Assembly: GCA_964450735.1 (NCBI GenBank) | Contig: CAYVDC010000008.1 | Location: forward strand, 647 to 64,646 | Direction: 5' to 3' | DNA length: 64,000 nt | From: an uncultured Candidatus Saccharibacteria bacterium | GTDB taxonomy: Bacteria > Patescibacteriota > Minisyncoccia > Phycocordibacterales > UBA9973 | Shown here: positions 1-64,000 of the stretch, piece by piece | How the letters are laid out: every line of letters begins with the position of its first letter | How positions within the stretch are numbered: the stretch's first letter is position 1 | The notes under the pieces: model-generated | What the model was told of the DNA's origin: nothing | Seen by the model: the letters and a program-made list of their open reading frames with translations, nothing else | Database searches by the model: none | Made by a program: the position numbers and the translations under genes

Positions 1-1
1 T

Positions 2-1291
2 ATGGCTGCCGAGACCCATGTGTATGTTCCTGGCGACAGGAGGGCTAAAAATTTTGTTGCTTCATACTGTGGTCCACTTGGAAGCAAGGAGCCGTGCGAT
101 TCTACTTTACCATCATATAATCCTGCAACAGATATGACGGAATTCGTTTTTACATATCCGACCACAACTCGCCTGTATAGCGGTTTTGGCATGACGATTG
201 CTGTCGGCTTTGAAAAAGGAGTTCTTGCTTCGCCGACGAAATTGGACAGGGTGCTTGCATGGCTCAGTGATCATTGGTTTTATCCGGTTCCGCTCATTAT
301 TGTCGTGTTGTGGTTCAAAAAGCCCTTCAAGAGGTGGCTTCGCCGAAGAAAATTTTATAAAAACAATCCACTTGTTGTTGAATATGATGCAAATGGTTTT
401 AGCCCTCTTGAATCAGCAGGAACCCTTCATGGAGGAATTCTTCCTAAAGATCTTTCTGCGGAGATCATTTATCTCGCTACTCAAGGATATTTGAATATTA
501 GAAAAAACGATGATATATATTCTTTTGTAAGTACAGGGAAGAATACTGATGGATTGAAATATTACGACAGAGCGCTGCTCGATGGCATTGCAGGCAAAAA
601 CGAATCCGAACTGTCTGACGCTTTTTATGTCACTGCAGAAATAATCCGCACGAATGTTGGGGAAGAGTTAGAGCGAAATAATATTATTGAACCAAGAAAA
701 ATAAAAAAGGGTTTTAAGCCTGATAATAAGTGGGTGGTGCTCGGGGTTGCATTTTTCCTTGCGGTTAATCCTGGCATCTTTGTATGGCTTATTGCTGGGT
801 GGAAATTTGGATTTATCTTCTCTGTTTCGGCCGTACTGATTGGTATACTTTCGTTGTTCTTTGGTTTTTGTTCAGGTGTCCTGACTGACGCGGGATTTGA
901 GGCAGAACGCAAACTATTAGGTCTTAAGCATTATATCAAGATGGCTGAAGAGGAACGTATTAATTTTCATAATGCTCCGGAAAAGAATCCAGCAACGTTT
1001 GAAAAATTATTGCCATATGCCATGATTTTTGGCTTGGAAAAAAAGTGGGCTAAGGAATTTGAGGGAATATATACTGTGCCTCCGCAATGGTATTCAGATA
1101 CTTCAATGTCTAGCTTTTCAGCCATAACATTTGGTTCGTCACTGGGAAATTTCACAAACAGTTCTTCTTCGGCATTATTTTCTTCACCTTCCTCGAGCTC
1201 TTCAGGCTCTTCCGACGGGGGCTCTTCTGGTTCATCGGGCGGTGGTTCATCCGGCGGAGGGGGTGGAGGAGGTGGGGGAGGAAGTTGGTAA
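2..1291 (+). CDS. DUF2207-like integral membrane protein, 5'-partial (runs in from window edge)
   Basis: ORF open from window start; internal TM helices; C-terminal Ser/Gly tail ending GGGGGGGGGGSW typical of DUF2207 family proteins. Confidence 0.5.
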   Translation: MAAETHVYVPGDRRAKNFVASYCGPLGSKEPCDSTLPSYNPATDMTEFVFTYPTTTRLYSGFGMTIAVGFEKGVLASPTKLDRVLAWLSDHWFYPVPLIIVVLWFKKPFKRWLRRRKFYKNNPLVVEYDANGFSPLESAGTLHGGILPKDLSAEIIYLATQGYLNIRKNDDIYSFVSTGKNTDGLKYYDRALLDGIAGKNESELSDAFYVTAEIIRTNVGEELERNNIIEPRKIKKGFKPDNKWVVLGVAFFLAVNPGIFVWLIAGWKFGFIFSVSAVLIGILSLFFGFCSGVLTDAGFEAERKLLGLKHYIKMAEEERINFHNAPEKNPATFEKLLPYAMIFGLEKKWAKEFEGIYTVPPQWYSDTSMSSFSAITFGSSLGNFTNSSSSALFSSPSSSSSGSSDGGSSGSSGGGSSGGGGGGGGGGSW

Positions 1292-1298
1292 TAGACAA

Positions 1299-1329
1299 AA
1301 CAGCACAACCACTAGGTGTGCTGTTTTGC
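1299..1329 (+). terminator. rho-independent terminator (CAGCACA..TGTGCTG + TTTT)
   Basis: hairpin followed by T-run directly after stop of preceding ORF. Confidence 0.5.
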
Positions 1330-1530
1330 TGTAAATATATGCGTGTTTTGAGGCTCTGAATCTTCTGAAAGGAGCAGACACCACTTGCTGTCATTCATGA
1401 TGCTCCTGCGGAATTCACCAACAATACCAATAGAAAAGAGCTCTACATTAACCCTAAGGAAGACATGTATGGACCGCTTTTTAAGGCATTATCAGATAAT
1501 CAATTAGATTGATATACTATCGATATTCCA

Positions 1531-2541
1531 ATGAAACCAAAGAAAAAAGAATCACTCATCCTCGGACAGATGCTGCAGAAAATCGCTCCTCGAATCGGAG
1601 CGACGGTTATTTCAGAACCAGAATGGGGGATCGTAGGCCAGATCACTTTCAAGAGCGGCAGGCATTCTTACTATAGATATAATACGCTCGACCTCAATCC
1701 GTTGGGTGGTTCTGAAATTGCCACAGACAAAGACTATTCATTCTTCTTCATGAAAAAGATGGGATACCCCGTTGTCCCTGGATCCAAAACATTCTTCTCC
1801 GACGATTGGGCTCAAAAAATCGGTTCCAAAAGAACCATAGATGCAGCTTATCGCCATGCGCAAAAAATCGGTTTTCCTGTCATTGTAAAACCAAACAGCG
1901 GAAGCCAAGGATCGGGGGTTTCCCTTGTACATACCAAGCTTGAATTTTATAAAGCCCTTCGTTCTCTGTTCAAAAAAGTGCGAATCGTACTGGTGCAAAA
2001 ACCGGTTCGGGGTAAAGACTATCGTGTCGTCGTTCTCGACAAGAAAATAATTTCAGCGTATGAGCGTATTCCTCTCAATGTTGTCGGCAATGGCAAATCC
2101 ACAATCAAACAGTTGCTCAACATAAAACAAAAAGAATTTATTGCTTCGAGCCGCGACACGCAGATCAGGGCGGACGATCCTCGAATTTCACTCAAGCTGA
2201 AACATCAGGAATTGGATTTTACTTCTGTTCCTGAGAAAGGGCAACGAGTGTTTCTGCTTGATAATGCCAATCTTTCTACTGGCGGTGATTCATTGGATGT
2301 AACAGGCACTATTCACCCGGCGTTCAAAAAAATTGCCATTCAATTGACCCGCGACATGGGGCTTCGGCTTTGCGGCGTTGATCTGATGGTGGAAGGCGAT
2401 ATCAGCCAGAAACCAAATAAGTATTGGGTTCTTGAAATCAATGCAGCGCCAGGGCTCGATCACTACGTTAAGATCGGCAAAGCGCAAGAAAAGATTGTAG
2501 AAGATTTGTATCTCGAAGTACTCAAGCATATGGAAAAATAA
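1531..2541 (+). CDS. ATP-grasp domain protein (RimK/D-Ala-D-Ala ligase-like fold)
   Basis: IVKPNSGSQGSGVSLV nucleotide-binding motif and overall ATP-grasp layout. Confidence 0.5.
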   Translation: MKPKKKESLILGQMLQKIAPRIGATVISEPEWGIVGQITFKSGRHSYYRYNTLDLNPLGGSEIATDKDYSFFFMKKMGYPVVPGSKTFFSDDWAQKIGSKRTIDAAYRHAQKIGFPVIVKPNSGSQGSGVSLVHTKLEFYKALRSLFKKVRIVLVQKPVRGKDYRVVVLDKKIISAYERIPLNVVGNGKSTIKQLLNIKQKEFIASSRDTQIRADDPRISLKLKHQELDFTSVPEKGQRVFLLDNANLSTGGDSLDVTGTIHPAFKKIAIQLTRDMGLRLCGVDLMVEGDISQKPNKYWVLEINAAPGLDHYVKIGKAQEKIVEDLYLEVLKHMEK

Positions 2542-2544
2542 TCT

Positions 2545-2985
2545 ATGGAAACTCCGCTTCAAGAATTACAAAAAGTACTGTCTGATTGCCAAGGAGCAAT
2601 TTTGTATAAGCCGTTTGCAGGGGAGGTTGATTATTCAGACCCAACATTTCCTTTCAAGATACATTCAGAAATAATTGTATTGCCAAGCGACAAAGAAACC
2701 GATCCATTTGTATTGGCCGCTAAATGTGTAGAACAGTTTAAAAACAAAAATCCTTTTATTTTAATTCCTGGAACTCAATTTGATATGTTTGGCACTCGTC
2801 ATGGAAAAGGGGGAGGTTGGTATGATCGCTTTCTTTCTAAACTGCCAAAAACTTGGCCGAAAATTGGAATTGCTCATGAATCCAAGTTTTCATTTTCCCA
2901 AATCAAGAGAAAGTCATGGGACATTCCAATGGACTGGCTGATAGTTCTTGAAGGAAAAAAGTGGACAGTATACAAAACTCATTAG
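2545..2985 (+). CDS. 5-formyltetrahydrofolate cyclo-ligase family protein (short)
   Basis: IPGTQFDMFGTRHGKGGGWYDRFL matches the MTHFS family core motif (G.G.GYYDR). Confidence 0.6.
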   Translation: METPLQELQKVLSDCQGAILYKPFAGEVDYSDPTFPFKIHSEIIVLPSDKETDPFVLAAKCVEQFKNKNPFILIPGTQFDMFGTRHGKGGGWYDRFLSKLPKTWPKIGIAHESKFSFSQIKRKSWDIPMDWLIVLEGKKWTVYKTH

Positions 2986-3000
2986 AATTCGTTTTTCCGG

Positions 3001-3537
3001 ATGAATCGGGCTTTTACATTGGCCCTAAATGCGCTAGACTACCCCTATATGACAGATGTCCACAAGCGCCCGTCCTGGGATGAATACTTCATGGAAATAA
3101 TGGATGCTGTAGCAAAGCGTGCTACATGCGATAGAGGCCGTTCAGGCTGCGTTATTGCCCATGATAAGCGCATTGTAGCAACCGGTTACGTCGGCTCGGC
3201 TGCAGGCACCAAGCACTGCGACGAGGTTGGTCATGAGATGGCTACCGTTATCAATGATGACGGAACCGAGAGCAAGCATTGCATCCGTACCGCTCATGCA
3301 GAACAAAATGCCATTGTCCATGCTGCCCGCGTTGGAGCAGCATTAGAAGGCAGCACGCTCTACTGCAACATGACGCCATGTTACGCATGCGCAAAAATGA
3401 TCATCAACGCAGGCATTGTTCGCGTTGTCGCAAAGAAAGATTACCATGCAGGCGGACGATCGAAAGAAATTTTTAAGGAAGCAAATATCAAATTTGAACT
3501 TCTCAACGAAGTGATAGAAGTATACTCAAATCAGTAA
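3001..3537 (+). CDS. dCMP deaminase (cytidine/deoxycytidylate deaminase family, ComEB-like)
   Basis: HAEQNAI zinc-binding motif plus PCYACAKMIINAGI (PCxxC) motif. Confidence 0.75.
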   Translation: MNRAFTLALNALDYPYMTDVHKRPSWDEYFMEIMDAVAKRATCDRGRSGCVIAHDKRIVATGYVGSAAGTKHCDEVGHEMATVINDDGTESKHCIRTAHAEQNAIVHAARVGAALEGSTLYCNMTPCYACAKMIINAGIVRVVAKKDYHAGGRSKEIFKEANIKFELLNEVIEVYSNQ

Positions 3538-3538
3538 T

Positions 3539-4075
3539 ATGAAAAAAGTCATTATCGGTTCACAGAACCCAGTTAAAATCGAGGTGGTGCGCCAGGCGTT
3601 TGAACAAGTCTATCCCGAAGACCAGTTTGAATTCATTGGATGCAAAGCAAAGTCCGGCGTTTCCGACCAGCCAAAATCAGATGAAGAAACATTGTCTGGC
3701 GCATTCAACCGCGTGAACCACTGCAAGGAACAATATCCGGATGCAGATTTTTGGGTTGCTTCAGAAAGCGGCGTCATTGACGTTATTCAGCACATGTTTG
3801 AAACAAGCCACATCGTTATCGAATCCAAAGACGGAACGATCGGCCGCGCGAAAGCTGCTTCATTTGAAATTCCAAAACCAATCGCAGATGACATCCGCAG
3901 GAATGGCGTGGAGCTTGGAGTGGCGGCAGACAACCTCTTTGGCGTATCAAATTCAAAGCAGCAGGGAAGCATTATCGGTCTTCTGACCAACAATCTCGTC
4001 AACCGAACCTCAACGTATGTACAGAGCGCCATCTTTGCGCTTATCCGCCACAAGCACCCTGAGCTCTATAAATAG
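3539..4075 (+). CDS. inosine/xanthosine triphosphatase, YjjX-like (non-canonical NTP pyrophosphatase)
   Basis: N-terminus MKKVIIGSQNPVKIEVVRQAF closely parallels E. coli YjjX (VVCATTNPAKIQAILQAF); size about 175 aa. Confidence 0.6.
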   Translation: MKKVIIGSQNPVKIEVVRQAFEQVYPEDQFEFIGCKAKSGVSDQPKSDEETLSGAFNRVNHCKEQYPDADFWVASESGVIDVIQHMFETSHIVIESKDGTIGRAKAASFEIPKPIADDIRRNGVELGVAADNLFGVSNSKQQGSIIGLLTNNLVNRTSTYVQSAIFALIRHKHPELYK

Positions 4076-4122
4076 TTTGACTGATTCGCGAAGCATGGTA
4101 GAGTGAAGAAAAATGATAGAAT

Positions 4123-4683
4123 ATGATACCGAGCAAACACTTTACCGACCAAGACATTGAGGACATTGCGAATGCCTCATCATTTACTGAATTATTTAAA
4201 ATAGCTGAAAGGATACTTTCTAAAATGCCAGACGGTGTAGCGGGAATATGCGATCCAATTTCACAACACCGGGCAAAACATGAAAAGGAAACACTTTTTA
4301 CAAAAACAACCCAGGCTTTGATTGAAAAAGGATATGTAATTTTTGATGACCGTCCTTTTTTTAAGAAAATCAATGAACTGAAAGAGAATTGGTTTATTGC
4401 CCACAACCCTTCTAATGGAATTTGTACAGCGATTGTGGATGAATTTTTTATGCCGCTTCTTGCGACACGGAAAATCAAAACACTTTTAACCTTTCCAAAT
4501 TTCGACGTTTTCTATACCTCCTATTGGGAAGGCAGCCATGCAAAAGACTATGGCATAAAAGTACATGAGCTACCTTTTAACTGGCATGCAACATGCAGTG
4601 TTGAATCGCTTGCAGGTTTCGGCCTTGTGAAAGATACTTCAAATACAGGCCAAAACCCTGCTCCGCTTTCAGCAACTAATTAA
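4123..4683 (+). CDS. hypothetical protein
   Basis: 186-aa ORF in same orientation as the upstream nucleotide-metabolism genes; no recognisable motif. Confidence 0.4.
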   Translation: MIPSKHFTDQDIEDIANASSFTELFKIAERILSKMPDGVAGICDPISQHRAKHEKETLFTKTTQALIEKGYVIFDDRPFFKKINELKENWFIAHNPSNGICTAIVDEFFMPLLATRKIKTLLTFPNFDVFYTSYWEGSHAKDYGIKVHELPFNWHATCSVESLAGFGLVKDTSNTGQNPAPLSATN

Positions 4684-4707
4684 TTTACTCATCAAATCTG
4701 TTATCCT

Positions 4708-4745
4708 AAATAGCCGACCTAACCCGTTGGCTATTTTTTTATATA
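4708..4745. terminator. bidirectional hairpin terminator between convergent genes (overlaps folA stop)
   Basis: ATAGCCGAC..GTTGGCTAT stem followed by T7 on + strand and A-run on - strand. Confidence 0.4.
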
Positions 4746-5216
4746 TTCAGTAAAGACGAGACGGTACTGATTTTCATTATCAGCCTCCTGAATTTTTTCT
4801 GAACTTTTTTTCCAGCTGTCATCGATAGTGGGGAAGAATGTGTCCGCGTCGAAAGCCTGATCAACATGAGTGATATAAAGCTTGTCCGCATAGGGAAGGC
4901 TCATCTTGTACATTTCAGCTCCGCCGATGTCGAATACTTCCTCGTCGGTATTTTTGAAAAGTTCCAATGCTTCTTCCATCGAATGTGCTACTTCGATACC
5001 TTCAGCTGAATAATTCTGATCGCGAGTAATGACGATATTGCGGCGGTTTGGCAGGGCATGGGCAATTGATTCAAATGTCTTGCGTCCCATGATAACGGCA
5101 TGCCCGCGAGTGGTGTCTCGGAAATGCTTCATGTCGGCAGGAAGATGCCAGAGAAGCTGGTTGTCTTTGCCAAGTTCGTTATTTTTGCCGATAGCGGCGA
5201 TGAGGGAGAGGATCAT
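4731..5216 (-). CDS. folA: dihydrofolate reductase
   Basis: MILSLIAAIGKNNELGKDNQLLWHLPADMKHFRDTTRGHAVIMGRKTFESI is a classical DHFR N-terminus; start moved to internal Met (track ORF 4731..5285 would overlap upstream gene). Confidence 0.8.
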   Translation of the reverse strand: MILSLIAAIGKNNELGKDNQLLWHLPADMKHFRDTTRGHAVIMGRKTFESIAHALPNRRNIVITRDQNYSAEGIEVAHSMEEALELFKNTDEEVFDIGGAEMYKMSLPYADKLYITHVDQAFDADTFFPTIDDSWKKSSEKIQEADNENQYRLVFTEYIKK

Positions 5217-5251
5217 AAACGTATAGTAGCGTATTTCAAAGTTTTTTTCAT

Positions 5252-6949
5252 CTATGCCACTTCTTTTTGGTAGCACTCCACACAATAGATTCTTTTGTTC
5301 GTGTCTTCAGGAAACGCTGTCGTAATAGGCTTTTCACAATTCGCGCACGTGCTTTCACGAAGGATCGGCAGATTTAACTTCATAAAGCGTTCGCTCTCTC
5401 GGCACTTTGGGCAGCGAGTAGGAAGTGGGATGTTTAACTTTCTGAGAATCGAAAGCTCAAGGGGGGCGATGCGGTACTTTTTGTCGCAGGTCATGCAAGC
5501 AATGGCCTCATTGGTGATCGCGTCGGTGACTTCTGCAATCGTTTGAGGTAAACCATATCCATCAATGGTTGCTTCAACATTCTGCACTTCTTCATCGTTC
5601 CAGAAATAACCCTCGCTAAGAGCCTGTTCTTTTGTCTTCCAGAAATACTTCGATGCGTTCGCGCCATTGTAGGCGAATTTTGAAAATTCCGTTGGGAAGA
5701 ATTCACCGTAGAAATATTCTTTTCCTGTCTTATCGGTGTATGGTTGGACTTTCATATCGGCGATAATTTCCTCTCGCATTTTTTCATATGTTTCTTTGTC
5801 GTATTCTTTGTTGAGGATGGCGTACTTTTTGCGTTTGAGGTTAACGCAGCCAAGGTTGTACTTCGCGGCTACACACCACATAGAATACTCAGTTTCCATG
5901 ACATCAGGGAAGCAGTAGACGGAGAATTTTACCTTGCTGACATTGTCGCCAATGTTCGCTGATTCGTAGATAAGTTCTGCTCCATTGCCCCAGCCAGAAT
6001 AATCTTTGCAGTCTCGTGCAGGCGCGACAGTTATAAACTGGCAGTCACTGCAGTCTTCAGCACCGGTTGAGATAAACATGTTCTTGGAGTTCTTGGATTG
6101 GTACGTGTATTCCCCGGTTACATTAACGTTCATGGTATTGCCGCTGTATTCACGATACGGGTAATGATCCCAAAATTCCTGAATCTGCGCTTTGAGGTTC
6201 TCAATGCCTTCGCGAGTATCAAGTCGGAATTCTTTTACTTTTTCAAAATATTCTTCTTTTGAATATTTTTCGTTAAAGATGCAGTATGAAGCGCCGCGCA
6301 TATTCACGCAGCCGACGCAGTTGATGCAGCCGGAAAGATTTCTCGAGAACCAGACATCAGTACATGAATCGCACTCTTCAGAATAGAAAGTACGGTAACT
6401 TTTGTTTTGCCCGATCGATTCGTAGCACAACTCGGATTCCTGCATTCGCATGCAGTCGGAAATATCCTTACTATTGTTCAAGTATGAAGAGAAGCAGACA
6501 TTTTCACAGTAGTCGAGCCAAGTCGCAAGCAAGCAATTTTTGCCGTATGCGATTGCGTTGCAATAGTCGCAATCTTTGAGGGTGAGGTAGGTGGTTTCTA
6601 GTGCACAATATGGAGTCTTGTTTGAAAGTTCTTGTACCTGCTCCAAAAACGGCCGCGAAGGATCGTAATCCATTGCGTACTCGCTGCCGTCCCACTCATC
6701 TGCCCACCAGCATGGCTGGCAATAGACAGTAATGTCCTGCGTTGGGGGATACATTGAAAGGGTACGCTTCGCGCATTTGTCGCAGTTTCTCCAAAACAAA
6801 GACCAGCCGTTCACAAATGAAGTTCGTCGGATCAATCGGCAAAGGGAACACCATGTCGGAGGAGGCACACTTACCTTCGAGTAATAATCAAAATCTTCTG
6901 AAGAGATTGTGAAGTCATTTCTGCAGTTTTGGCAGGATTTAGTTTCCAT
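5252..6949 (-). CDS. cysteine-rich protein with N- and C-terminal tandem CxxC zinc-ribbon pairs; function unknown
   Basis: 565-aa ORF; four CxxC pairs in first 75 aa (CQNC, CSLC, CDKC, CQPC), four in last 85 aa (CMTC, CPKC, CANC, CVEC), many further Cys/Trp/Tyr between; translationally coupled to flanking genes. Confidence 0.6.
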   Translation of the reverse strand: METKSCQNCRNDFTISSEDFDYYSKVSVPPPTWCSLCRLIRRTSFVNGWSLFWRNCDKCAKRTLSMYPPTQDITVYCQPCWWADEWDGSEYAMDYDPSRPFLEQVQELSNKTPYCALETTYLTLKDCDYCNAIAYGKNCLLATWLDYCENVCFSSYLNNSKDISDCMRMQESELCYESIGQNKSYRTFYSEECDSCTDVWFSRNLSGCINCVGCVNMRGASYCIFNEKYSKEEYFEKVKEFRLDTREGIENLKAQIQEFWDHYPYREYSGNTMNVNVTGEYTYQSKNSKNMFISTGAEDCSDCQFITVAPARDCKDYSGWGNGAELIYESANIGDNVSKVKFSVYCFPDVMETEYSMWCVAAKYNLGCVNLKRKKYAILNKEYDKETYEKMREEIIADMKVQPYTDKTGKEYFYGEFFPTEFSKFAYNGANASKYFWKTKEQALSEGYFWNDEEVQNVEATIDGYGLPQTIAEVTDAITNEAIACMTCDKKYRIAPLELSILRKLNIPLPTRCPKCRESERFMKLNLPILRESTCANCEKPITTAFPEDTNKRIYCVECYQKEVA

Positions 6950-7793
6950 TTGTTTTATTTAAAACATCAGTTAATACATCAAGTCTGAAGATCATGAACC
7001 GTCGCAGTTCCTCTGTTCGTTCCGTCGGATCTTTTTCTTTTAAAAAATTAAAATCATCACTCATGATATTCAATTTAGATTTTTTAATTATTGCACTCCA
7101 GAACGCAGTATCTTCTAGCCCTTCTTTGAGAGCCTCAGATTTTTTTTGTAGCTCATCCTTCGCTTCAGGCATTTTAGGTTGAACTGGAAAGCCAAGAGCC
7201 GTTAATAAATTAATAACACTTCTCTTTAAACTCTCTTTTTCTCCATACGATGGAAGAACAGCTAACCTCCATTTTATATCTTTAATTAACTTGTCTTTTG
7301 GATAGTCGGGCGAATATGTGGCATCTGCCCAAGAACCATGGAATGCTTCTCCATAGTCATAGTGAGCAAATTTATTTTCCTCGGTCTTCGTTACATTATC
7401 TCCGAGAAATAATTTATCCCAATCGGAGAAAACATATTCTAACAAAAAGATTTCCGCTTCCAGTTCGCCTCTTCGTGCGGGGTCGGTATTTTCAAGATTC
7501 ATTTTCCTTGAATAATAAGTGCCGTCTTTTTCTATTATATCTGAAGAATGCAGAATACCCTTGGTTAGAAGAGATACAAAGTGTTCTACAGCTGGATTTT
7601 GCCGGTGGGGTGCTATATCTATTCTCTTCTCTATATATTCGTCTCCGCTGTCTACGTCTTCAAACTTACTGATGGGCACTTTGATTTTTTTATTGTTTTC
7701 GTCGAAAGAATAAAAAGTCTCCGAGGTTTCTTTTTTAACCAAGTTCAGTTTGTCGGATAGAGGGGAGGTATTGAAGGGGTTGAATTTTTCCAT
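6939..7793 (-). CDS. hypothetical protein (operon member between thyA and Cys-rich gene)
   Basis: about 285-aa ORF from MEKFNPF; stop overlaps start of downstream gene by 11 nt, start abuts thyA stop. Confidence 0.5.
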   Translation of the reverse strand: MEKFNPFNTSPLSDKLNLVKKETSETFYSFDENNKKIKVPISKFEDVDSGDEYIEKRIDIAPHRQNPAVEHFVSLLTKGILHSSDIIEKDGTYYSRKMNLENTDPARRGELEAEIFLLEYVFSDWDKLFLGDNVTKTEENKFAHYDYGEAFHGSWADATYSPDYPKDKLIKDIKWRLAVLPSYGEKESLKRSVINLLTALGFPVQPKMPEAKDELQKKSEALKEGLEDTAFWSAIIKKSKLNIMSDDFNFLKEKDPTERTEELRRFMIFRLDVLTDVLNKTNGN

Positions 7794-7797
7794 ATGG

Positions 7798-8757
7798 TTA
7801 CACCGCAATTGGTGCTTTAATTGCCGGATGTGGCTCGTAATTCTCAAGAGTGAAGTCTTCGTACTTGAAATCGAAAATATTTTTCACTTCAGGATTAAGT
7901 TTCATGGTCGGCTGTGGACGTGGTTCGCGAGAGAGCTGTTCTTTCGCTTGTTCGATGTGGTTGAGATAGAGGTGCGTGTCTCCGCCGGTCCAGATGAATT
8001 CACCGACTTCAAGTCCGGCAACCTGCGCCATCATCATAGTGAGAAGCGCATATGAAGCGATATTAAACGGAACGCCCAAGAAAAAGTCTCCGCTTCTTTG
8101 GTAGAGCTGGCACGACAGTTTCCCGTTAAGTACATGAAACTGGAAAAGGGAATGGCATGGCGGCGGCGCGTGATTGTGGTCATGGATGAGTTCGAAGATT
8201 TCTCCGACATTCCAGCCCGAAACCATGATGCGTCGTGAAGACGGATCGTTCTTCAACATATCTACAACATTTTGAATCTGGTCGATCTCATTTCCTTTGC
8301 GTGTTTCCCATCGGCGCCATTGCTTGCCGTAGATCGGTCCAAGTTCACCCCATTCGTTTGCGAATGCATCATCGGCTTTGATCTGCTCAACAAACCATAC
8401 AAGTTTTGCGTCCCATTCCGGAGAGTAACGAGGAAGGGTTTCGTTGAGTCCATTTTTTTCGAGGTATACCTGGAATGCCCATTCATTCCAAATCTTCACG
8501 TCGTTGCGAACCAAATATTTGATATTGGTATCACCAGTCAAAAACCAAAGAAGTTCGTGAATGATTCCGCGGATGAATACTTTTTTGGTTGTGAGAAGGG
8601 GAAAGCCTTTTGAAAGGTCGAATCGCATCTGGTGTCCAAAGACGCTCCGTGTACCCACACCTGTTCGCTCGGTACGGTCAGTTCCGTGGTCGAGAATATG
8701 CTGCATAAGCGACAAGTATTCCTTGTCTGCGTGTTCATGAGCTTCGTAGGATTTCAT
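7798..8757 (-). CDS. thyA: thymidylate synthase (ThyA, long form with about 50-aa insert as in L. casei-type TS)
   Basis: [41 protein letters not shown] (catalytic Cys) motifs. Confidence 0.9.
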
Positions 8758-8994
8758 ACATTGAGTGTAGCAAATTGAGGGGAGAGATTCTAATTTGACA
8801 ATTATATTGATACATGTTACGATAGCTCTATCATTCTCACTTTATCTTATCGGGAATGCGATTGTGGCATTGCCCTCTTCTAAATGTGTTGTCTTGACCC
8901 AGAACCTATTGGTCATGCGACACTCTGTCGCGCATTTCATTTTGCCTGACCAAAGGTAGAGCTATCGGGTTTTGACCATGACAACATAATAACC

Positions 8995-10428
8995 ATGCCT
9001 ATACAGCATTCAGGTTCGCCACGCAGTGGGGGACCAAAACGTTCCTTTTCAGGTTCGTTTCGCGCGGAACCATCACGTGGTCCCCGTAAATTCGGGAGCG
9101 CAGCAAGCAGCGGAACTTCTACAAGTTCGGCCAGCGGCAGCTTTCCACGAAAGACATTTAATAGCAGCTCACGACCAGCATATGGTGCAAAGCCATCATT
9201 CGGTTCAAAGCCATTTAACGCAGGACGCAAGTCGTTCGGCGGAAGCACTGGCGCACGAGGAGGATTCAAGTCTTCATTCGGCGGCGGAGGGGGAGGACGT
9301 GGCGGTCGCCGCGGAGGAAATCCAGAGCGCATCGATACTTCACGATTCATCCGAAAGGCTGAAGTCGTAGAACTGAAACCATATGTGTCAAAGCACACAT
9401 TTGCTGATTTCCCATTCGATGCAAAACTCCATGCGACAATCGCAAAGAAAGGCTTCGAACATCCGATGCCGATTCAGGACCAGGCAATTATGCCGGCTCT
9501 TGAAGGCCGAGACGTCCTTGGTCTTGCAAACACTGGAACTGGAAAGACGGCAGCATTTTTGCTTCCGCTCATCCAGAAAGTCATGTTGAGCAAGAAAGAA
9601 CAGGTTCTCGTCCTCGCTCCGACTCGCGAACTTGCGACTCAGATCGAACAGGAACTTATGGACTTCGTTCGACCGCTCGGAATCTTTTCAGTGACATGCG
9701 TCGGTGGAATGCCGATCACCAAACAGATCCGCGAACTCAAGCGAGGCGTACACTTTGTCATCGGAACACCGGGACGAATCCGCGACCTTATTGAACGCAA
9801 GTCTCTTATCCTTGCTCCATTCAAGAGCATCGTCCTCGACGAAGCTGACCGAATGTTGGACATGGGATTCCGAGATGATATGGAATACGTCATGAAATTG
9901 ATGTCGCCAGATCGTCAGACATTATTCTTCTCAGCGACACTTTCACCTGAAATTAAAAAACTCACAGAAAAATATCTTAAAAATCCAGTTTCAATTTCAG
10001 TTGTCGTTCGCGACACTTCACGAAACGTCGACCAGGACGTTATCCGAGTCCTCGACCGTTCGAAGAAAATCGAGCAGCTCCACGATGTGCTTATTCACGA
10101 AGGTTCAGACAAAGTCTTGATCTTCCGCGAAACAAAGCGCGATGTAGACGAACTCGAGCGAGATTTGCGAGCACGTGGCTTCAAAGTTGGCGCCATTCAC
10201 GGCGACAAGCGAAATCGAGAACGCGTTCGAACTCTTGAAGCATTCAAGACGAATAACATCAGCATCTTGATCGCAACCGACGTTGCAGCCCGCGGACTTG
10301 ATATCCCGGATGTGACTCACGTGATCAACTACGATGTTCCTCAGACTTACGATACATACGTACACCGCATCGGCCGAACCGGCCGCGCCAACAAAAAAGG
10401 CAAGGCGCTTACGTTCGTACGAGGATAA
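8995..10428 (+). CDS. DEAD-box ATP-dependent RNA helicase with N-terminal RGG/Ser-Gly-rich region
   Basis: Walker A GTGKTAAF, VLDEADRMLDMGF (DEAD), SAT, HRIGRTGRA motifs; N-terminal GGRGGRRGG repeats. Confidence 0.85.
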   Translation: MPIQHSGSPRSGGPKRSFSGSFRAEPSRGPRKFGSAASSGTSTSSASGSFPRKTFNSSSRPAYGAKPSFGSKPFNAGRKSFGGSTGARGGFKSSFGGGGGGRGGRRGGNPERIDTSRFIRKAEVVELKPYVSKHTFADFPFDAKLHATIAKKGFEHPMPIQDQAIMPALEGRDVLGLANTGTGKTAAFLLPLIQKVMLSKKEQVLVLAPTRELATQIEQELMDFVRPLGIFSVTCVGGMPITKQIRELKRGVHFVIGTPGRIRDLIERKSLILAPFKSIVLDEADRMLDMGFRDDMEYVMKLMSPDRQTLFFSATLSPEIKKLTEKYLKNPVSISVVVRDTSRNVDQDVIRVLDRSKKIEQLHDVLIHEGSDKVLIFRETKRDVDELERDLRARGFKVGAIHGDKRNRERVRTLEAFKTNNISILIATDVAARGLDIPDVTHVINYDVPQTYDTYVHRIGRTGRANKKGKALTFVRG

Positions 10429-10437
10429 ACTAAAAAA

Positions 10438-10478
10438 ATAAAAACACCCGCCTGATGCGGGTGTTTTTATTTTTTTAT
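10438..10478. terminator. bidirectional terminator (AAAAACACCCGC..GCGGGTGTTTTT) between convergent genes
   Basis: perfect 12-bp stem flanked by A-run and T-run. Confidence 0.65.
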
Positions 10479-11089
10479 TTCAATTTAAAACTATTAATTA
10501 TGCTTTGAATCGCTACGCTTGGTGTTCCTACATGGCTCAAAACATATTGATTACCAGTAGTAGAATCGGTATAACAGTAAGCAGTCGCATTTATCTTTCC
10601 TGAATTCATACCTTGATATGCACTACCAACTTCACCTTTTGTAAAATTAAGACCATTTATAGTTACATTAGAATAAGTTTGATTATCGTACCCCTTGCCG
10701 CATGCTTCTCTGCCAGCACTTGCTCCGTATGCAGAACTAGTTACATTAATTTCTAAGCGGTCAAAAGGGGATTGTTTATTACTGATAAGTAGAAATTTTC
10801 TACCAGATATACCTGATGAACCATACATATCCTCCACTGATAGATTCGATGGATATGTAAAACTAAATCCATACTGACTATCGCTATAACTTTTCACCGT
10901 AGGAGAATTTGCTGCTGTCTGGTTTGTGGTTGGTATATTTTGCTGATTTTGCGGCAAAGGTGTTGAGGACACTTGATCAAATGGTGGCGGAACGGGGAGA
11001 GGTTTTAATGCCCAGTTCCAAATTGCGAATCCTCCGATCAGAAGGACAATAATGGCGACTAAGCCGGCGATAACTGTGTCTTTATTCAT
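10475..11089 (-). CDS. hypothetical N-terminally membrane-anchored extracytoplasmic protein
   Basis: single N-terminal TM helix (VIAGLVAIIVLLIGGFAIWNW) followed by Pro/Gln/Thr-rich linker and beta-rich domain. Confidence 0.5.
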   Translation of the reverse strand: MNKDTVIAGLVAIIVLLIGGFAIWNWALKPLPVPPPFDQVSSTPLPQNQQNIPTTNQTAANSPTVKSYSDSQYGFSFTYPSNLSVEDMYGSSGISGRKFLLISNKQSPFDRLEINVTSSAYGASAGREACGKGYDNQTYSNVTINGLNFTKGEVGSAYQGMNSGKINATAYCYTDSTTGNQYVLSHVGTPSVAIQSIINSFKLK

Positions 11090-11222
11090 AAGATATGAAA
11101 ATCTTCTTAGTAATTAATAAACTTATATAACTATACCATTGCACCATCTATAGATATAGAGACGGACGGGGATAAGGGTTATTACAAGTGCTAAGACTTG
11201 GGACAGTCGTGTCATTTTATGC

Positions 11223-11873
11223 ATGGTAAGCAGCTTTGTTCTTTTTATATCCATTGAATTGTATTACAATACAAATATGCAAAACAATTCAAAGCTGGTC
11301 TATATTTTATTGGCGATTATTGTCATCTTATTATTGATCGGCGCGTACTTCTTGGGTGCTTCACGACAGCCTCAACATCAAGCTGTTGATTGGGATCAGT
11401 ATCCTACTCCAGTTCTTTCGAATACAAACACCACTGTTCCACAATCAACTGTGCCTGCAACAAATAATACGCAAAATACGCAGACTAATACTGCTACTGC
11501 GTCAGGCCAGGCAAGCTGGTATAAGCCTAACACTTCAGGTTGGGTAGAGAAAACGCTTACATGGAAAACGTATTCAACAGGAAATGCGTCTTTCAGTTAT
11601 CCTCCTTCGTACGTTGTTAAGACAAGTACTGTATCAACAAGACCTGGAGTTAGTATGCAACAAACTACTATTACCAATCCCAATAACCCAAACGGCATTA
11701 GAGATACCATATACTTGGACGTTCCATATACAGGAGCAAATGACCCGAGCACACAATTCAATATACGTGAAAATGTAAACGGATCTGGACTTTCTTTTTC
11801 TCTATCGTATGACGCTACAGAATATACTAAGTATATTTTTGAGAATTTAGTTGCTTCTGCAAAAAAGAACTAA
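11223..11873 (+). CDS. hypothetical N-terminally membrane-anchored protein (likely start at 11277, MQNNSKL)
   Basis: TM helix LVYILLAIIVILLLIGAYFLG then Thr/Asn/Gln-rich linker. Confidence 0.5.
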   Translation: MVSSFVLFISIELYYNTNMQNNSKLVYILLAIIVILLLIGAYFLGASRQPQHQAVDWDQYPTPVLSNTNTTVPQSTVPATNNTQNTQTNTATASGQASWYKPNTSGWVEKTLTWKTYSTGNASFSYPPSYVVKTSTVSTRPGVSMQQTTITNPNNPNGIRDTIYLDVPYTGANDPSTQFNIRENVNGSGLSFSLSYDATEYTKYIFENLVASAKKN

Positions 11874-11898
11874 TTGAGCTAAAAACCTTATGAATTCA

Positions 11899-11935
11899 AA
11901 CACAAAACCCCCGATTAATGGGGGTTTTGTGTTGT
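11899..11935 (+). terminator. rho-independent terminator (ACACAAAACCCCC..GGGGGTTTTGTGT)
   Basis: 13-bp perfect stem plus T-rich tail. Confidence 0.65.
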
Positions 11936-12043
11936 CCGAAAAAACGGGTATACTTGGGTAAGTTAAACAGATAACGGCTTATGATATAACACCTTCTCTT
12001 CTTCAATTATCCAAACTAATAACGGCCTAGCCGTGTATTCATC

Positions 12044-13246
12044 ATGAAAGACAAACAGATAGAAAAATTGATCAAAGCAGAAGACAAGCGACAAAAAAGC
12101 GTCATCAACCTCATCGCATCCGAGAACTATGTTTCAGATGACGTCTTAAAAGCGCTCGGTTCGAAACTAACTAATAAATACGCAGAAGGGTACCCAGGAC
12201 GACGATACTACGGCGGAAATGAAATCATCGACAAAGTAGAAACGCTTTGTATCGACCGCGCGCTCAAACTTTTTAAATTAAAGGCAGACAAGTGGCATGT
12301 GAATGCGCAGCTTCTTTCAGGTTCACCGGCAAACTTTGCATTGTACTCAGCATTGGTCACTCCAGAATTCGGCGCAGACGGAAAACCGCTCAAAAAAATC
12401 ATGGGTATGAAGCTGACATCTGGGGGACACCTAACTCACGGACACCCACTTTCAATGACAGGTAAACTGTGGAAGCCAATCCAGTTCGAGCTTGATGCGA
12501 CAACTGAACGCATTGACTACGACGCGCTCAAGAAAGTTGCCATAGCTGAAAAGCCTGACATCATCGTTGCCGGATTTACTGCATACCCACGTGTTGTTGA
12601 TTTCAAAAAGTTCCGAGAAATCGCTGACGCATGCGGCGCGTTGCTCCATGTGGACATGTCACACTTCGCAGGACTTGTTGCTGGTGGGGTATATCCATCT
12701 CCGTTTCCATATGCTGACACTGTGATGACGACAACTCACAAATCTCTACGTGGTCCTCGACAGGCGCTTCTCTTCGTCAAAAAAGACGAACGAGGTTTCG
12801 ACAAGAAACTCGACAAGATGGTTATTCCTGGACTCTTTGGCGGTCCGCATGAAAACAACATTGCGGGAGTAGCGATTGCACTCAAAGAAGCTGACTCACC
12901 AGCTTTCAAAAAATACGCAAAGCAGGTTGTTAAAAATGCGCAGACACTGGCAAAAGAATTGCAGAAGCTCGGCTGGAGAATAGTTTCTGGCGGCACTGAT
13001 TCACACCTTATTCTCATGGATACCTATATGAATGGCGTTGGCCCAACGGGAAGCGAAGCAAGCAAGCTTCTTGAAAAAGCTGGCATCATTGTGAACATGA
13101 ACACTGTTCCAGGCGATGTCCGATCAGTTATGGATCCATCTGGGGTACGATTGGGGACATGTGCGGAAACAACACGAGGAAAGAAAGAGAAGGATATGAT
13201 TGCGATTGCAAAGAAGATGGATAAGGCGTTGCGAGGGAAGAAATAA
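12044..13246 (+). CDS. glyA: serine hydroxymethyltransferase
   Basis: HLTHGHPLSMTGK and TTTHKSLRGPR (PLP-Lys) motifs; 400 aa. Confidence 0.9.
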   Translation: MKDKQIEKLIKAEDKRQKSVINLIASENYVSDDVLKALGSKLTNKYAEGYPGRRYYGGNEIIDKVETLCIDRALKLFKLKADKWHVNAQLLSGSPANFALYSALVTPEFGADGKPLKKIMGMKLTSGGHLTHGHPLSMTGKLWKPIQFELDATTERIDYDALKKVAIAEKPDIIVAGFTAYPRVVDFKKFREIADACGALLHVDMSHFAGLVAGGVYPSPFPYADTVMTTTHKSLRGPRQALLFVKKDERGFDKKLDKMVIPGLFGGPHENNIAGVAIALKEADSPAFKKYAKQVVKNAQTLAKELQKLGWRIVSGGTDSHLILMDTYMNGVGPTGSEASKLLEKAGIIVNMNTVPGDVRSVMDPSGVRLGTCAETTRGKKEKDMIAIAKKMDKALRGKK

Positions 13247-13247
13247 T

Positions 13248-13937
13248 ATGGAATTAAAAAATAAAATCGTTGTTATAACTGGAGGCACAAAGGGCTTAGG
13301 CAAAGCCTTGGCTTTGAGTTTTGCGCAGAAAGGAGCGCAAGTTATTTCAACGACTCATTCTGAAACTTCTAGAGAGGATTTTCCTGAGAGTGTTATATTC
13401 ATCAAGACTGATGTGCGAAGTGAAAAGGAAGTAAGCGATCTTGCAAAAAACGTAATTGAAAAATTCGGACGCATTGATATCTGGATTAATAATGCTGGAA
13501 TGCTGTACTCGTTCAATAAAGAAGACGAATATATTGATATGGATAAGGCCCATGAAATAATGGACGTGAATTTCTTTGGAACAGTTTTTGGGTGCCGTAC
13601 TGCGCTTAAATATATGAAAGAGCAAGGTGGATCAATTGTAACTATTCTTTCAACGGCTGCTCTTGATGCAACCAAATCAAAAGGCCTTAAGATTTATGCT
13701 GCAAGCAAATGGGCAGTGAACGGCTACCTCCAAGGGTTTAAGGCTGAGAATGAGGATTCAAATGTTTCTGTCATTTCCGTTTATCCTGGTGGAATGCAGA
13801 CAGAGTTGTGGAGAGAGTATAAACCGGAAAAGCTGCCTGAATATATGAGTCCAGAATTTGTTGCAGAGAAAATTATTCAAAATCTAGAACTAGAACAGCC
13901 TGAGGGTGACCTCGTCATTAAGCGTCCAGGAAAATAA
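13248..13937 (+). CDS. short-chain dehydrogenase/reductase (SDR) family oxidoreductase
   Basis: N-terminal VVITGGTKGLGKALA Rossmann motif; YAASK catalytic dyad region; start reset to MELKNK. Confidence 0.7.
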   Translation: MELKNKIVVITGGTKGLGKALALSFAQKGAQVISTTHSETSREDFPESVIFIKTDVRSEKEVSDLAKNVIEKFGRIDIWINNAGMLYSFNKEDEYIDMDKAHEIMDVNFFGTVFGCRTALKYMKEQGGSIVTILSTAALDATKSKGLKIYAASKWAVNGYLQGFKAENEDSNVSVISVYPGGMQTELWREYKPEKLPEYMSPEFVAEKIIQNLELEQPEGDLVIKRPGK

Positions 13938-14521
13938 TGCTTCCACAGTATATTGTTTTCATCTCAATCTTCACCTCATTCTTTGCAGGTTTTTTCTATA
14001 TTCGCGGAACGCTGCAAGGCAAGACAAAACCCAACCGCGTCAGCTGGCTGATTTGGTTTATTGCGCCCATCACTGCAGCAATCATCCAATTCCAACAAGG
14101 AGGAGGAATTTCTGCATTGCCAGTTTTCATGGCGGGCCTGATTCCATTCTTCGTACTGCTCGCTTCATTCAAAAACAAAAATGCATATTGGAAATTAGGA
14201 GTGCTTGACTACGTGTGTCTCGTTCTCTCGCTTCTCGCATTTGTTTTTTGGCTGATCTTTGACGAAGGCGTGCTGGCGACGCTATTTGCTATTCTTGCCG
14301 ACGGCATCGCATTCGTACCGACATATATAAAAACATGGAAAGCGCCGGAAACGGAAAGCTTGAGTTCGTATATGTCTGGTACGTTCAATTCAGCGCTCAG
14401 TCTTGTAACACTCCCAACAGTTTCATTTATTACCGCAGGATTCGCTGTGTATCTATTATTTGGAAACTTATCGGAAATTTTCCTGATAGTGTTGCGAAGA
14501 AAGAATATAAAAGAGATATAA
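13937..14521 (+). CDS. small polytopic membrane protein (possibly PnuC/SWEET-like transporter)
   Basis: 6-7 predicted TM helices, Trp-rich, 194 aa. Confidence 0.4.
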   Translation: MLPQYIVFISIFTSFFAGFFYIRGTLQGKTKPNRVSWLIWFIAPITAAIIQFQQGGGISALPVFMAGLIPFFVLLASFKNKNAYWKLGVLDYVCLVLSLLAFVFWLIFDEGVLATLFAILADGIAFVPTYIKTWKAPETESLSSYMSGTFNSALSLVTLPTVSFITAGFAVYLLFGNLSEIFLIVLRRKNIKEI

Positions 14522-14529
14522 TTAAACAT

Positions 14530-14949
14530 ATGGAAAATTATCCTAAAATCGGTATTGGTGCCATGATCTTCAAAGAAGGTAAAATATTGCTTGGCAAACG
14601 CAAAGGCTCGCATGCTGCGGGAACATATAGCGTTCCCGGTGGAACTCTTGAATATGGAGAAACTATGGAAGAAAGCATTCGAAGGGAAATACAGGAAGAA
14701 ACAGGACTTGAAATCACCAATATAAGATTCAATTATCTTTCTGATGAATTTGATCATATGCCCAAGCATTTCGTTAACATCGGATTTGTCGCCGATTGGA
14801 AAAGCGGGGAAGTCACAACTATGGAACCAGAAAAATGCGAAGGGTGGGATTGGTACGACATGGACACTTTGCCGGAACCGCTTTTTATAAAAACTAAGCA
14901 GATGGTTGATGCATACAAGACAGGTGTGAATTATTTGGGACAAAAATAA
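14530..14949 (+). CDS. NUDIX hydrolase
   Basis: Nudix box GGTLEYGETMEESIRREIQEETGL; start reset to MENYPKIG. Confidence 0.7.
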   Translation: MENYPKIGIGAMIFKEGKILLGKRKGSHAAGTYSVPGGTLEYGETMEESIRREIQEETGLEITNIRFNYLSDEFDHMPKHFVNIGFVADWKSGEVTTMEPEKCEGWDWYDMDTLPEPLFIKTKQMVDAYKTGVNYLGQK

Positions 14950-14997
14950 AAAAGGCCAAGCAATTGCTCGGCCTTCATGGTGTAATCGGTTTATTTT

Positions 14998-15522
14998 TTA
15001 GCGTGCTGGAGAGGGTTGTAACCCAAGAGAAATATCTAGTATTTGTATATAGTAGAATGATGTTTCGTCCGGCCTTCTGATCAACACGGTGTTCGAAACA
15101 GTTTTGCCAATACAGCGCAGTACTACGGGACTGGAATTGGTGAGAGGGATAGCGGTTTCAATTGTCTCGCCGGTTTTACCTTCTTCGGGTTTAAACCAAG
15201 CTCCACGAATATGGTACCACTTCACTGTATCCGCATCGCAGTTTTTAATCTGCACATATGCACCGACCGTAACATACTCAGCATTTCGAAGCACAGGCAT
15301 TATTTGTGGATTTATAGTTAATTTTTCCAAATCCCTAATTTTTCCTTGCTGTTGTTCAAAAAGCTCACTTATTGCGTTAGACATTGAGTCTCCATCCATA
15401 ACTGAGCTTTTGTTTAGAGCGGCCTGCATCTGCCCCCCTAATTTTTTTAAGTCGGCCCGCAGGGTTTCAAGATGCTTTTGTAATGCATTAAAATCTTCAA
15501 GTAAAAAATAATTTTTCTTCAT
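14998..15522 (-). CDS. GreA/GreB-family transcription elongation factor-like protein
   Basis: N-terminal coiled-coil; C-terminal region LTNSSPVVLRCIGK..VLIRRPDETSFYYIQILDI parallels GreA ISVNSPIARGLIGK..VVIKTPGGEVEFEVIKV. Confidence 0.5.
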   Translation of the reverse strand: MKKNYFLLEDFNALQKHLETLRADLKKLGGQMQAALNKSSVMDGDSMSNAISELFEQQQGKIRDLEKLTINPQIMPVLRNAEYVTVGAYVQIKNCDADTVKWYHIRGAWFKPEEGKTGETIETAIPLTNSSPVVLRCIGKTVSNTVLIRRPDETSFYYIQILDISLGLQPSPAR

Positions 15523-15614
15523 GGTAGGTATTTTTTTATACTGTAACACGATATTTTATATAAGTAAAATATACGTTTTTTGACTATGTCTTCATTACTC
15601 GCTACTATAGGAAC

Positions 15615-16259
15615 ATGACGTTTCTGAAGACATCTCAATATCGTCCGCTCATTGTTTTGACAGTGCTTGCCGTTGCTCTCAATATAGGACGCATCGGCTT
15701 GAGCGGGCGGGTGAGTGATCTCTATCTCAGCTGGAATATTTTCCTGGCTCTTTTACCGCTCGCTGTTAGCGGATTTTTGACTTGGTATATAACACGAGAA
15801 AAAGTGTATGCCCTCGTACTTATTTTTGGTGGTCTAGTATGGCTAGCGCTCTTTCCCAATGCTCCATATATCCTAACCGACTTTATACATCTGCGAGCAG
15901 GGGGAGCAAAGATGATCTGGTATGACATTTTTATGTTTTTCACCGCAGCTTGGGTGGGACTGCTTGCAGCTTTTTATTCTCTGAAACAAATGGAGGTATT
16001 GTTCCTTAAGCGATTTTCAGCCACGGTAACCTGGATAGCAATTTCACTCGTATTTCTCCTTTCAAGTTTCGGCATCTACATTGGCAGGGAATTGCGCTGG
16101 AACAGCTGGGACTTGTTTGTGAATCCTCGAGAGCTCGTTACAGATACTGTCGCGATCTTTACCAATTCTCCGCAGCACCAAGAGGCTCCGATGTTTATCG
16201 CACTGTTTTTTATATTCACTATAATCGCATATATCGCATGGCGACCAGTTAGATCATAA
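15615..16259 (+). CDS. integral membrane protein (DUF1361-like)
   Basis: 6 predicted TM helices, 214 aa. Confidence 0.35.
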   Translation: MTFLKTSQYRPLIVLTVLAVALNIGRIGLSGRVSDLYLSWNIFLALLPLAVSGFLTWYITREKVYALVLIFGGLVWLALFPNAPYILTDFIHLRAGGAKMIWYDIFMFFTAAWVGLLAAFYSLKQMEVLFLKRFSATVTWIAISLVFLLSSFGIYIGRELRWNSWDLFVNPRELVTDTVAIFTNSPQHQEAPMFIALFFIFTIIAYIAWRPVRS

Positions 16260-16261
16260 AT

Positions 16262-16957
16262 ATGAAAAAGAAAGGAACATTCATCGTCATCGACGGTACC
16301 GACGGATCAGGTAAGGCGACGCAAGTCGAACTTCTTTCGAAGCGCCTCACAAAAGAAGGCAGGACGGTAAAAGTTGTTGATTTCCCAGAATACTACAAAA
16401 ATTTTTTTGGAAAATTCATCGGGCACTGCCTCACCGAGCAGTATTATAATTTCATTCATATTCATCCCAAGATCGCATCAGTTCTATATGCGGCGGATCG
16501 ATGGGAATCATCCAAAGAAATTCGCACCTGGCTCGAGAAAGGATATGTGGTTATCGCGAATAGATACGTCTCTGCCAACCAAATTCACCAGGCGGGAAAG
16601 ATAAAGAATACTGCCAAACGCAGAGATTTTTTGAAATGGCTCGACGAAATGGAATACGATGTTTTTGGAATTCCGCGGCCCGATACCGTCATCTACCTTT
16701 CAGTGCCTCTCAAAGTTTCGCAGGCTCTCATAAAGAAAAGAAATAAAGAGGTGAGCAGAAGCTATAAAGGGAAGAAAAAAGACGCCACTGAAACTGATAT
16801 CAATTATATGGAGTCTTCAAGAAAGAGCGCACTTAAGCTTATAAAAGAACTGAATAATTTCAACAAAATCGACTGCGCTCCTAAGGGGGAGCTGCTTTCT
16901 CGCGAAACAATTCACGAACAAGTATACAAAGAGGCTCGAAAGCTGATCAAGAAATAA
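16262..16957 (+). CDS. tmk: thymidylate kinase
   Basis: FIVIDGTDGSGKATQ P-loop; DRYVSANQIHQ DR(Y/H) motif. Confidence 0.8.
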   Translation: MKKKGTFIVIDGTDGSGKATQVELLSKRLTKEGRTVKVVDFPEYYKNFFGKFIGHCLTEQYYNFIHIHPKIASVLYAADRWESSKEIRTWLEKGYVVIANRYVSANQIHQAGKIKNTAKRRDFLKWLDEMEYDVFGIPRPDTVIYLSVPLKVSQALIKKRNKEVSRSYKGKKKDATETDINYMESSRKSALKLIKELNNFNKIDCAPKGELLSRETIHEQVYKEARKLIKK

Positions 16958-16976
16958 AAGCCTCGCCGAAGGGTGC

Positions 16977-17975
16977 TTGTTTGACGATTTGCTGATACAT
17001 GGTATGGTTGGGAAAAATACCACCATGACAAATAATGACAATACCTCTCAGCGATCAATTTTTATCGGACTGATTGATGGAGCATACAATTGTACTGCTC
17101 TCACCGAATCTCAAAAAGAGTTCGTGTCGAAAGCGGTTCCAATAATACTCTCAGTTGCCTCACTGTATAATTTCACGCTCGAACAAGTTGTTGAGCCAAG
17201 CCGCAAAGGCAACCTCGCAGCCGTTAGACAGGTAATATTATACCGTTTGCAAAACGAATTAGGGCCGCCCCAGCGCTGGATCAGCATGCTTTTTAAAGGA
17301 GAAACAAAAGCCCAAGACACGAGCGGTATCGCGTACGGCATAACAAATCCTATGGTTTCAAACGCTGTATATGTTTGTGAAAGTAACTTGAAAAGAAAAT
17401 CTTCGCAGGAGGTTCTTGGTCCAAAGGCTTTGGCTATGGTTGAACTGATCAATCGTAGTAAAACCCCGCATTACGAGGTGAAAGACGCACTTCCAAATTT
17501 GGATACCCTTGAAAAACCAAAAGCGGAAGGCGGACGCAGGAACAGCAGAACAAAGCTGAACTACAAAACGCCGCTGCAGGGTTTGGAGCTTTTAAAGGAC
17601 CATTCGTTCTACGACAAAATCAATATCTTTTGCGAAGTTACCAAAACGACGTACGGAAAACTATTGGTTCGTTTGGATGAAACTAAATTTTCTGAAGAGG
17701 AAAATAAAGCGCTGAAGCTCCGGCACCAAATGTTGATTGGCCTTATCCGCGAATATTCTCCTCGCGGATTCAAAGCTGAAGAATTTCCATACTTGTTTGT
17801 GCCGGAGAACGATAGGATTGGTTTTTATTCAATAGATGAAACTGATGCCATGCTCAAACAACATGCGTATATGATGGAAGTATTTCTCATCGATGATAAG
17901 TTTACGCCAGATGAAAAAAAATCCTATCAAACGTATAGAGACACATTTGGAGCAATAAAGAAAAAAATCGGATAG
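16977..17975 (+). CDS. hypothetical protein with DnaA-C-terminal-like HTH region
   Basis: EPSRKGNLAAVRQVILYRLQNELGPPQRWISMLF resembles DnaA domain IV (R..IA.PRQIAMYL.R.LT..S). Confidence 0.35.
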   Translation: MFDDLLIHGMVGKNTTMTNNDNTSQRSIFIGLIDGAYNCTALTESQKEFVSKAVPIILSVASLYNFTLEQVVEPSRKGNLAAVRQVILYRLQNELGPPQRWISMLFKGETKAQDTSGIAYGITNPMVSNAVYVCESNLKRKSSQEVLGPKALAMVELINRSKTPHYEVKDALPNLDTLEKPKAEGGRRNSRTKLNYKTPLQGLELLKDHSFYDKINIFCEVTKTTYGKLLVRLDETKFSEEENKALKLRHQMLIGLIREYSPRGFKAEEFPYLFVPENDRIGFYSIDETDAMLKQHAYMMEVFLIDDKFTPDEKKSYQTYRDTFGAIKKKIG

Positions 17976-18059
17976 TAGCTACAATGCTGCAAAATAGTAA
18001 CTCCCCAGAAGACCGGGGAGTTTTTTTATTGCCAATTTTTATGTACAATACGAGGACTT

Positions 18060-18482
18060 ATGAATATCAAGGTCAAACGACTCAAGCCTGAGGCAATACT
18101 TCCCAAATACGCGCATCCCGGAGATGTCGGTTTGGACATGTATGCTCTGGAAAGCATCACCATACCTCCGGGTGGACACTACCGTCTCTGGCACGGCTTT
18201 GCCTTGGAATTTCCTATTGGCTATGCGGCTACAGTGAAGGATAAATCAAGCATTTCTAAAGCAGGACTTCATACTATGGGCGGCGTTTTTGATGCCGGCT
18301 ATCGAGGCGAATACAACACACACCTCGTAAATCTTGGCAGCGAGCCGTATACCATTGAAGTAGGTGACAAAGTCTCCCAGCTCGTCATTTTCCCAGTTAT
18401 CATTGCAGAAATCGAGGAAACTGATACATTAAGTGAATCAAGCCGGGGCGAAGGAGCTTTTGGTTCGACGGGAAAGAAATAA
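18060..18482 (+). CDS. dut: dUTP pyrophosphatase
   Basis: AHPGDVGLD, GGVFDAGYRGE motifs; 140 aa. Confidence 0.85.
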   Translation: MNIKVKRLKPEAILPKYAHPGDVGLDMYALESITIPPGGHYRLWHGFALEFPIGYAATVKDKSSISKAGLHTMGGVFDAGYRGEYNTHLVNLGSEPYTIEVGDKVSQLVIFPVIIAEIEETDTLSESSRGEGAFGSTGKK

Positions 18483-20194
18483 TGCAACAACGATTAGAAC
18501 AACATATAAAAGAAGCACTAAAGACTCTCGGTATTGCCGAGGGCTCATTTTCTGTTGAGCATCCTGCAGATATCAAGAACGGCGACTACTCAACCAATGC
18601 TGCACTGGCTGTTTCAAAACAGGCGGGAAAAAATCCTCGCGAAGTTGCAGAAGCTTTGGTCGCCGAACTTTTAAATAAGAAAATTGAGCATGTAGAAGCG
18701 ATTGAGATGGCGGGTCCAGGATTCATTAACTTCCGACTATCTAAAGAATTTTTCGCTGATTCAATTTCTGAAATAAAAAATTCTCCTGAAACTTGGGGAA
18801 ACAATAATGCTGCAAATGGGAAAAAGATCATGGTTGAATATACTGATCCGAATCCGTTCAAGCCATTTCATATTGGTCACCTCATGACGAACGCAATCGG
18901 CGAATCCGTCGCGCGCATTTTCAATGCTTCAGGTGCCAATGTTGTCCGCGCAAACTATCAGGGAGATGTTGGCCTCCATGTAGCAAAAGCTATTTGGATG
19001 ATGCTCAAAAAAGGGAAAGGCGACACTGCTGCTCCGGCTGGCATACAGGCACAATACATTGGCGCTTGTTATTCAGAGGCTTCAAACGCATATGATGAGA
19101 ACCCAGAAGCAAAAGCTGAAATCGATGCAATTAACAAAAAAATCTACGAACGAAGCGATGCTGAAATCAATGATATTTATGATTGGGGACGAAAGGTAAC
19201 ACTTGAAGCATTTGAAGAAATTTACACTACGCTTGGAACAAAATTCAATCACTATTTCTTTGAGAGTGAAATGGCTCCGATCGGCGCGCAAATCGTTCGC
19301 GACAATGTCGGCACGGTTTTTTCAGAATCTGACGGCGCAATTGTTTTTCATGCCGAAGAGCATGATCCAAAACTCCACACTCGTGTTTTCATAACCAAGC
19401 AGGGCTTGCCGACTTATGAGACCAAGGAGATCGGTCTTACTACTAAGAAATTCGAAAAAGAGTCAGACCTCGATCTTTCAATTGTCGTAACTGCAATTGA
19501 ACAAGGGGAATATATGAAAGTGGTTCAGAAAGCCATTTCATTGCTGCACCCTGAACTTGAATCCCGCATGAAGCACATCACTCACGGTATGATGCGTTTT
19601 GCTTCTGGAAAAATGAGCTCACGAAAAGGAAATGTGGTTACGGGAGAATCCCTCATGAATGATGCCCGCGATGTTGTCTACGAAAAAATGGCTGATCGTG
19701 AATTTACCGGCGAGGAAAAAGAAACTATTGCTTCTCAGGTTGGTGTTGCGGCGCTTAAATATTCAATTCTCAAACAAGCACTTGGCGGGGATATTATCTA
19801 TGATTTTGAAAAATCAATTTCATTTGATGGTGATTCTGGCCCGTACCTCCAGTACACAACAGTTCGCGCAAGCGCGGTTTTGGAAAAAGGGAAGCGTGAA
19901 GGATTAGCGCCAAACGCACAGCTTCCAGAAAAGTGGGAAACAACAAACCTCGAAAAACATCTGTACCGTTTTCCAGAAATTGTTTTGCGCTCATACGAAC
20001 AGCTTGAGCCGCATCATATTGCAACGTATCTCACAGAACTTGGTTCACTATTTAACTCATTCTACGCAGATCATCAGATTGTAAACACTGAAGATGCCGC
20101 TTCTCCATACAAATTGGCTGTCACTGAAGCTTACTGTCAAACCATGAAAAATGGCTTGTATTTGTTGGGTATTTCAGTACCGGCAAAGATGTAG
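18482..20194 (+). CDS. argS: arginyl-tRNA synthetase
   Basis: PNPFKPFHIGH (HIGH) and KMSSRKGNVV (KMSK) class-I signatures; 570 aa. Confidence 0.9.
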   Translation: MQQRLEQHIKEALKTLGIAEGSFSVEHPADIKNGDYSTNAALAVSKQAGKNPREVAEALVAELLNKKIEHVEAIEMAGPGFINFRLSKEFFADSISEIKNSPETWGNNNAANGKKIMVEYTDPNPFKPFHIGHLMTNAIGESVARIFNASGANVVRANYQGDVGLHVAKAIWMMLKKGKGDTAAPAGIQAQYIGACYSEASNAYDENPEAKAEIDAINKKIYERSDAEINDIYDWGRKVTLEAFEEIYTTLGTKFNHYFFESEMAPIGAQIVRDNVGTVFSESDGAIVFHAEEHDPKLHTRVFITKQGLPTYETKEIGLTTKKFEKESDLDLSIVVTAIEQGEYMKVVQKAISLLHPELESRMKHITHGMMRFASGKMSSRKGNVVTGESLMNDARDVVYEKMADREFTGEEKETIASQVGVAALKYSILKQALGGDIIYDFEKSISFDGDSGPYLQYTTVRASAVLEKGKREGLAPNAQLPEKWETTNLEKHLYRFPEIVLRSYEQLEPHHIATYLTELGSLFNSFYADHQIVNTEDAASPYKLAVTEAYCQTMKNGLYLLGISVPAKM

Positions 20195-20222
20195 TTGACA
20201 CAGTGTTAGTTTCTAGTATAAT
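20195..20222 (+). promoter_or_regulatory. sigma70-like promoter TTGACA-N16-TATAAT immediately after argS stop
   Basis: consensus -35 at 20195-20200 and -10 at 20217-20222. Confidence 0.45.
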
Positions 20223-20309
20223 ACTCACAACAACCGCATCTCCTGATTTTAGGAACGAGGCAACGTTGTTTTTAAATACAATATTTCAATTTTTTTAACT
20301 TAAAAAACT

Positions 20310-20570
20310 TTGTTACGTATGAGAACGAATCAACTGCCAACTTTCCCGAACGGTGCTTCAGTAAATTATTCAGGTTGCGACATTTTTTCTTGCGGTGATT
20401 ATATCGATCCGCATGTTGCTAATGGACTTTGCAGTGCAGCTCGCAATCTTCCGATTAATGCTATGACTTTGGTTAAAACCGAGTACATTGACAAGGAAGG
20501 TTGTAAACAAGTTGTATTACAGCCCGTACCTGTTTCCGCTCTACCTAATTTTCGTGCACACGCTGCATAG
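20310..20570 (+). CDS. small hypothetical protein (86 aa), or non-coding transcript
   Basis: only ORF in a promoter-to-terminator unit between argS and ileS; no homology recognisable. Confidence 0.25.
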   Translation: MLRMRTNQLPTFPNGASVNYSGCDIFSCGDYIDPHVANGLCSAARNLPINAMTLVKTEYIDKEGCKQVVLQPVPVSALPNFRAHAA

Positions 20571-20619
20571 TTTGTAACTTTCTTTTTTGTGGTTTAGTTG
20601 TTGTTTGCTTTTTACTTTC

Positions 20620-20660
20620 ATGGGCCGGTCTATCGTATAGACCGGCCCTATTTTTTTTGT
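20620..20660 (+). terminator. rho-independent terminator (GGGCCGGTCTAT..ATAGACCGGCCC + T10)
   Basis: 12-bp perfect stem and T-run. Confidence 0.7.
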
Positions 20661-20699
20661 ATAAAACTTTACAAACCACGAGATATTAGCTACTATCTC

Positions 20700-20893
20700 A
20701 AAAGCAGCACTGACGAGACCAATCATCTCTGAGCTCCGGCAAGAACGCTCGATCTGAGCAAGTAGACGCCGGCGGGCAGCCCGTTACAGCATTTAATAAG
20801 GTTCGGTTTTCCGGACAAAGTAAGGTGGTACCACGAGAGAAGCTCGTCCTTATCCAGTAAAGTAATTTATTGTATAAGGACGAGTTTTTATTT
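20700..20893 (+). promoter_or_regulatory. T-box leader (tRNA-sensing riboswitch) of ileS, with candidate promoter TTTACA-N17-TACTAT at 20668-20696
   Basis: AAGTAAGGTGGTACCACGAG at 20817-20836 matches the T-box consensus (AGGGTGGNACCGCG); terminator hairpin CTCGTCCTTA..TAAGGACGAG + TTTTT at 20844-20889 directly before the ileS start; ATC triplets in upstream stem region. Confidence 0.55.
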
Positions 20894-20895
20894 TT

Positions 20896-23800
20896 ATGGA
20901 AGAAAAAAATATGCAACAAGAAAAAAGCGAAGCAGCTCTCAAGGAAGAGCGCATTTTGGCGTTTTGGAGAGAGAACAATACTTTCCAAAAATCCCTTACT
21001 AAAGAGTCTCCAAAAGGAAACTACGTTTTTTATGATGGTCCTCCGTTTGCGACAGGACAGATGCACTACGGACATATTCTTGGAAGCACGGCCAAGGACT
21101 CGATCGGCCGTTATCAAACTATGCGCGGGTATCATGTACCTCGACGATGGGGTTGGGACTGTCACGGTTTGCCAATCGAAAACATTGTTGAAAAAGAATT
21201 GGGCATTGCCGGACACAAAGAGATCGAAGCATACGGCGTAGAAAAATTCGTCGAGTATGCTCGAAGCAAGGTTTTGCAATACGACAAAGACTGGGAACGG
21301 GGAGTAGAGCGCATCGGACGATGGGTGGATTTTAAAGGCGGCTACAAGACAATGGACAACACGTTTATTGAAAGTGTCTGGTGGGCACTCGGACAATTGC
21401 AGACGAAAGGATTGATTTACGAAGGCGTCCGCGTCCTCGCATATTGTTCACGCTGCGAAACTCCAATTGCGAATTCCGAAATCGCGATGGATAACAGCTA
21501 CAAAGACATCACTGATATTTCAGTGTATGCAAAGTTTGAGCTTGTTGACGAGCCGGGTACCTACTTTATTGCGTGGACGACAACACCATGGACGCTTCCG
21601 GGAAACTTCGCACTTGCAGCAAGTCCAGAATTCAACTATGTCAAAATAAAAATCGGCGATGCTTTTTACATACTCTCCAAAGAGCGGCTTTCAGTCATCA
21701 AGGATGCCTATGAAATCGTTTCGGAAGGTGTGGATATTTTTGGTAAGGCGTATAAGCCCCTGTTTGATTATTTTACAGATAAGGAAATTGAAAATAAGGA
21801 AAAAGCATGGAAGGTCTACGCAGCTGGGTATGTTACCAACGACGCAGGAACTGGAATCGTGCACATCGCACCTGGATACGGTGAAGAAGACATGGAACTG
21901 GCAAAGCGAGAAAATATTCCATTCATGCATCACGTGTTGAACGATGGAACATTCGCCGAAGTCGTTCGCGATTTCATAGGTCTTTCAGTAAAGCCAAAGT
22001 CCGACGAAAAAGACGGACACCAGAAAACTGATATCGAAATCATCAAGCATTTGGCGCACCAAGGATATTTATTTGGCAAAGAAAAGATTGTTCACTCGTA
22101 CCCTCACTGCATGCGCTGCGACACGCCGATCATTTACTACGCACTTCCATCATGGTTCGTAAACATTCAGAAAGTAAAACCGGAAATCATAGAGAATGCA
22201 AAAGAGATGAATTGGATTCCGTCACACTTGAAAGACGGGCGATTCAAGAATAACCTCGAAGGAGCTCCAGACTGGACGATTTCTCGAAATCGCTACTGGG
22301 CCACACCGCTTCCGTTTTGGAAATCTCCTGAAGGCAAACTCATGACAATTTCATCGCTTGATGATTTGAAATCGAAAGCCAAGAAATCTGGCAACAAGTA
22401 TTTTGCTATGCGTCACGGTTATGGTCAGCACATGGATGCTGGCGTTGTTTCCGGACTTGATCATGATTCATACCATCTGACAGAAGAAGGCCGAAAGGGA
22501 ATTCTCGCTCAGGCTGAAAATCTCAAGAAAGATGGTATTACGATGATCATCGCTTCGCCGCTTATTCGAACGCAAGAAACGGCAAAAATGGCTGCTGAAA
22601 TTCTCGGCGTATCTGCGGATTCGATTATTACCGACAAGCGCCTCCGCGAATATGATTTCGGCGAATGGGATGGCAAGCCATGGCAGGAGTATGTGAACTA
22701 CCGTAAGGATCACATTGCTTCATACGACGAACCACTCGGCGGGTCTTCGCTCCTCGAAACGAAAAAGCGCTTCGGTGAATTTATGTATGAGCTTGAAGAA
22801 AAATATCAGAACGAACGCATACTGATTGTAACGCACGGCATTTTCTTTGAAACCGTTGCAGCTGTTGTTGTAGGCGCTGATAATGCGAAGTCGCTCGATA
22901 TTCTCTTTACGCAATTCACTGGCAATCGAATCCAGCCTGCGGAAATCCGAGAAATCCCATTTGTTCCGCTTCCTCATAATCACAACTATGAACTTGATCT
23001 GCATCGTCCATACATCGACGCTATTAAATTGGTTGATGAAAAGGGCACGATTTATGAGCGTATCCCAGAAGTGATCGACTGCTGGTTTGAATCAGGTTCA
23101 ATGCCGTTCGCGCAAGACCACTATCCATTCGAGCGTCCACACTGGAAGGAAGAAAATTTCCCTGCGGGATTTGTGGCTGAATACATCGCTCAAACTCGAA
23201 CATGGTTCTACTACACGCATGCTGTTTCAACCATGCTTTTTGGAGCTGCACCGTTCAAAAATGTCGTAACGACAGGAACACTTCGCGCAGAAGATGGTCA
23301 GAAAATTTCCAAGTCAAAAAAGAATTATCCTGATCCATGGATCTTTATCGACAAATATGGCGTAGATCCACTTCGCATGTACCTTATGTCAGGTCCGCTC
23401 ATGAAAGGGGAAGATGCAAACTTTTCTGAAAAAACTGTTGCCGAAATTGCCAATAAGATAATTGGCCGTCTTGGAAACGTGCTTTCGTTCTACGAACTCT
23501 ACCGAGATACTTCACTTGAACAGAAAGCATTTTCAAATCCAACTAATGTGCTCGATATTTGGGTACTTTCACGGTTGAATCAATTAGTTTCTGGAGTCAC
23601 TGAAGGAATGGAAGCGTACGACATGGCGGAAGCAACTCGACCGTTTGATTTATTTGTTGATGATCTTTCGACTTGGTATCTTCGCCGATCACGTGATCGT
23701 GTGAAAGAAGGGGAAGCTGAAGCAAAACAAACTCTTTATACCGTTTTGAAAACTGTGGCAACAGTGCTTGCTCCGTTCGCGCCGTTTACTGCCGAAGATA

Positions 23801-24312
23801 TGTGGCTCCGACTCAAAAATGAGTCTGATGTTGAAAGCGTGCATCTGGCAAATTGGCCGTCTGAACTCGGTGCTACTTCGACTGAAGTTCTCGAAGCAAT
23901 GAAGATAACCCGTGACATTTGCGCTGCTGGACATATGCTTCGTCAAAAAGCGAACATCGTTGTTCGTCAACCACTCGCAGCATTGTTTGTACCAGAAATT
24001 CCAGGCAAAGAATATGTGGAAATTTTGAAGGACGAACTTAACGTGAAAGAAATTCAACAAGGTGAAATAGTCTCATTAAATGAGACTATTTCACCGGAGC
24101 TCAAACTCGAAGGTGAATACCGCGATCTCGTCCGCTCGATTCAAGAACTTCGCAAGCAGACTGGTTTGCAGCCAAGCGATCGAATAACGATTACACTTAC
24201 AACTGAAGCTGAAAAATTGGTCGCTCTATTCATGGATGAATTCAAAAAGACAGTTCAGGCAGATCAGGTTTCCTTCGAAGCGATTGAAGCGCCTAAACTT
24301 GCTAAAATATAA
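20896..24312 (+). CDS. ileS: isoleucyl-tRNA synthetase (type 2) with inserted histidine-phosphatase (PGAM-like) domain
   Basis: PPFATGQMHYGHIL (HIGH), KISKSKKN (KMSKS), CWFESGSMPFAQ, editing-domain motifs; insert with RHG..SPLIRTQETA..EYDFGEWDG..VTHG at about nt 22380-22990. Confidence 0.9.
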   Translation: MEEKNMQQEKSEAALKEERILAFWRENNTFQKSLTKESPKGNYVFYDGPPFATGQMHYGHILGSTAKDSIGRYQTMRGYHVPRRWGWDCHGLPIENIVEKELGIAGHKEIEAYGVEKFVEYARSKVLQYDKDWERGVERIGRWVDFKGGYKTMDNTFIESVWWALGQLQTKGLIYEGVRVLAYCSRCETPIANSEIAMDNSYKDITDISVYAKFELVDEPGTYFIAWTTTPWTLPGNFALAASPEFNYVKIKIGDAFYILSKERLSVIKDAYEIVSEGVDIFGKAYKPLFDYFTDKEIENKEKAWKVYAAGYVTNDAGTGIVHIAPGYGEEDMELAKRENIPFMHHVLNDGTFAEVVRDFIGLSVKPKSDEKDGHQKTDIEIIKHLAHQGYLFGKEKIVHSYPHCMRCDTPIIYYALPSWFVNIQKVKPEIIENAKEMNWIPSHLKDGRFKNNLEGAPDWTISRNRYWATPLPFWKSPEGKLMTISSLDDLKSKAKKSGNKYFAMRHGYGQHMDAGVVSGLDHDSYHLTEEGRKGILAQAENLKKDGITMIIASPLIRTQETAKMAAEILGVSADSIITDKRLREYDFGEWDGKPWQEYVNYRKDHIASYDEPLGGSSLLETKKRFGEFMYELEEKYQNERILIVTHGIFFETVAAVVVGADNAKSLDILFTQFTGNRIQPAEIREIPFVPLPHNHNYELDLHRPYIDAIKLVDEKGTIYERIPEVIDCWFESGSMPFAQDHYPFERPHWKEENFPAGFVAEYIAQTRTWFYYTHAVSTMLFGAAPFKNVVTTGTLRAEDGQKISKSKKNYPDPWIFIDKYGVDPLRMYLMSGPLMKGEDANFSEKTVAEIANKIIGRLGNVLSFYELYRDTSLEQKAFSNPTNVLDIWVLSRLNQLVSGVTEGMEAYDMAEATRPFDLFVDDLSTWYLRRSRDRVKEGEAEAKQTLYTVLKTVATVLAPFAPFTAEDMWLRLKNESDVESVHLANWPSELGATSTEVLEAMKITRDICAAGHMLRQKANIVVRQPLAALFVPEIPGKEYVEILKDELNVKEIQQGEIVSLNETISPELKLEGEYRDLVRSIQELRKQTGLQPSDRITITLTTEAEKLVALFMDEFKKTVQADQVSFEAIEAPKLAKI

Positions 24313-24314
24313 GT

Positions 24315-24896
24315 ATGAAAAAAGTATTCATTATTCACGGCTTTGGAGGAATTCCTAATGGCGGGTGGCTGCCATGGCTTATGGTTGAGCTTGGCAAAAA
24401 AGGGATCTATGCGTGCGCCCTTGCAATGCCAGATACTGATAATCCTAATCTTCAAAAATGGATGGCGGAAATCGATCACGCGATCGGTGGTGATTATGAA
24501 CATACCTATTTCGTTGCACATAGTTTAGGTGGCGCCGCCTTGCTTCGCTACCTTGAAGCCCTAGAGGGTGGTAAAAAAATCGGCGGAGCGCTTCTCGTGT
24601 CCTCTGTAATCGATCCGCTTGATACAGAAAATCCAGAAAGCAGATTTCGTATGATCGATTCTTTTCTTCTGCCTGAAATTGACTTCACACAAGTAAAAGG
24701 GAAAGCAGATCGCTTAATTGTAATGCATGGTACCGCTGATGTAACAGTTCCTTTTGTCCAAGCAGAAAAACTTGCTGCAGGTTTGGAATGTGAATTGATT
24801 TCAGTTGAAGGAGGGACACATTTTAGTCAACGAACTCCACCAATCTATTACGAATTACCTGAAGCACTAGAAGCGATAACAACTATGCTTAAATAA
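24315..24896 (+). CDS. alpha/beta-hydrolase, RBBP9/YdeN (COG3545) family serine hydrolase
   Basis: IIHGFGG N-terminus, VAHSLGG nucleophile elbow, about 190 aa. Confidence 0.6.
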   Translation: MKKVFIIHGFGGIPNGGWLPWLMVELGKKGIYACALAMPDTDNPNLQKWMAEIDHAIGGDYEHTYFVAHSLGGAALLRYLEALEGGKKIGGALLVSSVIDPLDTENPESRFRMIDSFLLPEIDFTQVKGKADRLIVMHGTADVTVPFVQAEKLAAGLECELISVEGGTHFSQRTPPIYYELPEALEAITTMLK

Positions 24897-24897
24897 C

Positions 24898-25794
24898 ATG
24901 TGGCTCTTCCTCTCACTCCTAGGCCCAATCCTTTGGGCCGGCATAAACCACGTCGATAAGCATCTGATGGCGAGCTACTTCGACGAAGTTCCTGCTCCGG
25001 TGCCGATCATGTTTACATCTGCGGCAGCCGGCCTCTTTGCGCTGTTCTTTGGAATCTTTTTCAAAGTTACTGATATTACGCCGATGCAGGCATTTATCGT
25101 GGCGCTCTCCGGTGCTGGGCTTGTCTGTGCATATATCCCGTATATGTCCGCACTTCGAAATGAAGAAGCTTCAACCGTCGCGCCGCTTTGGCAGCTCATC
25201 ACTGTTTGTACGTATTTTCTCGGACTTATTTTCTTGGGGGAATCTCTCACGCTGCACCAGCTTCTAGCGGCAATTCTCATGATCGGCGCTGCTGTCTTAT
25301 TTACGCTTGATCCCAAAAAATACATTTTCAAGGCAAAAACATTTTTCCTTATGTTGCTTGGATCGTTTTTGATCTCGTGCAATATTGTCGCGTTCAAGTT
25401 CATTGCCGTTCAAACTTCCTTCACTGTTTCCGCATTCTGGGAATACATTGGTGCGGTCGCAGTGCTCCTAATACTTTTCTGTGTTCCAACATATCGAAAG
25501 GGATTTATCATGGTGATCAAAAAATACCGTGGTCCGCTTTTGGGTTGGAATTTCTCTACCGAAGCACTCAATCTTTTTGCGCGACTTACGGTGAACTACG
25601 CTGGACTGTTGGTTCCTGTGGTGTTCGTGAATTTGGTAAATAGTACGCAGCCAATCTTCATTCTACTGTATGGAGTGATAATGGCTCTTGTCTTTGGGTA
25701 CAAGAAAGACCTTGTGATTTCAAAGCGCGATCTGATCCAAAAGACCGTTGCCGCGCTCCTCATTGTCCTTGGTGCCTACCTGCTATTCTTTTAG
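24898..25794 (+). CDS. DMT/EamA-family permease
   Basis: 10 TM helices in two 5-TM halves. Confidence 0.55.
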   Translation: MWLFLSLLGPILWAGINHVDKHLMASYFDEVPAPVPIMFTSAAAGLFALFFGIFFKVTDITPMQAFIVALSGAGLVCAYIPYMSALRNEEASTVAPLWQLITVCTYFLGLIFLGESLTLHQLLAAILMIGAAVLFTLDPKKYIFKAKTFFLMLLGSFLISCNIVAFKFIAVQTSFTVSAFWEYIGAVAVLLILFCVPTYRKGFIMVIKKYRGPLLGWNFSTEALNLFARLTVNYAGLLVPVVFVNLVNSTQPIFILLYGVIMALVFGYKKDLVISKRDLIQKTVAALLIVLGAYLLFF

Positions 25795-25808
25795 TATACT
25801 AGTGATCG

Positions 25809-26396
25809 ATGCACCACATCCATCACACCAATGCTCTTATTCTTGGCAGCCGCAATCGCGGGGAAGCCAATAGGGTTTTTACAATACTTACTCGAGAAAT
25901 GGGATTGATACATGCGGTTGCGCAGGGTGTTCGCCTCAACAAATCCAAGCTCCGCTATGCGCTTACAGACTACTCATATGCAAAGATCGATCTTGTGCGC
26001 GGAAAAGAAGTCTGGAGAATTACGTCTGCTACACCAATAAACTCCTTTCCGGGAATTAGAAGCAATCTCAAGGGTGTCCAACTTCTTGCTAGCGTTTCAA
26101 AATTGATCCGACGACTTATCCAGGGAGAGGCGGAATTTCATGAATCTATTTTTGACGATACGCTCTCGGCTTATACGTTTCTTGAAAACAGCGATCACGC
26201 CGTTCATACGTACGAAGTCGTTGAGCTCTCGCTCGTACTTCGCTTGCTGAAAATGCTTGGATATATTGGATCAAGCGCATTTGCAGATCAGCATACTGAT
26301 GCGCCGTTTGATCCCAATGCTATCGACATGGCTCGGTTCGAAAAAAAGACCATTATTTTTGAGATCAATCGGGCATTGCGAGAGAGTCATTTGTGA
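25809..26396 (+). CDS. recO: DNA repair protein RecO (short form)
   Basis: N-terminal OB-fold segment NALILGSRNRGEANRVFTILTREMGLIHAVAQGVR is RecO-like. Confidence 0.55.
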   Translation: MHHIHHTNALILGSRNRGEANRVFTILTREMGLIHAVAQGVRLNKSKLRYALTDYSYAKIDLVRGKEVWRITSATPINSFPGIRSNLKGVQLLASVSKLIRRLIQGEAEFHESIFDDTLSAYTFLENSDHAVHTYEVVELSLVLRLLKMLGYIGSSAFADQHTDAPFDPNAIDMARFEKKTIIFEINRALRESHL

Positions 26397-26408
26397 TATA
26401 CTTTCTCT

Positions 26409-28340
26409 ATGCAACCAGGAGAAAACGAAAAGCCTCATCGACTTGATGATATTCAACAAAAATTATACAGCCCAAATCCAAATGCTCTTCCAAAACGGCG
26501 CACTGGAGTTCTTCACCAGGTGAACCACGCGGTTTCGTCGGCGTGGAACAGCAAACCCGTAACTGCGGTTTCCGACTCAGTCAAAAACGTCGGCATGCAG
26601 ACATCATTTTTCAAAAAATTCTTTATCGGCACTGTTATCTTTTTTATAATTGCGGTCTTGATCGGCCTCTTCTTGTTTTTTGGAGGATCGGGTGGAGTTT
26701 CAAATGACAATGTCGCGGTAAACGTCTTGGGTAATGCGTATACTCCGGGAGGCGAAGCACTGCCCCTTACTGTTGAAATCGCAAACGCGAATCCTGTTGA
26801 TCTTGAGCTTGTCGATCTTATTGTTCAGTACGGGCGAAACAAGCCAGATGTTGTCGATCCAACAGACATAACGACCAATCGTATTTCTATCGGTACTGTT
26901 CCTGCGGGGAAATCAATCAACCAAAAAGTTGACCTTACTCTTTACGGCGTAGAAGGGACGAGCAAGCAAGTGAAATTTACCCTCGAGTATCACACTGCTG
27001 GGTCAAACGCAGTGTTCCAAAAGGAAAAGCTCTTTTCTGTTGTCATCAATACTGCACCAGTTACGATACTTGTTGATGCTGATACTTCAATTACCGTTGG
27101 GCAACCATATACATTTAATGTATCGGTTACCTCAAACGTCAAACGAGTCATTCCAAATTTAACGGTCAAGATGGATTATCCAATCGGTTTTGCCTTTTCT
27201 AATGCCGAGCCAGCACCGTCATATCTTTCAAATGTATGGAGCTTTGGTGATCTTGCTCCAGGCGAAACCAAGAAGATCAAAGTCGTTGGAGCGATCACTG
27301 CTGAAAACGGAGAGGAGCGCTCATTCCGCGCGTATGCAGGAACAGCGAGCGATGGAGACAAAAATGTTATCGGCACAACTTTTACTTCGATCATACACAC
27401 AGTAGATATTGTGAAACCATTCTTGTTTGCTTCACTTACGGTGAACGGCAAAAAAGGACCAGAGGTTTCAGTCCAATCGCGCTCTACAATCAATGGGCTT
27501 GTTCGCTGGAGCAATAATTTGCCGGTACGTATCTTGAACGCAAAAATTACCGTTAAATTAACTGGCTCGCTCATTGATCAAACGACAGTTATCCCTGATG
27601 GAGGATTCTATAATTCTACTGACAATACTATTGTATGGGATAGAAATACTTCGCCGCAGCTTGCGAGCCTTGAGCCTGGCGCTGAAGGTTCGTTCGGATT
27701 TACTTTTTCAACGCTCTCACTTTTCCAAAATGGTGGAGTCGCAAGCGATCCGAAAGTAGCACTTGATGTTTCTATTGCAGGACAACAGCCGCAAGAGGGA
27801 ACCAATAGTCAAGAAGTAAACAATATCGAACATACTGTCGTGCGCCTCGGTACTGATTTTCAAATGAATGCTGCAGCTTCATATACAGGACAGCCATTCA
27901 TTAACAACGGCCCGCTTCCTCCAGCGGTGAATCAAAAAACTACCTATACGATCAAATGGGCGCTCACCAGCTCCGCAAACAATGTGAACAATGTTCGAGT
28001 CAGTGCTTCGATGCCGACATATGTGCATTTCCTCAACAATGTGTATCCAGCCAATTCCGATGTCAAAATTGATCCAGTATCGGGCAACATTGTATGGAAT
28101 GCAGGAACTGTTACCAAAGGTTCTGGATTTACCACTGATCCTAAATTTGTTTTCTTCCAAGTTGAACTGAGCCCTTCATTGTCACAGCTCGGCAAAGTTC
28201 CGGTATTGATCAATGCTGCAACTGCGTCTGGAACGGATGCGTATACAAATGCCGCCCTCACCGCAAGCTGGAGAGAGATAACCACCCAGCTGTATAATGA
28301 CCCAGTCTTTCAGCCTGGGGACGACAAGGTGGTCCAATAG
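26409..28340 (+). CDS. large N-terminally membrane-anchored beta-rich extracytoplasmic protein, function unknown
   Basis: single TM helix (FFIGTVIFFIIAVLIGLFLFF) then about 560 aa Thr/Val/Asn/Ser-rich region. Confidence 0.5.
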   Translation: MQPGENEKPHRLDDIQQKLYSPNPNALPKRRTGVLHQVNHAVSSAWNSKPVTAVSDSVKNVGMQTSFFKKFFIGTVIFFIIAVLIGLFLFFGGSGGVSNDNVAVNVLGNAYTPGGEALPLTVEIANANPVDLELVDLIVQYGRNKPDVVDPTDITTNRISIGTVPAGKSINQKVDLTLYGVEGTSKQVKFTLEYHTAGSNAVFQKEKLFSVVINTAPVTILVDADTSITVGQPYTFNVSVTSNVKRVIPNLTVKMDYPIGFAFSNAEPAPSYLSNVWSFGDLAPGETKKIKVVGAITAENGEERSFRAYAGTASDGDKNVIGTTFTSIIHTVDIVKPFLFASLTVNGKKGPEVSVQSRSTINGLVRWSNNLPVRILNAKITVKLTGSLIDQTTVIPDGGFYNSTDNTIVWDRNTSPQLASLEPGAEGSFGFTFSTLSLFQNGGVASDPKVALDVSIAGQQPQEGTNSQEVNNIEHTVVRLGTDFQMNAAASYTGQPFINNGPLPPAVNQKTTYTIKWALTSSANNVNNVRVSASMPTYVHFLNNVYPANSDVKIDPVSGNIVWNAGTVTKGSGFTTDPKFVFFQVELSPSLSQLGKVPVLINAATASGTDAYTNAALTASWREITTQLYNDPVFQPGDDKVVQ

Positions 28341-28402
28341 CTCCATAACTGCCAATCTCAAGGCGTTTTGAATGTATCAGGAAGTATAGTAGAGTATCGT
28401 AT

Positions 28403-29734
28403 ATGGCAGAAAAAGAACAATCATTGATGGACAAGATCGAATCGCTCTGTAAGCGACGCGGCTTTATTTTTCAAGGCTCTGAACTCTATGGGGGACTTGC
28501 CGGTACCTGGGACTACGGTCCGTTGGGCGTGGCTCTCAAGAAAAACATAGAGCGTCTTTGGTGGAATCGATTCGTCGAATCCCGCGAGGATATGTTCGGC
28601 CTCGAATCCGCAATCCTCATGAACCCACGCGTGTGGGAAGCTTCCGGACACGTAGGCGGATTTTCTGACCCTCTCGTAGAATGTACAAAATGCCAGCATC
28701 GTTTCCGCGCAGACCAGCTTTCCGACAAAACGAAATGTCCAGATTGCGGGGGAGCGCTTGGTGCTGAACGACAATTCAATATGATGTTCGCAACTCAGAT
28801 CGGTGCTGTTGAGGATTCATCAGCAAAGGTTTATCTTCGCCCAGAAAATGCTCAAGGCATGTTCGTAAACTACAAAAATATTTTGGACTCCCTTCATCCA
28901 AAGCTTCCGTTTGGTATTGCACAGATCGGAAAGGCTTTCCGTAATGAAATCACACCGCGAGACTTTACGTTCCGAACTCGCGAATTCAATCTCATGGAAT
29001 TCGAATATTTCGTAAAGCCAGCAGATTGGGAAAAGCATTTTGAGTACTGGAAATATCAGATGATCGAATGGATTGAACAAATCGGCATTGATCCGTTCAA
29101 AGTTCATCAGCTCGAAGTCGCTCCCGAAGACCGCGCGCATTATTCAAAACGAACGACAGACTTTGAATTTGATTTTCCATTTGGACGAAAAGAATTATAT
29201 GGTCTCGCATGCCGTGGAGATTTTGACCTCAAGCAACACCAGGAACACTCAAGCGTAAATCTTGAATACTTGGATGAAGAAGCGGCAACTGATGCACCAG
29301 ATCGTAAATTCTTGCCATACTGCGTTGAGCCATCCTTTGGATTGGATCGCACTATTCTTGCAGTTCTTACCTCTGCATACAAGGAAGACCTTTCAAAGCC
29401 TGACGAAGTTCGTTCATACCTCGCTCTCAAGCCAGCAGTTGCACCAGTTATCTGCGCAGTCTCTCCGCTTCTCAAAAACAAGCCTGAACTCGTTGCTATG
29501 GCTCGCCGCGTCTACGATATTCTCAAGACTGAATTTGGCCGCGTAATGTGGGACGACAACGGTAATATCGGCAAACGCTATCGACGACAGGATGAAATCG
29601 GTACACCGTGGTGTATTGTTATCGACTTTGATTCTTTGACCAATGATGATGTAACTGTTCGCGATCGCGACAACGGATCTCAGGAACGAGTGATGATCGG
29701 GGATTTGGTGGCCAAGATTAAGGAACAACTCTAA
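28403..29734 (+). CDS. glyQS: glycyl-tRNA synthetase (dimeric class II, GlyQS type)
   Basis: N-terminus KRRGFIFQGSELYGGLAGTWDYGPLG, class II motifs. Confidence 0.85.
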   Translation: MAEKEQSLMDKIESLCKRRGFIFQGSELYGGLAGTWDYGPLGVALKKNIERLWWNRFVESREDMFGLESAILMNPRVWEASGHVGGFSDPLVECTKCQHRFRADQLSDKTKCPDCGGALGAERQFNMMFATQIGAVEDSSAKVYLRPENAQGMFVNYKNILDSLHPKLPFGIAQIGKAFRNEITPRDFTFRTREFNLMEFEYFVKPADWEKHFEYWKYQMIEWIEQIGIDPFKVHQLEVAPEDRAHYSKRTTDFEFDFPFGRKELYGLACRGDFDLKQHQEHSSVNLEYLDEEAATDAPDRKFLPYCVEPSFGLDRTILAVLTSAYKEDLSKPDEVRSYLALKPAVAPVICAVSPLLKNKPELVAMARRVYDILKTEFGRVMWDDNGNIGKRYRRQDEIGTPWCIVIDFDSLTNDDVTVRDRDNGSQERVMIGDLVAKIKEQL

Positions 29735-30277
29735 ATGAAAGAAATAGAAGTTAAAGCTTATCTTAAAGATAGAGAAGCTGTGACTAAAAAGCTACGGGAA
29801 TTAGGCTGCGTTTTGTCTGAACCAATCCGACAAATTGATAGTGTCTATTCAAAAACTTCGAGCACAACGAGCGACTACAATTCCGCTAACGAACACTTTC
29901 TGCGAATCCGCAAATCAAGCAACGGTAAAGTATTGTTTACCGTCAAAGAAAAGATGAAGCAGCATATGGCAAGCAAGGAATTCGAAACGGAAGTTAGAGA
30001 TGGGGAAGCGCTTGAGCAGGCTGTACTCTTAATGGGATACAGCGTTGCGAACGGCTTGGATAAAACTCGCACAACGGCGCATTACAAAGAGTATGAAATC
30101 TGTTTGGATGATGTCCAAGAACTCGGTTCGTTTATTGAAATTGAAAAGTTTTCAGAAGAAGATCCCGATTTGGTGGTGGAAGAATTATTCCAATTCCTTC
30201 TTACTCTTGGCGTTCAAAAAGAAGATCAGGTATTCAAAAAATACGACACACTTATTATGGAAAAAATGGGGAAGTAG
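29735..30277 (+). CDS. CYTH-domain protein (triphosphate tunnel metalloenzyme / class IV adenylyl cyclase-like)
   Basis: N-terminal EIEVKA (ExExK) motif; 180 aa; start adjacent to glyQS stop. Confidence 0.6.
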   Translation: MKEIEVKAYLKDREAVTKKLRELGCVLSEPIRQIDSVYSKTSSTTSDYNSANEHFLRIRKSSNGKVLFTVKEKMKQHMASKEFETEVRDGEALEQAVLLMGYSVANGLDKTRTTAHYKEYEICLDDVQELGSFIEIEKFSEEDPDLVVEELFQFLLTLGVQKEDQVFKKYDTLIMEKMGK

Positions 30278-30304
30278 TCCTCGTGATATAATGTAAATCA
30301 GTAT

Positions 30305-32089
30305 ATGAGTAGAGCAAATATAAGCAGTAAAGCAATTTCGCAGGTCTTGAAAGATTATGCTGAACAATATCGAATGTATCCGTGGATGACCATGGGCGGT
30401 ATTTTGCTGCCCGGAATCGGTTCAATCTTCGTGTTCTTCGTTCCTCCACTCATCATAGGCAAGATTGTAAACATGATCAGTGCCGGTTCGGATATATCAT
30501 TCTCAAAAGTAGGTATTTTGATAGCACTTTTTGGAATTTTGTGGTTTTTTGGTGAAGCTTGTTGGCGTGCAGGAATGTATTATCTCACCAAGCTAGAATC
30601 TCTTGCCCTGGTCAACCTTGCAAGGACTGCCTTCAGTCGTCTGATGGAACGTGACTATGATTTTTACGCCAATAATTTTGTGGGAACATTGACTAAGAGG
30701 GCGATCGCGTACTCAAAAAACTTTGAAGGTTTCACCGACACATTTAGCTTCAACGTTACGCCGAACATCCTGCCGATGATCTTTGCCCTTGTTATCCTCG
30801 CTCGGTATTCGATTTGGATTTCCGTGTTGCTGTTAGCTGCACTTATTTTTGTTGTTTTAGTGACTGTTCCGCTCATCAAGCGCCGTGCTCGACTGGTGGT
30901 AGAACGCCACAATGCTTCAAGTGCTTTGACAGGAAGGCTCTCCGATACGATTTCAAATATCCTTGCGGTCAAGTCTTTTGCTCGTGAAGAAGACGAAGGA
31001 AGAGAATATGACAAGCATGCTCTTCATTTTTCTAATACGTTTAAGGCAGCGGCTTACTTTCATATCTTTCGCATCGACCTAACACTTTCGCCTCTGTATG
31101 TACTAACCAACCTCGCCGGTCTAATGGTGGGAATTTACTTTACCATCACCTACAAGCTCGAGCCTGGCGCACTCGTAGTTATTTTCTCGTATTTTGGAAA
31201 AGTAACTCAGTCATTCTGGCAGATCAACAGTATTTACCGCAACATGGAAAATACAATTACAGAAGCGGCAGAATTCACGGAACTTACTATAGACCCTCCG
31301 ACAGTAAAAGATGTTCGCGGTGCAAAAATTCTCAAGGCAACAACAGGAGAGATTCAATTCAATGCAGTTGATTTTTCTTACATCGAGCAGGGTGCTCCGT
31401 TCTTCAATGACTTCAATTTGGTAATACCGGCAGGGCAGCGTGTGGGACTTGTTGGTCCCTCGGGCGGCGGCAAAACTACTATTACAAAACTCTTGATGCG
31501 ATTCTTGAATATCCAACAAGGCTCAATCATGATCGATGACCAAGATATTTCCAGAATGAAACAGACTTCGGTTCGAAACGCTATCTCGTATGTTCCGCAA
31601 GAACCATTACTTTTGCATCGCAGCCTGCTCGAAAATATTTCGTACGGCAATCCAAAAGCTAGCATGGACGAGGTGATCGAAGCTGCCAAGAAAGCTCACG
31701 CTCATGAATTCATTGAAACCTTGCCGCAAGGATATGATACTTTGGTGGGCGAGCGCGGCGTTAAACTCTCAGGCGGTCAGCGACAGCGGGTCGCCATCGC
31801 GCGAGCCATGCTCAAAAACGCCCCGATTCTCGTGCTTGATGAGGCAACTTCGGCGCTCGACTCTGAATCAGAAAAGTATATCCAGGAGAGCTTGTGGAAA
31901 CTGATGGAAGACAAAACTGCGCTGGTGATCGCGCACCGACTTTCAACTATTAAACATCTTGATAGGATTATTGTCTTGGATAATGGAAAGATCGTTCAGG
32001 ATGGAACGCATGATGAATTGATCCACGATGTGAATGGAATGTATGCAAGATTATGGAGCCATCAGTCGGGAGGGTTTATTGAAGAATAA
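30305..32089 (+). CDS. ABC exporter, fused TMD-NBD (MsbA-like)
   Basis: 6 N-terminal TM helices; Walker A GPSGGGKTT, LSGGQRQRVAIARA signature, Walker B ILVLDEATSALD. Confidence 0.85.
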   Translation: MSRANISSKAISQVLKDYAEQYRMYPWMTMGGILLPGIGSIFVFFVPPLIIGKIVNMISAGSDISFSKVGILIALFGILWFFGEACWRAGMYYLTKLESLALVNLARTAFSRLMERDYDFYANNFVGTLTKRAIAYSKNFEGFTDTFSFNVTPNILPMIFALVILARYSIWISVLLLAALIFVVLVTVPLIKRRARLVVERHNASSALTGRLSDTISNILAVKSFAREEDEGREYDKHALHFSNTFKAAAYFHIFRIDLTLSPLYVLTNLAGLMVGIYFTITYKLEPGALVVIFSYFGKVTQSFWQINSIYRNMENTITEAAEFTELTIDPPTVKDVRGAKILKATTGEIQFNAVDFSYIEQGAPFFNDFNLVIPAGQRVGLVGPSGGGKTTITKLLMRFLNIQQGSIMIDDQDISRMKQTSVRNAISYVPQEPLLLHRSLLENISYGNPKASMDEVIEAAKKAHAHEFIETLPQGYDTLVGERGVKLSGGQRQRVAIARAMLKNAPILVLDEATSALDSESEKYIQESLWKLMEDKTALVIAHRLSTIKHLDRIIVLDNGKIVQDGTHDELIHDVNGMYARLWSHQSGGFIEE

Positions 32090-32104
32090 TGTATAATTAG
32101 CACT

Positions 32105-35100
32105 ATGGAAGGCCTACCTAAAAACAGCTCAGGAACATCGAATGAGAGGAAGTCAGATACCCAATCGTTTTCAGACAAATTAAAAGAAAAATCAAAATCG
32201 GTTTTTTCTTCAATAGGTAAAGCGGGGCGCAGGACATTCCTGGCTGGGGCACTTGCTACGACTGCGCTAACTACTGTCGCTCAGGTAAAAGTTGCGCCTA
32301 AAGAAAATCCTACTGAACAGATGAGTCTTGCAGAACTCAAGGAATTGGCACAAACAGATCCTTTCACTGTTCTGAAAGCCGTAGAAACATTAGATTCGCT
32401 TGAACAAAAAGAAGTCCTTCCAATCATGGAAGAAGCACTCCTCGTGAATGAACCAAGCGCTCTTTTGTATTTCTTTTCAGAGAACAAAAATTATCCTGAT
32501 ATATATGATGCAGACATGGTCAACCGAGCATTTGAAGCATCGGTAGCCAAAATACAAAAGGGTGACAAGGATGAAGAATGCGTAAGAATTTTAGTTAATG
32601 CGGGCTTGCTGGCAGACAACCCTAATGGAGATGACATCTTCAAGGCTGCCCTGAAAAACGTATCGCCAGCAGTAATCATAGATGAAGAATATCGTTCAGC
32701 GTATTTGAAATACCCGCATGCAGCAGAATTGGTGAAACCATATGTAAAGAAAGCCATTGAAGGACTTGTACAGAAGGGACATTGGGACGCTATCGGTCCA
32801 TCTCTAAAAAGTTTTATAGATGAACCGTGGGCAGAGCCAATACTCAAAGAATGGAATAAAAACAATATGGGCGTCACTTCTTTTTATGGCGATGTGCTTA
32901 TGTCAAAACCGTTTGGGCAGGAAATAGTAGTCGATGCACTCAAAAAAGATCCAATTTCTGTTCAAAGTTTGAGTATATCGCAAGACAAGATGTCGCCGGC
33001 CCTCGAGAGTCAGGTCATTGAGGCACTTCAGTATTCGTTAGAAGACGAGAACTTTGAAAAACTAAATTCCTATGCCTTTATTGACCAAGGTCGTGTTTTT
33101 CGTGCTGTTCCTGGAGGAGATACTTTGTATAAAAAGTTGGCATCAAAGCTTGCGACATACCTACCATCGCTTGTTTTGGATAATATTGTTGATTCAAAAT
33201 TTGACTGGCTTGGAGAAGAAACAAAAAAAGAACTGTTACAGATGGCAGCTGAATCTGCTGATGCAAGGTATGTTTTCAAACATGCGCAGTTGTTCTCAGC
33301 TGAGCCGTATGGAAGAAAAGTCATTGAAAAAGCGGCACAGGAAACTCCAGGCGAGGTTATTAATCATGCTACTCAGCTTATACCAAGGGAGGCATACGTC
33401 GACATAATCCGCGATGCGGTAAATCTCGTAGTAGTAAGTGATCCTGATCGAATTTTATATAACCCGATTGTGATTGACCTTATTGCTGTAGATAGAAAAG
33501 AGCACGATGTATTGCTAGAAAAAGTTGTCAGAGCAACAGCTGAGCATTCAGGTGGGGAGCATACTATTGTGTCGCAATATAAGGAATTCGCAGAAAAACC
33601 ATACGCAAAAGAAATCCTCGAGTCGGCTCTCTTGCAAATGCCGCAGGCAGTTGTCAGCGCAACAGGGAAAGTAAAAGGGGAAATGGAATCTAGCCAAAAC
33701 CCTTACATACAAAAACTCTTTTCTCTTTCAAACGATCCTTATATCGCTGAAGAGTCGGAATACTTTACCAGAAATGCTATTTATTCAGCGCTGCAATACA
33801 TTACTGAAAAAGATGTTACGGTAGACGCGTCTTTTGCAGAACCAGCCAACCTGTTCCGCGCGTATATGTATACAAAGAAATCATCCAACCCGATCGGGTT
33901 GAATGGCGTGGAAAAGAACCTGCGTTTGACTTCAAATTCCTTGATTCAAAAAATTAACCGCATGCATGACGAACCTGATTCAGTTCGATTTGCATCAGTG
34001 TCCGAGTATGACCCAGAAATATTGTACACGCTGGCAACATACGGAGAGCAAGAAGCTTTTACTTCCACATTCAACGGGCTTTTCAACAGAACGATCGACG
34101 GCCTGAAGAAAGAACAAAAAAACGGATATACATTTCTCGAAGAGATGTCGTTTATGCAAGCCCGCACTTTTATACGGGAATGTGCTTCATATAATCGTCT
34201 TGATGAATTCCTGAACACAATGGCTAAAGAGGACCAGAGAAAACTCCTCGAATGGTTTATTTCCGGAATCAATAGCGACAAAGAAGTTCTTACCGAGGGT
34301 GTGGTAATTGCAGACGTTATTTCTTCAGTCGAGGACAAGAGTATTCTCGATGTTTTTGGAGCTACCATACAAAAGAAATATGCAGAGGGAGTCGCTTCAA
34401 AAAACCGCTCAATCGAAGTGGCATATGGATTGCTTGGCACATTGTATGCGCAGCAAACAGGGAATACTGACGCACAATTTGGAACCGAAGGACATATATA
34501 CCATATTGAACAGCTCGGAGAACTTTCCAAGGATTCCTTGTTTGGCCCCAACAAGACAAGTATTCATCGATACTATTTTTACAATGACTCAGACGGTCAA
34601 GGATCGTTCCAAAGTTTTACAAGCCAGTACGCGCACGATCCAAGCTGGAATTTTGAAGACAAAGGTGAGTATGTGGTAGTGTCTTCGGTAGCAGGAGAAA
34701 AAATAAAAATTTTTGCCAATAAGCCATTTGCTGAGAATGGAAATGAGATCGACTCGATTCTGGGCTCAAAGAATACGCCGATCAATGTCATTGTGCATCG
34801 AGGACACAGCTTCCACGCTGAGAAAACAGTTGCTGAAATACCAAGCACCGCAGCTCTCGTTTCTCTCGGTTCTTGCGGCGGATATCGTTTGCTCGACGGA
34901 GTGCTCAATCACTCGCCGAGTGCGCATGTAATTTCAACCAAAGGAACCGGAACAATGAAAGTGAATGACCCGATCCTGAAAGCAATCAATGAAGAAATTC
35001 GCGCAGGACATTCGATTAAATGGGCTGAGCTATGGACGAAATTTGAAGCGACACTAGGGGATAATCCTAACTTCAAAAATTACGTTCCCCCTAATAAAAA

Positions 35101-35155
35101 TTTAGGTTTGATGTTCATGAGTGCGTACAGAAATTTGATTAAAGAGAAAAATTAA
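32105..35155 (+). CDS. large (1016 aa) hypothetical protein with twin-arginine-like signal peptide and alpha-helical repeat body
   Basis: GRRTFLAGALATTALTTVAQV resembles Tat signal (RRxFL + h-region); recurring ..PY..E(I/V)(L/I).. helical repeats; distinct C-terminal about 170-aa domain (HRGHSFH..GSCGGYRLLDG). Confidence 0.5.
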   Translation: MEGLPKNSSGTSNERKSDTQSFSDKLKEKSKSVFSSIGKAGRRTFLAGALATTALTTVAQVKVAPKENPTEQMSLAELKELAQTDPFTVLKAVETLDSLEQKEVLPIMEEALLVNEPSALLYFFSENKNYPDIYDADMVNRAFEASVAKIQKGDKDEECVRILVNAGLLADNPNGDDIFKAALKNVSPAVIIDEEYRSAYLKYPHAAELVKPYVKKAIEGLVQKGHWDAIGPSLKSFIDEPWAEPILKEWNKNNMGVTSFYGDVLMSKPFGQEIVVDALKKDPISVQSLSISQDKMSPALESQVIEALQYSLEDENFEKLNSYAFIDQGRVFRAVPGGDTLYKKLASKLATYLPSLVLDNIVDSKFDWLGEETKKELLQMAAESADARYVFKHAQLFSAEPYGRKVIEKAAQETPGEVINHATQLIPREAYVDIIRDAVNLVVVSDPDRILYNPIVIDLIAVDRKEHDVLLEKVVRATAEHSGGEHTIVSQYKEFAEKPYAKEILESALLQMPQAVVSATGKVKGEMESSQNPYIQKLFSLSNDPYIAEESEYFTRNAIYSALQYITEKDVTVDASFAEPANLFRAYMYTKKSSNPIGLNGVEKNLRLTSNSLIQKINRMHDEPDSVRFASVSEYDPEILYTLATYGEQEAFTSTFNGLFNRTIDGLKKEQKNGYTFLEEMSFMQARTFIRECASYNRLDEFLNTMAKEDQRKLLEWFISGINSDKEVLTEGVVIADVISSVEDKSILDVFGATIQKKYAEGVASKNRSIEVAYGLLGTLYAQQTGNTDAQFGTEGHIYHIEQLGELSKDSLFGPNKTSIHRYYFYNDSDGQGSFQSFTSQYAHDPSWNFEDKGEYVVVSSVAGEKIKIFANKPFAENGNEIDSILGSKNTPINVIVHRGHSFHAEKTVAEIPSTAALVSLGSCGGYRLLDGVLNHSPSAHVISTKGTGTMKVNDPILKAINEEIRAGHSIKWAELWTKFEATLGDNPNFKNYVPPNKNLGLMFMSAYRNLIKEKN

Positions 35156-35157
35156 GT

Positions 35158-35190
35158 CACAAAACCCGCCTGAGGCGGGTTTTGTGCTAT
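35158..35190 (+). terminator. rho-independent terminator (AAAACCCGCC..GGCGGGTTTT)
   Basis: 10-bp perfect stem after stop of large ORF. Confidence 0.6.
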
Positions 35191-35202
35191 ACTTTTTCCC
35201 AT

Positions 35203-36471
35203 ATGAATTACACCCGAACCAAGCTTAAAAACGGCCTTCGTGTCATTACCGTTCCTATGAAGGACAACCCCACCGTTACCGTCCTGGTGCTCGTAGAAAC
35301 AGGCTCAAAATACGAAAATAAGAAGAATAACGGCTTATCTCATTTCCTTGAGCATATGTGCTTTAAAGGCACCACAAAGCGTTTAAACGCCCATGCAATC
35401 TCTGCTGAGCTGGATGGATTGGGAAGCCAATATAACGCGTTTACAGCCCAGGAATACACTGGCTATTACGCAAAAAGCGACGCAAAGCACTTCAAACAGA
35501 TTTTTGACGTTGTTTCAGATATTTATCTCAATTCAACATTCCCAGAAGCAGAAATGGAAAAGGAAAAGGGCGTAATCGTGGAAGAGATCAACATGTACGA
35601 AGACATGCCGCACCGACATGTGCAGGATTTGTTCATGTCACTTCTCTACGGAGATCAGCCAGCTGGATGGAATATTGCGGGAACTCGTGAAAATGTCCGC
35701 GCCATGACTCGCAAAGATTTTGTGAATTATAAAGCAGAACACTATGTGCCAAAAGCAACGGTGGTTGTTGTTGCTGGAAAAGTAAAGGAAGCAGAAGTAG
35801 AAAAAGAAATTGCCCGAGTATTTGGAACGCTCAAGAATGACAAGAAGAATACAAAACTGAAAGTCATTGAAAAACAGACAAAGCCACAGGCGTTGGTTCA
35901 ATACAAAAAAACTGACCAGACGCACTTTGTTCTTGGTGTTCGCACATTCGACATGTACAACAAGACTAACCCTGTCCTTACTGTCCTCTCAACTATTCTC
36001 GCAGGAGGAATGAGCTCACGATTGTTTATCAAGCTTCGCGAAGAAATGGGTGTGGCATATTATGTCCGTTCATACAACGAACCATTTACTGACCATGGTT
36101 TCTTGGAAATTTCAGCAGGAGTTTCGAACAACCGCGTCAAAGAAGTAATGACGGAAATTCTCAAGGAATGCAAAAAACTCACGACTGAATTGGTTACTGA
36201 TGTTGAACTTTCGAAAGTGAAAGAATATCTTGCCGGAAATCAGAAATTGGAACTTGAATCATCTGATGCATGGGCTTCATACTACGGCGGACAAGAAGTT
36301 ATGCGAAAGAAAATCAAGAGCCCGGAAGAGGGGGAGGCTGGTATCCGCAAAGTAACTGCAAAACAGGTCCGCGACATGGCTCAGAAAATATTTGTCGACA
36401 AGCATCTTAACTTTGCCGCCATCGGTCCATTTGAGGACAAGAAGGAATTTGAAGCAATTTTAAAATTTTAA
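35203..36471 (+). CDS. M16-family zinc peptidase (insulinase/pitrilysin-like)
   Basis: inverted zincin motif GLSHFLEHMCFKGT (HxxEH); about 420 aa. Confidence 0.75.
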   Translation: MNYTRTKLKNGLRVITVPMKDNPTVTVLVLVETGSKYENKKNNGLSHFLEHMCFKGTTKRLNAHAISAELDGLGSQYNAFTAQEYTGYYAKSDAKHFKQIFDVVSDIYLNSTFPEAEMEKEKGVIVEEINMYEDMPHRHVQDLFMSLLYGDQPAGWNIAGTRENVRAMTRKDFVNYKAEHYVPKATVVVVAGKVKEAEVEKEIARVFGTLKNDKKNTKLKVIEKQTKPQALVQYKKTDQTHFVLGVRTFDMYNKTNPVLTVLSTILAGGMSSRLFIKLREEMGVAYYVRSYNEPFTDHGFLEISAGVSNNRVKEVMTEILKECKKLTTELVTDVELSKVKEYLAGNQKLELESSDAWASYYGGQEVMRKKIKSPEEGEAGIRKVTAKQVRDMAQKIFVDKHLNFAAIGPFEDKKEFEAILKF

Positions 36472-36505
36472 ATTTCTCTTATACTAGGGTATACTCAAAA
36501 TAGTC

Positions 36506-37576
36506 ATGCCCGAAGAAACCAAGCAATACATAGTTAAAATAGAGACTCGAACGATTCTGAACATTGTTTTGATAGGGCTTCTTTTGCTTGGGTTGTATTA
36601 CCTGCATGATATTGTGCTCGTAATCCTCACCTCTATAGTGCTTGCATCATTTAATGAGTCTGTCGTTCGTAAGCTTGCTCGCTACCGTATTCCGCGAACT
36701 CTATCGGTTGTGATCGTATATATTGTTTCATTTGCAGCAATCTTTGGGCTCTTTTATATCTTTGCCCCAATCCTTCTTGCAGAAATTTCTTCGATTGTTA
36801 CGTCGCTTGCTGATTACATTCCACAATCAAGTGCTCTTCAAGTTTTTCAGCCAGCGAGCATCAGCGGAACTCAACAGGTCATCACAACCGTATCAGGATC
36901 GACTTCATCGCTTGCTGATGTTGTGCGAAGCGTCCAATCATTGGTAAGTGGTTCATCGGGAGGATTCGTCCAAGGAATCACGCTTCTTTTTGGCGGAGTA
37001 TTGAACGTTATTCTTATTGCTGTAATTACATTTTATCTTTCTGTTCAAGACCATGGTATCGAGTCATTTTTGCGCATTGTCACTCCGCTCAAACATGAAG
37101 AGTACATCGTTGGTCTCTGGAAGCGCTCAGAACGCAAGATCGGACTTTGGATGCAAGGACAGCTCCTTCTTGGGGTTATCGTTGGCGTCATTATCTATCT
37201 TGGCCTAGCACTTCTTGGTGTAAAATACGCACTCGTTATTTCTCTCTTAACCGCGACTCTGGAACTTATCCCGTTTGGAATCATTCTTGCCGGCATGATC
37301 GGTTGTCTCTTCGCGTATAGTTCCGGCGGTATCGGTATGTCAGTAAAAGTATTTTTCCTTTACACTATCGTGCAGCAATTTGAAAACTATTTGATTGCTC
37401 CGCTTATCGTAAACAAAGTGATAGGCATTTCGCCGCTCGTCGTCATCCTGTCGCTTTTGATTGGTGCACAGTTGGCTGGCCTCTGGGGATTGCTCCTCGG
37501 TATACCAGTTGCCGTTTGTCTGCTAGAATACTTTTCTGACATCGAAAAAGGTAAAAGTCTTACAACATCATCATGA
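36506..37576 (+). CDS. AI-2E (PerM/UPF0118) family membrane transporter
   Basis: characteristic 8-TM layout, 356 aa. Confidence 0.55.
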   Translation: MPEETKQYIVKIETRTILNIVLIGLLLLGLYYLHDIVLVILTSIVLASFNESVVRKLARYRIPRTLSVVIVYIVSFAAIFGLFYIFAPILLAEISSIVTSLADYIPQSSALQVFQPASISGTQQVITTVSGSTSSLADVVRSVQSLVSGSSGGFVQGITLLFGGVLNVILIAVITFYLSVQDHGIESFLRIVTPLKHEEYIVGLWKRSERKIGLWMQGQLLLGVIVGVIIYLGLALLGVKYALVISLLTATLELIPFGIILAGMIGCLFAYSSGGIGMSVKVFFLYTIVQQFENYLIAPLIVNKVIGISPLVVILSLLIGAQLAGLWGLLLGIPVAVCLLEYFSDIEKGKSLTTSS

Positions 37577-39009
37577 AACCATTTTATATAACAACAACAT
37601 TGCCATACGTTAACGCTGACCCGCACGTTGGGTTCGCTATGGAACTTATCCGTGCAGATGTGATTGCTCGGGCAAAAAAACTCGAAGGCTACGAGGTATT
37701 TTTCAATACCGGTACTGATGAGCACGGTTCAAAATTATACAAAGCTGCAGAAAAGGAGGGGATTTCAACCAAAGACTATGTAGATGGCTACGCATCAAGG
37801 TTCCGCGGATTGGCGGAGCTTCTAGGAATTAGCTCTGATGTTCACTTCATCCGAACAACTGACGCACACCATGAGTCAGCTGCACAGGAATTCTGGAAGC
37901 GATGCGAACAAAACGGCTATATCTACAAAAAAACATACCAGATCAAATACTGTATCGGCTGTGAGCTTGAAAAAACAGATTCAGAATTAGTGGATGGAAA
38001 GTGTCCGATTCATCCAACCTATGAAATCGAACTGATCGATGAAGAAAATTACTTCTTCAAATTTTCAGCATTTCAGCAACCACTCTTGGATTTTTATTCT
38101 AAGAATCCTACGTTTGTCATTCCAGATTTTCGCTTCAATGAAATCCGCGCGTTTGTCGAGCGAGGGCTCGAAGACTTTTCAATCTCACGATTGAAGTCAA
38201 AGATGCCATGGGGGATTGCAGTACCTGGAGATGACTCACAGGTTATGTACGTTTGGTTTGATGCGCTTGTGAACTATATCTCAACGCTTGGCTGGCCAGA
38301 AAATGAAGAGCAGTTCAATACATTCTGGAAAGACGGCATGCCAACACAGTACTGCGGCAAGGACAATCTCCGCCAGCAGTCAGCAATGTGGCAGGCAATG
38401 CTGATGGCTGCAAAAGTCCCAAATTCAAAGCAGATTGTAATCAATGGATTCTTTACCGGAGAAGGTGGTATGAAGATGTCCAAGTCTATTGGCAATGTCA
38501 TTGATCCATATACTGTCGTTGAGCAGTTCGGTTTAGACGCACTTCGATACTACGTCGTTGCAGAGGTCTCGATGTTCGAAGACAGTCCAGTATCGATGGA
38601 TCTCATAAAGGCTTCATACAACGCAAAGCTTGCAAATGGCCTCGGCAACCTGACATCTCGCATAATGAAGATGGCGACGACGAACCTTGAGAGCGCTCCC
38701 GATCTGCAAGAAAAACAAATTCCAGCAGAATACTTCAATCACTTGAATAATTTTGAAATTAATAAAGCAGTACAGATGATTTGGACTGAAATCACTGCCC
38801 TTGATACATTGATTCAGGAAACTCAGCCGTTTAAATTGGTAAAGACTGACGCCGAAGCAGGGAAGAAGATATTCCGAGAATTGGTAACTCGATTGTATGG
38901 CATCGCAGTAATGCTCGAGCCAATACTTCCAGAAACAGCAAAAACCATCCAGGCTTTGGTAAAAGAAAACAAAATGCCCGACGCTCCGCTCTATATGAGA
39001 AAGGATTAA
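37573..39009 (+). CDS. metG: methionyl-tRNA synthetase (core form without C-terminal tRNA-binding domain)
   Basis: LPYVNADPHVGF (HIGH-type), KMSKSIGNVIDP; Cys knuckles CIGC..CPIH. Confidence 0.85.
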   Translation: MKPFYITTTLPYVNADPHVGFAMELIRADVIARAKKLEGYEVFFNTGTDEHGSKLYKAAEKEGISTKDYVDGYASRFRGLAELLGISSDVHFIRTTDAHHESAAQEFWKRCEQNGYIYKKTYQIKYCIGCELEKTDSELVDGKCPIHPTYEIELIDEENYFFKFSAFQQPLLDFYSKNPTFVIPDFRFNEIRAFVERGLEDFSISRLKSKMPWGIAVPGDDSQVMYVWFDALVNYISTLGWPENEEQFNTFWKDGMPTQYCGKDNLRQQSAMWQAMLMAAKVPNSKQIVINGFFTGEGGMKMSKSIGNVIDPYTVVEQFGLDALRYYVVAEVSMFEDSPVSMDLIKASYNAKLANGLGNLTSRIMKMATTNLESAPDLQEKQIPAEYFNHLNNFEINKAVQMIWTEITALDTLIQETQPFKLVKTDAEAGKKIFRELVTRLYGIAVMLEPILPETAKTIQALVKENKMPDAPLYMRKD

Positions 39010-39012
39010 GCA

Positions 39013-39052
39013 AGAAAAAATCCCGTCCTTGGTAAGGGGCGGGATTTTGTAT
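39013..39052. terminator. bidirectional hairpin terminator between metG and convergent kinase-CYTH gene
   Basis: AAAATCCCG..CGGGATTTT with A-run upstream and T-run downstream. Confidence 0.55.
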
Positions 39053-39072
39053 TTACAATAATCTTGTTGTGT

Positions 39073-40197
39073 TTATTTCTGGCAGGCTATCATGTAGTCT
39101 GTCAGTTCTTTTGGTTCGAGTTCTCTTGAAATGTATAAATTGAAAAAGTTAAGAATACTTACCTTTTTTTGCTGCTGAGTGGGTGTTATTTTTAATTTTC
39201 CAACACCACGTAATCCATCAGAGAGGTAAATCGGATTTTCAAAAATATCTATCTCGTACAGCAGGCCTTCGTAATCAAAGGAATAGCGGGTTTTATAGAT
39301 AACTTTCAAGTCGTGATTTAATTCTTTACGAAGACGTTCATATTCTTCATGAGTAATTATTTTTTCGACTTGTGTATAGTCATCAACGCCGGTTTGGCGT
39401 TCTCTGGTATAGAAGAATGTTTCAGTACCATTATGCACTTTGCGGCGAATCCTGCGCGGTTTGTGAGCTGAGGCAACGGTATCTAAATAGATCTGTTCAA
39501 CATGAACTGCCGAGTAGCTAATGTTTAACTGCTCAAGCATGCGTATGTCGAATGATTTAAGATAGAACCGCTTTGCAAGGTTGTCCGATAAAGGCACCGG
39601 TAGTTGAAACGAAAGACAAAAGTTTTGATAGCCGCTGAACAACTTTTGTGAAAACGTTCCCCCATTGTTTGAGGTAACTTTTACATTCGGATGGGGTTGA
39701 TACGCCGCAAAGGTACGGTCGCAGGTGGCGATTGCACCAGGCAAGTCCTCATAACGCACAGCGTTATTTTGTTTGCCATAAAATCCAGGCGCTCCTTTAG
39801 CTGCAGTTTCCAAATACAGAATTGCATCGTACCGAGCACATAGATCCTCTATGGTCATGCCAAACTCAGCAATAAGCTGTAAAAATTCCTCAGTCGTTAT
39901 ATATCCACCACCATCAAACAGAGTCCTGTCGAAGATAATGAATATCGGGCCATCATAGCTGTCTGCTTCTGCTTGTTCGAGTGCATGCCGCTCAAGTTCA
40001 AGTATTTTTTTGAATACAAGAATTTGGAATGCCACTGAACCCGGGGTTGCACCTCCTGCTATGAGGATGCTTGCCGCTTCAGGGACAAAGTACGCTCTAT
40101 AGCCTGCATCTGTCAGTTGATTTACCAAATAACCGCCTAAAATACTTTTTCCTGCTCCAGGACCTCCGCCAATGCCAGCTGTGTATATTATTTTCAT
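39073..40197 (-). CDS. P-loop NTPase/kinase-like (AAA_28, NadR-RNK-like) domain fused to C-terminal CYTH-like domain
   Basis: N-terminus IIYTAGIGGGPGAGKS Walker A; C-terminal RRIRRKVHNGTETFFYTRER..VIYKTRYSFDYEGLLYEIDIFENP follows CYTH beta-barrel pattern. Confidence 0.55.
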   Translation of the reverse strand: MKIIYTAGIGGGPGAGKSILGGYLVNQLTDAGYRAYFVPEAASILIAGGATPGSVAFQILVFKKILELERHALEQAEADSYDGPIFIIFDRTLFDGGGYITTEEFLQLIAEFGMTIEDLCARYDAILYLETAAKGAPGFYGKQNNAVRYEDLPGAIATCDRTFAAYQPHPNVKVTSNNGGTFSQKLFSGYQNFCLSFQLPVPLSDNLAKRFYLKSFDIRMLEQLNISYSAVHVEQIYLDTVASAHKPRRIRRKVHNGTETFFYTRERQTGVDDYTQVEKIITHEEYERLRKELNHDLKVIYKTRYSFDYEGLLYEIDIFENPIYLSDGLRGVGKLKITPTQQQKKVSILNFFNLYISRELEPKELTDYMIACQK

Positions 40198-40287
40198 AGT
40201 TAAAGGGATTTTGCTTTAGGTAATAAAACACTATTTTGGAAGGTAAGTCAAGAATGCCAGTTTCGAAAAACGTATATACTTAAAGCT

Positions 40288-41067
40288 ATGAAATACGACT
40301 ACATCGATATCCACTCACATATGAATATTTCGCCGCTCGCTGATGACCACGAGCATGCCATGGCGCATCTCCGAGAGCATCGAGTCGGTACAATTACTGT
40401 CGGCGTAGATTACGAAACTTCAAAGTCGGCCATACACCTTGCCGAAGCAGAGGAGCTTTGGGCTACTGTCGGGCTTCATCCGACTGATAATGACAAAGAA
40501 GTCTTTAATTTTGATGCATACAAAGCACTCGCGCAGCATCCAGAAGTGGTCGCAATCGGCGAATGCGGATTGGATTATTTCCGAAACCAGGATCCTGAAA
40601 TGAAAGTAAAACAGGAAGCGCTCTTTCGCCAGCACATCAAACTTGCTCAAGAAGTAGGGAAGCCGCTCATGATTCACGCTCGTCCGAGCAAAGGAACCAT
40701 GGACGCATATGAAGATGTTCTGAATATTTTAGAAAATATTTCTGAAGCCCCCAAAGCAAACTTCCATTTCTTTGTCGGCAATGTAGAGATTGCAAAACGA
40801 ATCCTCGCAATCGGCGGCACAATGTCATTCGACGGACCAATAACATTTACCACTGAGTACGACGAAGTACTCGCGTTCGTGCCGCTCGAATCCATGCACG
40901 CAGAAACAGATGCGCCGTTTGCAGCACCCGCACCATATCGAGGCAAAACATGTGAGCCTTGGATGGTTGTCGAAGTAATAAAAAAAATAGCTTTGATAAA
41001 AGGATTGCCATTAGAAAAAGTTGCTGCGCAATTGCGCGCAAATGCCACTGCGTTTTTCGGCATCTAA
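40288..41067 (+). CDS. TatD-family metal-dependent hydrolase/DNase
   Basis: IDIHSHM N-terminus, GECGLDY, TDAP motifs. Confidence 0.8.
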   Translation: MKYDYIDIHSHMNISPLADDHEHAMAHLREHRVGTITVGVDYETSKSAIHLAEAEELWATVGLHPTDNDKEVFNFDAYKALAQHPEVVAIGECGLDYFRNQDPEMKVKQEALFRQHIKLAQEVGKPLMIHARPSKGTMDAYEDVLNILENISEAPKANFHFFVGNVEIAKRILAIGGTMSFDGPITFTTEYDEVLAFVPLESMHAETDAPFAAPAPYRGKTCEPWMVVEVIKKIALIKGLPLEKVAAQLRANATAFFGI

Positions 41068-41389
41068 TTTACTGGCATACCAATAAGTCATTTGCCACAT
41101 ATGGCACTAAACAGGATAGGCGCGAAGCAGTAGTTCTCCTGGCGCAGTTTACAAGCCAGGAAACTACTGCGGCAGCGCTCTCCCAGGAAATTATTCCATC
41201 CTTTACAAATAAGGTTTTATCTGCTATATTCTTCATATCTCTCGTTTGTCCCGGCAATTGCGCATGGGGCACATCAGTCCACAACGAGCAGACCTGAAGC
41301 TTTAGCCTCAGGCAATCTAATATTACTTTTGTAATGTAGATCAGGCGGGACTGCCTGGTTTTTTTATTAACATAGTAACAATACTATAT

Positions 41390-41866
41390 ATGGCAGAAAC
41401 ACAAGAAAAAGACGGACGCATATACGAACTTGCGTACCTCTACGTTCCACTTCTTACAGAAGAAACAGTTGCGGCTTCATACGGAAACCTCAAGGCACTT
41501 CTCGAAAAGCACGGAGCGCAGTTCATCGGTGAAGAAACACCAAAGATGATCGAGCTCGCATACCAGATGAGCCGAATCATTGAGAACAAGAAAACATGGT
41601 TCGACAACGCTTACTTCGGATGGGTAAAATTCGAAATCGAGCCAACCGAGATTGCTCTCATCGAAGAAGTCTTGAAGCGAGATGAGCAGATCATCCGATA
41701 CATGACTTTGAAGACAGTTCGCGAAAGCACTATGGCTTCAAAGAAGCCAATGCGTGAATACCGAAAGCGCACTGGAGACAAAGTTGAAGGAGGCGAAGAA
41801 GCTCCAGCAGCTCCAATGAACAAGGAAGAAGTAGACAAGCAGATTGACGCTCTCGTCACCGAATAG
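41390..41866 (+). CDS. rpsF: 30S ribosomal protein S6 (with acidic C-terminal extension)
   Basis: YELAYLYVPLLTEE N-terminus; conserved rpsF-ssb-rpsR gene order. Confidence 0.85.
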   Translation: MAETQEKDGRIYELAYLYVPLLTEETVAASYGNLKALLEKHGAQFIGEETPKMIELAYQMSRIIENKKTWFDNAYFGWVKFEIEPTEIALIEEVLKRDEQIIRYMTLKTVRESTMASKKPMREYRKRTGDKVEGGEEAPAAPMNKEEVDKQIDALVTE

Positions 41867-41917
41867 GTATACTGGGAGGGTACTCATAGCTATATCAATT
41901 AAGTAATCAAACAACGT

Positions 41918-42406
41918 ATGTACATCAACAAAGTCACTATTTTAGGAAACCTCACTCGCGATCCAGAAATCCGAGCGCTCCCATCAGGGATCAAGGTAGC
42001 AAGCTTCTCTCTCGCAACGAACCGAACCTGGAAGGACCAGAGCGGCAAGAAGCAGGACGCAACCGAATACCACAACGTGGTTTCATTCGGAAAGCTCGCA
42101 GAATTGATAGCTCAGTATTCAAAGAAAGGAAGCTCACTCTATGTAGAAGGACGCCTTCAGACACGAAGCTGGGATGACAAGGTTAGTGGCGAAAAGAAAT
42201 ACCGAACAGAAATCGTCGTCGAGACATTTCAGTTCGGTCCACGTCCAGCTGCTCCAGGCAGCACAGACGGTTCAGGAACTCGCGTATGGCGCAAGGAAGA
42301 TGATGCAAAGAAACCCGCAGGTGGCGCTCCATCAGAGGAATCTGACGGAATGGACACTATCGAATATCCAAGCGAAGACATCAACGCCGAAGACATACCG
42401 TTTTAA
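41918..42406 (+). CDS. ssb: single-stranded DNA-binding protein
   Basis: OB-fold MYINKVTILGNLTRDPEIR; acidic C-terminal tip ending DIPF. Confidence 0.85.
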   Translation: MYINKVTILGNLTRDPEIRALPSGIKVASFSLATNRTWKDQSGKKQDATEYHNVVSFGKLAELIAQYSKKGSSLYVEGRLQTRSWDDKVSGEKKYRTEIVVETFQFGPRPAAPGSTDGSGTRVWRKEDDAKKPAGGAPSEESDGMDTIEYPSEDINAEDIPF

Positions 42407-42430
42407 TTTATCAGTTCATAGAACGCATCA

Positions 42431-42631
42431 ATGAAACAAGATTATTTCAGCTCAAACAACGTCAAGTATATCGACTACAAAGACACCGATATCTTGAAAA
42501 AGTTCATCAATCCTAACGGCCGTATTTTCTCACGAAAAAAGACAGGCGTTACAATGAAGAACCAGCGCAAGCTCGCGCTCGCAATCAAGCGCTCACGATT
42601 TATGGGACTCCTCCCATTCGTCGCGAAGTAA
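42431..42631 (+). CDS. rpsR: 30S ribosomal protein S18
   Basis: YIDYKDTDILKKFINPNGRI..RKLALAIKRSRFMGLLPF. Confidence 0.85.
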   Translation: MKQDYFSSNNVKYIDYKDTDILKKFINPNGRIFSRKKTGVTMKNQRKLALAIKRSRFMGLLPFVAK

Positions 42632-42649
42632 GACGATAGCAAGATCGCA

Positions 42650-42682
42650 ATAAAAAACCCTCTCATGTGAGAGGGTTTTTTA
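42650..42682 (+). terminator. rho-independent terminator (AAAAACCCTCTCA..TGAGAGGGTTTTT)
   Basis: 13-bp perfect stem after rpsR. Confidence 0.7.
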
Positions 42683-42756
42683 TTTATCAAGAAATCATAT
42701 ATACTTTATATATAAACATAATTGCTTATGTGTATTTACTAGTAATTTTTTATTAT

Positions 42757-43401
42757 ATGGACCCACTTGATACCCAGCCGCAGCCACCTATTACTACAGT
42801 TCCTGTTGAACCGAGTAATGCAAAATGGATCGTTCTCGGAGTCATTGTTATTATTATAGGCATAAGTGGGATTATTTTTGCCCAAAGAAAAAATATGGTA
42901 CATCAAAATTCAGAAAATATTAAAGCCGAAGAGGTTGTTGCCGGTAATCCCGAAAAAGAAGAGTGGGTCGAATATACTCCTGGGGCTGAAGCAATACAGG
43001 AGATACGAAGCGCAGTACACAAGCGAATGGCGGCTTTCCAAAGCAATGACCCTGAGCAGTTTAAAGCTTTCATGAGGGAGGTGATCCTCGCTCATCCACG
43101 CATTCCCCAAGAGGAAAAAGACAAGATTCTTTCCGAACAGGCGGTGGTCTCCAAAGAGGAGGCGGAGTCTCAGGCAAAATTTTGGTCAGCAGGATTGGGT
43201 TCGGCTGAGAAATTAAAAACGCTTCCAGAAAATTTTCTGCTGTCGGAAAAGGAAAAGGTGCTCTATTACAAGAAGAGGGACACACTCAGTCTCGTCCTGT
43301 CTTTTGAAGATGACGACTCTGTTTTGGCTAAACAAGTTTTTATGGAATATGTGAAAACTGGTGATGGAAAGATCGTGATTCTTGATATAAAAACTAACTA
43401 A
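42757..43401 (+). CDS. hypothetical N-terminally membrane-anchored protein
   Basis: start reset to MDPLDTQPQ; TM helix WIVLGVIVIIIGISGIIFA. Confidence 0.45.
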   Translation: MDPLDTQPQPPITTVPVEPSNAKWIVLGVIVIIIGISGIIFAQRKNMVHQNSENIKAEEVVAGNPEKEEWVEYTPGAEAIQEIRSAVHKRMAAFQSNDPEQFKAFMREVILAHPRIPQEEKDKILSEQAVVSKEEAESQAKFWSAGLGSAEKLKTLPENFLLSEKEKVLYYKKRDTLSLVLSFEDDDSVLAKQVFMEYVKTGDGKIVILDIKTN

Positions 43402-43420
43402 ATTAATAGACCCTCACATT

Positions 43421-43891
43421 ATGATTGAAATAACTTTGCCAAGAATCGGTGAAAATGTAACAAGTCAAATAAGAGAGAGTTTTGAGAAGTCAAAAAACGG
43501 GCTAATTGTTGTTTCTAGTAATGACCGAAATTGGAATGACTATATGGTCAATGTGGTTATTTCTGAATTGCGTAACGGAATATCTTCGCTTGAAGATTGG
43601 CATGAGAAAATTGTTTTAGTAAATGAAGACGAAAAGGAAATGTTCCCATGGCTAAAACTGACTGATTTTGCGGATGCTGAATCAGCAGATATAGTATATG
43701 TAGGCAATATTCGCAGCCCAGAATTGACCAAAGATACTTTCGAACTTGCTAAAAAGACTAAAGTAATAGGGTACGCGCTCACATACACGGCCGCTGATTT
43801 TATCAGCCGGGCTCAAGAATTTGGAGCAACAAAAGAAGACATCGATACAAATCTCATTGCTGTAATCCAGCAAGAACGTGACATTGCATGA
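43421..43891 (+). CDS. hypothetical protein
   Basis: 156-aa ORF; stop overlaps next start (ATGA). Confidence 0.4.
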   Translation: MIEITLPRIGENVTSQIRESFEKSKNGLIVVSSNDRNWNDYMVNVVISELRNGISSLEDWHEKIVLVNEDEKEMFPWLKLTDFADAESADIVYVGNIRSPELTKDTFELAKKTKVIGYALTYTAADFISRAQEFGATKEDIDTNLIAVIQQERDIA

Positions 43892-44400
43892 AAAATCTCA
43901 AAAAACATTTTAAATTGATTATTAGACTTTGTTTGCTTCTTATTGCTGTTGTAGCCGTCGCTTTTTTCCGCGGGGATATATTGATGAGAAATAACAGTCC
44001 AGTTGTTTCATCTGATTGGGAAGGAACTTGGATAATGGATCGAGTTTATGATGATTTTAAGTTGCATAATGTGCTTACCATTTCACAAGTAGGTGCAAAT
44101 AGTTTTGAATTTGATCTTGAATATCAGGAAGTGAGTGGCGGATATGAAGGACATCCTTCAGAGGTTGTAACTGGGCACGAGAGCTCTGAGTATTTCCACG
44201 GAGATTTGGAAGTATCTGCCCAAGAGGTGACGATGACCTATCGATTTAATACGGGTGAGAAAAATGTCGTAAGCACGTTTGTGCTTTCAAATGACAAAAA
44301 GTCCATTGTTTTTGATATGGATACTTGTCCAGAAATGCCGAGTTTTACTCCTGATGGATGCAAAGTATTGCAATATACAGGTAGATATATTCGGCAATAA
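43888..44400 (+). CDS. hypothetical secreted/anchored protein
   Basis: N-terminal hydrophobic segment LIIRLCLLLIAVVAVAFF. Confidence 0.4.
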   Translation: MKNLKKHFKLIIRLCLLLIAVVAVAFFRGDILMRNNSPVVSSDWEGTWIMDRVYDDFKLHNVLTISQVGANSFEFDLEYQEVSGGYEGHPSEVVTGHESSEYFHGDLEVSAQEVTMTYRFNTGEKNVVSTFVLSNDKKSIVFDMDTCPEMPSFTPDGCKVLQYTGRYIRQ

Positions 44401-44409
44401 ATAATGAAT

Positions 44410-44446
44410 AAAAAGAGCGGCGCCCGAAGGGCGCCGCTCTTTTGTA
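44410..44446. terminator. bidirectional terminator (AAAAGAGCGGCGCCC..GGGCGCCGCTCTTTT)
   Basis: GC-rich 15-bp stem flanked by A/T runs between convergent genes. Confidence 0.7.
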
Positions 44447-44456
44447 TTGTCTATAA

Positions 44457-45035
44457 TTACACTCGCTCGTAATATTCTCCCGTCTCGGTATTTACTCGGA
44501 TCGTTTCTCCTGCTTCGATAAAGAGGGGAACGTTCACGACTGCGCCGTTTTCGAGCGTTACAGGCTTGTTGCCGCCGCTTGCGGTGTTGCCTTTGATCGC
44601 TGGAGGAGCGTCTTTGATAAGGAAGTCCATTTTGATCGGAAGCTTGATGCCGATAGTCTGTTCTTCTCCGTCGTTATCAAAAATGAGGGCGGTGACAACA
44701 GTGTTGTCTTTGAGGAATTTTACTGAAGTGCCAATAACTTTTTCATCAATCTTGAATCGGTTCTTTGGGTCTTCGATATCGCAGAACCAGAATTCGCCGC
44801 GGTTTGAGTAAAGGAATTTGATCTCGCGCTTTTCGATGTCTGCTTCTTCTACGGTGTCTGAACCCTGGAATGTTTCATTATAAGTTCGTCCGCCAACCAA
44901 GCTCTTGAGTTTGGTCTGGTTCTGCGGCTTGCGCTGCTGAGTGCGGGCTACGTGAGCTTCAAGCACTTCGCATGGTTCGCCGTTATAGACAATGATCTTG
45001 CCTTGTTTAATTTCGTTGTATTCAAGTAATGCCAT
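44457..45035 (-). CDS. efp: elongation factor P
   Basis: N-terminal KOW-like KIIVYNGEPCEVLEAHVARTQQRKP..KLKSL; 192 aa. Confidence 0.85.
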   Translation of the reverse strand: MALLEYNEIKQGKIIVYNGEPCEVLEAHVARTQQRKPQNQTKLKSLVGGRTYNETFQGSDTVEEADIEKREIKFLYSNRGEFWFCDIEDPKNRFKIDEKVIGTSVKFLKDNTVVTALIFDNDGEEQTIGIKLPIKMDFLIKDAPPAIKGNTASGGNKPVTLENGAVVNVPLFIEAGETIRVNTETGEYYERV

Positions 45036-45115
45036 ACTGTATCTCCTGATTATTCCTTGCTAATGCCTTGCATTCTAGCCGAAAAAGGATAAAAAGTCCA
45101 TAAAAAATCCCACTT

Positions 45116-45997
45116 CTACGTAGAAGTGGGTAATTTTGGTAATGATGGATGTTGAGAAGACAGATGGTTAATATCAGGCGCGGCCGAAGCTATCGGTCGA
45201 ATTTCTGTTGCTCGATATATGCATGCTGTAAAGGGAGGAGTGGAACCAATTCGCTCAAGGCTTTTATATGCCAGCTTCTGTTCTGGCCATCCTGTACGGA
45301 ATGTATCCCCGCAGAGGTTTTCCCAGTGAACGAGTGCATGGCCATGTTCTGTGAGCATAATACCGCAGCCGTAAGCTTCGTTCCAAGTTACAATTACGCC
45401 GGTGTTTGCTTCGTGGTTTCGTGGAGTTTTTTCCTGTGGATGCGGAAGTAAAGATGCTTTGATGTCGTTGAGGAAATCTTTTGCCAAAAGGTGCTTTCCG
45501 ATATTTTGATACCAAGATAAGCCTTTTACTACAAATTCTGCTTCCGAATTGATATAAATGTTCCCTGAAGCAATTTTTTGAGTCCGCAAATATAAGATTC
45601 CATGTTGAATTACGACGGACGTTTGCCATACTTCAACTGCTCCTGAGCGCCAATCTATGGCTGACATGCAGATATGGTTGGCTTCATTTTTCGTACAGAG
45701 GGATTTTGTGGTCCCTCCGATAATTTGTATGGATCTCTCAAAGTAGATATGATCCTCGGTCCTGTGTGATTCTTCCAGGGTTCCTATCTTTTGAGCATTG
45801 CCGTTAGTTTCAAAAAAATACGAATATATCTTTTCTGTATGTATCGGAAGTCGTACGATGGGTACCTCAAGCTGTATTTTGATATTCTTCATATCTGTCA
45901 GCATAAGTGGATATTGGCCATCGTTCGGTCCTGCGATTGTTAGTGGTCCTTGCAACATAAAGCTGTGAAATGGCGTCGATATGCGTCTTGATCCCAT
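45116..45997 (-). CDS. hypothetical protein
   Basis: 293-aa ORF followed (minus strand) by perfect 22-nt palindrome CCCACTTCTACGTAGAAGTGGG + T-run terminator at about 45095-45125. Confidence 0.4.
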   Translation of the reverse strand: MGSRRISTPFHSFMLQGPLTIAGPNDGQYPLMLTDMKNIKIQLEVPIVRLPIHTEKIYSYFFETNGNAQKIGTLEESHRTEDHIYFERSIQIIGGTTKSLCTKNEANHICMSAIDWRSGAVEVWQTSVVIQHGILYLRTQKIASGNIYINSEAEFVVKGLSWYQNIGKHLLAKDFLNDIKASLLPHPQEKTPRNHEANTGVIVTWNEAYGCGIMLTEHGHALVHWENLCGDTFRTGWPEQKLAYKSLERIGSTPPFTACIYRATEIRPIASAAPDINHLSSQHPSLPKLPTST

Positions 45998-46099
45998 GAT
46001 TGTAGTATTTATGTCAAAAAATAGGTCTCAAGCGAATAGTACAGAGAGCAGAGGGGAGAGTCAAGCAGTTACTTGACATAGCATGCACATATCATGTAA

Positions 46100-46741
46100 T
46101 TGGAAAAATTTAAAACTATGCAATATTCAGCCTATCGTATTCAAGAGGAATTTTCAGGATTATTTTTATTTTTTAAGAACATAGACCTTGTTTTGAAAAA
46201 ACCCAACTCGGTTAGCGAAGGGCTCGGTTCTATGAATCTGCTTTATGTGTGGCTTATGGTGCTTGATACCAGCGAGTATCCCGTATTGTTTGAAAAGGCA
46301 TTTACGCTTGCATCGTCACGTAGTATTGCACCAAATCAGGCAGATGTTGCTTGCTTTAGAAAAATATGTAAAGACCTTGGATATTTCCTTATAACGGAAC
46401 GTCAACTCACGTTGCAGATAGTTACCTCCACTTTAAATTTAAAGAATAGGTATGATTTGAATGCAAGAGCTATGGAACATTCTCAGGATGGACTTACTTC
46501 GGTGTTCAATGATTTTGATCCAAAGGGTTTGAATTATTTGCAGCAATGGAAAGAACTGCCGATTGTAAAAATGACGCCACTAGAGGTGAGCATATATGCG
46601 AAGTATGTTGCAATTACACGCGATAGAATTCTTCCTCAAATGCTACTTTTTTGGGGAAAGCTTGAGCCGTACTTTAGCAACACAGCATTTTACGAATCGT
46701 TTTTGTTTGAAATAAAAACGATTCCTTTTGAGCAAAATTAG
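46100..46741 (+). CDS. hypothetical protein
   Basis: 213-aa ORF, no recognisable motif. Confidence 0.35.
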   Translation: MEKFKTMQYSAYRIQEEFSGLFLFFKNIDLVLKKPNSVSEGLGSMNLLYVWLMVLDTSEYPVLFEKAFTLASSRSIAPNQADVACFRKICKDLGYFLITERQLTLQIVTSTLNLKNRYDLNARAMEHSQDGLTSVFNDFDPKGLNYLQQWKELPIVKMTPLEVSIYAKYVAITRDRILPQMLLFWGKLEPYFSNTAFYESFLFEIKTIPFEQN

Positions 46742-46774
46742 TTTCAAAAAACAAACAGATGGAATATACAAAAA

Positions 46775-46812
46775 CGCCCGAAGGTCAACTTCGAGCGTTT
46801 TTTTCTTGGTTA
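46775..46812. terminator. bidirectional hairpin terminator between convergent hypothetical gene and recA
   Basis: ACGCCCGAAGG..CTTCGAGCGT stem with T-run on + and A-run on -. Confidence 0.5.
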
Positions 46813-47856
46813 TTCTCCAGCGCTTGCAACCTGGATTTCTCCGAATCGCGCGCGGATTTCTTTTTCGAATTCTTTGACGACTTTAGGATTTTCTTTGAGC
46901 CAAGTACGAGTTGCGTCGTAGCCGCGACCCATAGGGATCTTTTCGCCTTCTTTGTTTTTGTATGAGTATGATGAGCCGGATTTCTCAACGATGCCGAGCT
47001 TTTCTCCGAGAGCCATCATTTCGCCTTCACGTGAGATACCTTCGCCATAGATGATGTCGAACTCAGTCTGTTTGAATGGGGCAGCCACTTTGTTTTTGAC
47101 TACTTTGACTCGAGTTCGTCCTCCAACTACTTCTTCGCCTTTTTTGATCTGGGCGATGCGACGGATGTCGAGACGGACTGAACAGTAGAATTTGAGAGCT
47201 TTTCCTCCTGGTGTTGTCTCAGGGTTGCCGAACATGACACCGATCTGCATGCGGATCTGGTTGATGAAGATAACAGTTGTCTTGGAACGAGCAACGATAG
47301 CTGTAAGTTTACGGAGAGCTTGTGACATGAGACGAGCTTGTTTGCCCATGTGCTGCTGGCCCATATCGCCTTCGATTTCGTCTTTTGGAGTGAGGGCTGC
47401 TACAGAGTCGATAACAATAACATCGATCTTGCCTGAGCGGACTAATGATTCGCAGATCTCAAGACCTTGTTCTCCTGTGTCTGGCTGAGCAATGAGGAGT
47501 TCGTTGATGTTTACACCAAGGTTGCCTGCGTATACAGGGTCCATTGCGTGTTCTGCGTCGATATATGCGCAAACACCGCCCGTCTTTTGAGCTTCAGCGA
47601 CAATATGAAGAGCAAGAGTTGTCTTACCTGAAGATTCTGGTCCAAAGATTTCAATAATTCGTCCTCGTGGAACTCCGCCTACACCAAGTGCCATATCGAG
47701 TCCGAGGGAACCAGTAGGGATGACGTTGATGTCCACTTTTGGAGCATCACCAAGTTTCATGATCGCGCCTTCGCCGAACTTGGTTTGAATTGACTTGATA
47801 GTCGCTTCGATTTCTCCGCCCATCTGTTTCTTTTCTTTTTCTTTCTTTTTAATCAT
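46810..47856 (-). CDS. recA: recombinase RecA
   Basis: [18 protein letters not shown] Walker A, overall RecA layout; 348 aa. Confidence 0.9.
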
Positions 47857-47874
47857 AGCGGTTTAAAAAATATT

Positions 47875-48285
47875 CTAGTTGATAATTGAGGTAAGTTCAG
47901 AAGATTCCGGTGGTGGAGGCAGGTTTACCGCAGTGCGTGATGTTGCAGTGTGGTATGTATACAATGTTTCGCTTTTTGTTTTTCCAAATGAGTTGGTTGA
48001 GGAAACAGTGATGACATTCAGGCCGGGGAGAAGTGCAATTGATTCTGAGAAGGATCCTGATGCATCCATGAGAGCCGTTCGTCCGTTGATGGTAACTTCT
48101 TTGGCATGTTCTCCGACACCGGAGAGATTGAGAATAGGAGATGCCGTGCTGTGTTCAATCGGACTTACAGTTAAATGAGACCCGAAAATGAGATTGCGTC
48201 CTTGATATAAACCAAAGGAAACAAGCACTATCAGAAATGCTAATCCACCTCCGATTGTAAGTATTTTTTTTAAATCTTCTCGCAT
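47875..48285 (-). CDS. hypothetical N-terminally membrane-anchored protein
   Basis: TM helix ILTIGGGLAFLIVLVSFGLY. Confidence 0.4.
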   Translation of the reverse strand: MREDLKKILTIGGGLAFLIVLVSFGLYQGRNLIFGSHLTVSPIEHSTASPILNLSGVGEHAKEVTINGRTALMDASGSFSESIALLPGLNVITVSSTNSFGKTKSETLYTYHTATSRTAVNLPPPPESSELTSIIN

Positions 48286-48398
48286 ATTCTCATGTTTCGC
48301 CTCCTAAGAGACATGTCTATTATCTCACTTTTTTAACTACAAAGCCACTTGTGGATATCTTAAAATCTGTCCTTTTGGGAGCCTGTATGGAGGCTAGA

Positions 48399-50591
48399 TT
48401 ATCCTATATTATCCACTGGTTTTTCAAGGACTTCTCGTGGTTTTGCTCCGTTGCCAGCACTGACAATTCCGTGTTCTTCGAGCATATCTATAAGACGGGC
48501 GGCGCGGGCGTATCCAATACCGAGTTTTCGCTGGAGGAAGGAAGTGGAAGCTTTCTGGGTTTCAATGACGATCTGGCGTGCTTCCTCGTACATATCATCG
48601 TCTGGCTCATCGCCGACTGAATCAATTGAAGCTTCAAAGATCGATTTGTCTGCAGAAATATTGCTGCCAGTGAGATTGAGTTCGTTCTGGATCTCATCAG
48701 CGTAATTATCAGCAAGGAATTTAACTACCTTCTTCACTTCGTCTTCAGAGATAAAGGCTGACTGGAGACGTTCTGGGGAAGACATTTCACCGCTTGAGTA
48801 CAGCATGTCTCCGGCACCAAGGAGTTTTTCAGCTCCTGGAGTATCGAGAATAGTTCGTGAGTCGATTTGTGAAGCTACTTGGAGGGCTACGCGGGCAGGG
48901 ATGTTTGCCTTGATCAAGCCGGTAACAACGTTAACTGACGGGCGCTGTGTTGAGAGAATAAGGTGAATACCGACAGCTCGGGACATCTGAGCGAGGCGGA
49001 CAATACCTGATTCCAATTCTCGAGGGTAGGTCTGCATGATATCCGCCAATTCATCAATGATGATGACAATATACGGAAGCTTTTCGAGGCCGCCTTCTTT
49101 CTGGTCTGCGTCCTTGCCGCGTTTCTTGTTATAAGACTCAATGTCACGCACCGCTTCCTGTTCGAGGAGGTTGTAGCGTCGGTCCATTTCCTTTGCTGAC
49201 CATTTGAGTGCGAGAATTGCTTTCTTTGGGTCGGTGATAACAGGAGTAAGGAGATGAGGAATCTTATTATAGAGAGTAAGTTCCACTCGCTTTGGATCCA
49301 CGAAGATGAATCGGAGGTCTTCCGGGCCGTTCTTGTAGAGGAGCGAGGTGATGATTGCGTGAATGGTTACTGACTTACCGGAACCGGTTGCACCCGCGAT
49401 CAAGGCGTGTGGCATCTTTGCAAGGTTAGCAACGATAGACATGCCGGCCACGTTTCGGCCAAGGGCGACCATGAGCGGCTTTTCTGCATGGCTGAATTTC
49501 TCATCAGCGAGCAGAGAAGCAAGTCCAACCATTGATTTCTCCTTGTTCGGAATTTCAATACCCACCAGTGACTTACCAGGGATTGGAGCTTCGATACGAA
49601 TTGTCTTTGCAGAAAGGGCGAGTGCGAGGTCGCTTGAGAGACCGGTGATTCGTGAGAGTTTAACACCTTGCGCAGGCTTCAATGCATAACGAGTAATAGA
49701 CGGTCCAACAGTGATCTCATCCATTTCAACTTCAATGCCGAAGTTCTGCAGTGTTCGCTTGATGATGTTTGAGTTTGCTTTGATGTCGCCAGTTCCGGGT
49801 TTGCCTTTGTCTGTTGCAAGCAATGAAAGTGGAGGGGGAGTGTATGCATGCGAAACGTATGGTTTGAGTTTCTTTTTATCAGAAATGAAATCTTCTTCTT
49901 TTGTTTCTGCGGCAACTGCTGGTGTTGGCGTCGGTGTTGGTGTAGGTTCTTCTTCCTCTTCTACTTCTTCAATCTCTTCTTCGACTTCCTCCACCTCTTC
50001 ATCTTCTTCGTCATCAGCTGGTTGTTCGAGTGCGCGCTCTTTTGAGAAGAACATGCGGATGCGCGCAGCCATTCCTTCCCAATCCGGACGATCATTGAAG
50101 AGCACGAAAATAGAAATGATCAGAAGTCCTCCAACAAAAATAATTCCGGCATAGATGCCGAACAATTTCATGAAAGGCCAGAACACTGCCTGTCCGACAA
50201 TTCCTCCGTAGTGGACATCAATTGATGCTGCATCAACGAGCGCAAGACCTGATGCGAGAAAGAGGAGTGAGCCAATAGTGTGCGTTACTGCAATTTCCGG
50301 ACGCTCTTCTTTGAGCAATGAGATGCCGAGAAGCAAGGCAAGAATTGGAACCAAATAATAGCCAACTCCAAATAAAGAATCGAAAGCGCGGAACAGAACA
50401 TCGCCGGCTGGTCCGGCGATTCCGAATGGTGCAAGGACGAACAGCAAAACGACTACGAAACAGGCAATTGCAAAGATGCTGTTTCGCGCTTCCATGGACA
50501 AATATGAGTCGCCGTCATCGCTCCGAGAGCGTTCTTTTTTGATTGGTTTTTTTTCTTTCGGTTTGGTTTTTTTTGATGTTTCTTTTGCCAT
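48399..50591 (-). CDS. ftsK: DNA translocase FtsK/SpoIIIE
   Basis: N-terminal 4-TM domain; acidic E-rich and PTPTPTPTP linker; motor GATGSGKSV Walker A and FtsK gamma-like C-terminus. Confidence 0.85.
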   Translation of the reverse strand: MAKETSKKTKPKEKKPIKKERSRSDDGDSYLSMEARNSIFAIACFVVVLLFVLAPFGIAGPAGDVLFRAFDSLFGVGYYLVPILALLLGISLLKEERPEIAVTHTIGSLLFLASGLALVDAASIDVHYGGIVGQAVFWPFMKLFGIYAGIIFVGGLLIISIFVLFNDRPDWEGMAARIRMFFSKERALEQPADDEEDEEVEEVEEEIEEVEEEEEPTPTPTPTPAVAAETKEEDFISDKKKLKPYVSHAYTPPPLSLLATDKGKPGTGDIKANSNIIKRTLQNFGIEVEMDEITVGPSITRYALKPAQGVKLSRITGLSSDLALALSAKTIRIEAPIPGKSLVGIEIPNKEKSMVGLASLLADEKFSHAEKPLMVALGRNVAGMSIVANLAKMPHALIAGATGSGKSVTIHAIITSLLYKNGPEDLRFIFVDPKRVELTLYNKIPHLLTPVITDPKKAILALKWSAKEMDRRYNLLEQEAVRDIESYNKKRGKDADQKEGGLEKLPYIVIIIDELADIMQTYPRELESGIVRLAQMSRAVGIHLILSTQRPSVNVVTGLIKANIPARVALQVASQIDSRTILDTPGAEKLLGAGDMLYSSGEMSSPERLQSAFISEDEVKKVVKFLADNYADEIQNELNLTGSNISADKSIFEASIDSVGDEPDDDMYEEARQIVIETQKASTSFLQRKLGIGYARAARLIDMLEEHGIVSAGNGAKPREVLEKPVDNIG

Positions 50592-50849
50592 GAAAATGAT
50601 AGATAAGTAGGTAAGATATGCAACTAGAAATAGCGGAAATTCTCGGAATGTTTGCTACGCTATTTTACCATATCTGCCTGTGGAAAAGTATGAGGTTTTG
50701 CATCAGAAAATACAAAAAGAAAAAGTCACCTTTTCCGGTTTGCCTTTTCGGGGGCTGTCAGCTATACTCGCTCTATCAAAGACATTGGCAATGAAAGCCG
50801 GGTCGCGAAAGGAGTATAAAAGACAGCTATAAATTAAACTCAAACTATA

Positions 50850-51674
50850 ATGGACACAAACGGACAACAGCAAAATAACATAGAAAAATATAGGGTAGAT
50901 GGCATGTCCTTGAAAAACAAGATGGACAAGATTGCCGCAGCTATCCATATGGTAACGGACTGCATTGAGGACAACGAACCGATCCGATTCAAGCTCCGTT
51001 CTTTGGCTGTTGAGCTTGCCAGCGAGTCTCATGAATTTATCTACACTCCTTCCCGAGACCGAGGTTTTATCTTTGCCGACATCGAACTTGTGGCAACAGA
51101 AATCATGTCATTCATCAGCATCGCTCGCTCGATCCGTATCATCTCAGAGATGAATGCTGACATCCTTTTGCGAGAGCTTTCTGCTAATACTGAACGCATG
51201 CGAGCTTGGACTGAAACAGGGTTCTATGAAGTTGAAAATGGCGATCTTTCACAGCCTCGAACACCGGTCGCTTTTACGCTCAACGACTCTCATTTCAAAG
51301 CTGAACAAACACGACTTCCAGCATCTGAATCTATCAACCGAATACCGCAGACCAGCTTCGATCAAAAAACAGAAAAAAGTGTTCCAACTGAGAACCAGTC
51401 TAAAGGACAAAAAACAAACACTATGCCGGCTGCGATTAAAGTGAAGCATGAAGCAGAGGACAGCAAGAAGTTTGAAATGGCTGTGAAACTGAACCGACGT
51501 AATACTATTCTTAAGATTATAAAGGACAAAAAAGAGGTTACCATAAAGGACATCACCACATTGATTGCCGATGTCAGCGAAAAAACAATACAGCGTGAAC
51601 TCATTACACTTGTCTCTGAAGGTGTCCTTAAAAAAGTGGGGGAGAAGCGCTGGAGCAAATACATGCTCGCGTAG
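50850..51674 (+). CDS. hypothetical protein with C-terminal winged-HTH (DeoR-like) domain
   Basis: C-terminus ILKIIKDKKEVTIKDITTLIADVSEKTIQRELITLVSEGVLKKVGEKRWSKYML. Confidence 0.45.
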   Translation: MDTNGQQQNNIEKYRVDGMSLKNKMDKIAAAIHMVTDCIEDNEPIRFKLRSLAVELASESHEFIYTPSRDRGFIFADIELVATEIMSFISIARSIRIISEMNADILLRELSANTERMRAWTETGFYEVENGDLSQPRTPVAFTLNDSHFKAEQTRLPASESINRIPQTSFDQKTEKSVPTENQSKGQKTNTMPAAIKVKHEAEDSKKFEMAVKLNRRNTILKIIKDKKEVTIKDITTLIADVSEKTIQRELITLVSEGVLKKVGEKRWSKYMLA

Positions 51675-51893
51675 TCTATTTTTGTAATAACTTAAGGTAT
51701 CATCCGTCACCATATCTGTAATCCGATCTCATTCCTAAGTCTATATATTTATTGCTTTTTGGGGTGAGATATGAGATTATAAGGGTCTGATAGCTTCTAG
51801 CCCTTCAACGGGTTTTGAGGCTATCCGCGTTGGGAAATTTTTACGTTCGGACTTTGATAGGAACGAACAAAAAAATATTCTGACGTGATGGAC

Positions 51894-51928
51894 GTGAATT
51901 ATTCATAATTCTCTCATGAATAATTCAC
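51894..51928. repeat. perfect 13-bp inverted repeat GTGAATTATTCAT-N9-ATGAATAATTCAC (candidate operator)
   Basis: read directly from sequence; lies in 810-nt non-coding region. Confidence 0.6.
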
Positions 51929-52520
51929 ACAGGCGTGTCACGTTTTCGGAGATAGGAACCGGGAACATCGATACTGGCGCGCCTCGGATCGATCATTGAA
52001 AATTGCATATTGATATATTCTCCGTATCTTGGAGAAAAAAGATTTTACAGTTTTCTCTGTGTCATCCTCGGCATAGACGATGATGTTTGTTTCAAAAACT
52101 TTTATTATTTTTTGAAACGATAGGCGTCATTGGTGATTGGTCCGATAGCATCGCGTATGTCTTGCAGCGTATGTGATGCACGCTTTCGTTCTATACATAT
52201 ATATGTATGAGATGGAAGTATATCGGCCCTGTCGACAAGGCAGATATCTTTTTGGATCGATTCGTCGAAACAAAAAGGTTCAGCGGGTTTGATTTTTCCC
52301 GCTATCAAAAAACATCCGGAGCAAATACATGGTTGTGTCTTCTCTAATTAAGAAACCATTTCCATGTTTTGCATATGCTTGCCCGAGGCAAGCATAATGC
52401 ACACTTTTACGTTGTCGAACGTAATACATTAAGTGCATATCACACAAATAGATTGATGTCAGAGATACTCTGATTTTATTATCCGTGTTCTCGCATCCTT
52501 TCTATAGTTTTCAAATTATT

Positions 52521-55500
52521 ATGACTACATTCATCAAATCAAGCGCTGCTAAGGCAGTCGTAGGTTTGTTGGCTCTTGCGGTTCTCGCGATTGCATCTTC
52601 AGCATCAGCTGCATATACATTCACACAGAACCTCACAGTCGGTTCAAACTCAGCTGAAGTTAAACAGCTTCAGATGTTCTTGAACACCAACGGATTTACA
52701 GTTTCTACAACTGGTGCAGGTTCACCAGGAATGGAAAGCAACTACTTCGGAACAAAGACTCGAACAGCTCTCGCAGCTTTCCAGGCAGCTAAGGGTATCT
52801 CACCTGCAGCTGGTTACTTTGGTCCTTTGACTCGAACTACAATCAACGCTTGGGCAGGTTCAACAACTCTCCCAGCTGGTTGTACAACAGCTTCAGGATA
52901 CAGCTCAACAACAGGTCAGCCATGTTCAACAGGCTCAACACTTGTTCCTGGCTGTACTTCAACAACAGGCTACAGCTCAACAACAGGTCTCTCATGCGCA
53001 GGTGGTTCAACACCAGCTCAGACAGGTCCTGTAACAGCTTCACTCTCAACAACTAACCCTGCTTCAGGCGTTATTGTTACAGGTCAGGCTAATGCTAAGC
53101 TTGTAGATGTCGTGTTCGCAGGTGCAGGAACAGTTAACTCTGTTACTCTCAAGCGATCAGGTATCTCAACTCAGAGCACACTTCAGAACGTATACCTCTA
53201 CGATGGCGTTAATCGCTTGACAGACGGTTACTCATTCAACAACAACGGTGACTTGACTATGAACAACCTTAACTTGGCTGTTAATGGATCACGAACAATC
53301 TCAGTTGTTGCTGATGTATCTACAGTTTTAGGAGGTGCTTTGTCAGGTCAGACAATTGCTGTTGCTCTCACATCATTTACATCTGGAACAACTGTTTCAT
53401 CTGTAAACGTTCAGGGTAATACAATGTCAGTTGCTGATGGTACTAACACTCTTGCTTCAGTCTCATTTACAAGCGCTCAGTCATTTGGCGGTGCTACTGT
53501 AAATGCTGGAACATCTTCATACACAGTTTACCGACAGGCTATTCAGGTTAATACTCGAACTGTCTGGCTTAAGGCTGCTAACTTCCGAATCGTCGGCTCA
53601 GCTCCAACAGGTGCTGTAGCTAACGCTGGATTGTTTGTTGATGGTGTCAAGGTTGGAAACAATGCTTCAATGACAATGGCAAATGGTACTAACTACTTGT
53701 CATTTGATCTTTCATCAATGCCTTTCGCTCTTACAACTGGTGGTCACACTGTTGAAGTTCGAGCTGATATCGTTGGTGGTGCTAACTACAACTTTACAGT
53801 ATCACTCCAGCAGGCTTCAGATCTTATGATCTTGGATCCTCAGGTTGGAGTAAATATCGCTATTTCTCCATTCACTAGCTACGCTGGTGGACAGGTAAAC
53901 ATTGGTGCAGGTTCAGCTACATTTACAGTTGACCCAGCATTTAGCGCAATGACAAATGTAACTGGCGGTGCTTCAAATGCAGCTATCGCTAAGTTCAAGA
54001 TTCGTGGTTACGGTGAAGATGTGAAAGTTACACAGCTTACAGTAACTCCAGTCTTGTCAAGCACAACACCTACACAGTCATGCCCAACAGCTTGCGGACT
54101 CCAGAATGTAACACTTTACTTCAACGGTTCACAGGTTGGTTCACAGCAGAACTGGACAACAGGTGCTTTGACATTTAACCTTGGTTCACAGCTCATCATT
54201 CCTGCTAACACAGATAGCGTTCTTGAAGTTCGTGCTGATCTCCGCACAACTGCTGGCGCTAACTACACTGCTGGAACTGTTTCTGCAAACCTCGGTTCAG
54301 GAACAGCTGAAGGATTTACTTCACACACTTCAGTTCCAACTCCTGCTGTTACTGGTACATCATTGACAATCCAGACTGGACTCCTTGCTGTTTCTGCAAA
54401 CGCAGGCTACACAAGCCAGAACATCAGCCCTAATACTGCTGGTGCTAAGATTGGATCATTTGTTTTCCAGAACCAGAGCTCATCTGAATCAGTTCGTGTA
54501 ACTTCAGTTCAGGTTGCTCTCGCTTTCACAGGTGCACAGAGCTTGACAAACTTCTCAGGTCTTCGAACTTCAGAAGCTTCTGGTTCAGGCTCAACTCCAG
54601 TTCAGCCACAGGCATCAAACACATTCTCAGTAGACTTCACTCTTGCTCCAGGTGCTACAAAGGTGCTTGATATCTTTGCTGATGCTGGTTCTGTGACAAC
54701 TGGTACTATTGCAACAACTATCACTACTACTTCAATTGGTTCATCAAGCAACGTCTCACAGACAATCACAAGTGTTGCTGGTCAGACAATCACAATTGTT
54801 AGCGGTACTGTTGCTACTCCAACAGTTCTCTCACAGTCTTCAACTCAGTCACAGTACATCGCAGCTGGTACAACAGTTGGTACTACTAATGGTTCAAAAG
54901 CATCATTCAACTTTGTTGGAAGCAACGGTGCTTCAACAATCAGCGAACTTAAAGTTACTGTAACTTCTGGTACAGCTAACCAGACTCCAGTATCTTCAGT
55001 TACTGTTGGTGGTGTCACTGCTCCTGTAGTTGCAACTTCAACTACAACAGGTGATGCTTACTTGACTAACCTCAACATCGCAGTTCCTAACGGTGCAGGT
55101 GGTGCTAACGTTGACGTGTTCTTGAATTACACTGCAGTTGGTTCAACTGGTGTAACTTCAGGTACAACTGCTACTGCAGCTATCACATATGTTCGTTCAA
55201 CTTCTGGTGGAACAACATCAACAACTACTCCAAACGTTTCAGCTCCAACTATGACTGTAGTAGCTTCAAAGCCACTCGTCTCTGTTAATTCAACACAGCA
55301 GACAGGTCTTATCCTCGGTGCTGAAAACAAGATTGGTGAAGTAACAATTTCTGCTGATGCAGCAGGTAACATTGGTCTCAAGACCCTTGTATTCAATGTT
55401 GGTGCTTCAGGTCTTAGCGCTGCTGTTGATATCAACGATACTACTCCTGTTCTTCGATCAGGTGGAGTACCGGTTACTGGTGTTACTTGTGCTGCTGGTT

Positions 55501-55751
55501 CTGCTACAGGACCAATCACATGTACTTTCACTGGTACAACAGGTGCTACAATCACACCTGGAACTCCTGTTACATACAGCTTGTTTGCTACTGTTAACAA
55601 CTCAGCAGCTTCTGGTTCTACAGCTTCTATTTCAACTCAGGTTGATCAGAGCGGATTCCAGTGGGCTGATGTTGCTGGTAACAGCACAACACTCCGATCA
55701 GGAGCTCTTGTATACAACTTCCCAACAAATAGCTACTCAATCCGTCAATAA
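52521..55751 (+). CDS. giant cell-surface protein: signal/anchor, peptidoglycan-binding (PG_binding_1-like) domain, Cys-containing short repeats, long Thr/Ser/Gly/Val-rich beta region
   Basis: EVKQLQMFLNTNGF..YFGTKTRTALAAFQ..YFGPLT matches PG-binding domain pattern; tandem CT(T/S)xxGYSSTTG motifs; start reset to MTTFIKS. Confidence 0.6.
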   Translation: MTTFIKSSAAKAVVGLLALAVLAIASSASAAYTFTQNLTVGSNSAEVKQLQMFLNTNGFTVSTTGAGSPGMESNYFGTKTRTALAAFQAAKGISPAAGYFGPLTRTTINAWAGSTTLPAGCTTASGYSSTTGQPCSTGSTLVPGCTSTTGYSSTTGLSCAGGSTPAQTGPVTASLSTTNPASGVIVTGQANAKLVDVVFAGAGTVNSVTLKRSGISTQSTLQNVYLYDGVNRLTDGYSFNNNGDLTMNNLNLAVNGSRTISVVADVSTVLGGALSGQTIAVALTSFTSGTTVSSVNVQGNTMSVADGTNTLASVSFTSAQSFGGATVNAGTSSYTVYRQAIQVNTRTVWLKAANFRIVGSAPTGAVANAGLFVDGVKVGNNASMTMANGTNYLSFDLSSMPFALTTGGHTVEVRADIVGGANYNFTVSLQQASDLMILDPQVGVNIAISPFTSYAGGQVNIGAGSATFTVDPAFSAMTNVTGGASNAAIAKFKIRGYGEDVKVTQLTVTPVLSSTTPTQSCPTACGLQNVTLYFNGSQVGSQQNWTTGALTFNLGSQLIIPANTDSVLEVRADLRTTAGANYTAGTVSANLGSGTAEGFTSHTSVPTPAVTGTSLTIQTGLLAVSANAGYTSQNISPNTAGAKIGSFVFQNQSSSESVRVTSVQVALAFTGAQSLTNFSGLRTSEASGSGSTPVQPQASNTFSVDFTLAPGATKVLDIFADAGSVTTGTIATTITTTSIGSSSNVSQTITSVAGQTITIVSGTVATPTVLSQSSTQSQYIAAGTTVGTTNGSKASFNFVGSNGASTISELKVTVTSGTANQTPVSSVTVGGVTAPVVATSTTTGDAYLTNLNIAVPNGAGGANVDVFLNYTAVGSTGVTSGTTATAAITYVRSTSGGTTSTTTPNVSAPTMTVVASKPLVSVNSTQQTGLILGAENKIGEVTISADAAGNIGLKTLVFNVGASGLSAAVDINDTTPVLRSGGVPVTGVTCAAGSATGPITCTFTGTTGATITPGTPVTYSLFATVNNSAASGSTASISTQVDQSGFQWADVAGNSTTLRSGALVYNFPTNSYSIRQ

Positions 55752-55821
55752 TCTTCGGATTATCTAAGATTGATGGTTCCTTGTAGGAATTGTCAGATAG
55801 TCTGGCTGACTTAAATCGCCA

Positions 55822-55853
55822 CAAAAAACCACTCCGAAAGGGGTGGTTTTTTG
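55822..55853 (+). terminator. rho-independent terminator after surface-protein gene
   Basis: AAAAAACCACTCC GAAA GGGGTGGTTTTTT. Confidence 0.6.
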
Positions 55854-55944
55854 TTGTTAGGGGAGGTGTGGATAATGTGGGTTGCTAATTTCTGAGTTAG
55901 GGGTATACTTAAAAATATTAATAATAATTTAATGTTTTAAATAT

Positions 55945-56433
55945 ATGGAAAATAAAAATCAGACATTGTGGATTATTCTCGGAATCTTGGTTGTAGCGAT
56001 TATCGTTGTGTTTGCGGTAAAGGGCATGCGCAAGGATGTTCCTGCAGACGGCAACTCAAATCAGAATCAGACAGAAACAACAGCAGGTCCAGAATCAACA
56101 CAGGATACTTCTGGTTATGCTGCGACAACAGGAGGAACAGCGGTAACTATTGCGTATCAGGATGCTCTCGTAAAATACGCTGACCGCCGAATTCAGTTCA
56201 ATGACATGTGTCAGGCAACTCCAAACAAAGTTACTTACAAGGACAACTCAGGAATCATGCTTGATAACCGATCAGCGACTACTCGATCAATCAAGATCGG
56301 TGCGAATACTTACTCAGTGAAAGGCTATGGTTTCCGAATCGTAACTCTTCCTGATACATACCGAGATGCGAGCCAGTATCTCGTAGACTGTGGAACTTCA
56401 CAGAACGTTGCGACTATCTTGGTGCAGGAATAA
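55945..56433 (+). CDS. small secreted/anchored protein, paralog A
   Basis: N-terminal TM helix; C-terminal RIQF..C.ATP..IMLDNRS..YSV.G..L..DCG..NVAT..VQ shared with ORF 58089..58592. Confidence 0.55.
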   Translation: MENKNQTLWIILGILVVAIIVVFAVKGMRKDVPADGNSNQNQTETTAGPESTQDTSGYAATTGGTAVTIAYQDALVKYADRRIQFNDMCQATPNKVTYKDNSGIMLDNRSATTRSIKIGANTYSVKGYGFRIVTLPDTYRDASQYLVDCGTSQNVATILVQE

Positions 56434-56440
56434 TATTCCG

Positions 56441-56490
56441 TCCGCACAAAATAAAAAACACCCTGGCGGGTGTTTTTTATTTTGTGCGGA
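56441..56490. terminator. 23-bp perfect inverted repeat hairpin (bidirectional terminator-like)
   Basis: TCCGCACAAAATAAAAAACACCC tggc GGGTGTTTTTTATTTTGTGCGGA. Confidence 0.55.
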
Positions 56491-56565
56491 GAATGGCTTC
56501 ATTTTTGCTTTAGATGTTTTTTGTAAAGTTGCTGTAAATATATTCACAACTTAAAAACAATTCGT

Positions 56566-57960
56566 ATGAAAAAAATCTGTATTCTAATTTTTGTTATTGC
56601 TGGTGCAAGCCAGGCGCGTTCTCAGGCTGGTGTTGTTGATTTTGGAAACAGTACTGGAATAGTGAAATGCAATCTGCCATACACGGGCGTAGTGAAATAT
56701 TGCTCAGATGGGGGAAGCGTGTCATGTCAAAGTTCTGCGGTGGCAAGCCTCATATCTTCAAATTGGTATAAGAGCGCATGGTACGCAAATATTTGTCAGT
56801 TTAATTTGGCAAACCCCGGTGACACAGCCATAGGTACGGGTTCGGAGCTGCAGTTTTTGGCGGATGATTTTGCCGATCTGCGATTTCAAGTTTCAGATTT
56901 TAATTGCTCAAGTACCTTCAAGCTGTCATTCAAAATTAAGATTAATCGACCGTCGTCTCAGCATTACTCATATCCAAGCATCATGCTGTATTTTGGCGAT
57001 AGAGCTTCTGCATATCTGGATAAGAATAAAACTCCGAATTTTTATAACAGTCCGTACCCAGAAGATACTGCTATATTCGGATCAATTAATTTCCGTTCAG
57101 ACGGTTCGCTCCCGGGTGGCTGTAACGGTGCGGATGTTATGTGTGCACAGAGTACACATGGAGTTGGGATATATCCAGCCATGGCTACCTATGCTATGAG
57201 TCAGGGAGAAGTGCATACGGTGCAGGTATTTGCCAATACAGGTTCAAGCGACGAACCCTATGTCTCGCCAGGCGGAAGCTTCAAGGTCCTGCCGTCAAAA
57301 CACTACGATTTGTATATTGATACTGTAATGGTATATGGGGTTTCTTTTCCTAATTACTATTACAAAGGTGGTTCGATTTCTGGCTTTTCTTGGTATATGA
57401 ATCAGCCGAATTATTTTTCGCCAATCATTATTGATGATATAGAATGGTCGTCTGAGTTTTTCCCAGTGCTTTTGCCAGTGGAACTTTCACGATTTGATGT
57501 GGCAGATTGCAGCAATAACTTGCCATCCGCGTGTCTGAAGTGGGAAACAGAAACAGAATTAAATAACGAAGAGTTTGTGATTGAGCGGAGTACAGACGCA
57601 ATTATGTTTGACACAGTAGGCTCAGTGCTGGGTTATGGAACCAGTACCGTGCATCGCACCTACCAGTACGAAGATATGGTTTCCGAGGGCACGTACTATT
57701 ACCGGCTCAAGCAGATTGATTATGATGGCCACTTTGAATATTCGGATATACGCTTTGTGCGCATCCGGGAAAAACCACAGGAATGCAACATGAAAAATAT
57801 TTTTCAGCAGAAAGATATTGCTTATCGGCTGTATGATATGAATGGCAGGGAAATGAAAGTGCTTTTTGACGATAGAGCTTTCATTGAAAAAGGAATGTAT
57901 ATTGTTACGATCTTGGATGGCAGTGAAGTGCGATGTCGGGGGAAAGTATGGATAGAATGA
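56566..57960 (+). CDS. secreted protein with Bacteroidetes-style C-terminal sorting-domain-like tail (T9SS CTD-like)
   Basis: signal peptide MKKICILIFVIAGASQA; C-terminus YYYRLKQIDYDGHFEYSDIRFV..IAYRLYDMNGREMKV..GMYIVTILDGSEVRCRGKVWIE follows the pattern of T9SS C-terminal domains; codon usage visibly richer in CTG/GCG/GTG/CGG than neighbours. Confidence 0.5.
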   Translation: MKKICILIFVIAGASQARSQAGVVDFGNSTGIVKCNLPYTGVVKYCSDGGSVSCQSSAVASLISSNWYKSAWYANICQFNLANPGDTAIGTGSELQFLADDFADLRFQVSDFNCSSTFKLSFKIKINRPSSQHYSYPSIMLYFGDRASAYLDKNKTPNFYNSPYPEDTAIFGSINFRSDGSLPGGCNGADVMCAQSTHGVGIYPAMATYAMSQGEVHTVQVFANTGSSDEPYVSPGGSFKVLPSKHYDLYIDTVMVYGVSFPNYYYKGGSISGFSWYMNQPNYFSPIIIDDIEWSSEFFPVLLPVELSRFDVADCSNNLPSACLKWETETELNNEEFVIERSTDAIMFDTVGSVLGYGTSTVHRTYQYEDMVSEGTYYYRLKQIDYDGHFEYSDIRFVRIREKPQECNMKNIFQQKDIAYRLYDMNGREMKVLFDDRAFIEKGMYIVTILDGSEVRCRGKVWIE

Positions 57961-57973
57961 ATGGAAGAAATTT

Positions 57974-58015
57974 TTGCGCGGATTTTGCCGAAGGCAAAAT
58001 CCGCGCTTTTTATTG
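57974..58015 (+). terminator. rho-independent terminator (GCGCGGATTTTGCC gaag GGCAAAATCCGCGC + T5)
   Basis: 14-bp perfect stem. Confidence 0.7.
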
Positions 58016-58027
58016 GCTGTGTCCAAG

Positions 58028-58056
58028 TTGACCGAAAGGGCAGATTCCGCTAGTAT
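58028..58056 (+). promoter_or_regulatory. candidate promoter TTGACC-N17-TAGTAT
   Basis: near-consensus hexamers about 30 nt upstream of next ORF. Confidence 0.35.
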
Positions 58057-58088
58057 GCTCCTATAGCAATAATAATAAAAACAAGCAT

Positions 58089-58592
58089 ATGGATAAGGTT
58101 AATGCATGGTTCAGAAATAACAAGAATGTTGGATGGCTGATCGCCGGTATCTCAGTAGTATTGATTGTCGTAATTATTCTCATCGTGGCGCGCCCAGCAA
58201 AGAAGGCGAGCGAAGTCACTATTGAAACTCCAGACGAAACAGCGTTGGTTGCTCCAAGCAAAGCTCCGACATACACTGCTGCTCCTGTAGCAACAGCAAC
58301 TGCTCCGAAATTGAGCTACGACGACGCAGTAAAAATGTACGGCACTCACCGCATTCAGTTCGGCGAAACTTGTCTCGCAACTCCTGCAACATCAGTGTTC
58401 AAGAAGGGAAGCGAAATCATGTTGGACAATCGTTCATGGGAAGCAAAAACTTTCACCGTAAACGGAAAAGCATATTCAGTCGCTGGCCAGGATTATGCAA
58501 TTGTACCCCTCACTGTCCTTCCTGCATCAATGGAAGTGATGATTGATTGTGGAGCAATGAAGAACGTGGCTACTGTCACTGTGCAGCAATAA
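58089..58592 (+). CDS. small secreted/anchored protein, paralog B
   Basis: same architecture and conserved C-terminal motif as 55945..56433. Confidence 0.55.
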   Translation: MDKVNAWFRNNKNVGWLIAGISVVLIVVIILIVARPAKKASEVTIETPDETALVAPSKAPTYTAAPVATATAPKLSYDDAVKMYGTHRIQFGETCLATPATSVFKKGSEIMLDNRSWEAKTFTVNGKAYSVAGQDYAIVPLTVLPASMEVMIDCGAMKNVATVTVQQ

Positions 58593-58603
58593 GCAAAAAA
58601 ACG

Positions 58604-58640
58604 ATAAAAGCCTGGCGCCGTAGGCGCCAGGCTTTTATGC
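58604..58640 (+). terminator. rho-independent terminator (AAAAGCCTGGCGC cgtag GCGCCAGGCTTTT)
   Basis: 13-bp stem. Confidence 0.65.
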
Positions 58641-58652
58641 TATACTGTATAT

Positions 58653-58811
58653 ATGTTCTCCCGACACCTCATCAAAATGCTCCTCGGCCTCGTCGGAATG
58701 GGACTCTTCGGCATTATTAGCCTGATCCTGATTAACCTCTATTACAAGGAGACAACGACGGACGTTAATGCTTCGGTAGAGCCTATGGCAAGCCAAGCTC
58801 GTGAGCGATAG
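58653..58811 (+). CDS. possible small membrane protein (52 aa), not in ORF track
   Basis: ATG..TAG ORF MFSRHLIKMLLGLVGMGLFGIISLILINLYYKE.. with one TM helix, after a TATACT -10-like element. Confidence 0.2.
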   Translation: MFSRHLIKMLLGLVGMGLFGIISLILINLYYKETTTDVNASVEPMASQARER

Positions 58812-58986
58812 TCGCTAACTTTACAGAATTAGCCTGCTGTGCTATATTGCCTTTGCCGTAGACAACAGGTGGGCATACCCATAAATCCTGTTTAGGTCGA
58901 TAACGTAATTCTTCGGAAGCGTTGTCACGGAATTTTATGCGGCCTCTATGGGCCGTTTTGTGTTTTTAACTGAAATCTCAAATATT

Positions 58987-59478
58987 ATGGCTATTACCAA
59001 ATCAAAGAAAGTTGAACTGCTTGCAGGATTCGAAGAGAACTTGAAAGGCGTACAGTCAATCGTATTCGTACGATTCACTAAATTGCCAGTTAAGGAAACT
59101 ATCGAATTGCGACGAGCACTTCGTGCAGAAGGCGTCGGTTACAAGGTCATCAAGAAAACATTGATGAAGCGCGTACTCGGAACCAAAGGCATCACAGGCG
59201 ACATGCCTGACATCGCCGGAGAAGTCGCTGTTGCATTCGGTGTAGATCCAATTGCTCCTGCTCGATTAGTGTATGAATTCTCAAAGACTCACAAGGGTCA
59301 GGTTGAGATCATCGGAGGAGTGTTTGAAGGACGATATATGTCAGCAAGCGAAATGCTTTCTGTCGCAACTATCCCTCCACTCAATGTCCTCTACGGTCAG
59401 TTCGTCGGTTTGCTTGCATCACCTATGCGTTCATTTGTTGTCGCTCTCGACCAGATCGCAAAGAAGCAGCAGGCTTAA
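58987..59478 (+). CDS. rplJ: 50S ribosomal protein L10
   Basis: MAITKSKKVELLAGFEENLKGVQSIVFVRF; followed by rplL. Confidence 0.85.
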   Translation: MAITKSKKVELLAGFEENLKGVQSIVFVRFTKLPVKETIELRRALRAEGVGYKVIKKTLMKRVLGTKGITGDMPDIAGEVAVAFGVDPIAPARLVYEFSKTHKGQVEIIGGVFEGRYMSASEMLSVATIPPLNVLYGQFVGLLASPMRSFVVALDQIAKKQQA

Positions 59479-59507
59479 GCATTATTTATTAAATTAGATT
59501 ACTTATT

Positions 59508-59900
59508 ATGGAAGAAACAAAAGTAGAAGTACCAGCAAAATTTGCTGACCTCGTATCAAAGATCGAAGGTTTGTCAGTTCTCGAATTGAACGAACTCGTT
59601 AAGGTTCTCGAAGCAAAATTCGGCGTATCAGCATCAGCTATGATGTCAGCAGCTCCAGCAGCTGGTGCAGCAGGTGCAGCTGAAGAAAAGGATGCATTCA
59701 CTGTTGTCCTCGCGTCAGCAGGTGAACAGAAGATTGCTGTTATGAAAGTAGTTAAGGAAGTTCTCGCACTCGGTCTTAAGGAAGCTAAGGACCTCGTAGA
59801 TGGCGCTCCAGCTACTCTCAAGGAAGGCATGAAGAAAGAAGAAGCTAACGAACTCAAGAAGAAAATTGAGGAAGCTGGCGGTAAGGTTGAACTTAAGTAA
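59508..59900 (+). CDS. rplL: 50S ribosomal protein L7/L12
   Basis: Ala-rich hinge and C-terminal [31 protein letters not shown]. Confidence 0.9.
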
Positions 59901-59921
59901 ATCCTTACTTTCTAAGCAAAT

Positions 59922-59958
59922 TAAAAAGCCGGGCGCCGAAAGCACCCGGCTTTTTTGC
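59922..59958 (+). terminator. rho-independent terminator after rplL
   Basis: AAAAAGCCGGG..CCCGGCTTTTTT. Confidence 0.65.
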
Positions 59959-60069
59959 TACCCCAAACCACCTTGGACAATCATCTTCATCCATGGTAGA
60001 AATAGGGCAATTAAATCCTATTACATCACGTGCCGCGCCTATAAGCAGAGCACATAAAACAAAAATTGT

Positions 60070-60648
60070 ATGAATGAAAAGTATGCATTAATTTCCGTTT
60101 TCAATAAGGACGGAATCGTTGAGTATGCCCAAGAGCTTATCAAGCTGGGATACACTATTGTTTCATCAGGAGGTACTGCAACGCATTTAGCTAAGCACGG
60201 TATTGAAGTTATTGACGTTCAGGTATTTACTAAAATGCCGGCAATACTTGGACACCGTGTAGTTACACTGCATCCTGCGGTTCATGCTGGTTTGCTTGCA
60301 AAAGATACTGCTGAGCACAGGGCTGAACTGGAAAAATTAGGCTTCCCGTATTTTGATGTTGTGGTAATTGATTTCTATCCGTTAAAAGACGAGATAGAAA
60401 AAGATGGTGCTACTACGGAAAGTATAATTGAAAAAATTGATATTGGCGGACCAACCATGGTAAAGGCTGCAGCAAAAGGCGGACGTGTTGTAGTTTGCAA
60501 TACCGAAGACAGACAGGCAGTTTTAGAGTGGCTGAAAGCAGACCAACCAAAGCGCGAGAAATTTATTCAAAATCTTGCAGCTACTGCATTCTCTACTGTT
60601 GTAAAGTATTATACTGACGCAGCATTATTCTATGCCGGTTTGAATTAA
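60070..60648 (+). CDS. stand-alone IMP cyclohydrolase domain (PurH N-terminal MGS-like domain) without AICAR transformylase half
   Basis: ALISVFNKDGIVEYAQEL..SSGGTA..GHRVVTLHPAVHAGLLA..IDIGGPTMVKAAAKG aligns with PurH residues 1-190. Confidence 0.65.
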   Translation: MNEKYALISVFNKDGIVEYAQELIKLGYTIVSSGGTATHLAKHGIEVIDVQVFTKMPAILGHRVVTLHPAVHAGLLAKDTAEHRAELEKLGFPYFDVVVIDFYPLKDEIEKDGATTESIIEKIDIGGPTMVKAAAKGGRVVVCNTEDRQAVLEWLKADQPKREKFIQNLAATAFSTVVKYYTDAALFYAGLN

Positions 60649-60674
60649 ATAGACATAAGAAGATATAGTCAAAT

Positions 60675-60710
60675 ACCAGGCCAACCTTTATGCGGTTGGC
60701 CTGTTTTTAT
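60675..60710 (+). terminator. rho-independent terminator (CAGGCCAACC..GGTTGGCCTG + T5)
   Basis: 10-bp perfect stem. Confidence 0.65.
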
Positions 60711-60769
60711 ATGTTTTTTAGAACATTTTCACCTTTTGCAAAATCCCTCCAAGAGAGTATACTCACACT

Positions 60770-61414
60770 ATGGAAAACCTCGGAAAACTATTCGGCAGTG
60801 CCGCAAAGGTCAAGATAATGCGATTATTTCTGCTTAACCAAGAACACGGTTTTGACGCAGGGGATGTGGCTGAACGAAGCCGCGTAACACCGGCAGCAGC
60901 CCGCCAAGAATTGAACTCTCTCACTGCGGCAGGATTCCTCAAAAAGAAGTCCTTCAGCAAAGAATGGACCGTCAAGCGCGGCAAGAAAGAAATCCTCAAA
61001 AAGAAGCGCGTACAAGGATGGTTCTTCAGAGCAGATTTTAAATACAAAGACGCGCTCCGCGACCTCGTTCTCGATACCGAGTTCGTCGACCTCCAGGCCC
61101 TCGGCAAGAAATTAAAAACGCTCGGCAAGATGAAGCTTGTCATCGCATCTGGCGTCTTTATCAAAGACCCAGAAAGCCGCCTCGATCTTTTGATAGTAGG
61201 GGATGAACTCCGCCGCCAGCCAATCGACACTACTGTCCGACTCCTTGAAGCAGAAATTGGCAAAGAACTCTCATACGCAGTTTTCGACACCGCAGACTTT
61301 CTCTACCGCGCAAACATGTACGACAAGCTCGTCCGCGATGTCATCGACCTCCCGCACGAAAAGATTCTCGATGTCGGCATCATGAACCAGATCCCAAAAG
61401 TTTCAAATAACTAA
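60770..61414 (+). CDS. hypothetical protein with N-terminal winged-helix segment
   Basis: AKVKIMRLFLLNQEHGFDAGDVAERSRVTPAAARQELNSLTAAGFL; GC-richer codons than neighbours. Confidence 0.4.
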   Translation: MENLGKLFGSAAKVKIMRLFLLNQEHGFDAGDVAERSRVTPAAARQELNSLTAAGFLKKKSFSKEWTVKRGKKEILKKKRVQGWFFRADFKYKDALRDLVLDTEFVDLQALGKKLKTLGKMKLVIASGVFIKDPESRLDLLIVGDELRRQPIDTTVRLLEAEIGKELSYAVFDTADFLYRANMYDKLVRDVIDLPHEKILDVGIMNQIPKVSNN

Positions 61415-61423
61415 CTAACCACA

Positions 61424-61458
61424 AAAAAGCCCGGAACACCAAATCCGGCTTTTTGTTT
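61424..61458 (+). terminator. rho-independent terminator
   Basis: AAAAAGCCCGGA..TCCGGCTTTTTGTTTT. Confidence 0.55.
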
Positions 61459-61587
61459 TCCACAACTATCTTTTAAATACCTACCAGGGCACTCGTTACT
61501 TGGTATAATTATATCAGTACTTTAAAGCGTCGAATCTTTAAAGCCATTAATTACGAGTAACCGCGCGGCCACGCGCAAAAAACAGTT

Positions 61588-62271
61588 ATGTTATTACAAT
61601 GGGCACAAGTGCTTACGCTCTCACTCCAGAATCTCTGGACAAGTTTCATCATGTTTATCCCAAGCTTCTTGGGAGCAGTCATCATTTTTATAATCGGATG
61701 GGTAATCGCTGACATCATCGGCAAGGCAATCAAGCAGGTCTTCGACGCCCTCAAAGTTGATCGTCTCTTTGCAAGCGCAGGAGCAGAAGAAGTCGTGCAC
61801 CGCGCAGGCTTCAAGTTTTCAGTAGGAGGATTTATTGGATGGGTTGTAAAGTGGTTCATCATTATCGTGTTCTTGATGGCATCACTCGAAATACTTGGAC
61901 TCACACAAGTTAACTTCTTCTTGCGAGACGTAGTTCTTACATATCTTCCAAACGTTATTATCTCAGCATTCATTTTGCTCGCGGCTTCAGTCCTCTCTGA
62001 TTTCGCAGCTCGCATCGTTTCAGGAACAGCAAAGGCTGCAAACGTACGATCAGCAGCAATGCTCGGAACAATCGTAAAATATGCGATCTGGTTCTTCGCA
62101 ATTGTCATGGCGCTCGCACAGTTGGGAATTGCGTCAGATTTCATGTATACGCTTTTCACAGCTCTTGTCGGCGCACTCGCACTCGCGTTCGGACTTTCAT
62201 TTGGTCTCGGCGGCCGCGATGCAGCAGCACGAGCTATCGAGCACTTCCGTTCAGAAACACACTCAGAGTAA
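61588..62271 (+). CDS. small membrane protein with repeated conserved-TM-helix segments (MscS-associated TM_helix-like)
   Basis: 4-5 TM helices with repeated ..IIG.A.. segments; 227 aa. Confidence 0.4.
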   Translation: MLLQWAQVLTLSLQNLWTSFIMFIPSFLGAVIIFIIGWVIADIIGKAIKQVFDALKVDRLFASAGAEEVVHRAGFKFSVGGFIGWVVKWFIIIVFLMASLEILGLTQVNFFLRDVVLTYLPNVIISAFILLAASVLSDFAARIVSGTAKAANVRSAAMLGTIVKYAIWFFAIVMALAQLGIASDFMYTLFTALVGALALAFGLSFGLGGRDAAARAIEHFRSETHSE

Positions 62272-62287
62272 CTACACACTCAGTGTC

Positions 62288-62331
62288 AGAAAGGGGGCGC
62301 AGGCTTTGCCTGCGCCCCCTTTCCTTTTTCT
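62288..62331 (+). terminator. rho-independent terminator (AAAGGGGGCGCAGG cttt GCCTGCGCCCCCTTT + T-run)
   Basis: 15-bp stem. Confidence 0.7.
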
Positions 62332-62357
62332 CATATCTTGTGTTATAATTTACCCAT

Positions 62358-64000
62358 ATGAAAAAAAGCATTCTCCTGGGTTCCGTATTGTCCCTCGCGG
62401 CAGGTATTTTTATCGCATCACATTTTACAGATATCACGGTGAATGCCAGACTACTTACCGCTCAAGTTATCGGAGCATTTACGAAAACTGATCTTCCGTA
62501 CAGCATTGTGCAATCAAAGATAGACCCAGAAGTTTTTACTTTTAAATATCCTATATTTGCAGGAGTGAGCCTCGAAAAAGGGCAGAAGTACTTTGATATC
62601 GCCATCCTTCCATTCGACGAACAGGCAGTGCAGAAAGCAGCTATAAAAAACAACATACAGATGAATTTCGGTAGCTTGCGTGATGCCTGGGGTTATCCAG
62701 TACATGAAAATGCGTATATGAAATTAGGCGCTTCCGGCATTAAAACTGAAATACCGACCAAAACCACGACACAGAAGACTAGTTTGGGAAATAAAATCCA
62801 GAATTTCTTTGTTCCCGTTGCTTTTGCCGCCGACGCAAATCCAAGTGTTCCAGGATTGGTAAACTGCCGGGCGAACACCGGAGTCACTGGATATTTCGAA
62901 GCATACTTTGAAGATGTTGCAGTGCATAACAATAAGGGATACGATCATCCAACCTTTGGAGCTGCTCGCCGCAATGCTGCTTGCCAAGCCCTCCAGGATT
63001 TGTCGGTTTTGATAAAACTTGATACTACTACTATTACTCCCGATATTTTGTTCCAAGTGGATCCAGGAAATATTCCAAACAACGCGCTTGCTGCAGCGTC
63101 TACTTATTATGGAAATTATTCCAATGGTACTGACGATGGTTTGTTGCATAAGCATATTATTTCACGCATAGACCCTACGCCGGTACTTGGCAGATTCGAT
63201 GCCTTTATCATCACGAACTTCGGTCCAAGCATACAATGGGATACTGATTCAAGTTTGAATGCAAATACCTACAGCCTTTCGACTGTTATTACTCACGAAG
63301 CAATGCATGCACTCGGTTTTGTCTCGCTTCTTCCTGCGGTCATTCCTGTAACAAACAGTATCCATCCGTACAGTACTTTTGATTCTGGACTTTCTAATAA
63401 CGCCGTTGTTCCACGCACATCTTTTTTTAATGCAGTCACTCGTGTCCTTCAAGTGCCAGTCGGTGCTCCATCTCCATGGTTTACTACCAATGCTGCCCTC
63501 TATCAAGGACAAAGAAATATCATAAGTTCAGGGCCTGGGCCGGTAGATCCTGTGTATAGTCCTGCATCATGGCAGCAAGGCTCATCGCTTTCACACTTCG
63601 ACATGGCTCGTTCGAGCGGACAGAGTTATGTTATGAATCCGACGACTCCTCCTAACACAGTGCAGGTACTTCATGCTGATGAGAAAGAAGTGCTTTGTCA
63701 GCAAGGATATGCCGTACAAGGACTAGCAGGGTGCGATGTCCCTACGCCAATTGCAAATGATGACTTTGGTTATCTTGGTAGTGGGGGAACGCTAAATCCC
63801 GCTTGTATTGATGTATTAGCAAACGACACATCGTTTACGACAGGTACATTGACCATGTATTCTTTGCAGGTTAGTACAGTGCAAGCTGGCGATACCATAC
63901 AATATTTTAGTGACAGCAATTGTACTGGGTCAGTACTGTCTGTAGCCAATGGAAACGGCGCAAAATCCTTGCGCTTTACTCCAGGTGCCAACCAATCATC
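62358..64000 (+). CDS. secreted HExxH zinc-metallopeptidase-like protein, 3'-partial (runs off window end)
   Basis: ATG at 62358 after in-frame TAA and extended -10 (TGtTATAAT); signal peptide MKKSILLGSVLSLAAGIFIA; TVITHEAMHALGF zincin motif at 63291; no stop in frame before 64000, and the supplied track lists no + strand ORF of 60 aa or more in any frame over this span, hence missing from the track. Confidence 0.55.
   Translation, partial: MKKSILLGSVLSLAAGIFIASHFTDITVNARLLTAQVIGAFTKTDLPYSIVQSKIDPEVFTFKYPIFAGVSLEKGQKYFDIAILPFDEQAVQKAAIKNNIQMNFGSLRDAWGYPVHENAYMKLGASGIKTEIPTKTTTQKTSLGNKIQNFFVPVAFAADANPSVPGLVNCRANTGVTGYFEAYFEDVAVHNNKGYDHPTFGAARRNAACQALQDLSVLIKLDTTTITPDILFQVDPGNIPNNALAAASTYYGNYSNGTDDGLLHKHIISRIDPTPVLGRFDAFIITNFGPSIQWDTDSSLNANTYSLSTVITHEAMHALGFVSLLPAVIPVTNSIHPYSTFDSGLSNNAVVPRTSFFNAVTRVLQVPVGAPSPWFTTNAALYQGQRNIISSGPGPVDPVYSPASWQQGSSLSHFDMARSSGQSYVMNPTTPPNTVQVLHADEKEVLCQQGYAVQGLAGCDVPTPIANDDFGYLGSGGTLNPACIDVLANDTSFTTGTLTMYSLQVSTVQAGDTIQYFSDSNCTGSVLSVANGNGAKSLRFTPGANQS

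Follow-up and report, generated by a model that had tools for sequence, protein, structure and literature searches.

An intact P-loop kinase-like domain joined to a CYTH tunnel predicted to be catalytically inactive: a divergent offshoot of the bacterial AAA_28-CYTH family

Within the window, by which is meant the whole 64,000-nucleotide stretch of DNA analysed here, lies a gene for a 374-residue protein in which a P-loop kinase-like domain had been predicted to precede a CYTH-like domain. The question raised by this locus is whether both halves are what they appear to be and, if so, whether the second half can still act as an enzyme or serves the first in another way. The open reading frame (Table 1) is a real, conserved gene, since homologues in other assemblies, detected at E 1e-101 to 1e-117, share its gene neighbourhood. 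Synteny is retained among the five closest members of its clade (P0001-P0005), with P0040 located elsewhere. The immediate neighbours are metG, tatD, rpsF-ssb-rpsR, an M16 peptidase and an AI-2E transporter.

The N-terminal domain is matched by Pfam AAA_28 over residues 10-175 (E 2.7e-10; score 41.2 bits, threshold 27), as are all seven of the full-length homologues scanned. In the AF2 model of residues 1-198, a five-stranded parallel sheet is predicted together with a LID-like loop at residues 130-151, and the Foldseek neighbours of this half are thymidylate and deoxynucleoside kinases, with target-normalised TM-scores of 0.6-0.68. Moreover, thymidylate kinase and APS kinase are the proteins matched by this domain when the family profile is searched against the PDB. 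The Walker A motif GGGPGAGKS is present at residues 10-18, exactly as first described, and the Walker B Asp is D90, within the segment IIFDR. Across 155 family sequences K17, E40, D90, R91, R148 and E150 are essentially invariant, and every family-invariant residue of the P-loop domain is intact in the query, in common with the canonical members. From this residue pattern, the AAA_28 domain is probably an active, thymidylate-kinase-like P-loop phosphotransferase or NTPase; it could be an NTPase and not a kinase. Glu40 is a candidate acceptor-site or general-base residue.

The CYTH/TTM superfamily (PF01928) has an eight-stranded antiparallel beta-barrel tunnel fold, and the C-terminal 176 residues of the query constitute a CYTH/TTM domain. 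Scans of the protein with Pfam and NCBIfam returned AAA_28 alone, with no direct CYTH match and, for NCBIfam, nothing near threshold, and a phmmer search of the PDB with the single sequence gave nothing significant. Profile comparison was considerably more informative. By hhalign, the C-domain profile of the query clade alone aligned with the canonical C-domain profile at 99.6 % probability (E 4e-24) and, at 96.9 %, with the stand-alone protein P0189, which scores above the Pfam CYTH cut-off. The profile of the whole AAA_28-CYTH family matched the triphosphate tunnel enzyme NeuTTM (3TYP/2FBL) at E 1.3e-15, and the relative P0007 matched it at E 9e-8; the clade-only C-domain HMM reached NeuTTM at E 0.52 and no better when searched against the PDB. 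A DUF3289 match of the same HMM (E 0.001) is probably spurious. Furthermore, the full-length AF2 model has a pLDDT of 87 and a pTM of 0.86, and a model of the C-domain alone has a pLDDT of 90, with nine predicted beta strands and short helices. The top 22 Foldseek matches of the latter are all TTM/CYTH or Med18/20 folds; over both models, the PDB matches at probability 1.00 are PH1819, PH1012, SaTTM, AtTTM1, AtTTM3, class IV cyclases, YgiF and Cet1. TM-scores against TTM structures are 0.44-0.49, and therefore support the fold class and not close similarity. The two-domain composition put forward by the original prediction is thus borne out by Pfam for the first half and by hhalign and Foldseek for the second, which scores as CYTH through profiles and structures and not through a direct Pfam match.

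Table 1. Positions, within the window, of the kinase-CYTH gene, its domains, its key residues and the adjoining intergenic elements.
Feature	Position	Strand	Basis or remark
CDS, complete, 374 aa + stop, AAA_28 P-loop then CYTH/TTM	39073..40197	-	Single ORF, ATG start, re-translated, homologues
P-loop kinase-like domain, aa 1-198, Pfam AAA_28	39604..40197	-	Pfam, AF2 topology, Foldseek
Walker A / P-loop GGGPGAGKS, aa 10-18	40144..40170	-	G11, G12, P13, G16 and K17 near-invariant in family
Glu40, motif VPE-A-T	40078..40080	-	Same in 150/150 family members; aligns with REPGG segment of thymidylate kinase
Asp90-Arg91 'DR' motif, Walker B Asp + catalytic Arg	39925..39930	-	Aligns with thymidylate kinase DR[YFH]
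Arg148-Tyr-Glu150, LID-like loop	39748..39756	-	R148 in 149/150, E150 in 145/150 family members
C-terminal tunnel-fold domain (CYTH/TTM), aa 199-374, catalysis predicted lost	39076..39603	-	Profiles, AF2, Foldseek
True ExExK position, S204-D-N-L-A208-K-R210	39568..39588	-	Both metal-binding Glu gone, Lys -> Arg, two residues inserted
HVEQIYL, aa 232-238, conserved second strand IxQxYL	39484..39504	-	Equivalent to NeuTTM LRQGYL with Tyr28
R249-I-R251, RxR basic tunnel motif, kept	39445..39453	-	Alignment; motif definition PMC8233210
T264-R-E266, charge reversed at 266, Lys -> Glu	39400..39408	-	Lys in 135/150 relatives
Y274-T-Q276-V-E278, canonical R.E.E; Arg -> Tyr, Glu -> Gln, last Glu kept	39364..39378	-	Alignment
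K302-T-R304, basic tunnel residues kept	39286..39294	-	NeuTTM VEKTRY segment
E315-I-D317, conserved acidic pair kept	39247..39255	-	NeuTTM FELDVF
K336-I-T338, beta8 ExE metal-binding position; both Glu gone	39184..39192	-	E in 133/150 and 121/150 relatives
Hairpin with flanking A-run and U-run, between kinase-CYTH gene and convergent metG	39015..39049	.	Sequence + fold
Intergenic region, 90 bp, common to kinase-CYTH gene and divergent tatD	40198..40287	.	Presumed promoter region

The residues lining the tunnel depart from the canonical pattern more deeply than had been supposed. HVEQIYL had been read as a mildly altered ExExK motif, with Gln in place of Lys, and this assignment was mislocated: the segment is the IxQxYL strand, and the true site is SDNLAKR at residues 204-210. 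The real change is wider, with ExExK having become S/N..A.R, ExE having become K.T and the catalytic Lys having become Glu. The last of these, position 266, corresponds to Lys52 of NeuTTM, a proposed catalytic dyad residue. Taken together, K266E and E336K amount to a charge swap in which both charges stay in the tunnel, and a K336/E266 salt bridge is proposed. The tunnel hexad accordingly reads SAREKT in the query, against a majority pattern of E-E-K/R-K-E-E, which is found as EE[KR]KEE in 107 of the 150 sequences outside the P0001-P0005 group. The full canonical set of E-x-E-x-K, K266 and E-x-E is carried by 102/150 family members. Among 155 family sequences, 108 retain all four acidic metal ligands, and one, two, three or four of them are lost in 10, 17, 14 and 6, respectively. 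The six sequences without any of the four are exactly the query clade, that is, the query and five other 90% clusters. Basic tunnel residues are essentially invariant across the same 155 sequences. In characterised TTMs, the metals M1 and M2 are coordinated by four residues (PMC8233210), all of which are lost in the query, and its tunnel is predicted to be no longer capable of two-metal hydrolysis.

The fusion itself had been thought unusual in bacteria, an expectation overturned by its phyletic spread. A search of 50%-identity cluster representatives for the AAA_28-CYTH architecture gave 1871 matches at E<=1e-30, and the architecture was found at a minimum of 504 loci in GTDB species-representative genomes, mostly of gut and rumen Firmicutes (Clostridia, Erysipelotrichales and Lachnospiraceae). 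Almost all of the best 150 matches are full-length two-domain proteins, with one profile stretch covering positions 1-371; the top 80 genome loci align to query residues about 9-319 or further, and relatives among the genome matches listed are 30-35 % identical to the query. The Pfam CYTH model misses most members, which are therefore filed merely as 'AAA domain' proteins. Further fusions occur within the family: an additional HTH precedes AAA_28-CYTH in P0039, P0075 and P0194, and guanylate kinase and RelA/SpoT synthetase are each joined to it in single metagenome representatives. At 80 Firmicutes loci, no neighbour cluster was present in more than six, the most frequent being an ECF S-component (PF07155) directly downstream, and this neighbourhood signal is too weak for the assignment of a substrate. 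Nucleotide-kinase fusions of CYTH have already been listed (PMC8233210). In the literature searched, no experimental paper or biochemical data were found for the bacterial AAA_28-CYTH family, and kinase-TTM tandems have so far been studied in plants alone. JGI names these proteins 'predicted ATPase/CYTH domain-containing protein'.

The query protein is a rare offshoot of this large and common family. In a single-sequence search it aligned collinearly with canonical members over its full length, at ~30 % identity and E 1e-25 to 1e-36, and both have Q235, Y237, R249, R251, T264, E278, K302, R304, E315 and D317. The three acidic residues in this list, E278, E315 and D317, might bind metal in another geometry. 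In place of the canonical E-x-E-x-K, K266 and E-x-E, the query clade has S/N/K, A/S, R, E, K/R and T/V, respectively. It also differs in the replacements R274Y and E276Q, in two extra residues within the ExExK strand, in a 5-7 residue insertion after the strand at residues 312-324 and in a shorter C-terminal plug helix, and it occurs in small-genome-like organisms distinct from the Firmicutes that harbour the canonical members. The clade is monophyletic with a long stem branch in an NJ tree, where midpoint rooting is compatible both with nesting inside the canonical family and with a sister position.

Two characterised systems are instructive for the tunnel. NeuTTM (NE1496, PDB 2FBL/3TYP) is the closest solved sequence relative of the family C-domain and has the strand order and the RxR, K-x-R and E-x-D motifs in common with the query; however, it is a stand-alone, active inorganic triphosphatase with ExExK, Lys52 and ExE, residues that the query clade lacks. 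Plant AtTTM1 and AtTTM2 resemble the query in overall plan, with a P-loop small-molecule kinase at the N-terminus and, after it, a TTM domain that is without ExExK/ExE and keeps its basic residues. The kinase+TTM structure of AtTTM1 (7Z67) is the best Foldseek PDB match of the full-length model (E 2.6e-9), at ~12 % identity and with poor global superposition (TM 0.28, rmsd 12.8 Å); it is followed by TTM enzymes matching the C-terminal half and by dTMP/dN kinases matching the N-terminal half. The plant kinase belongs to the uridine/cytidine kinase/PRK family, whereas that of the query is AAA_28 by Pfam and not PRK. Moreover, the plant proteins have an extra N-terminal helix, a coiled coil and a C-terminal membrane anchor, all three of which are absent from the query, where no hydrophobic tail follows the tunnel domain and the protein ends at residue 374 (...ELTDYMIACQK). 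The metal-binding Glu residues have become Gln in AtTTM1/2, whereas in the query Ser, Ala, Lys and Thr stand in their place, in addition to the Lys/Glu charge swap. The plant and bacterial fusions are most likely independent and convergent. From crystal structures, the AtTTM1 tunnel with its E-to-Q changes was judged catalytically incompetent; it still binds an anion via its basic residues and packs onto the kinase, and regulation of the kinase was proposed (PMC9582702).

On balance, we lean towards a protein in which an active small-molecule kinase or NTPase is coupled to a catalytically dead, ligand-binding tunnel, as a bacterial analogue of plant TTM1/2. K17 and S18 of Walker A would bind ATP, the D90-R91 motif and R148 of the LID would serve phosphoryl transfer, and the acceptor site may be formed by E40, Q58, D95 and Y99. 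In the tunnel, two-metal hydrolysis would have been lost through S204, A208, K336 and T338 in place of the metal-binding Glu residues and through Glu266 in place of Lys52, and R210, R249, R251, K302 and R304 would still grip phosphates. Because the metal-binding Glu residues and the Lys52 equivalent are replaced while the phosphate-gripping basic residues are kept, the tunnel is most likely a binding module, putatively for a (poly)phosphate-bearing ligand. It might either offer this ligand to the kinase domain or, upon ligand binding, gate the kinase, as proposed for AtTTM1. The HTH-AAA_28-CYTH fusions are in agreement with a sensor role. The original prediction envisaged a coupled action on a nucleoside or polyphosphate, which remains plausible in the form of binding and not in the form of tunnel catalysis in this protein.

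The family as a whole provides a natural experiment: the kinase site stays constant, as do the basic residues of the tunnel, and roughly one in four of the sampled members has lost metal ligands to a varying degree, with full loss in the query clade; it is therefore predicted that the core function of the tunnel is ligand binding and not hydrolysis. A broader and rather doubtful proposal extends to the whole family: the tunnel would sense or hold a ligand of triphosphate type, with PPPi, polyP and alarmone-like nucleotides as candidates, and this ligand would control a kinase acting on nucleotides or nucleosides, hydrolysis being optional. The query clade would then be the natural 'pure sensor' extreme, arrived at separately from plant TTM1/2, and the Lys266Glu/Glu336Lys swap would have re-tuned its tunnel to another ligand in reduced-genome bacteria living by nucleotide salvage. 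The significance for the host organism is modest, namely an additional kinase with a probable role in salvage or regulation.

It is unlikely, if still worth weighing, that the tunnel remains an enzyme with altered chemistry, in which E266, E278, E315 and D317 would cooperate with the basic residues in hydrolysing a shorter or otherwise different substrate, for example PPi or a nucleoside di- or triphosphate, metal-dependently or metal-independently, so that the protein would be a bifunctional kinase/phosphatase. The segment FFYTRERQTG.DEYTQVE is specific to the clade and strictly conserved, E266, Q276 and E278 being invariant in six clusters, and such residues would suit a binding site and a new active site equally well; the charge swap, with both charges retained, points in the same direction. 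Furthermore, AtTTM1/2, also without ExExK and ExE, retain weak pyrophosphatase activity (PMC8233210, PMC9582702). All four M1/M2-coordinating residues of characterised TTMs are, however, missing from the query, and the crystallographic verdict on AtTTM1 described above likewise argues against catalysis.

Distinctly improbable is a tunnel that delivers substrate and does not regulate, its ligand being the phosphoryl donor or acceptor of the P-loop domain, as in a PPK2/PPK3-type nucleotide kinase that depends on polyP or triphosphate. P-loop kinases of the thymidylate kinase superfamily have repeatedly turned into polyP kinases (PMC12995831). Such an origin would be consistent with thymidylate kinases as the nearest structures of the N-domain and with basic tunnel residues that are invariant family-wide, and the guanylate kinase and RelA/SpoT synthetase fusions point to nucleotide phosphorylation chemistry. 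These fusions are, however, single representative metagenome sequences. Moreover, in AtTTM1, the sole solved kinase-TTM tandem, the ATP gamma-phosphate lies ~16 Å from the tunnel ligand (PMC9582702), a distance that argues against direct transfer.

There is very little to recommend the C-terminal domain as a decaying relic without a function of its own, the kinase domain alone being of consequence. Its lost catalytic residues, the long stem branch, the fast evolution of the clade and genomes that look reduced would all fit such decay. Within the clade, however, the C-domain is conserved as well as the N-domain, with identities of 43-67 % and 53-68 %, respectively, and better than in canonical pairs at similar N-domain divergence, where C-domain identity averages 36 %; the C-domain is accordingly judged to be under purifying selection. 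In addition, 24 of its columns are invariant across the six clade clusters, its model is confidently folded, and the clade yielded no truncated form consisting of the kinase alone.

As for NadR, the original prediction had assigned the N-domain to the ribosylnicotinamide kinase type, and what stands of this is membership of the same Pfam family, AAA_28, with a GGxxxGK[ST] P-loop in common. The NadR kinase domain is also structurally thymidylate-kinase-like (PMC7221760), as is the query N-domain by Foldseek, and the N-terminal HTH of NadR occurs in some AAA_28-CYTH relatives. Beyond Walker A no likeness was detected: the family and clade N-domain profiles aligned by hhalign with E. coli NadR over 26-27 columns, comprising Walker A alone, at 61-62 % probability, a comparison of limited sensitivity as the target is one sequence. 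No NadR structure was among the PDB profile matches at E<=0.01, and the protein lacks an NMNAT domain. It is hardly credible that the protein combines a NadR-type kinase with a working CYTH triphosphatase or cyclase whose ExExK is mildly altered, in an arrangement rare in bacteria: the shared Pfam family and the confirmed CYTH fold are outweighed by the abolition of both ExExK and ExE, by profile matches to thymidylate and APS kinases, by an architecture abundant in bacteria and by immediately flanking genes that include no NMNAT, PnuC or NAD genes.

At the locus itself, a PADLOC scan of the protein found no defence-system model, and no rRNA was found in the window. The gene content scanned there no more than hints at a CPR/Patescibacteria-like affiliation. 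A scan of the shared intergenic region for promoter consensus gave no match, and a promoter is presumed to lie there. The hairpin downstream of the gene folds at -25.3 kcal/mol (z -5.7), a stability equalled in 0/200 shuffles, and is likely a bidirectional intrinsic terminator. As part of the joint best explanation, and with the same guarded preference as the active kinase and dead tunnel, the gene is taken to be stand-alone and monocistronic, with its own terminator. The source genomes of the clade look reduced, and its hosts are small-genome-like, with ribosomal and aaRS genes as neighbours.

The single ORF of the original prediction held on re-translation, and no longer start is present in the window upstream of its ATG. 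Five homologous clusters in other assemblies, about 50 % identical to the query (E 1e-101 to 1e-117), indicate that it is a real gene. Wherever the context of a homologue was readable the neighbourhood was the same, with M16 peptidase, AI-2E transporter and metG to one side of the query gene, which runs on the opposite strand, and tatD and rpsF-ssb-rpsR to its other side. The query gene and tatD are divergent, separated by a 90-bp intergenic region, and the strong hairpin facing metG is likely a bidirectional terminator; the query gene looks monocistronic. The consensus terminator scan missed this hairpin and reported a weaker site within the CDS instead.

Coordinates of the features discussed (nucleotides of the window, except at the genome locus L054; residues of the query, scored against 150 relatives)
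Feature	Location	Strand	Description
Query ORF	39073..40197	minus	374 aa, ATG start, re-translated coordinates
Hairpin	39015-39049		14-bp, A-run upstream and U-run downstream, between convergent metG and query gene; -25.3 kcal/mol, z -5.7
IleRS-like protein	20896-24312	+	1138-aa class-I aminoacyl-tRNA synthetase; tRNA-synt_1 E 2.7e-120, Anticodon_1, DUF5915
DUF11 protein	26409-28340
PG_binding_1 protein	52485-55751		1088 aa
Pfam-less ORF	32105-35155
Pfam-less ORF	42667-43401
Pfam-less ORF	43421-43891
Pfam-less ORF	45116-45997
Pfam-less ORF	56566-57960
Ribosomal protein L10 leader	58838-58970	+	RF00557, 46.8 bits
ECF S component, riboflavin-transporter family PF07155	L054 6085-6630	+	E 8.5e-16
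Tunnel position	aa 204		relatives E 124/150, query S
Tunnel position	aa 208		relatives E 117/150, query A
Tunnel position	aa 210		relatives K 137/150, query R
Tunnel position (NeuTTM Lys52)	aa 266		relatives K 135/150, query E
Tunnel position	aa 274		relatives R, query Y
Tunnel position	aa 276		relatives E, query Q
Tunnel position	aa 336		relatives E 133/150, query K
Tunnel position	aa 338		relatives E 121/150, query T

The C-terminal half, predicted to be a CYTH domain, does score as such once profiles and models are compared. Direct scanning with Pfam CYTH gave no match for the query and seven full-length homologues, the NCBIfam scan of the query returned nothing, and phmmer of the query against the PDB gave no significant match. 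P0007, a more distant full-length relative, displays a textbook EIERKFL start, and its C-domain matches the stand-alone inorganic triphosphatase NeuTTM (2FBL/3TYP) with E 9e-8; a 71-sequence family profile matched NeuTTM across the entire domain (E 1.3e-15). The profile built only from the query's clade aligned to the canonical C-domain profile with 99.6 % probability (E 4e-24), and among 5.8 billion proteins it retrieved a stand-alone 167-aa protein passing the Pfam CYTH threshold. Furthermore, the best PDB match of the full-length AlphaFold2 model (pLDDT 87, pTM 0.86) was 7Z67, the kinase+TTM tandem of Arabidopsis TTM1; in the matches that followed, the C-half paired with TTM/CYTH structures and the N-half with thymidylate/deoxynucleoside kinases. 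The matches of the C-domain-only model (pLDDT 90) were nearly all TTM/CYTH structures at probability 1.00, with modest TM-scores of 0.44-0.49, and the domain is therefore a divergent member of this fold.

For the N-terminal half, Pfam AAA_28 was above threshold on aa 10-175 (E 2.7e-10), with Walker A GGGPGAGKS at aa 10-18. The AlphaFold2 model predicts a five-stranded P-loop kinase core and a LID-like loop at aa 130-151, of low model confidence, that holds N145, R148, and E150. Similarity to E. coli NadR was seen at Walker A and nowhere beyond; the AAA_28 assignment is therefore correct, but a NadR-type ribosylnicotinamide kinase, as originally proposed, is not demonstrated. Comparison of the family profile with Aquifex thymidylate kinase paired VPE-A-T with REPGG, DRG with the DR[YFH] motif, and ..AY with ..AY, and several family members gave sub-threshold Pfam matches to Thymidylate_kin or dNK. 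The domain may be a kinase or a plain NTPase; its DR motif, LID arginine, and invariant Glu40 would point to phosphotransfer onto a nucleoside or nucleotide.

The published CYTH/TTM signature comprises ExExK, RxR, and the beta8 ExE binding metals M1 and M2 (PMC8233210). HVEQIYL (aa 232-238), first taken for an altered ExExK with Gln in place of Lys, proved to be a different element: in every alignment it falls on the second conserved strand, IxQxYL, equivalent to LRQGYL of NeuTTM. In NeuTTM this segment supplies the Tyr28 of a proposed Tyr28/Lys52 dyad (PMC3440374), and the strand is kept in the query as I/V233, Q235, Y237, and L238. The true ExExK position is aa 204-210, S-D-N-L-A-K-R in the query, in which the first Glu is changed to Ser, two residues are inserted, the second Glu is changed to Ala, and Lys is changed to Arg. 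Scoring against the published motifs and the 150 relatives found Q235, Y237, R249, R251, T264, E278, K302, R304, E315, and D317 kept in the tunnel. The tunnel has therefore lost its catalytic Lys and every one of the four metal ligands, and still has the basic residues that grip phosphate. The reciprocal change K266E/E336K, with an E/R counterpart in the clade member P0040, looks like a charge swap between adjacent tunnel positions.

The kinase-CYTH fusion had been regarded as unusual in bacteria, which the searches contradict. Among 1.84 billion 50 %-identity representatives, the full-length query profile gave 7631 matches at E<=1e-3, of which 1871 reached E<=1e-30; the best 150 were nearly all 340-400 aa long, with one continuous match over both domains. 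Taking one genome per GTDB species, the fusion occurs at at least 504 loci, the best 80 of which are nearly all from Clostridia, Lachnospiraceae, Oscillospiraceae, Erysipelotrichaceae, and other gut or rumen Firmicutes. CYTH fusions to nucleotide kinases are already in the literature (PMC8233210), and one clade member is named 'predicted ATPase/CYTH domain-containing protein' at JGI; the family is already annotated, though not experimentally characterised. Its apparent rarity in domain databases probably arises because the Pfam CYTH model barely detects its members, for example the homologue P0067, which at 16.5 bits stays below the 23.2 cut-off. PF01928 is above threshold in some canonical members (P0039 30 bits, P0130 28, P0176 36) and does not match P0006 and P0007, so the fusion is under-counted in domain-architecture databases. 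Overall, the original prediction was right about both domains, but not about the location of ExExK or the rarity of the fusion.

Within this large family, the query is an extreme variant, and a rare one, whose tunnel is predicted to be fully 'dead'. Of 155 aligned family sequences, 108 retain all four acidic metal ligands, 10 lack one, 17 lack two, and 14 lack three. The 6 without any are exactly the query, its four relatives of about 50 % identity, and P0040 (39 %). Against 5.8 billion proteins, the clade-only full-length profile recovered these same six proteins and no others at 584-681 bits, as 90 % clusters with nine member sequences in total, and the next match fell to 187 bits, and in the tree the clade is monophyletic with a long stem.

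An active AAA_28 enzyme coupled to a ligand-binding, non-hydrolysing tunnel is most likely the mechanism. The AAA_28 domain would act as a phosphotransferase or NTPase, and the tunnel, predicted still to bind a phosphate-rich ligand that it can no longer hydrolyse, would either regulate the kinase domain or present the ligand to it. Throughout the 155 sequences, K17, E40, D90, R91, R148, and E150 are essentially invariant, as are the basic tunnel residues, even where acidic ligands are lost. The only solved precedent is AtTTM1, likewise a kinase joined to a TTM without the metal-binding Glu and with basic residues kept, through which anion is still bound; its TTM packs into the acceptor site of the kinase, which it has been proposed to gate (PMC9582702). 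The AtTTM1 kinase is of the UCK/PRK family rather than AAA_28, with about 12 % sequence identity, and the likeness is therefore most likely convergence, not orthology. Alternatively, the tunnel may be a re-tooled enzyme such as a weak pyrophosphatase, an activity reported for AtTTM1/2, or may hold polyP or PPPi as a phosphoryl donor in a PPK2/PPK3-like manner (PMC12995831). A functionless relic is contradicted by conservation: within the clade, identity is 43-67 % for the C-domain and 53-68 % for the N-domain, canonical pairs at comparable N-domain divergence average 36 % in the C-domain, and 24 C-domain columns are invariant in the clade, among them a clade-specific TRERQTG..EY.Q.E block, so that the domain is not decaying. 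The active CYTH first envisaged is contradicted by the motif mapping. The main value of the query is as a natural experiment on the role of the tunnel domain in the AAA_28-CYTH family.

Across 80 Firmicutes loci no operon is conserved. The most frequent neighbour, a gene for an ECF-transporter S component (PF07155) on the downstream side, lies within two genes in only 6 of them and directly follows the family gene, in the same orientation, in 5, a weak hint that the family is tied to uptake of a vitamin-like substrate. Three homologues (P0039, P0075, P0194) carry an extra N-terminal XRE-type HTH, an HTH-AAA_28-CYTH arrangement reminiscent of NadR. Other fusions, each a single metagenomic sequence, add a RelA/SpoT alarmone-synthetase domain (P0060), guanylate kinase (P0115), or a second CYTH domain (P0176, P0130). 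These extra domains hint at nucleotide metabolism or sensing for the whole family; defence-system models gave no matches.

The P0040 gene sits inside an interrupted S10 ribosomal operon (locus L086, 1-10619), where rplB and rpsS are separated by five inserted genes (PG_binding protein, two unknowns, DAGK, P0040); the called L16 and S17 genes lie just 22 nt apart, so that no L29 gene is called between them. The content of the window, with many aaRS and ribosomal genes, large Pfam-less ORFs (one of 1016 aa), PG-binding, and DUF11 proteins, suggests a small-genome uncultivated bacterium of a poorly characterised lineage type; CPR/Patescibacteria would be a guess at its affiliation. The window holds no rRNA genes, and the L10 leader is its sole Rfam match. 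In the IleRS-like protein, aa 505-667 match a histidine-phosphatase domain (PF00300, E 1.4e-26) that splits the catalytic domain, an unusual aaRS insertion.

What the first reader, a model, noticed from the sequence alone, without database searches (positions are those of the whole stretch)
55945..58640. Terminator-insulated cassette: T9SS-CTD-like secreted protein flanked by two paralogous small secreted proteins
Genes 55945..56433 and 58089..58592 are clear paralogs, sharing the C-terminal motif RIQF..C.ATP..IMLDNRS..YSV.G..DCG..NVAT.VQ. Between them sits a 464-aa secreted protein whose C-terminus (YYYRLKQIDYDGHFEYSDI.. then IAYRLYDMNGREMKV..GMYIVTILDG..GKVWIE) looks like the C-terminal sorting domains of Bacteroidetes type IX secretion substrates. 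Its codon usage also differs from the neighbours, being CTG, GCG, GTG and CGG-rich. Each of the three genes has its own strong hairpin terminator, including a 23-bp perfect inverted repeat at 56441-56490. A T9SS-type tail in a genome unlikely to have T9SS suggests horizontal acquisition or a repurposed domain.
Basis: partly seen in the sequence, partly recalled or inferred. Interest (0 to 1): 0.65.

Follow-up and report, generated by a model that had tools for sequence, protein, structure and literature searches.

The report
Relic secretion tail in minimal bacterium
A tiny-genome (CPR/Patescibacteria) bacterium carries a fast-evolving, recombining secreted lectin-like protein that descends from a Bacteroidetes-type "type IX secretion" cargo and still has a decaying copy of that secretion tail, although this kind of bacterium is not known to have that secretion system.

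Summary
The sequence features are real: three ORFs, two paralogues, four strong hairpins including the 23-bp perfect repeat. The window comes from a Paceibacteria-type CPR bacterium.

The 464-aa protein has four parts:
- a Sec signal peptide;
- a ConA/L-type-lectin-like jelly-roll domain;
- an FN3-like domain;
- a 63-aa tail homologous to the T9SS type A C-terminal domain (CTD).

TIGR04183 scores 18.1 bits here, below the cutoff of 23. CPR orthologues range from 26.5 (pass) to undetectable. A full-length collinear homologue with a bona fide CTD exists (hhalign E 1e-30).

The gene sits at the same locus upstream of rplJ in at least 8 independent assemblies, reaching relatives with only 52% L10 identity. 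The acquisition is therefore old, not recent. Overall GC and GC3 are normal; only CTG, GTG and CGG are enriched.

It is a divergence hot spot: 53% aa identity where neighbours show 87-99%. Two near-identical strains differ by a swap of the FN3+tail module exactly at the domain boundary.

The two small paralogues are membrane-anchored cupredoxin-fold proteins of a CPR-wide, unannotated family (at least 189 members). They lack the canonical copper ligands.

Gene order varies between genomes and each gene has its own promoter-like site or terminator. This is a neighbourhood, not an operon.

The parts
55821..55854 (.). Hairpin terminator after the giant PG_binding_1 surface protein gene (15-bp arms with an A-tract/T-tract)
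   Evidence: dG -25.9, z -5.6. Conserved in L002 and L003.
55882..55909 (+). Promoter-like site for smallA (TTGCTA-16-TATACT)
   Evidence: 9 of 12 positions match. The motif is conserved in L002 and L003. Its function as a promoter is inferred.
55945..56433 (+). smallA: 162-aa single-pass membrane protein with a C-terminal cupredoxin-fold domain (type A paralogue)
56441..56490 (.). Hairpin with 23-bp perfect arms and a 4-nt loop; a bidirectional-type intrinsic terminator after smallA
   Evidence: dG -37.4, z -10.1. Position is conserved in L002 and L003 with compensatory sequence changes.
56529..56557 (+). Conserved block upstream of the 464-aa gene (TTGCTG-17-TAAAAA); a possible weak promoter
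   Evidence: Read. Conserved in L002 and L003. Only 7 of 12 positions match the consensus, and the scan did not flag it. Inference.
56566..56625 (+). Signal peptide of the 464-aa protein (residues 1-20), followed by an invariant Gln at the predicted +1 position
   Evidence: Alignment and sequences. The cleavage site is inferred; no predictor was run.
56626..57465 (+). N-terminal domain (residues 21-300), a ConA/L-type-lectin-like jelly roll and near-orphan family
   Evidence: 10 hits among 1.84 billion representatives. AF2 pLDDT 55-89 for residues 104-295 and below 50 for most of residues 7-103. Foldseek matches to Emp46p/47p, Erythrina lectin, VIP36 and ERGIC-53, TMt about 0.5.
57466..57768 (+). 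FN3-like beta-sandwich (residues 301-401, motif LPVEL...YYYRLKQIDYDG). In about 120 FCB-type proteins this module sits directly before a PF18962 CTD
   Evidence: pLDDT mostly 87-95 over residues 311-400; 3mpc, TMt 0.69.
57769..57960 (+). 63-aa tail (residues 402-464) plus stop codon: a shortened, decaying T9SS type A CTD that keeps the D..G, G.Y and C-terminal K motifs and has a lineage-specific Cys pair (C407, C457)
57976..58011 (+). Intrinsic terminator of the 464-aa gene (14-bp stem, GAA loop, T5). The 31-nt hairpin is identical in four lineages
58028..58056 (+). Promoter-like site for smallB (TTGACC-17-TAGTAT)
   Evidence: Both hexamers are conserved in L002, L003 and L004.
58089..58592 (+). 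smallB: 167-aa single-pass membrane protein with a C-terminal cupredoxin-fold domain (type B paralogue)
   Evidence: C-terminal domain pLDDT above 90. Foldseek Cupredoxin_1, EfeO, FtrB and CupA..
58604..58638 (.). Hairpin terminator after smallB (16-bp perfect arms)
   Evidence: dG -29.2. Position is conserved with different sequences in L002, L003 and L004.

Best explanation
The 464-aa gene descends from a T9SS cargo gene of an FCB-group (Bacteroidota-like) donor. An ancestor of this Paceibacteria (CPR) lineage captured it long ago and inserted it next to a resident small-protein gene upstream of rplJ.

**Export and function (inferred).** In the CPR cell the protein is exported by Sec through its signal peptide. 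It then acts outside the cell as a lectin-like binding protein built from a ConA-like jelly roll and an FN3-like spacer.

**The tail.** The T9SS sorting domain no longer serves secretion. It is decaying at different rates in different sublineages. It is nonetheless retained as a small folded C-terminal module under purifying selection (omega about 0.24-0.30), now with a lineage-specific cysteine pair.

**Evolutionary behaviour.** The gene is a hot spot of allelic divergence and domain-wise homologous exchange. This is the pattern expected for a host-, prey- or phage-exposed surface or secreted protein.

**The flanking genes.** The two flanking genes are duplicated members of a CPR-wide family of membrane-anchored cupredoxin-fold proteins. 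They are independent transcription units, not parts of an operon with the lectin-like gene.

**Shown versus inferred.** Shown: homology, architecture, synteny, divergence pattern, recombination breakpoint and folds. Inferred: direction of transfer, Sec export, glycan binding and loss of the secretion role of the tail.
For: **Taxonomy.** Related loci carry record titles naming Candidatus Paceibacterota, Kaiserbacteria or Patescibacteria. The window holds typical CPR housekeeping genes.

**Homology to T9SS cargo.**
- About 120 database hits match only residues about 298-401. In those proteins an 80-90-aa PF18962 CTD follows directly.
- The family profile aligns end to end with P0152: probability 99.85%, E 1.1e-30, residues 1-462 against 1-453. 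P0152 has PF18962 at E 3e-12 and TIGR04183 at 47.9 bits.
- The family tail against a CTD alignment by hhalign gives probability 85%, E 5.8e-6.
- The only PDB sequence hits of the family profile are RgpB CTDs, ungapped over residues 419-458, E 0.09-0.45.
- TIGR04183 across the CPR orthologues forms a decay series: 26.5, 23.0, 21.4, 18.1, 13, none.

**Old acquisition.** The gene has the same locus in L002, L003/L006, L004/L007, L005, L026, L027, L031 and L001. L10 identity falls to 52% for L026. GC3 is normal.

**Rarity.** The N-domain profile finds 10 proteins among 1.84 billion representatives. Only one further locus turned up in 241 million metagenome records.

**Still functional.** Omega per domain is 0.09-0.30 where dS is not saturated.

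**Hot spot and mosaic.**
- Amino-acid identity to L002 is 53%, against 87-99% for housekeeping neighbours.
- Nucleotide identity drops sharply at the CDS edges.
- L002 and L031 are mostly 96-100% identical from upstream up to window coordinate about 57474 (0.87-0.93 in four 90-nt bins inside the N-domain). This coordinate is the domain boundary. Beyond it they are 59-69% identical. L002 and L003 show the opposite pattern.

**Folds.** The N-domain resembles L-type lectins and the middle domain resembles FN3. The small proteins have a cupredoxin fold, TMt 0.6-0.7.

**Independent units.** Each gene has its own hairpin, and smallA and smallB have conserved promoter-like sites. Gene order varies between genomes. 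The small family has at least 189 members, essentially all without a middle gene beside them.
Against: - The tail is below the curated thresholds in the window protein itself.
- An HMM built from the CTDs of the hits scored the tails no better than shuffled tails.
- The AF2 model is only moderate: mean pLDDT 68.5, residues 7-103 below 50. It shows just three strands in the tail.
- The lectin similarity is at fold level only (TMt about 0.5). No ligand-binding residues were identified.
- Absence of T9SS genes was not tested on a whole genome. Only 26 window proteins were scanned against Pfam.
- The direction of transfer rests on distribution, not on a phylogeny.
- Retention of the CTD motifs under purifying selection is not explained by simple decay.
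Confidence: 0.7

Rival explanations
1. The tail is kept because it still works as a CTD-type recognition module in trans. The CPR episymbiont secretes a lectin-like protein, and its CTD docks onto CTD-binding T9SS components (for example PorV or the attachment complex) exposed on an FCB-group host. This would help attachment or interfere with host secretion.
For: - The motifs that define CTD function, Lbeta3beta4 (D..G) and the C-terminal motif (PMC11285876), are invariant in the five sequences of alignment A2; the D..G motif also holds in P0148 and P0150, and P0150 keeps the C-terminal K..W.
- The tail evolves with omega 0.24-0.30 rather than neutrally.
- It has been retained across deep divergence, and one orthologue still passes TIGR04183.
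- The gene shows diversifying, mosaic behaviour typical of host-interaction proteins.
Against: - There is no information on the host.
- The tail is the least conserved domain (29-41% identity).
- Two orthologues have lost all detectable TIGR04183 signal.
- The first two CTD strands appear shortened.
- No precedent was found in the literature search.
Confidence: 0.08
2. The three genes form a functional unit. The membrane-anchored cupredoxin-fold proteins tether or partner the secreted lectin-like protein at the cell surface.
For: At least one small paralogue lies directly next to the middle gene in every genome that has it. The small gene is duplicated only in this clade.
Against: - Each gene has its own terminator and conserved promoter-like site.
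- Order and copy number vary.
- L008 has the small gene without the middle gene.
- The small family is spread across Paceibacteria, with at least 189 members, while the middle gene has fewer than 10.
- Divergence rates differ strongly: 79-82% identity against 53%.
Confidence: 0.1
3. Recent horizontal transfer: the gene is a newly arrived foreign gene, marked by foreign codon usage.
For: CTG, GTG and CGG are used 3-6 times more than in the rest of the window, ranking first among genes. Divergence boundaries at the CDS edges are sharp.
Against: - The gene is syntenic in relatives down to 52% L10 identity.
- GC and GC3 equal the window mean.
- All full-length relatives are CPR.
- The same codon trend appears in orthologues.
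- What is recent is exchange of alleles among related CPR strains, not entry from another phylum.
Confidence: 0.05
4. Assembly chimera or contamination: a Bacteroidota fragment was mis-joined into a CPR contig.
For: None beyond the Bacteroidota-like domain content.
Against: The same junctions appear in at least 8 independent assemblies from different samples and pipelines. Composition equals that of the flanks.
Confidence: 0.01

Closest known systems
T9SS type A cargo proteins of the FCB group (TIGR04183 / PF18962 C-terminal sorting domain; archetype RgpB CTD, PDB 5hfs/5ag8). The nearest full-length relative is P0152.
   Same: - Same architecture: signal peptide, functional domain, FN3-like beta-sandwich with the LPVEL...YYRLKQxDxDG motif, then a C-terminal sorting domain.
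- Collinear homology over the whole length to P0152.
- Gln at the predicted +1 position after the signal peptide, as in the Bacteroidetes Q-rule (PMC5837995).
- The tail keeps the D..G, G.Y and C-terminal K motifs.
   Different: - The host is a CPR bacterium, with no T9SS expected.
- The tail is 63 aa, against 80-90 aa in the nearest relatives. It is below curated cutoffs and its first strands are shortened.
- Cys pairs (C315/C323, C407/C457) are absent from P0152.
- There is no evidence of PorU cleavage or A-LPS attachment.
L-type (legume) lectin / ConA-like / LamG-like jelly-roll domains (Emp46p/47p, VIP36, ERGIC-53, Erythrina lectin)
   Same: Predicted fold of residues about 104-295. The terminal 'IIDDIxWS' strand resembles the LamG-type last strand (from memory, not tested). 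Distant sequence relatives carry CBM_X2 and CBM_4_9 modules.
   Different: No Pfam match at E<=1. TMt is only about 0.5. The first 100 residues are not modelled confidently. No sugar- or metal-binding residues were identified.
Membrane-anchored or periplasmic cupredoxin-fold metal-handling proteins: CupA (4f2e), the EfeO N-domain (7wgu), FtrB (8vuk), Cupredoxin_1 (4hcf)
   Same: The small paralogues have an N-terminal TM helix and an approximately 90-aa cupredoxin-fold domain: Foldseek E 1e-5, rmsd 2.2-3.1 A, TMt 0.6-0.7. Two Cys and one Met are invariant, reminiscent of CupA's Cys/Cys/Met Cu(I) site (from memory).
   Different: There is no conserved His, so the type 1 copper ligand set is absent. 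There is no Pfam cupredoxin hit. The Cys pair may simply be a disulfide. The family is restricted to Paceibacteria-type CPR and is unannotated.
Mosaic, recombining surface or secreted protein genes of host-associated bacteria (general class)
   Same: Divergence is sharply bounded against conserved flanks. Allelic exchange is domain-wise with a breakpoint at the domain boundary. Each allele is under purifying selection.
   Different: No repeats, no diversity-generating retroelement and no invertible elements were seen. Only a handful of alleles are known.

Membership tests
T9SS type A C-terminal sorting domain (TIGR04183 / PF18962) | Profile score at or above the curated cutoff | tested here: not met
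   Window protein: TIGR04183 scores 18.1 bits against a cutoff of 23 (E 0.0019). PF18962 gives no hit at E<=1. Orthologues: P0149 scores 26.5 (passes), P0003 23.0, P0002 21.4, P0150 13, and P0004 and P0148 give none.
T9SS type A C-terminal sorting domain (TIGR04183 / PF18962) | Homology of the extreme C-terminus to known CTDs | tested here: met
   - hhalign of the tail against a CTD alignment: probability 85%, E 5.8e-6.
- Full-length collinear hhalign to the CTD-bearing P0152: E 1.1e-30.
- RgpB CTDs are the only PDB hits.
T9SS type A C-terminal sorting domain (TIGR04183 / PF18962) | Seven-stranded Ig-like beta-sandwich of about 65-100 residues (PMC11285876) | tested here: inconclusive
   The tail is 63 aa. 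The AF2 model shows three strands (419-423, 443-451, 454-463) with pLDDT 59-89. The alignment was shallow.
T9SS type A C-terminal sorting domain (TIGR04183 / PF18962) | Conserved Lbeta3beta4 (D..G) and C-terminal motifs (PMC11285876) | tested here: met
   D424, G427, R428, G443, Y445, K460 and W462 are invariant in the five sequences of alignment A2. They align with RgpB 'FDMNGRRV...GVY'.
T9SS type A C-terminal sorting domain (TIGR04183 / PF18962) | T9SS machinery (PorK/L/M/N, SprA, PorV, PorU) encoded in the same genome | not testable with these tools
   Only 64 kb is available. The 26 window proteins scanned against Pfam show no T9SS components. The CPR taxonomy makes a T9SS unlikely (general knowledge).
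ConA-like / L-type lectin jelly roll | Fold similarity to solved lectin domains | tested here: inconclusive
   Foldseek probability 1.0 but TMt 0.45-0.51 and rmsd 6-10 A, on a model with pLDDT 55-89 in this region. There is no Pfam hit.
Fibronectin type III-like beta-sandwich | Fold similarity | tested here: met
   pLDDT is mostly 87-95 over residues 311-400. 3mpc matches with TMt 0.69 and rmsd 3.3 A, and many FN3 tandems also hit.
Cupredoxin (small paralogues) | Cupredoxin beta-sandwich fold | tested here: met
   The C-terminal domain has pLDDT above 90. Foldseek to 4hcg, 7wgu, 8vuk and 4f2e gives E 1e-5 to 1e-3, TMt 0.6-0.7 and rmsd 2.2-3.1 A.
Cupredoxin (small paralogues) | Type 1 copper ligand set (His, Cys, His, Met) | tested here: not met
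   No column reaches 20% His in 120 family members. Only C95, C154 and M111 are invariant.
Pfam DUF5849 (PF19167) | Score at or above the gathering threshold | tested here: not met
   The score is 25.4 against 26.9. The match covers the TM helix and linker, and only 3 of 17 members match.
Operon / co-transcribed cassette | Shared promoter with no internal terminators, and conserved gene order | tested here: not met
   A strong hairpin follows each gene. smallA and smallB have conserved promoter-like sites of their own. Gene order is variable.

The most novel reading that the evidence does not exclude
A CPR episymbiont has kept a T9SS sorting domain not for its own secretion but as a key to its host's type IX machinery. 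The secreted lectin-like protein would use its CTD to dock onto CTD receptors (PorV or the attachment complex) on the surface of an FCB-group host. Domain-wise allelic exchange would track host diversity.
Probability: 0.07. Interest if true: 0.85.

Novelty: new variant of a known kind. Interest (0 to 1): 0.45.

Why it matters
T9SS sorting domains are regarded as a hallmark of diderm FCB-group bacteria. Here a cargo-type gene has survived for a long time in an ultra-small CPR lineage with a stripped-down genome. Its signal domain is caught at several stages of decay, yet it remains under constraint.

This gives three things:
- a natural series for asking which CTD features persist without the secretion system;
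- a candidate host-interaction protein in a group whose attachment biology is almost unknown. It is secreted, lectin-like, mosaic and recombining;
- a pointer to an unannotated, CPR-wide family of membrane-anchored cupredoxin-fold proteins with an invariant Cys/Cys/Met/Asp-Asn-Arg signature.

None of this overturns current views. It is a useful lead rather than a breakthrough.

Tried and rejected
**Searches that found nothing or could not run.**
- The first genome-contig scan with the 464-aa protein found nothing.
A 10-sequence alignment was used instead.
- Pfam found nothing for the 464-aa protein at E<=1.
- PHROGs and PADLOC gave no hits for any of the genes, so a phage or defence origin is not supported.
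- No tRNA gene is present. The only Rfam hit is the L10 leader.
- No flanking direct repeats or mobile-element signs surround the middle gene.
- Literature searches for T9SS CTDs in Patescibacteria and for DUF5849 returned nothing relevant.

**Tests that were weak or uninformative.**
- An HMM built from about 110 CTDs of the hits scored the CPR tails at 3-7 bits per domain (whole-sequence scores 5.5-13.2), while shuffled window tails reached 6.1. The window's own tail (7.9) barely exceeded that, so this test alone is not significant. Profile-profile and curated-model tests were needed.
- Contexts of P0021 and P0152 did not reveal taxonomy.

**Readings rejected.**
- DUF5849 membership for the small proteins was rejected: the score is below threshold and the match covers the TM helix and linker.
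- A positive-selection reading was not adopted. dN of the middle gene (0.40) stays below the dS of flanking genes (0.66-1.27), and omega per domain is 0.09-0.30.


Full report
**1. Observation**

The three ORFs are as described: 55945-56433 (162 aa), 56566-57960 (464 aa) and 58089-58592 (167 aa). The two small proteins are paralogues, 42% identical over their C-terminal 95 residues, E 5e-23.

Four strong hairpins punctuate the locus:
- 55821-55854, dG -25.9;
- 56441-56490, 23-nt arms, 100% complementary, dG -37.4, z -10;
- 57976-58006 followed by T5, dG -25.7;
- 58604-58638, dG -29.2.

None of 200 shuffles folds as well as any of them. Promoter-like sites precede smallA (55882-55909) and smallB (58028-58056). 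Both are conserved in relatives.

**2. Whose genome**

Loci found with the neighbouring L10 protein carry record titles such as Candidatus Paceibacterota, Kaiserbacteria and Patescibacteria. The window holds typical small-genome housekeeping genes: aminoacyl-tRNA synthetases, ThyA, SHMT, RecA, FtsK and L10/L12 with its leader RF00557. This is a CPR bacterium. From general knowledge, this group has no outer membrane and no type IX secretion system. That could not be checked on a whole genome here.

**3. The 464-aa protein**

*Database hits.* Pfam finds nothing at E<=1. NCBIfam gives only TIGR04183 (Por_Secre_tail): E 0.0019, 18.1 bits, below the cutoff of 23, residues 414-456. In the 5.8-billion-protein search only four proteins match full length (53, 52, 52 and 39% identity). 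About 120 others match only residues about 298-401. In those proteins this module lies directly in front of an 80-90-aa PF18962 CTD. The named ones are Chitinophagales, Bacteroidetes, Ignavibacteria, KSB1 and Dyadobacter.

*N-terminal domain.* A profile of the N-terminal 300 residues, run against 1.84 billion representatives, finds just 10 proteins. Three of them (P0148, P0149 and the fragment P0150) are further family members; P0148 and P0149 were traced to the same CPR locus, P0150 was not traced. The distant ones include P0152 and P0155, which carry genuine PF18962 tails, and P0153, which carries CBM_X2 and CBM_4_9 modules.

*Collinearity with a real cargo.* The family profile aligns collinearly with P0152 over 1-462 against 1-453, probability 99.85%, E 1.1e-30, tail on CTD.

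*Independent tests of the tail.*
- hhalign against a CTD alignment gives probability 85%, E 5.8e-6.
- The only PDB sequence hits of the family profile are RgpB CTDs, ungapped over residues 419-458, E 0.09-0.45.
- TIGR04183 scores across the CPR orthologues run 26.5 (P0149, passes), 23.0, 21.4, 18.1 (window), 13 and none.
- A home-made CTD HMM was not discriminating.

The tail is therefore a T9SS type A CTD at various stages of decay. It retains the Lbeta3beta4 'D..G', 'G.Y' and C-terminal 'K' motifs that PMC11285876 identifies as functionally relevant. It has also acquired a conserved Cys pair.

*Predicted structure.* AF2 (mean pLDDT 68.5) gives:
- a confident FN3-like domain (mostly 87-95 over residues 311-400);
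- a moderately confident jelly roll whose best PDB matches are L-type lectins (Emp46p/47p, Erythrina lectin, VIP36, ERGIC-53; TMt about 0.5);
- three strands in the tail.

*Signal peptide.* An N-terminal signal peptide is followed by an invariant Gln. This echoes the Bacteroidetes Q-rule (PMC5837995). That is an inference, since no cleavage predictor was available.

**4. Age and evolutionary behaviour**

*Synteny.* The gene lies between the giant PG_binding_1 protein gene and rplJ in L001, L002, L003/L006, L004/L007, L005, L026, L027 and L031. These are independent assemblies. L026 shares only 52% L10 identity with the window. Intermediate relatives (L008-L011) lack the gene at this locus. The acquisition is therefore old, with later losses.

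*Composition.* GC 0.427 and GC3 0.413 equal the window mean. CTG, GTG and CGG are genuinely over-used, ranking first among window genes with Fisher p from 6e-5 to 1e-3. GCG is not. Orthologues show the same trend more weakly, so it is not evidence of recent arrival.

*Divergence hot spot.* Against L002, housekeeping neighbours are 87-99% identical in protein. smallA is 82%, smallB 79%, and the middle gene 53%. Nucleotide identity falls from about 0.75 to about 0.45 at the start codon and recovers after the stop. Synonymous sites are saturated in the middle gene, while flanking genes show dS 0.66-1.27.

*Constraint.* Where dS is measurable, omega is 0.09-0.11 for the N and FN3 domains and 0.24-0.30 for the tail. 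The gene is constrained, not decaying as a whole.

*Module swap.* L002 and L031 are mostly 96-100% identical from upstream of smallA up to window coordinate about 57474, dipping to 0.87-0.93 in four 90-nt bins inside the N-domain. This is the N-domain/FN3 boundary. Beyond it they are 59-69% identical. L002 and L003 show the reverse pattern. This is a recent domain-wise allelic exchange of the FN3+tail module.

**5. The small paralogues**

They are not cleaved secreted proteins. Each has an N-terminal TM helix, a low-complexity linker and an approximately 90-aa domain predicted with pLDDT above 90. The nearest solved folds are cupredoxin-type: Cupredoxin_1 (4hcg), the EfeO N-domain, FtrB, CupA and nitrosocyanin, with TMt 0.6-0.7.

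The family has at least 189 members. All are about 150-180 aa, the named ones are Paceibacteria-type CPR, and none has a Pfam cupredoxin domain (one carries only PF21827). In 120 members C95, C154, M111, D113, N114, R115 and Y84 are invariant and no His is conserved. The classical copper site is therefore absent. The Cys pair may be a disulfide or a CupA-like thiolate site; this is unresolved. The sub-threshold DUF5849 hit is not meaningful.

**6. Cassette or neighbourhood?**

Gene order differs between genomes:
- A-mid-B in the window, L002 and L003;
- mid-B in L004;
- mid-A in L027;
- small-small-mid in L026;
- a single small gene without the middle gene in L008.

Given the separate terminators and promoter-like sites, the three genes are independent units. 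The middle gene was inserted beside an older resident small gene, which duplicated in this clade.

**7. Verdict**

The event is ancient, though, and the 'cassette' is not a functional unit.

The most interesting additions are:
- the graded decay series of the CTD;
- the mosaic, recombining nature of the gene;
- the cupredoxin-fold identity of the flanking CPR-wide family.

Two things remain unexplained. The CTD motifs stay conserved without a T9SS. The 31-nt terminator after the gene is identical, loop included, in four lineages although the adjacent coding sequence is saturated with changes.

Noticed in passing
window 58987-59900 (rplJ-rplL) vs L002: This block is 96-100% identical in nucleotides to L002 (dS 0.035-0.106), while genes on both sides show dS 0.66-1.27. 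That suggests a recent recombination import or unusually strong constraint.
   Followed up: partly
window 57976-58006: The 31-nt terminator hairpin after the 464-aa gene is 31/31 identical, loop included, in the window, L002, L003/L006, L004/L007 and L005. The other hairpins of the locus vary by compensatory changes. It may be sequence-specific or a recombination anchor.
   Followed up: partly
window 60070-60648: A 192-aa MGS-domain-only remnant of purH. L002 and L027 encode full-length PurH (556 and 578 aa, MGS + AICARFT_IMPCHas). About 1 kb is missing in the window and the remnant is only 47% identical to L002.
   Followed up: partly
window 20896-24312: The isoleucyl-tRNA-synthetase-like protein (1138 aa) has a histidine phosphatase (His_Phos_1) domain inserted at residues 505-667, between halves of the catalytic domain.
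   Followed up: no
window 58653-58811: A 52-aa ORF encoding a small hydrophobic protein. It is conserved (50/50 in L002, and also in L003, L004, L027, L008, L010 and L011) just upstream of the L10 leader RF00557 (58838-58970), so it is probably a real gene.
   Followed up: partly
window 52485-55751 (especially 54700-55750): The giant 1088-aa Thr/Ser/Ala-rich protein has an N-terminal PG_binding_1 domain. Its C-terminal third is only about 55% identical in nucleotides to L002, against about 80-90% for the rest. Its codon usage is the second most deviant of the 59 window ORFs scored (scaled chi2 0.60; only the 142-codon ORF at 62724-63155 is higher) and its GC3 is 0.28.
   Followed up: partly
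P0021, P0027, P0054 (L028, L029): These 500-aa proteins carry the same FN3-like module followed by an even shorter, approximately 42-54-aa CTD-like tail ('KKYYDLNGREI...RKIMLIK'), with no PF18962 hit. Truncated CTD relics may occur in other lineages too. Their taxonomy was not resolved.
   Followed up: partly
L027 1526-1915: In this relative a PemK-family toxin gene lies where smallA lies in the window, immediately upstream of the middle-gene orthologue.
   Followed up: no
window 57622-58026 (- strand) and other antisense ORFs: Long antisense ORFs overlap the 464-aa gene and the giant protein gene (134 aa and 157 aa). They were not compared with relatives or scanned, so they are taken to be chance ORFs.
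   Followed up: no
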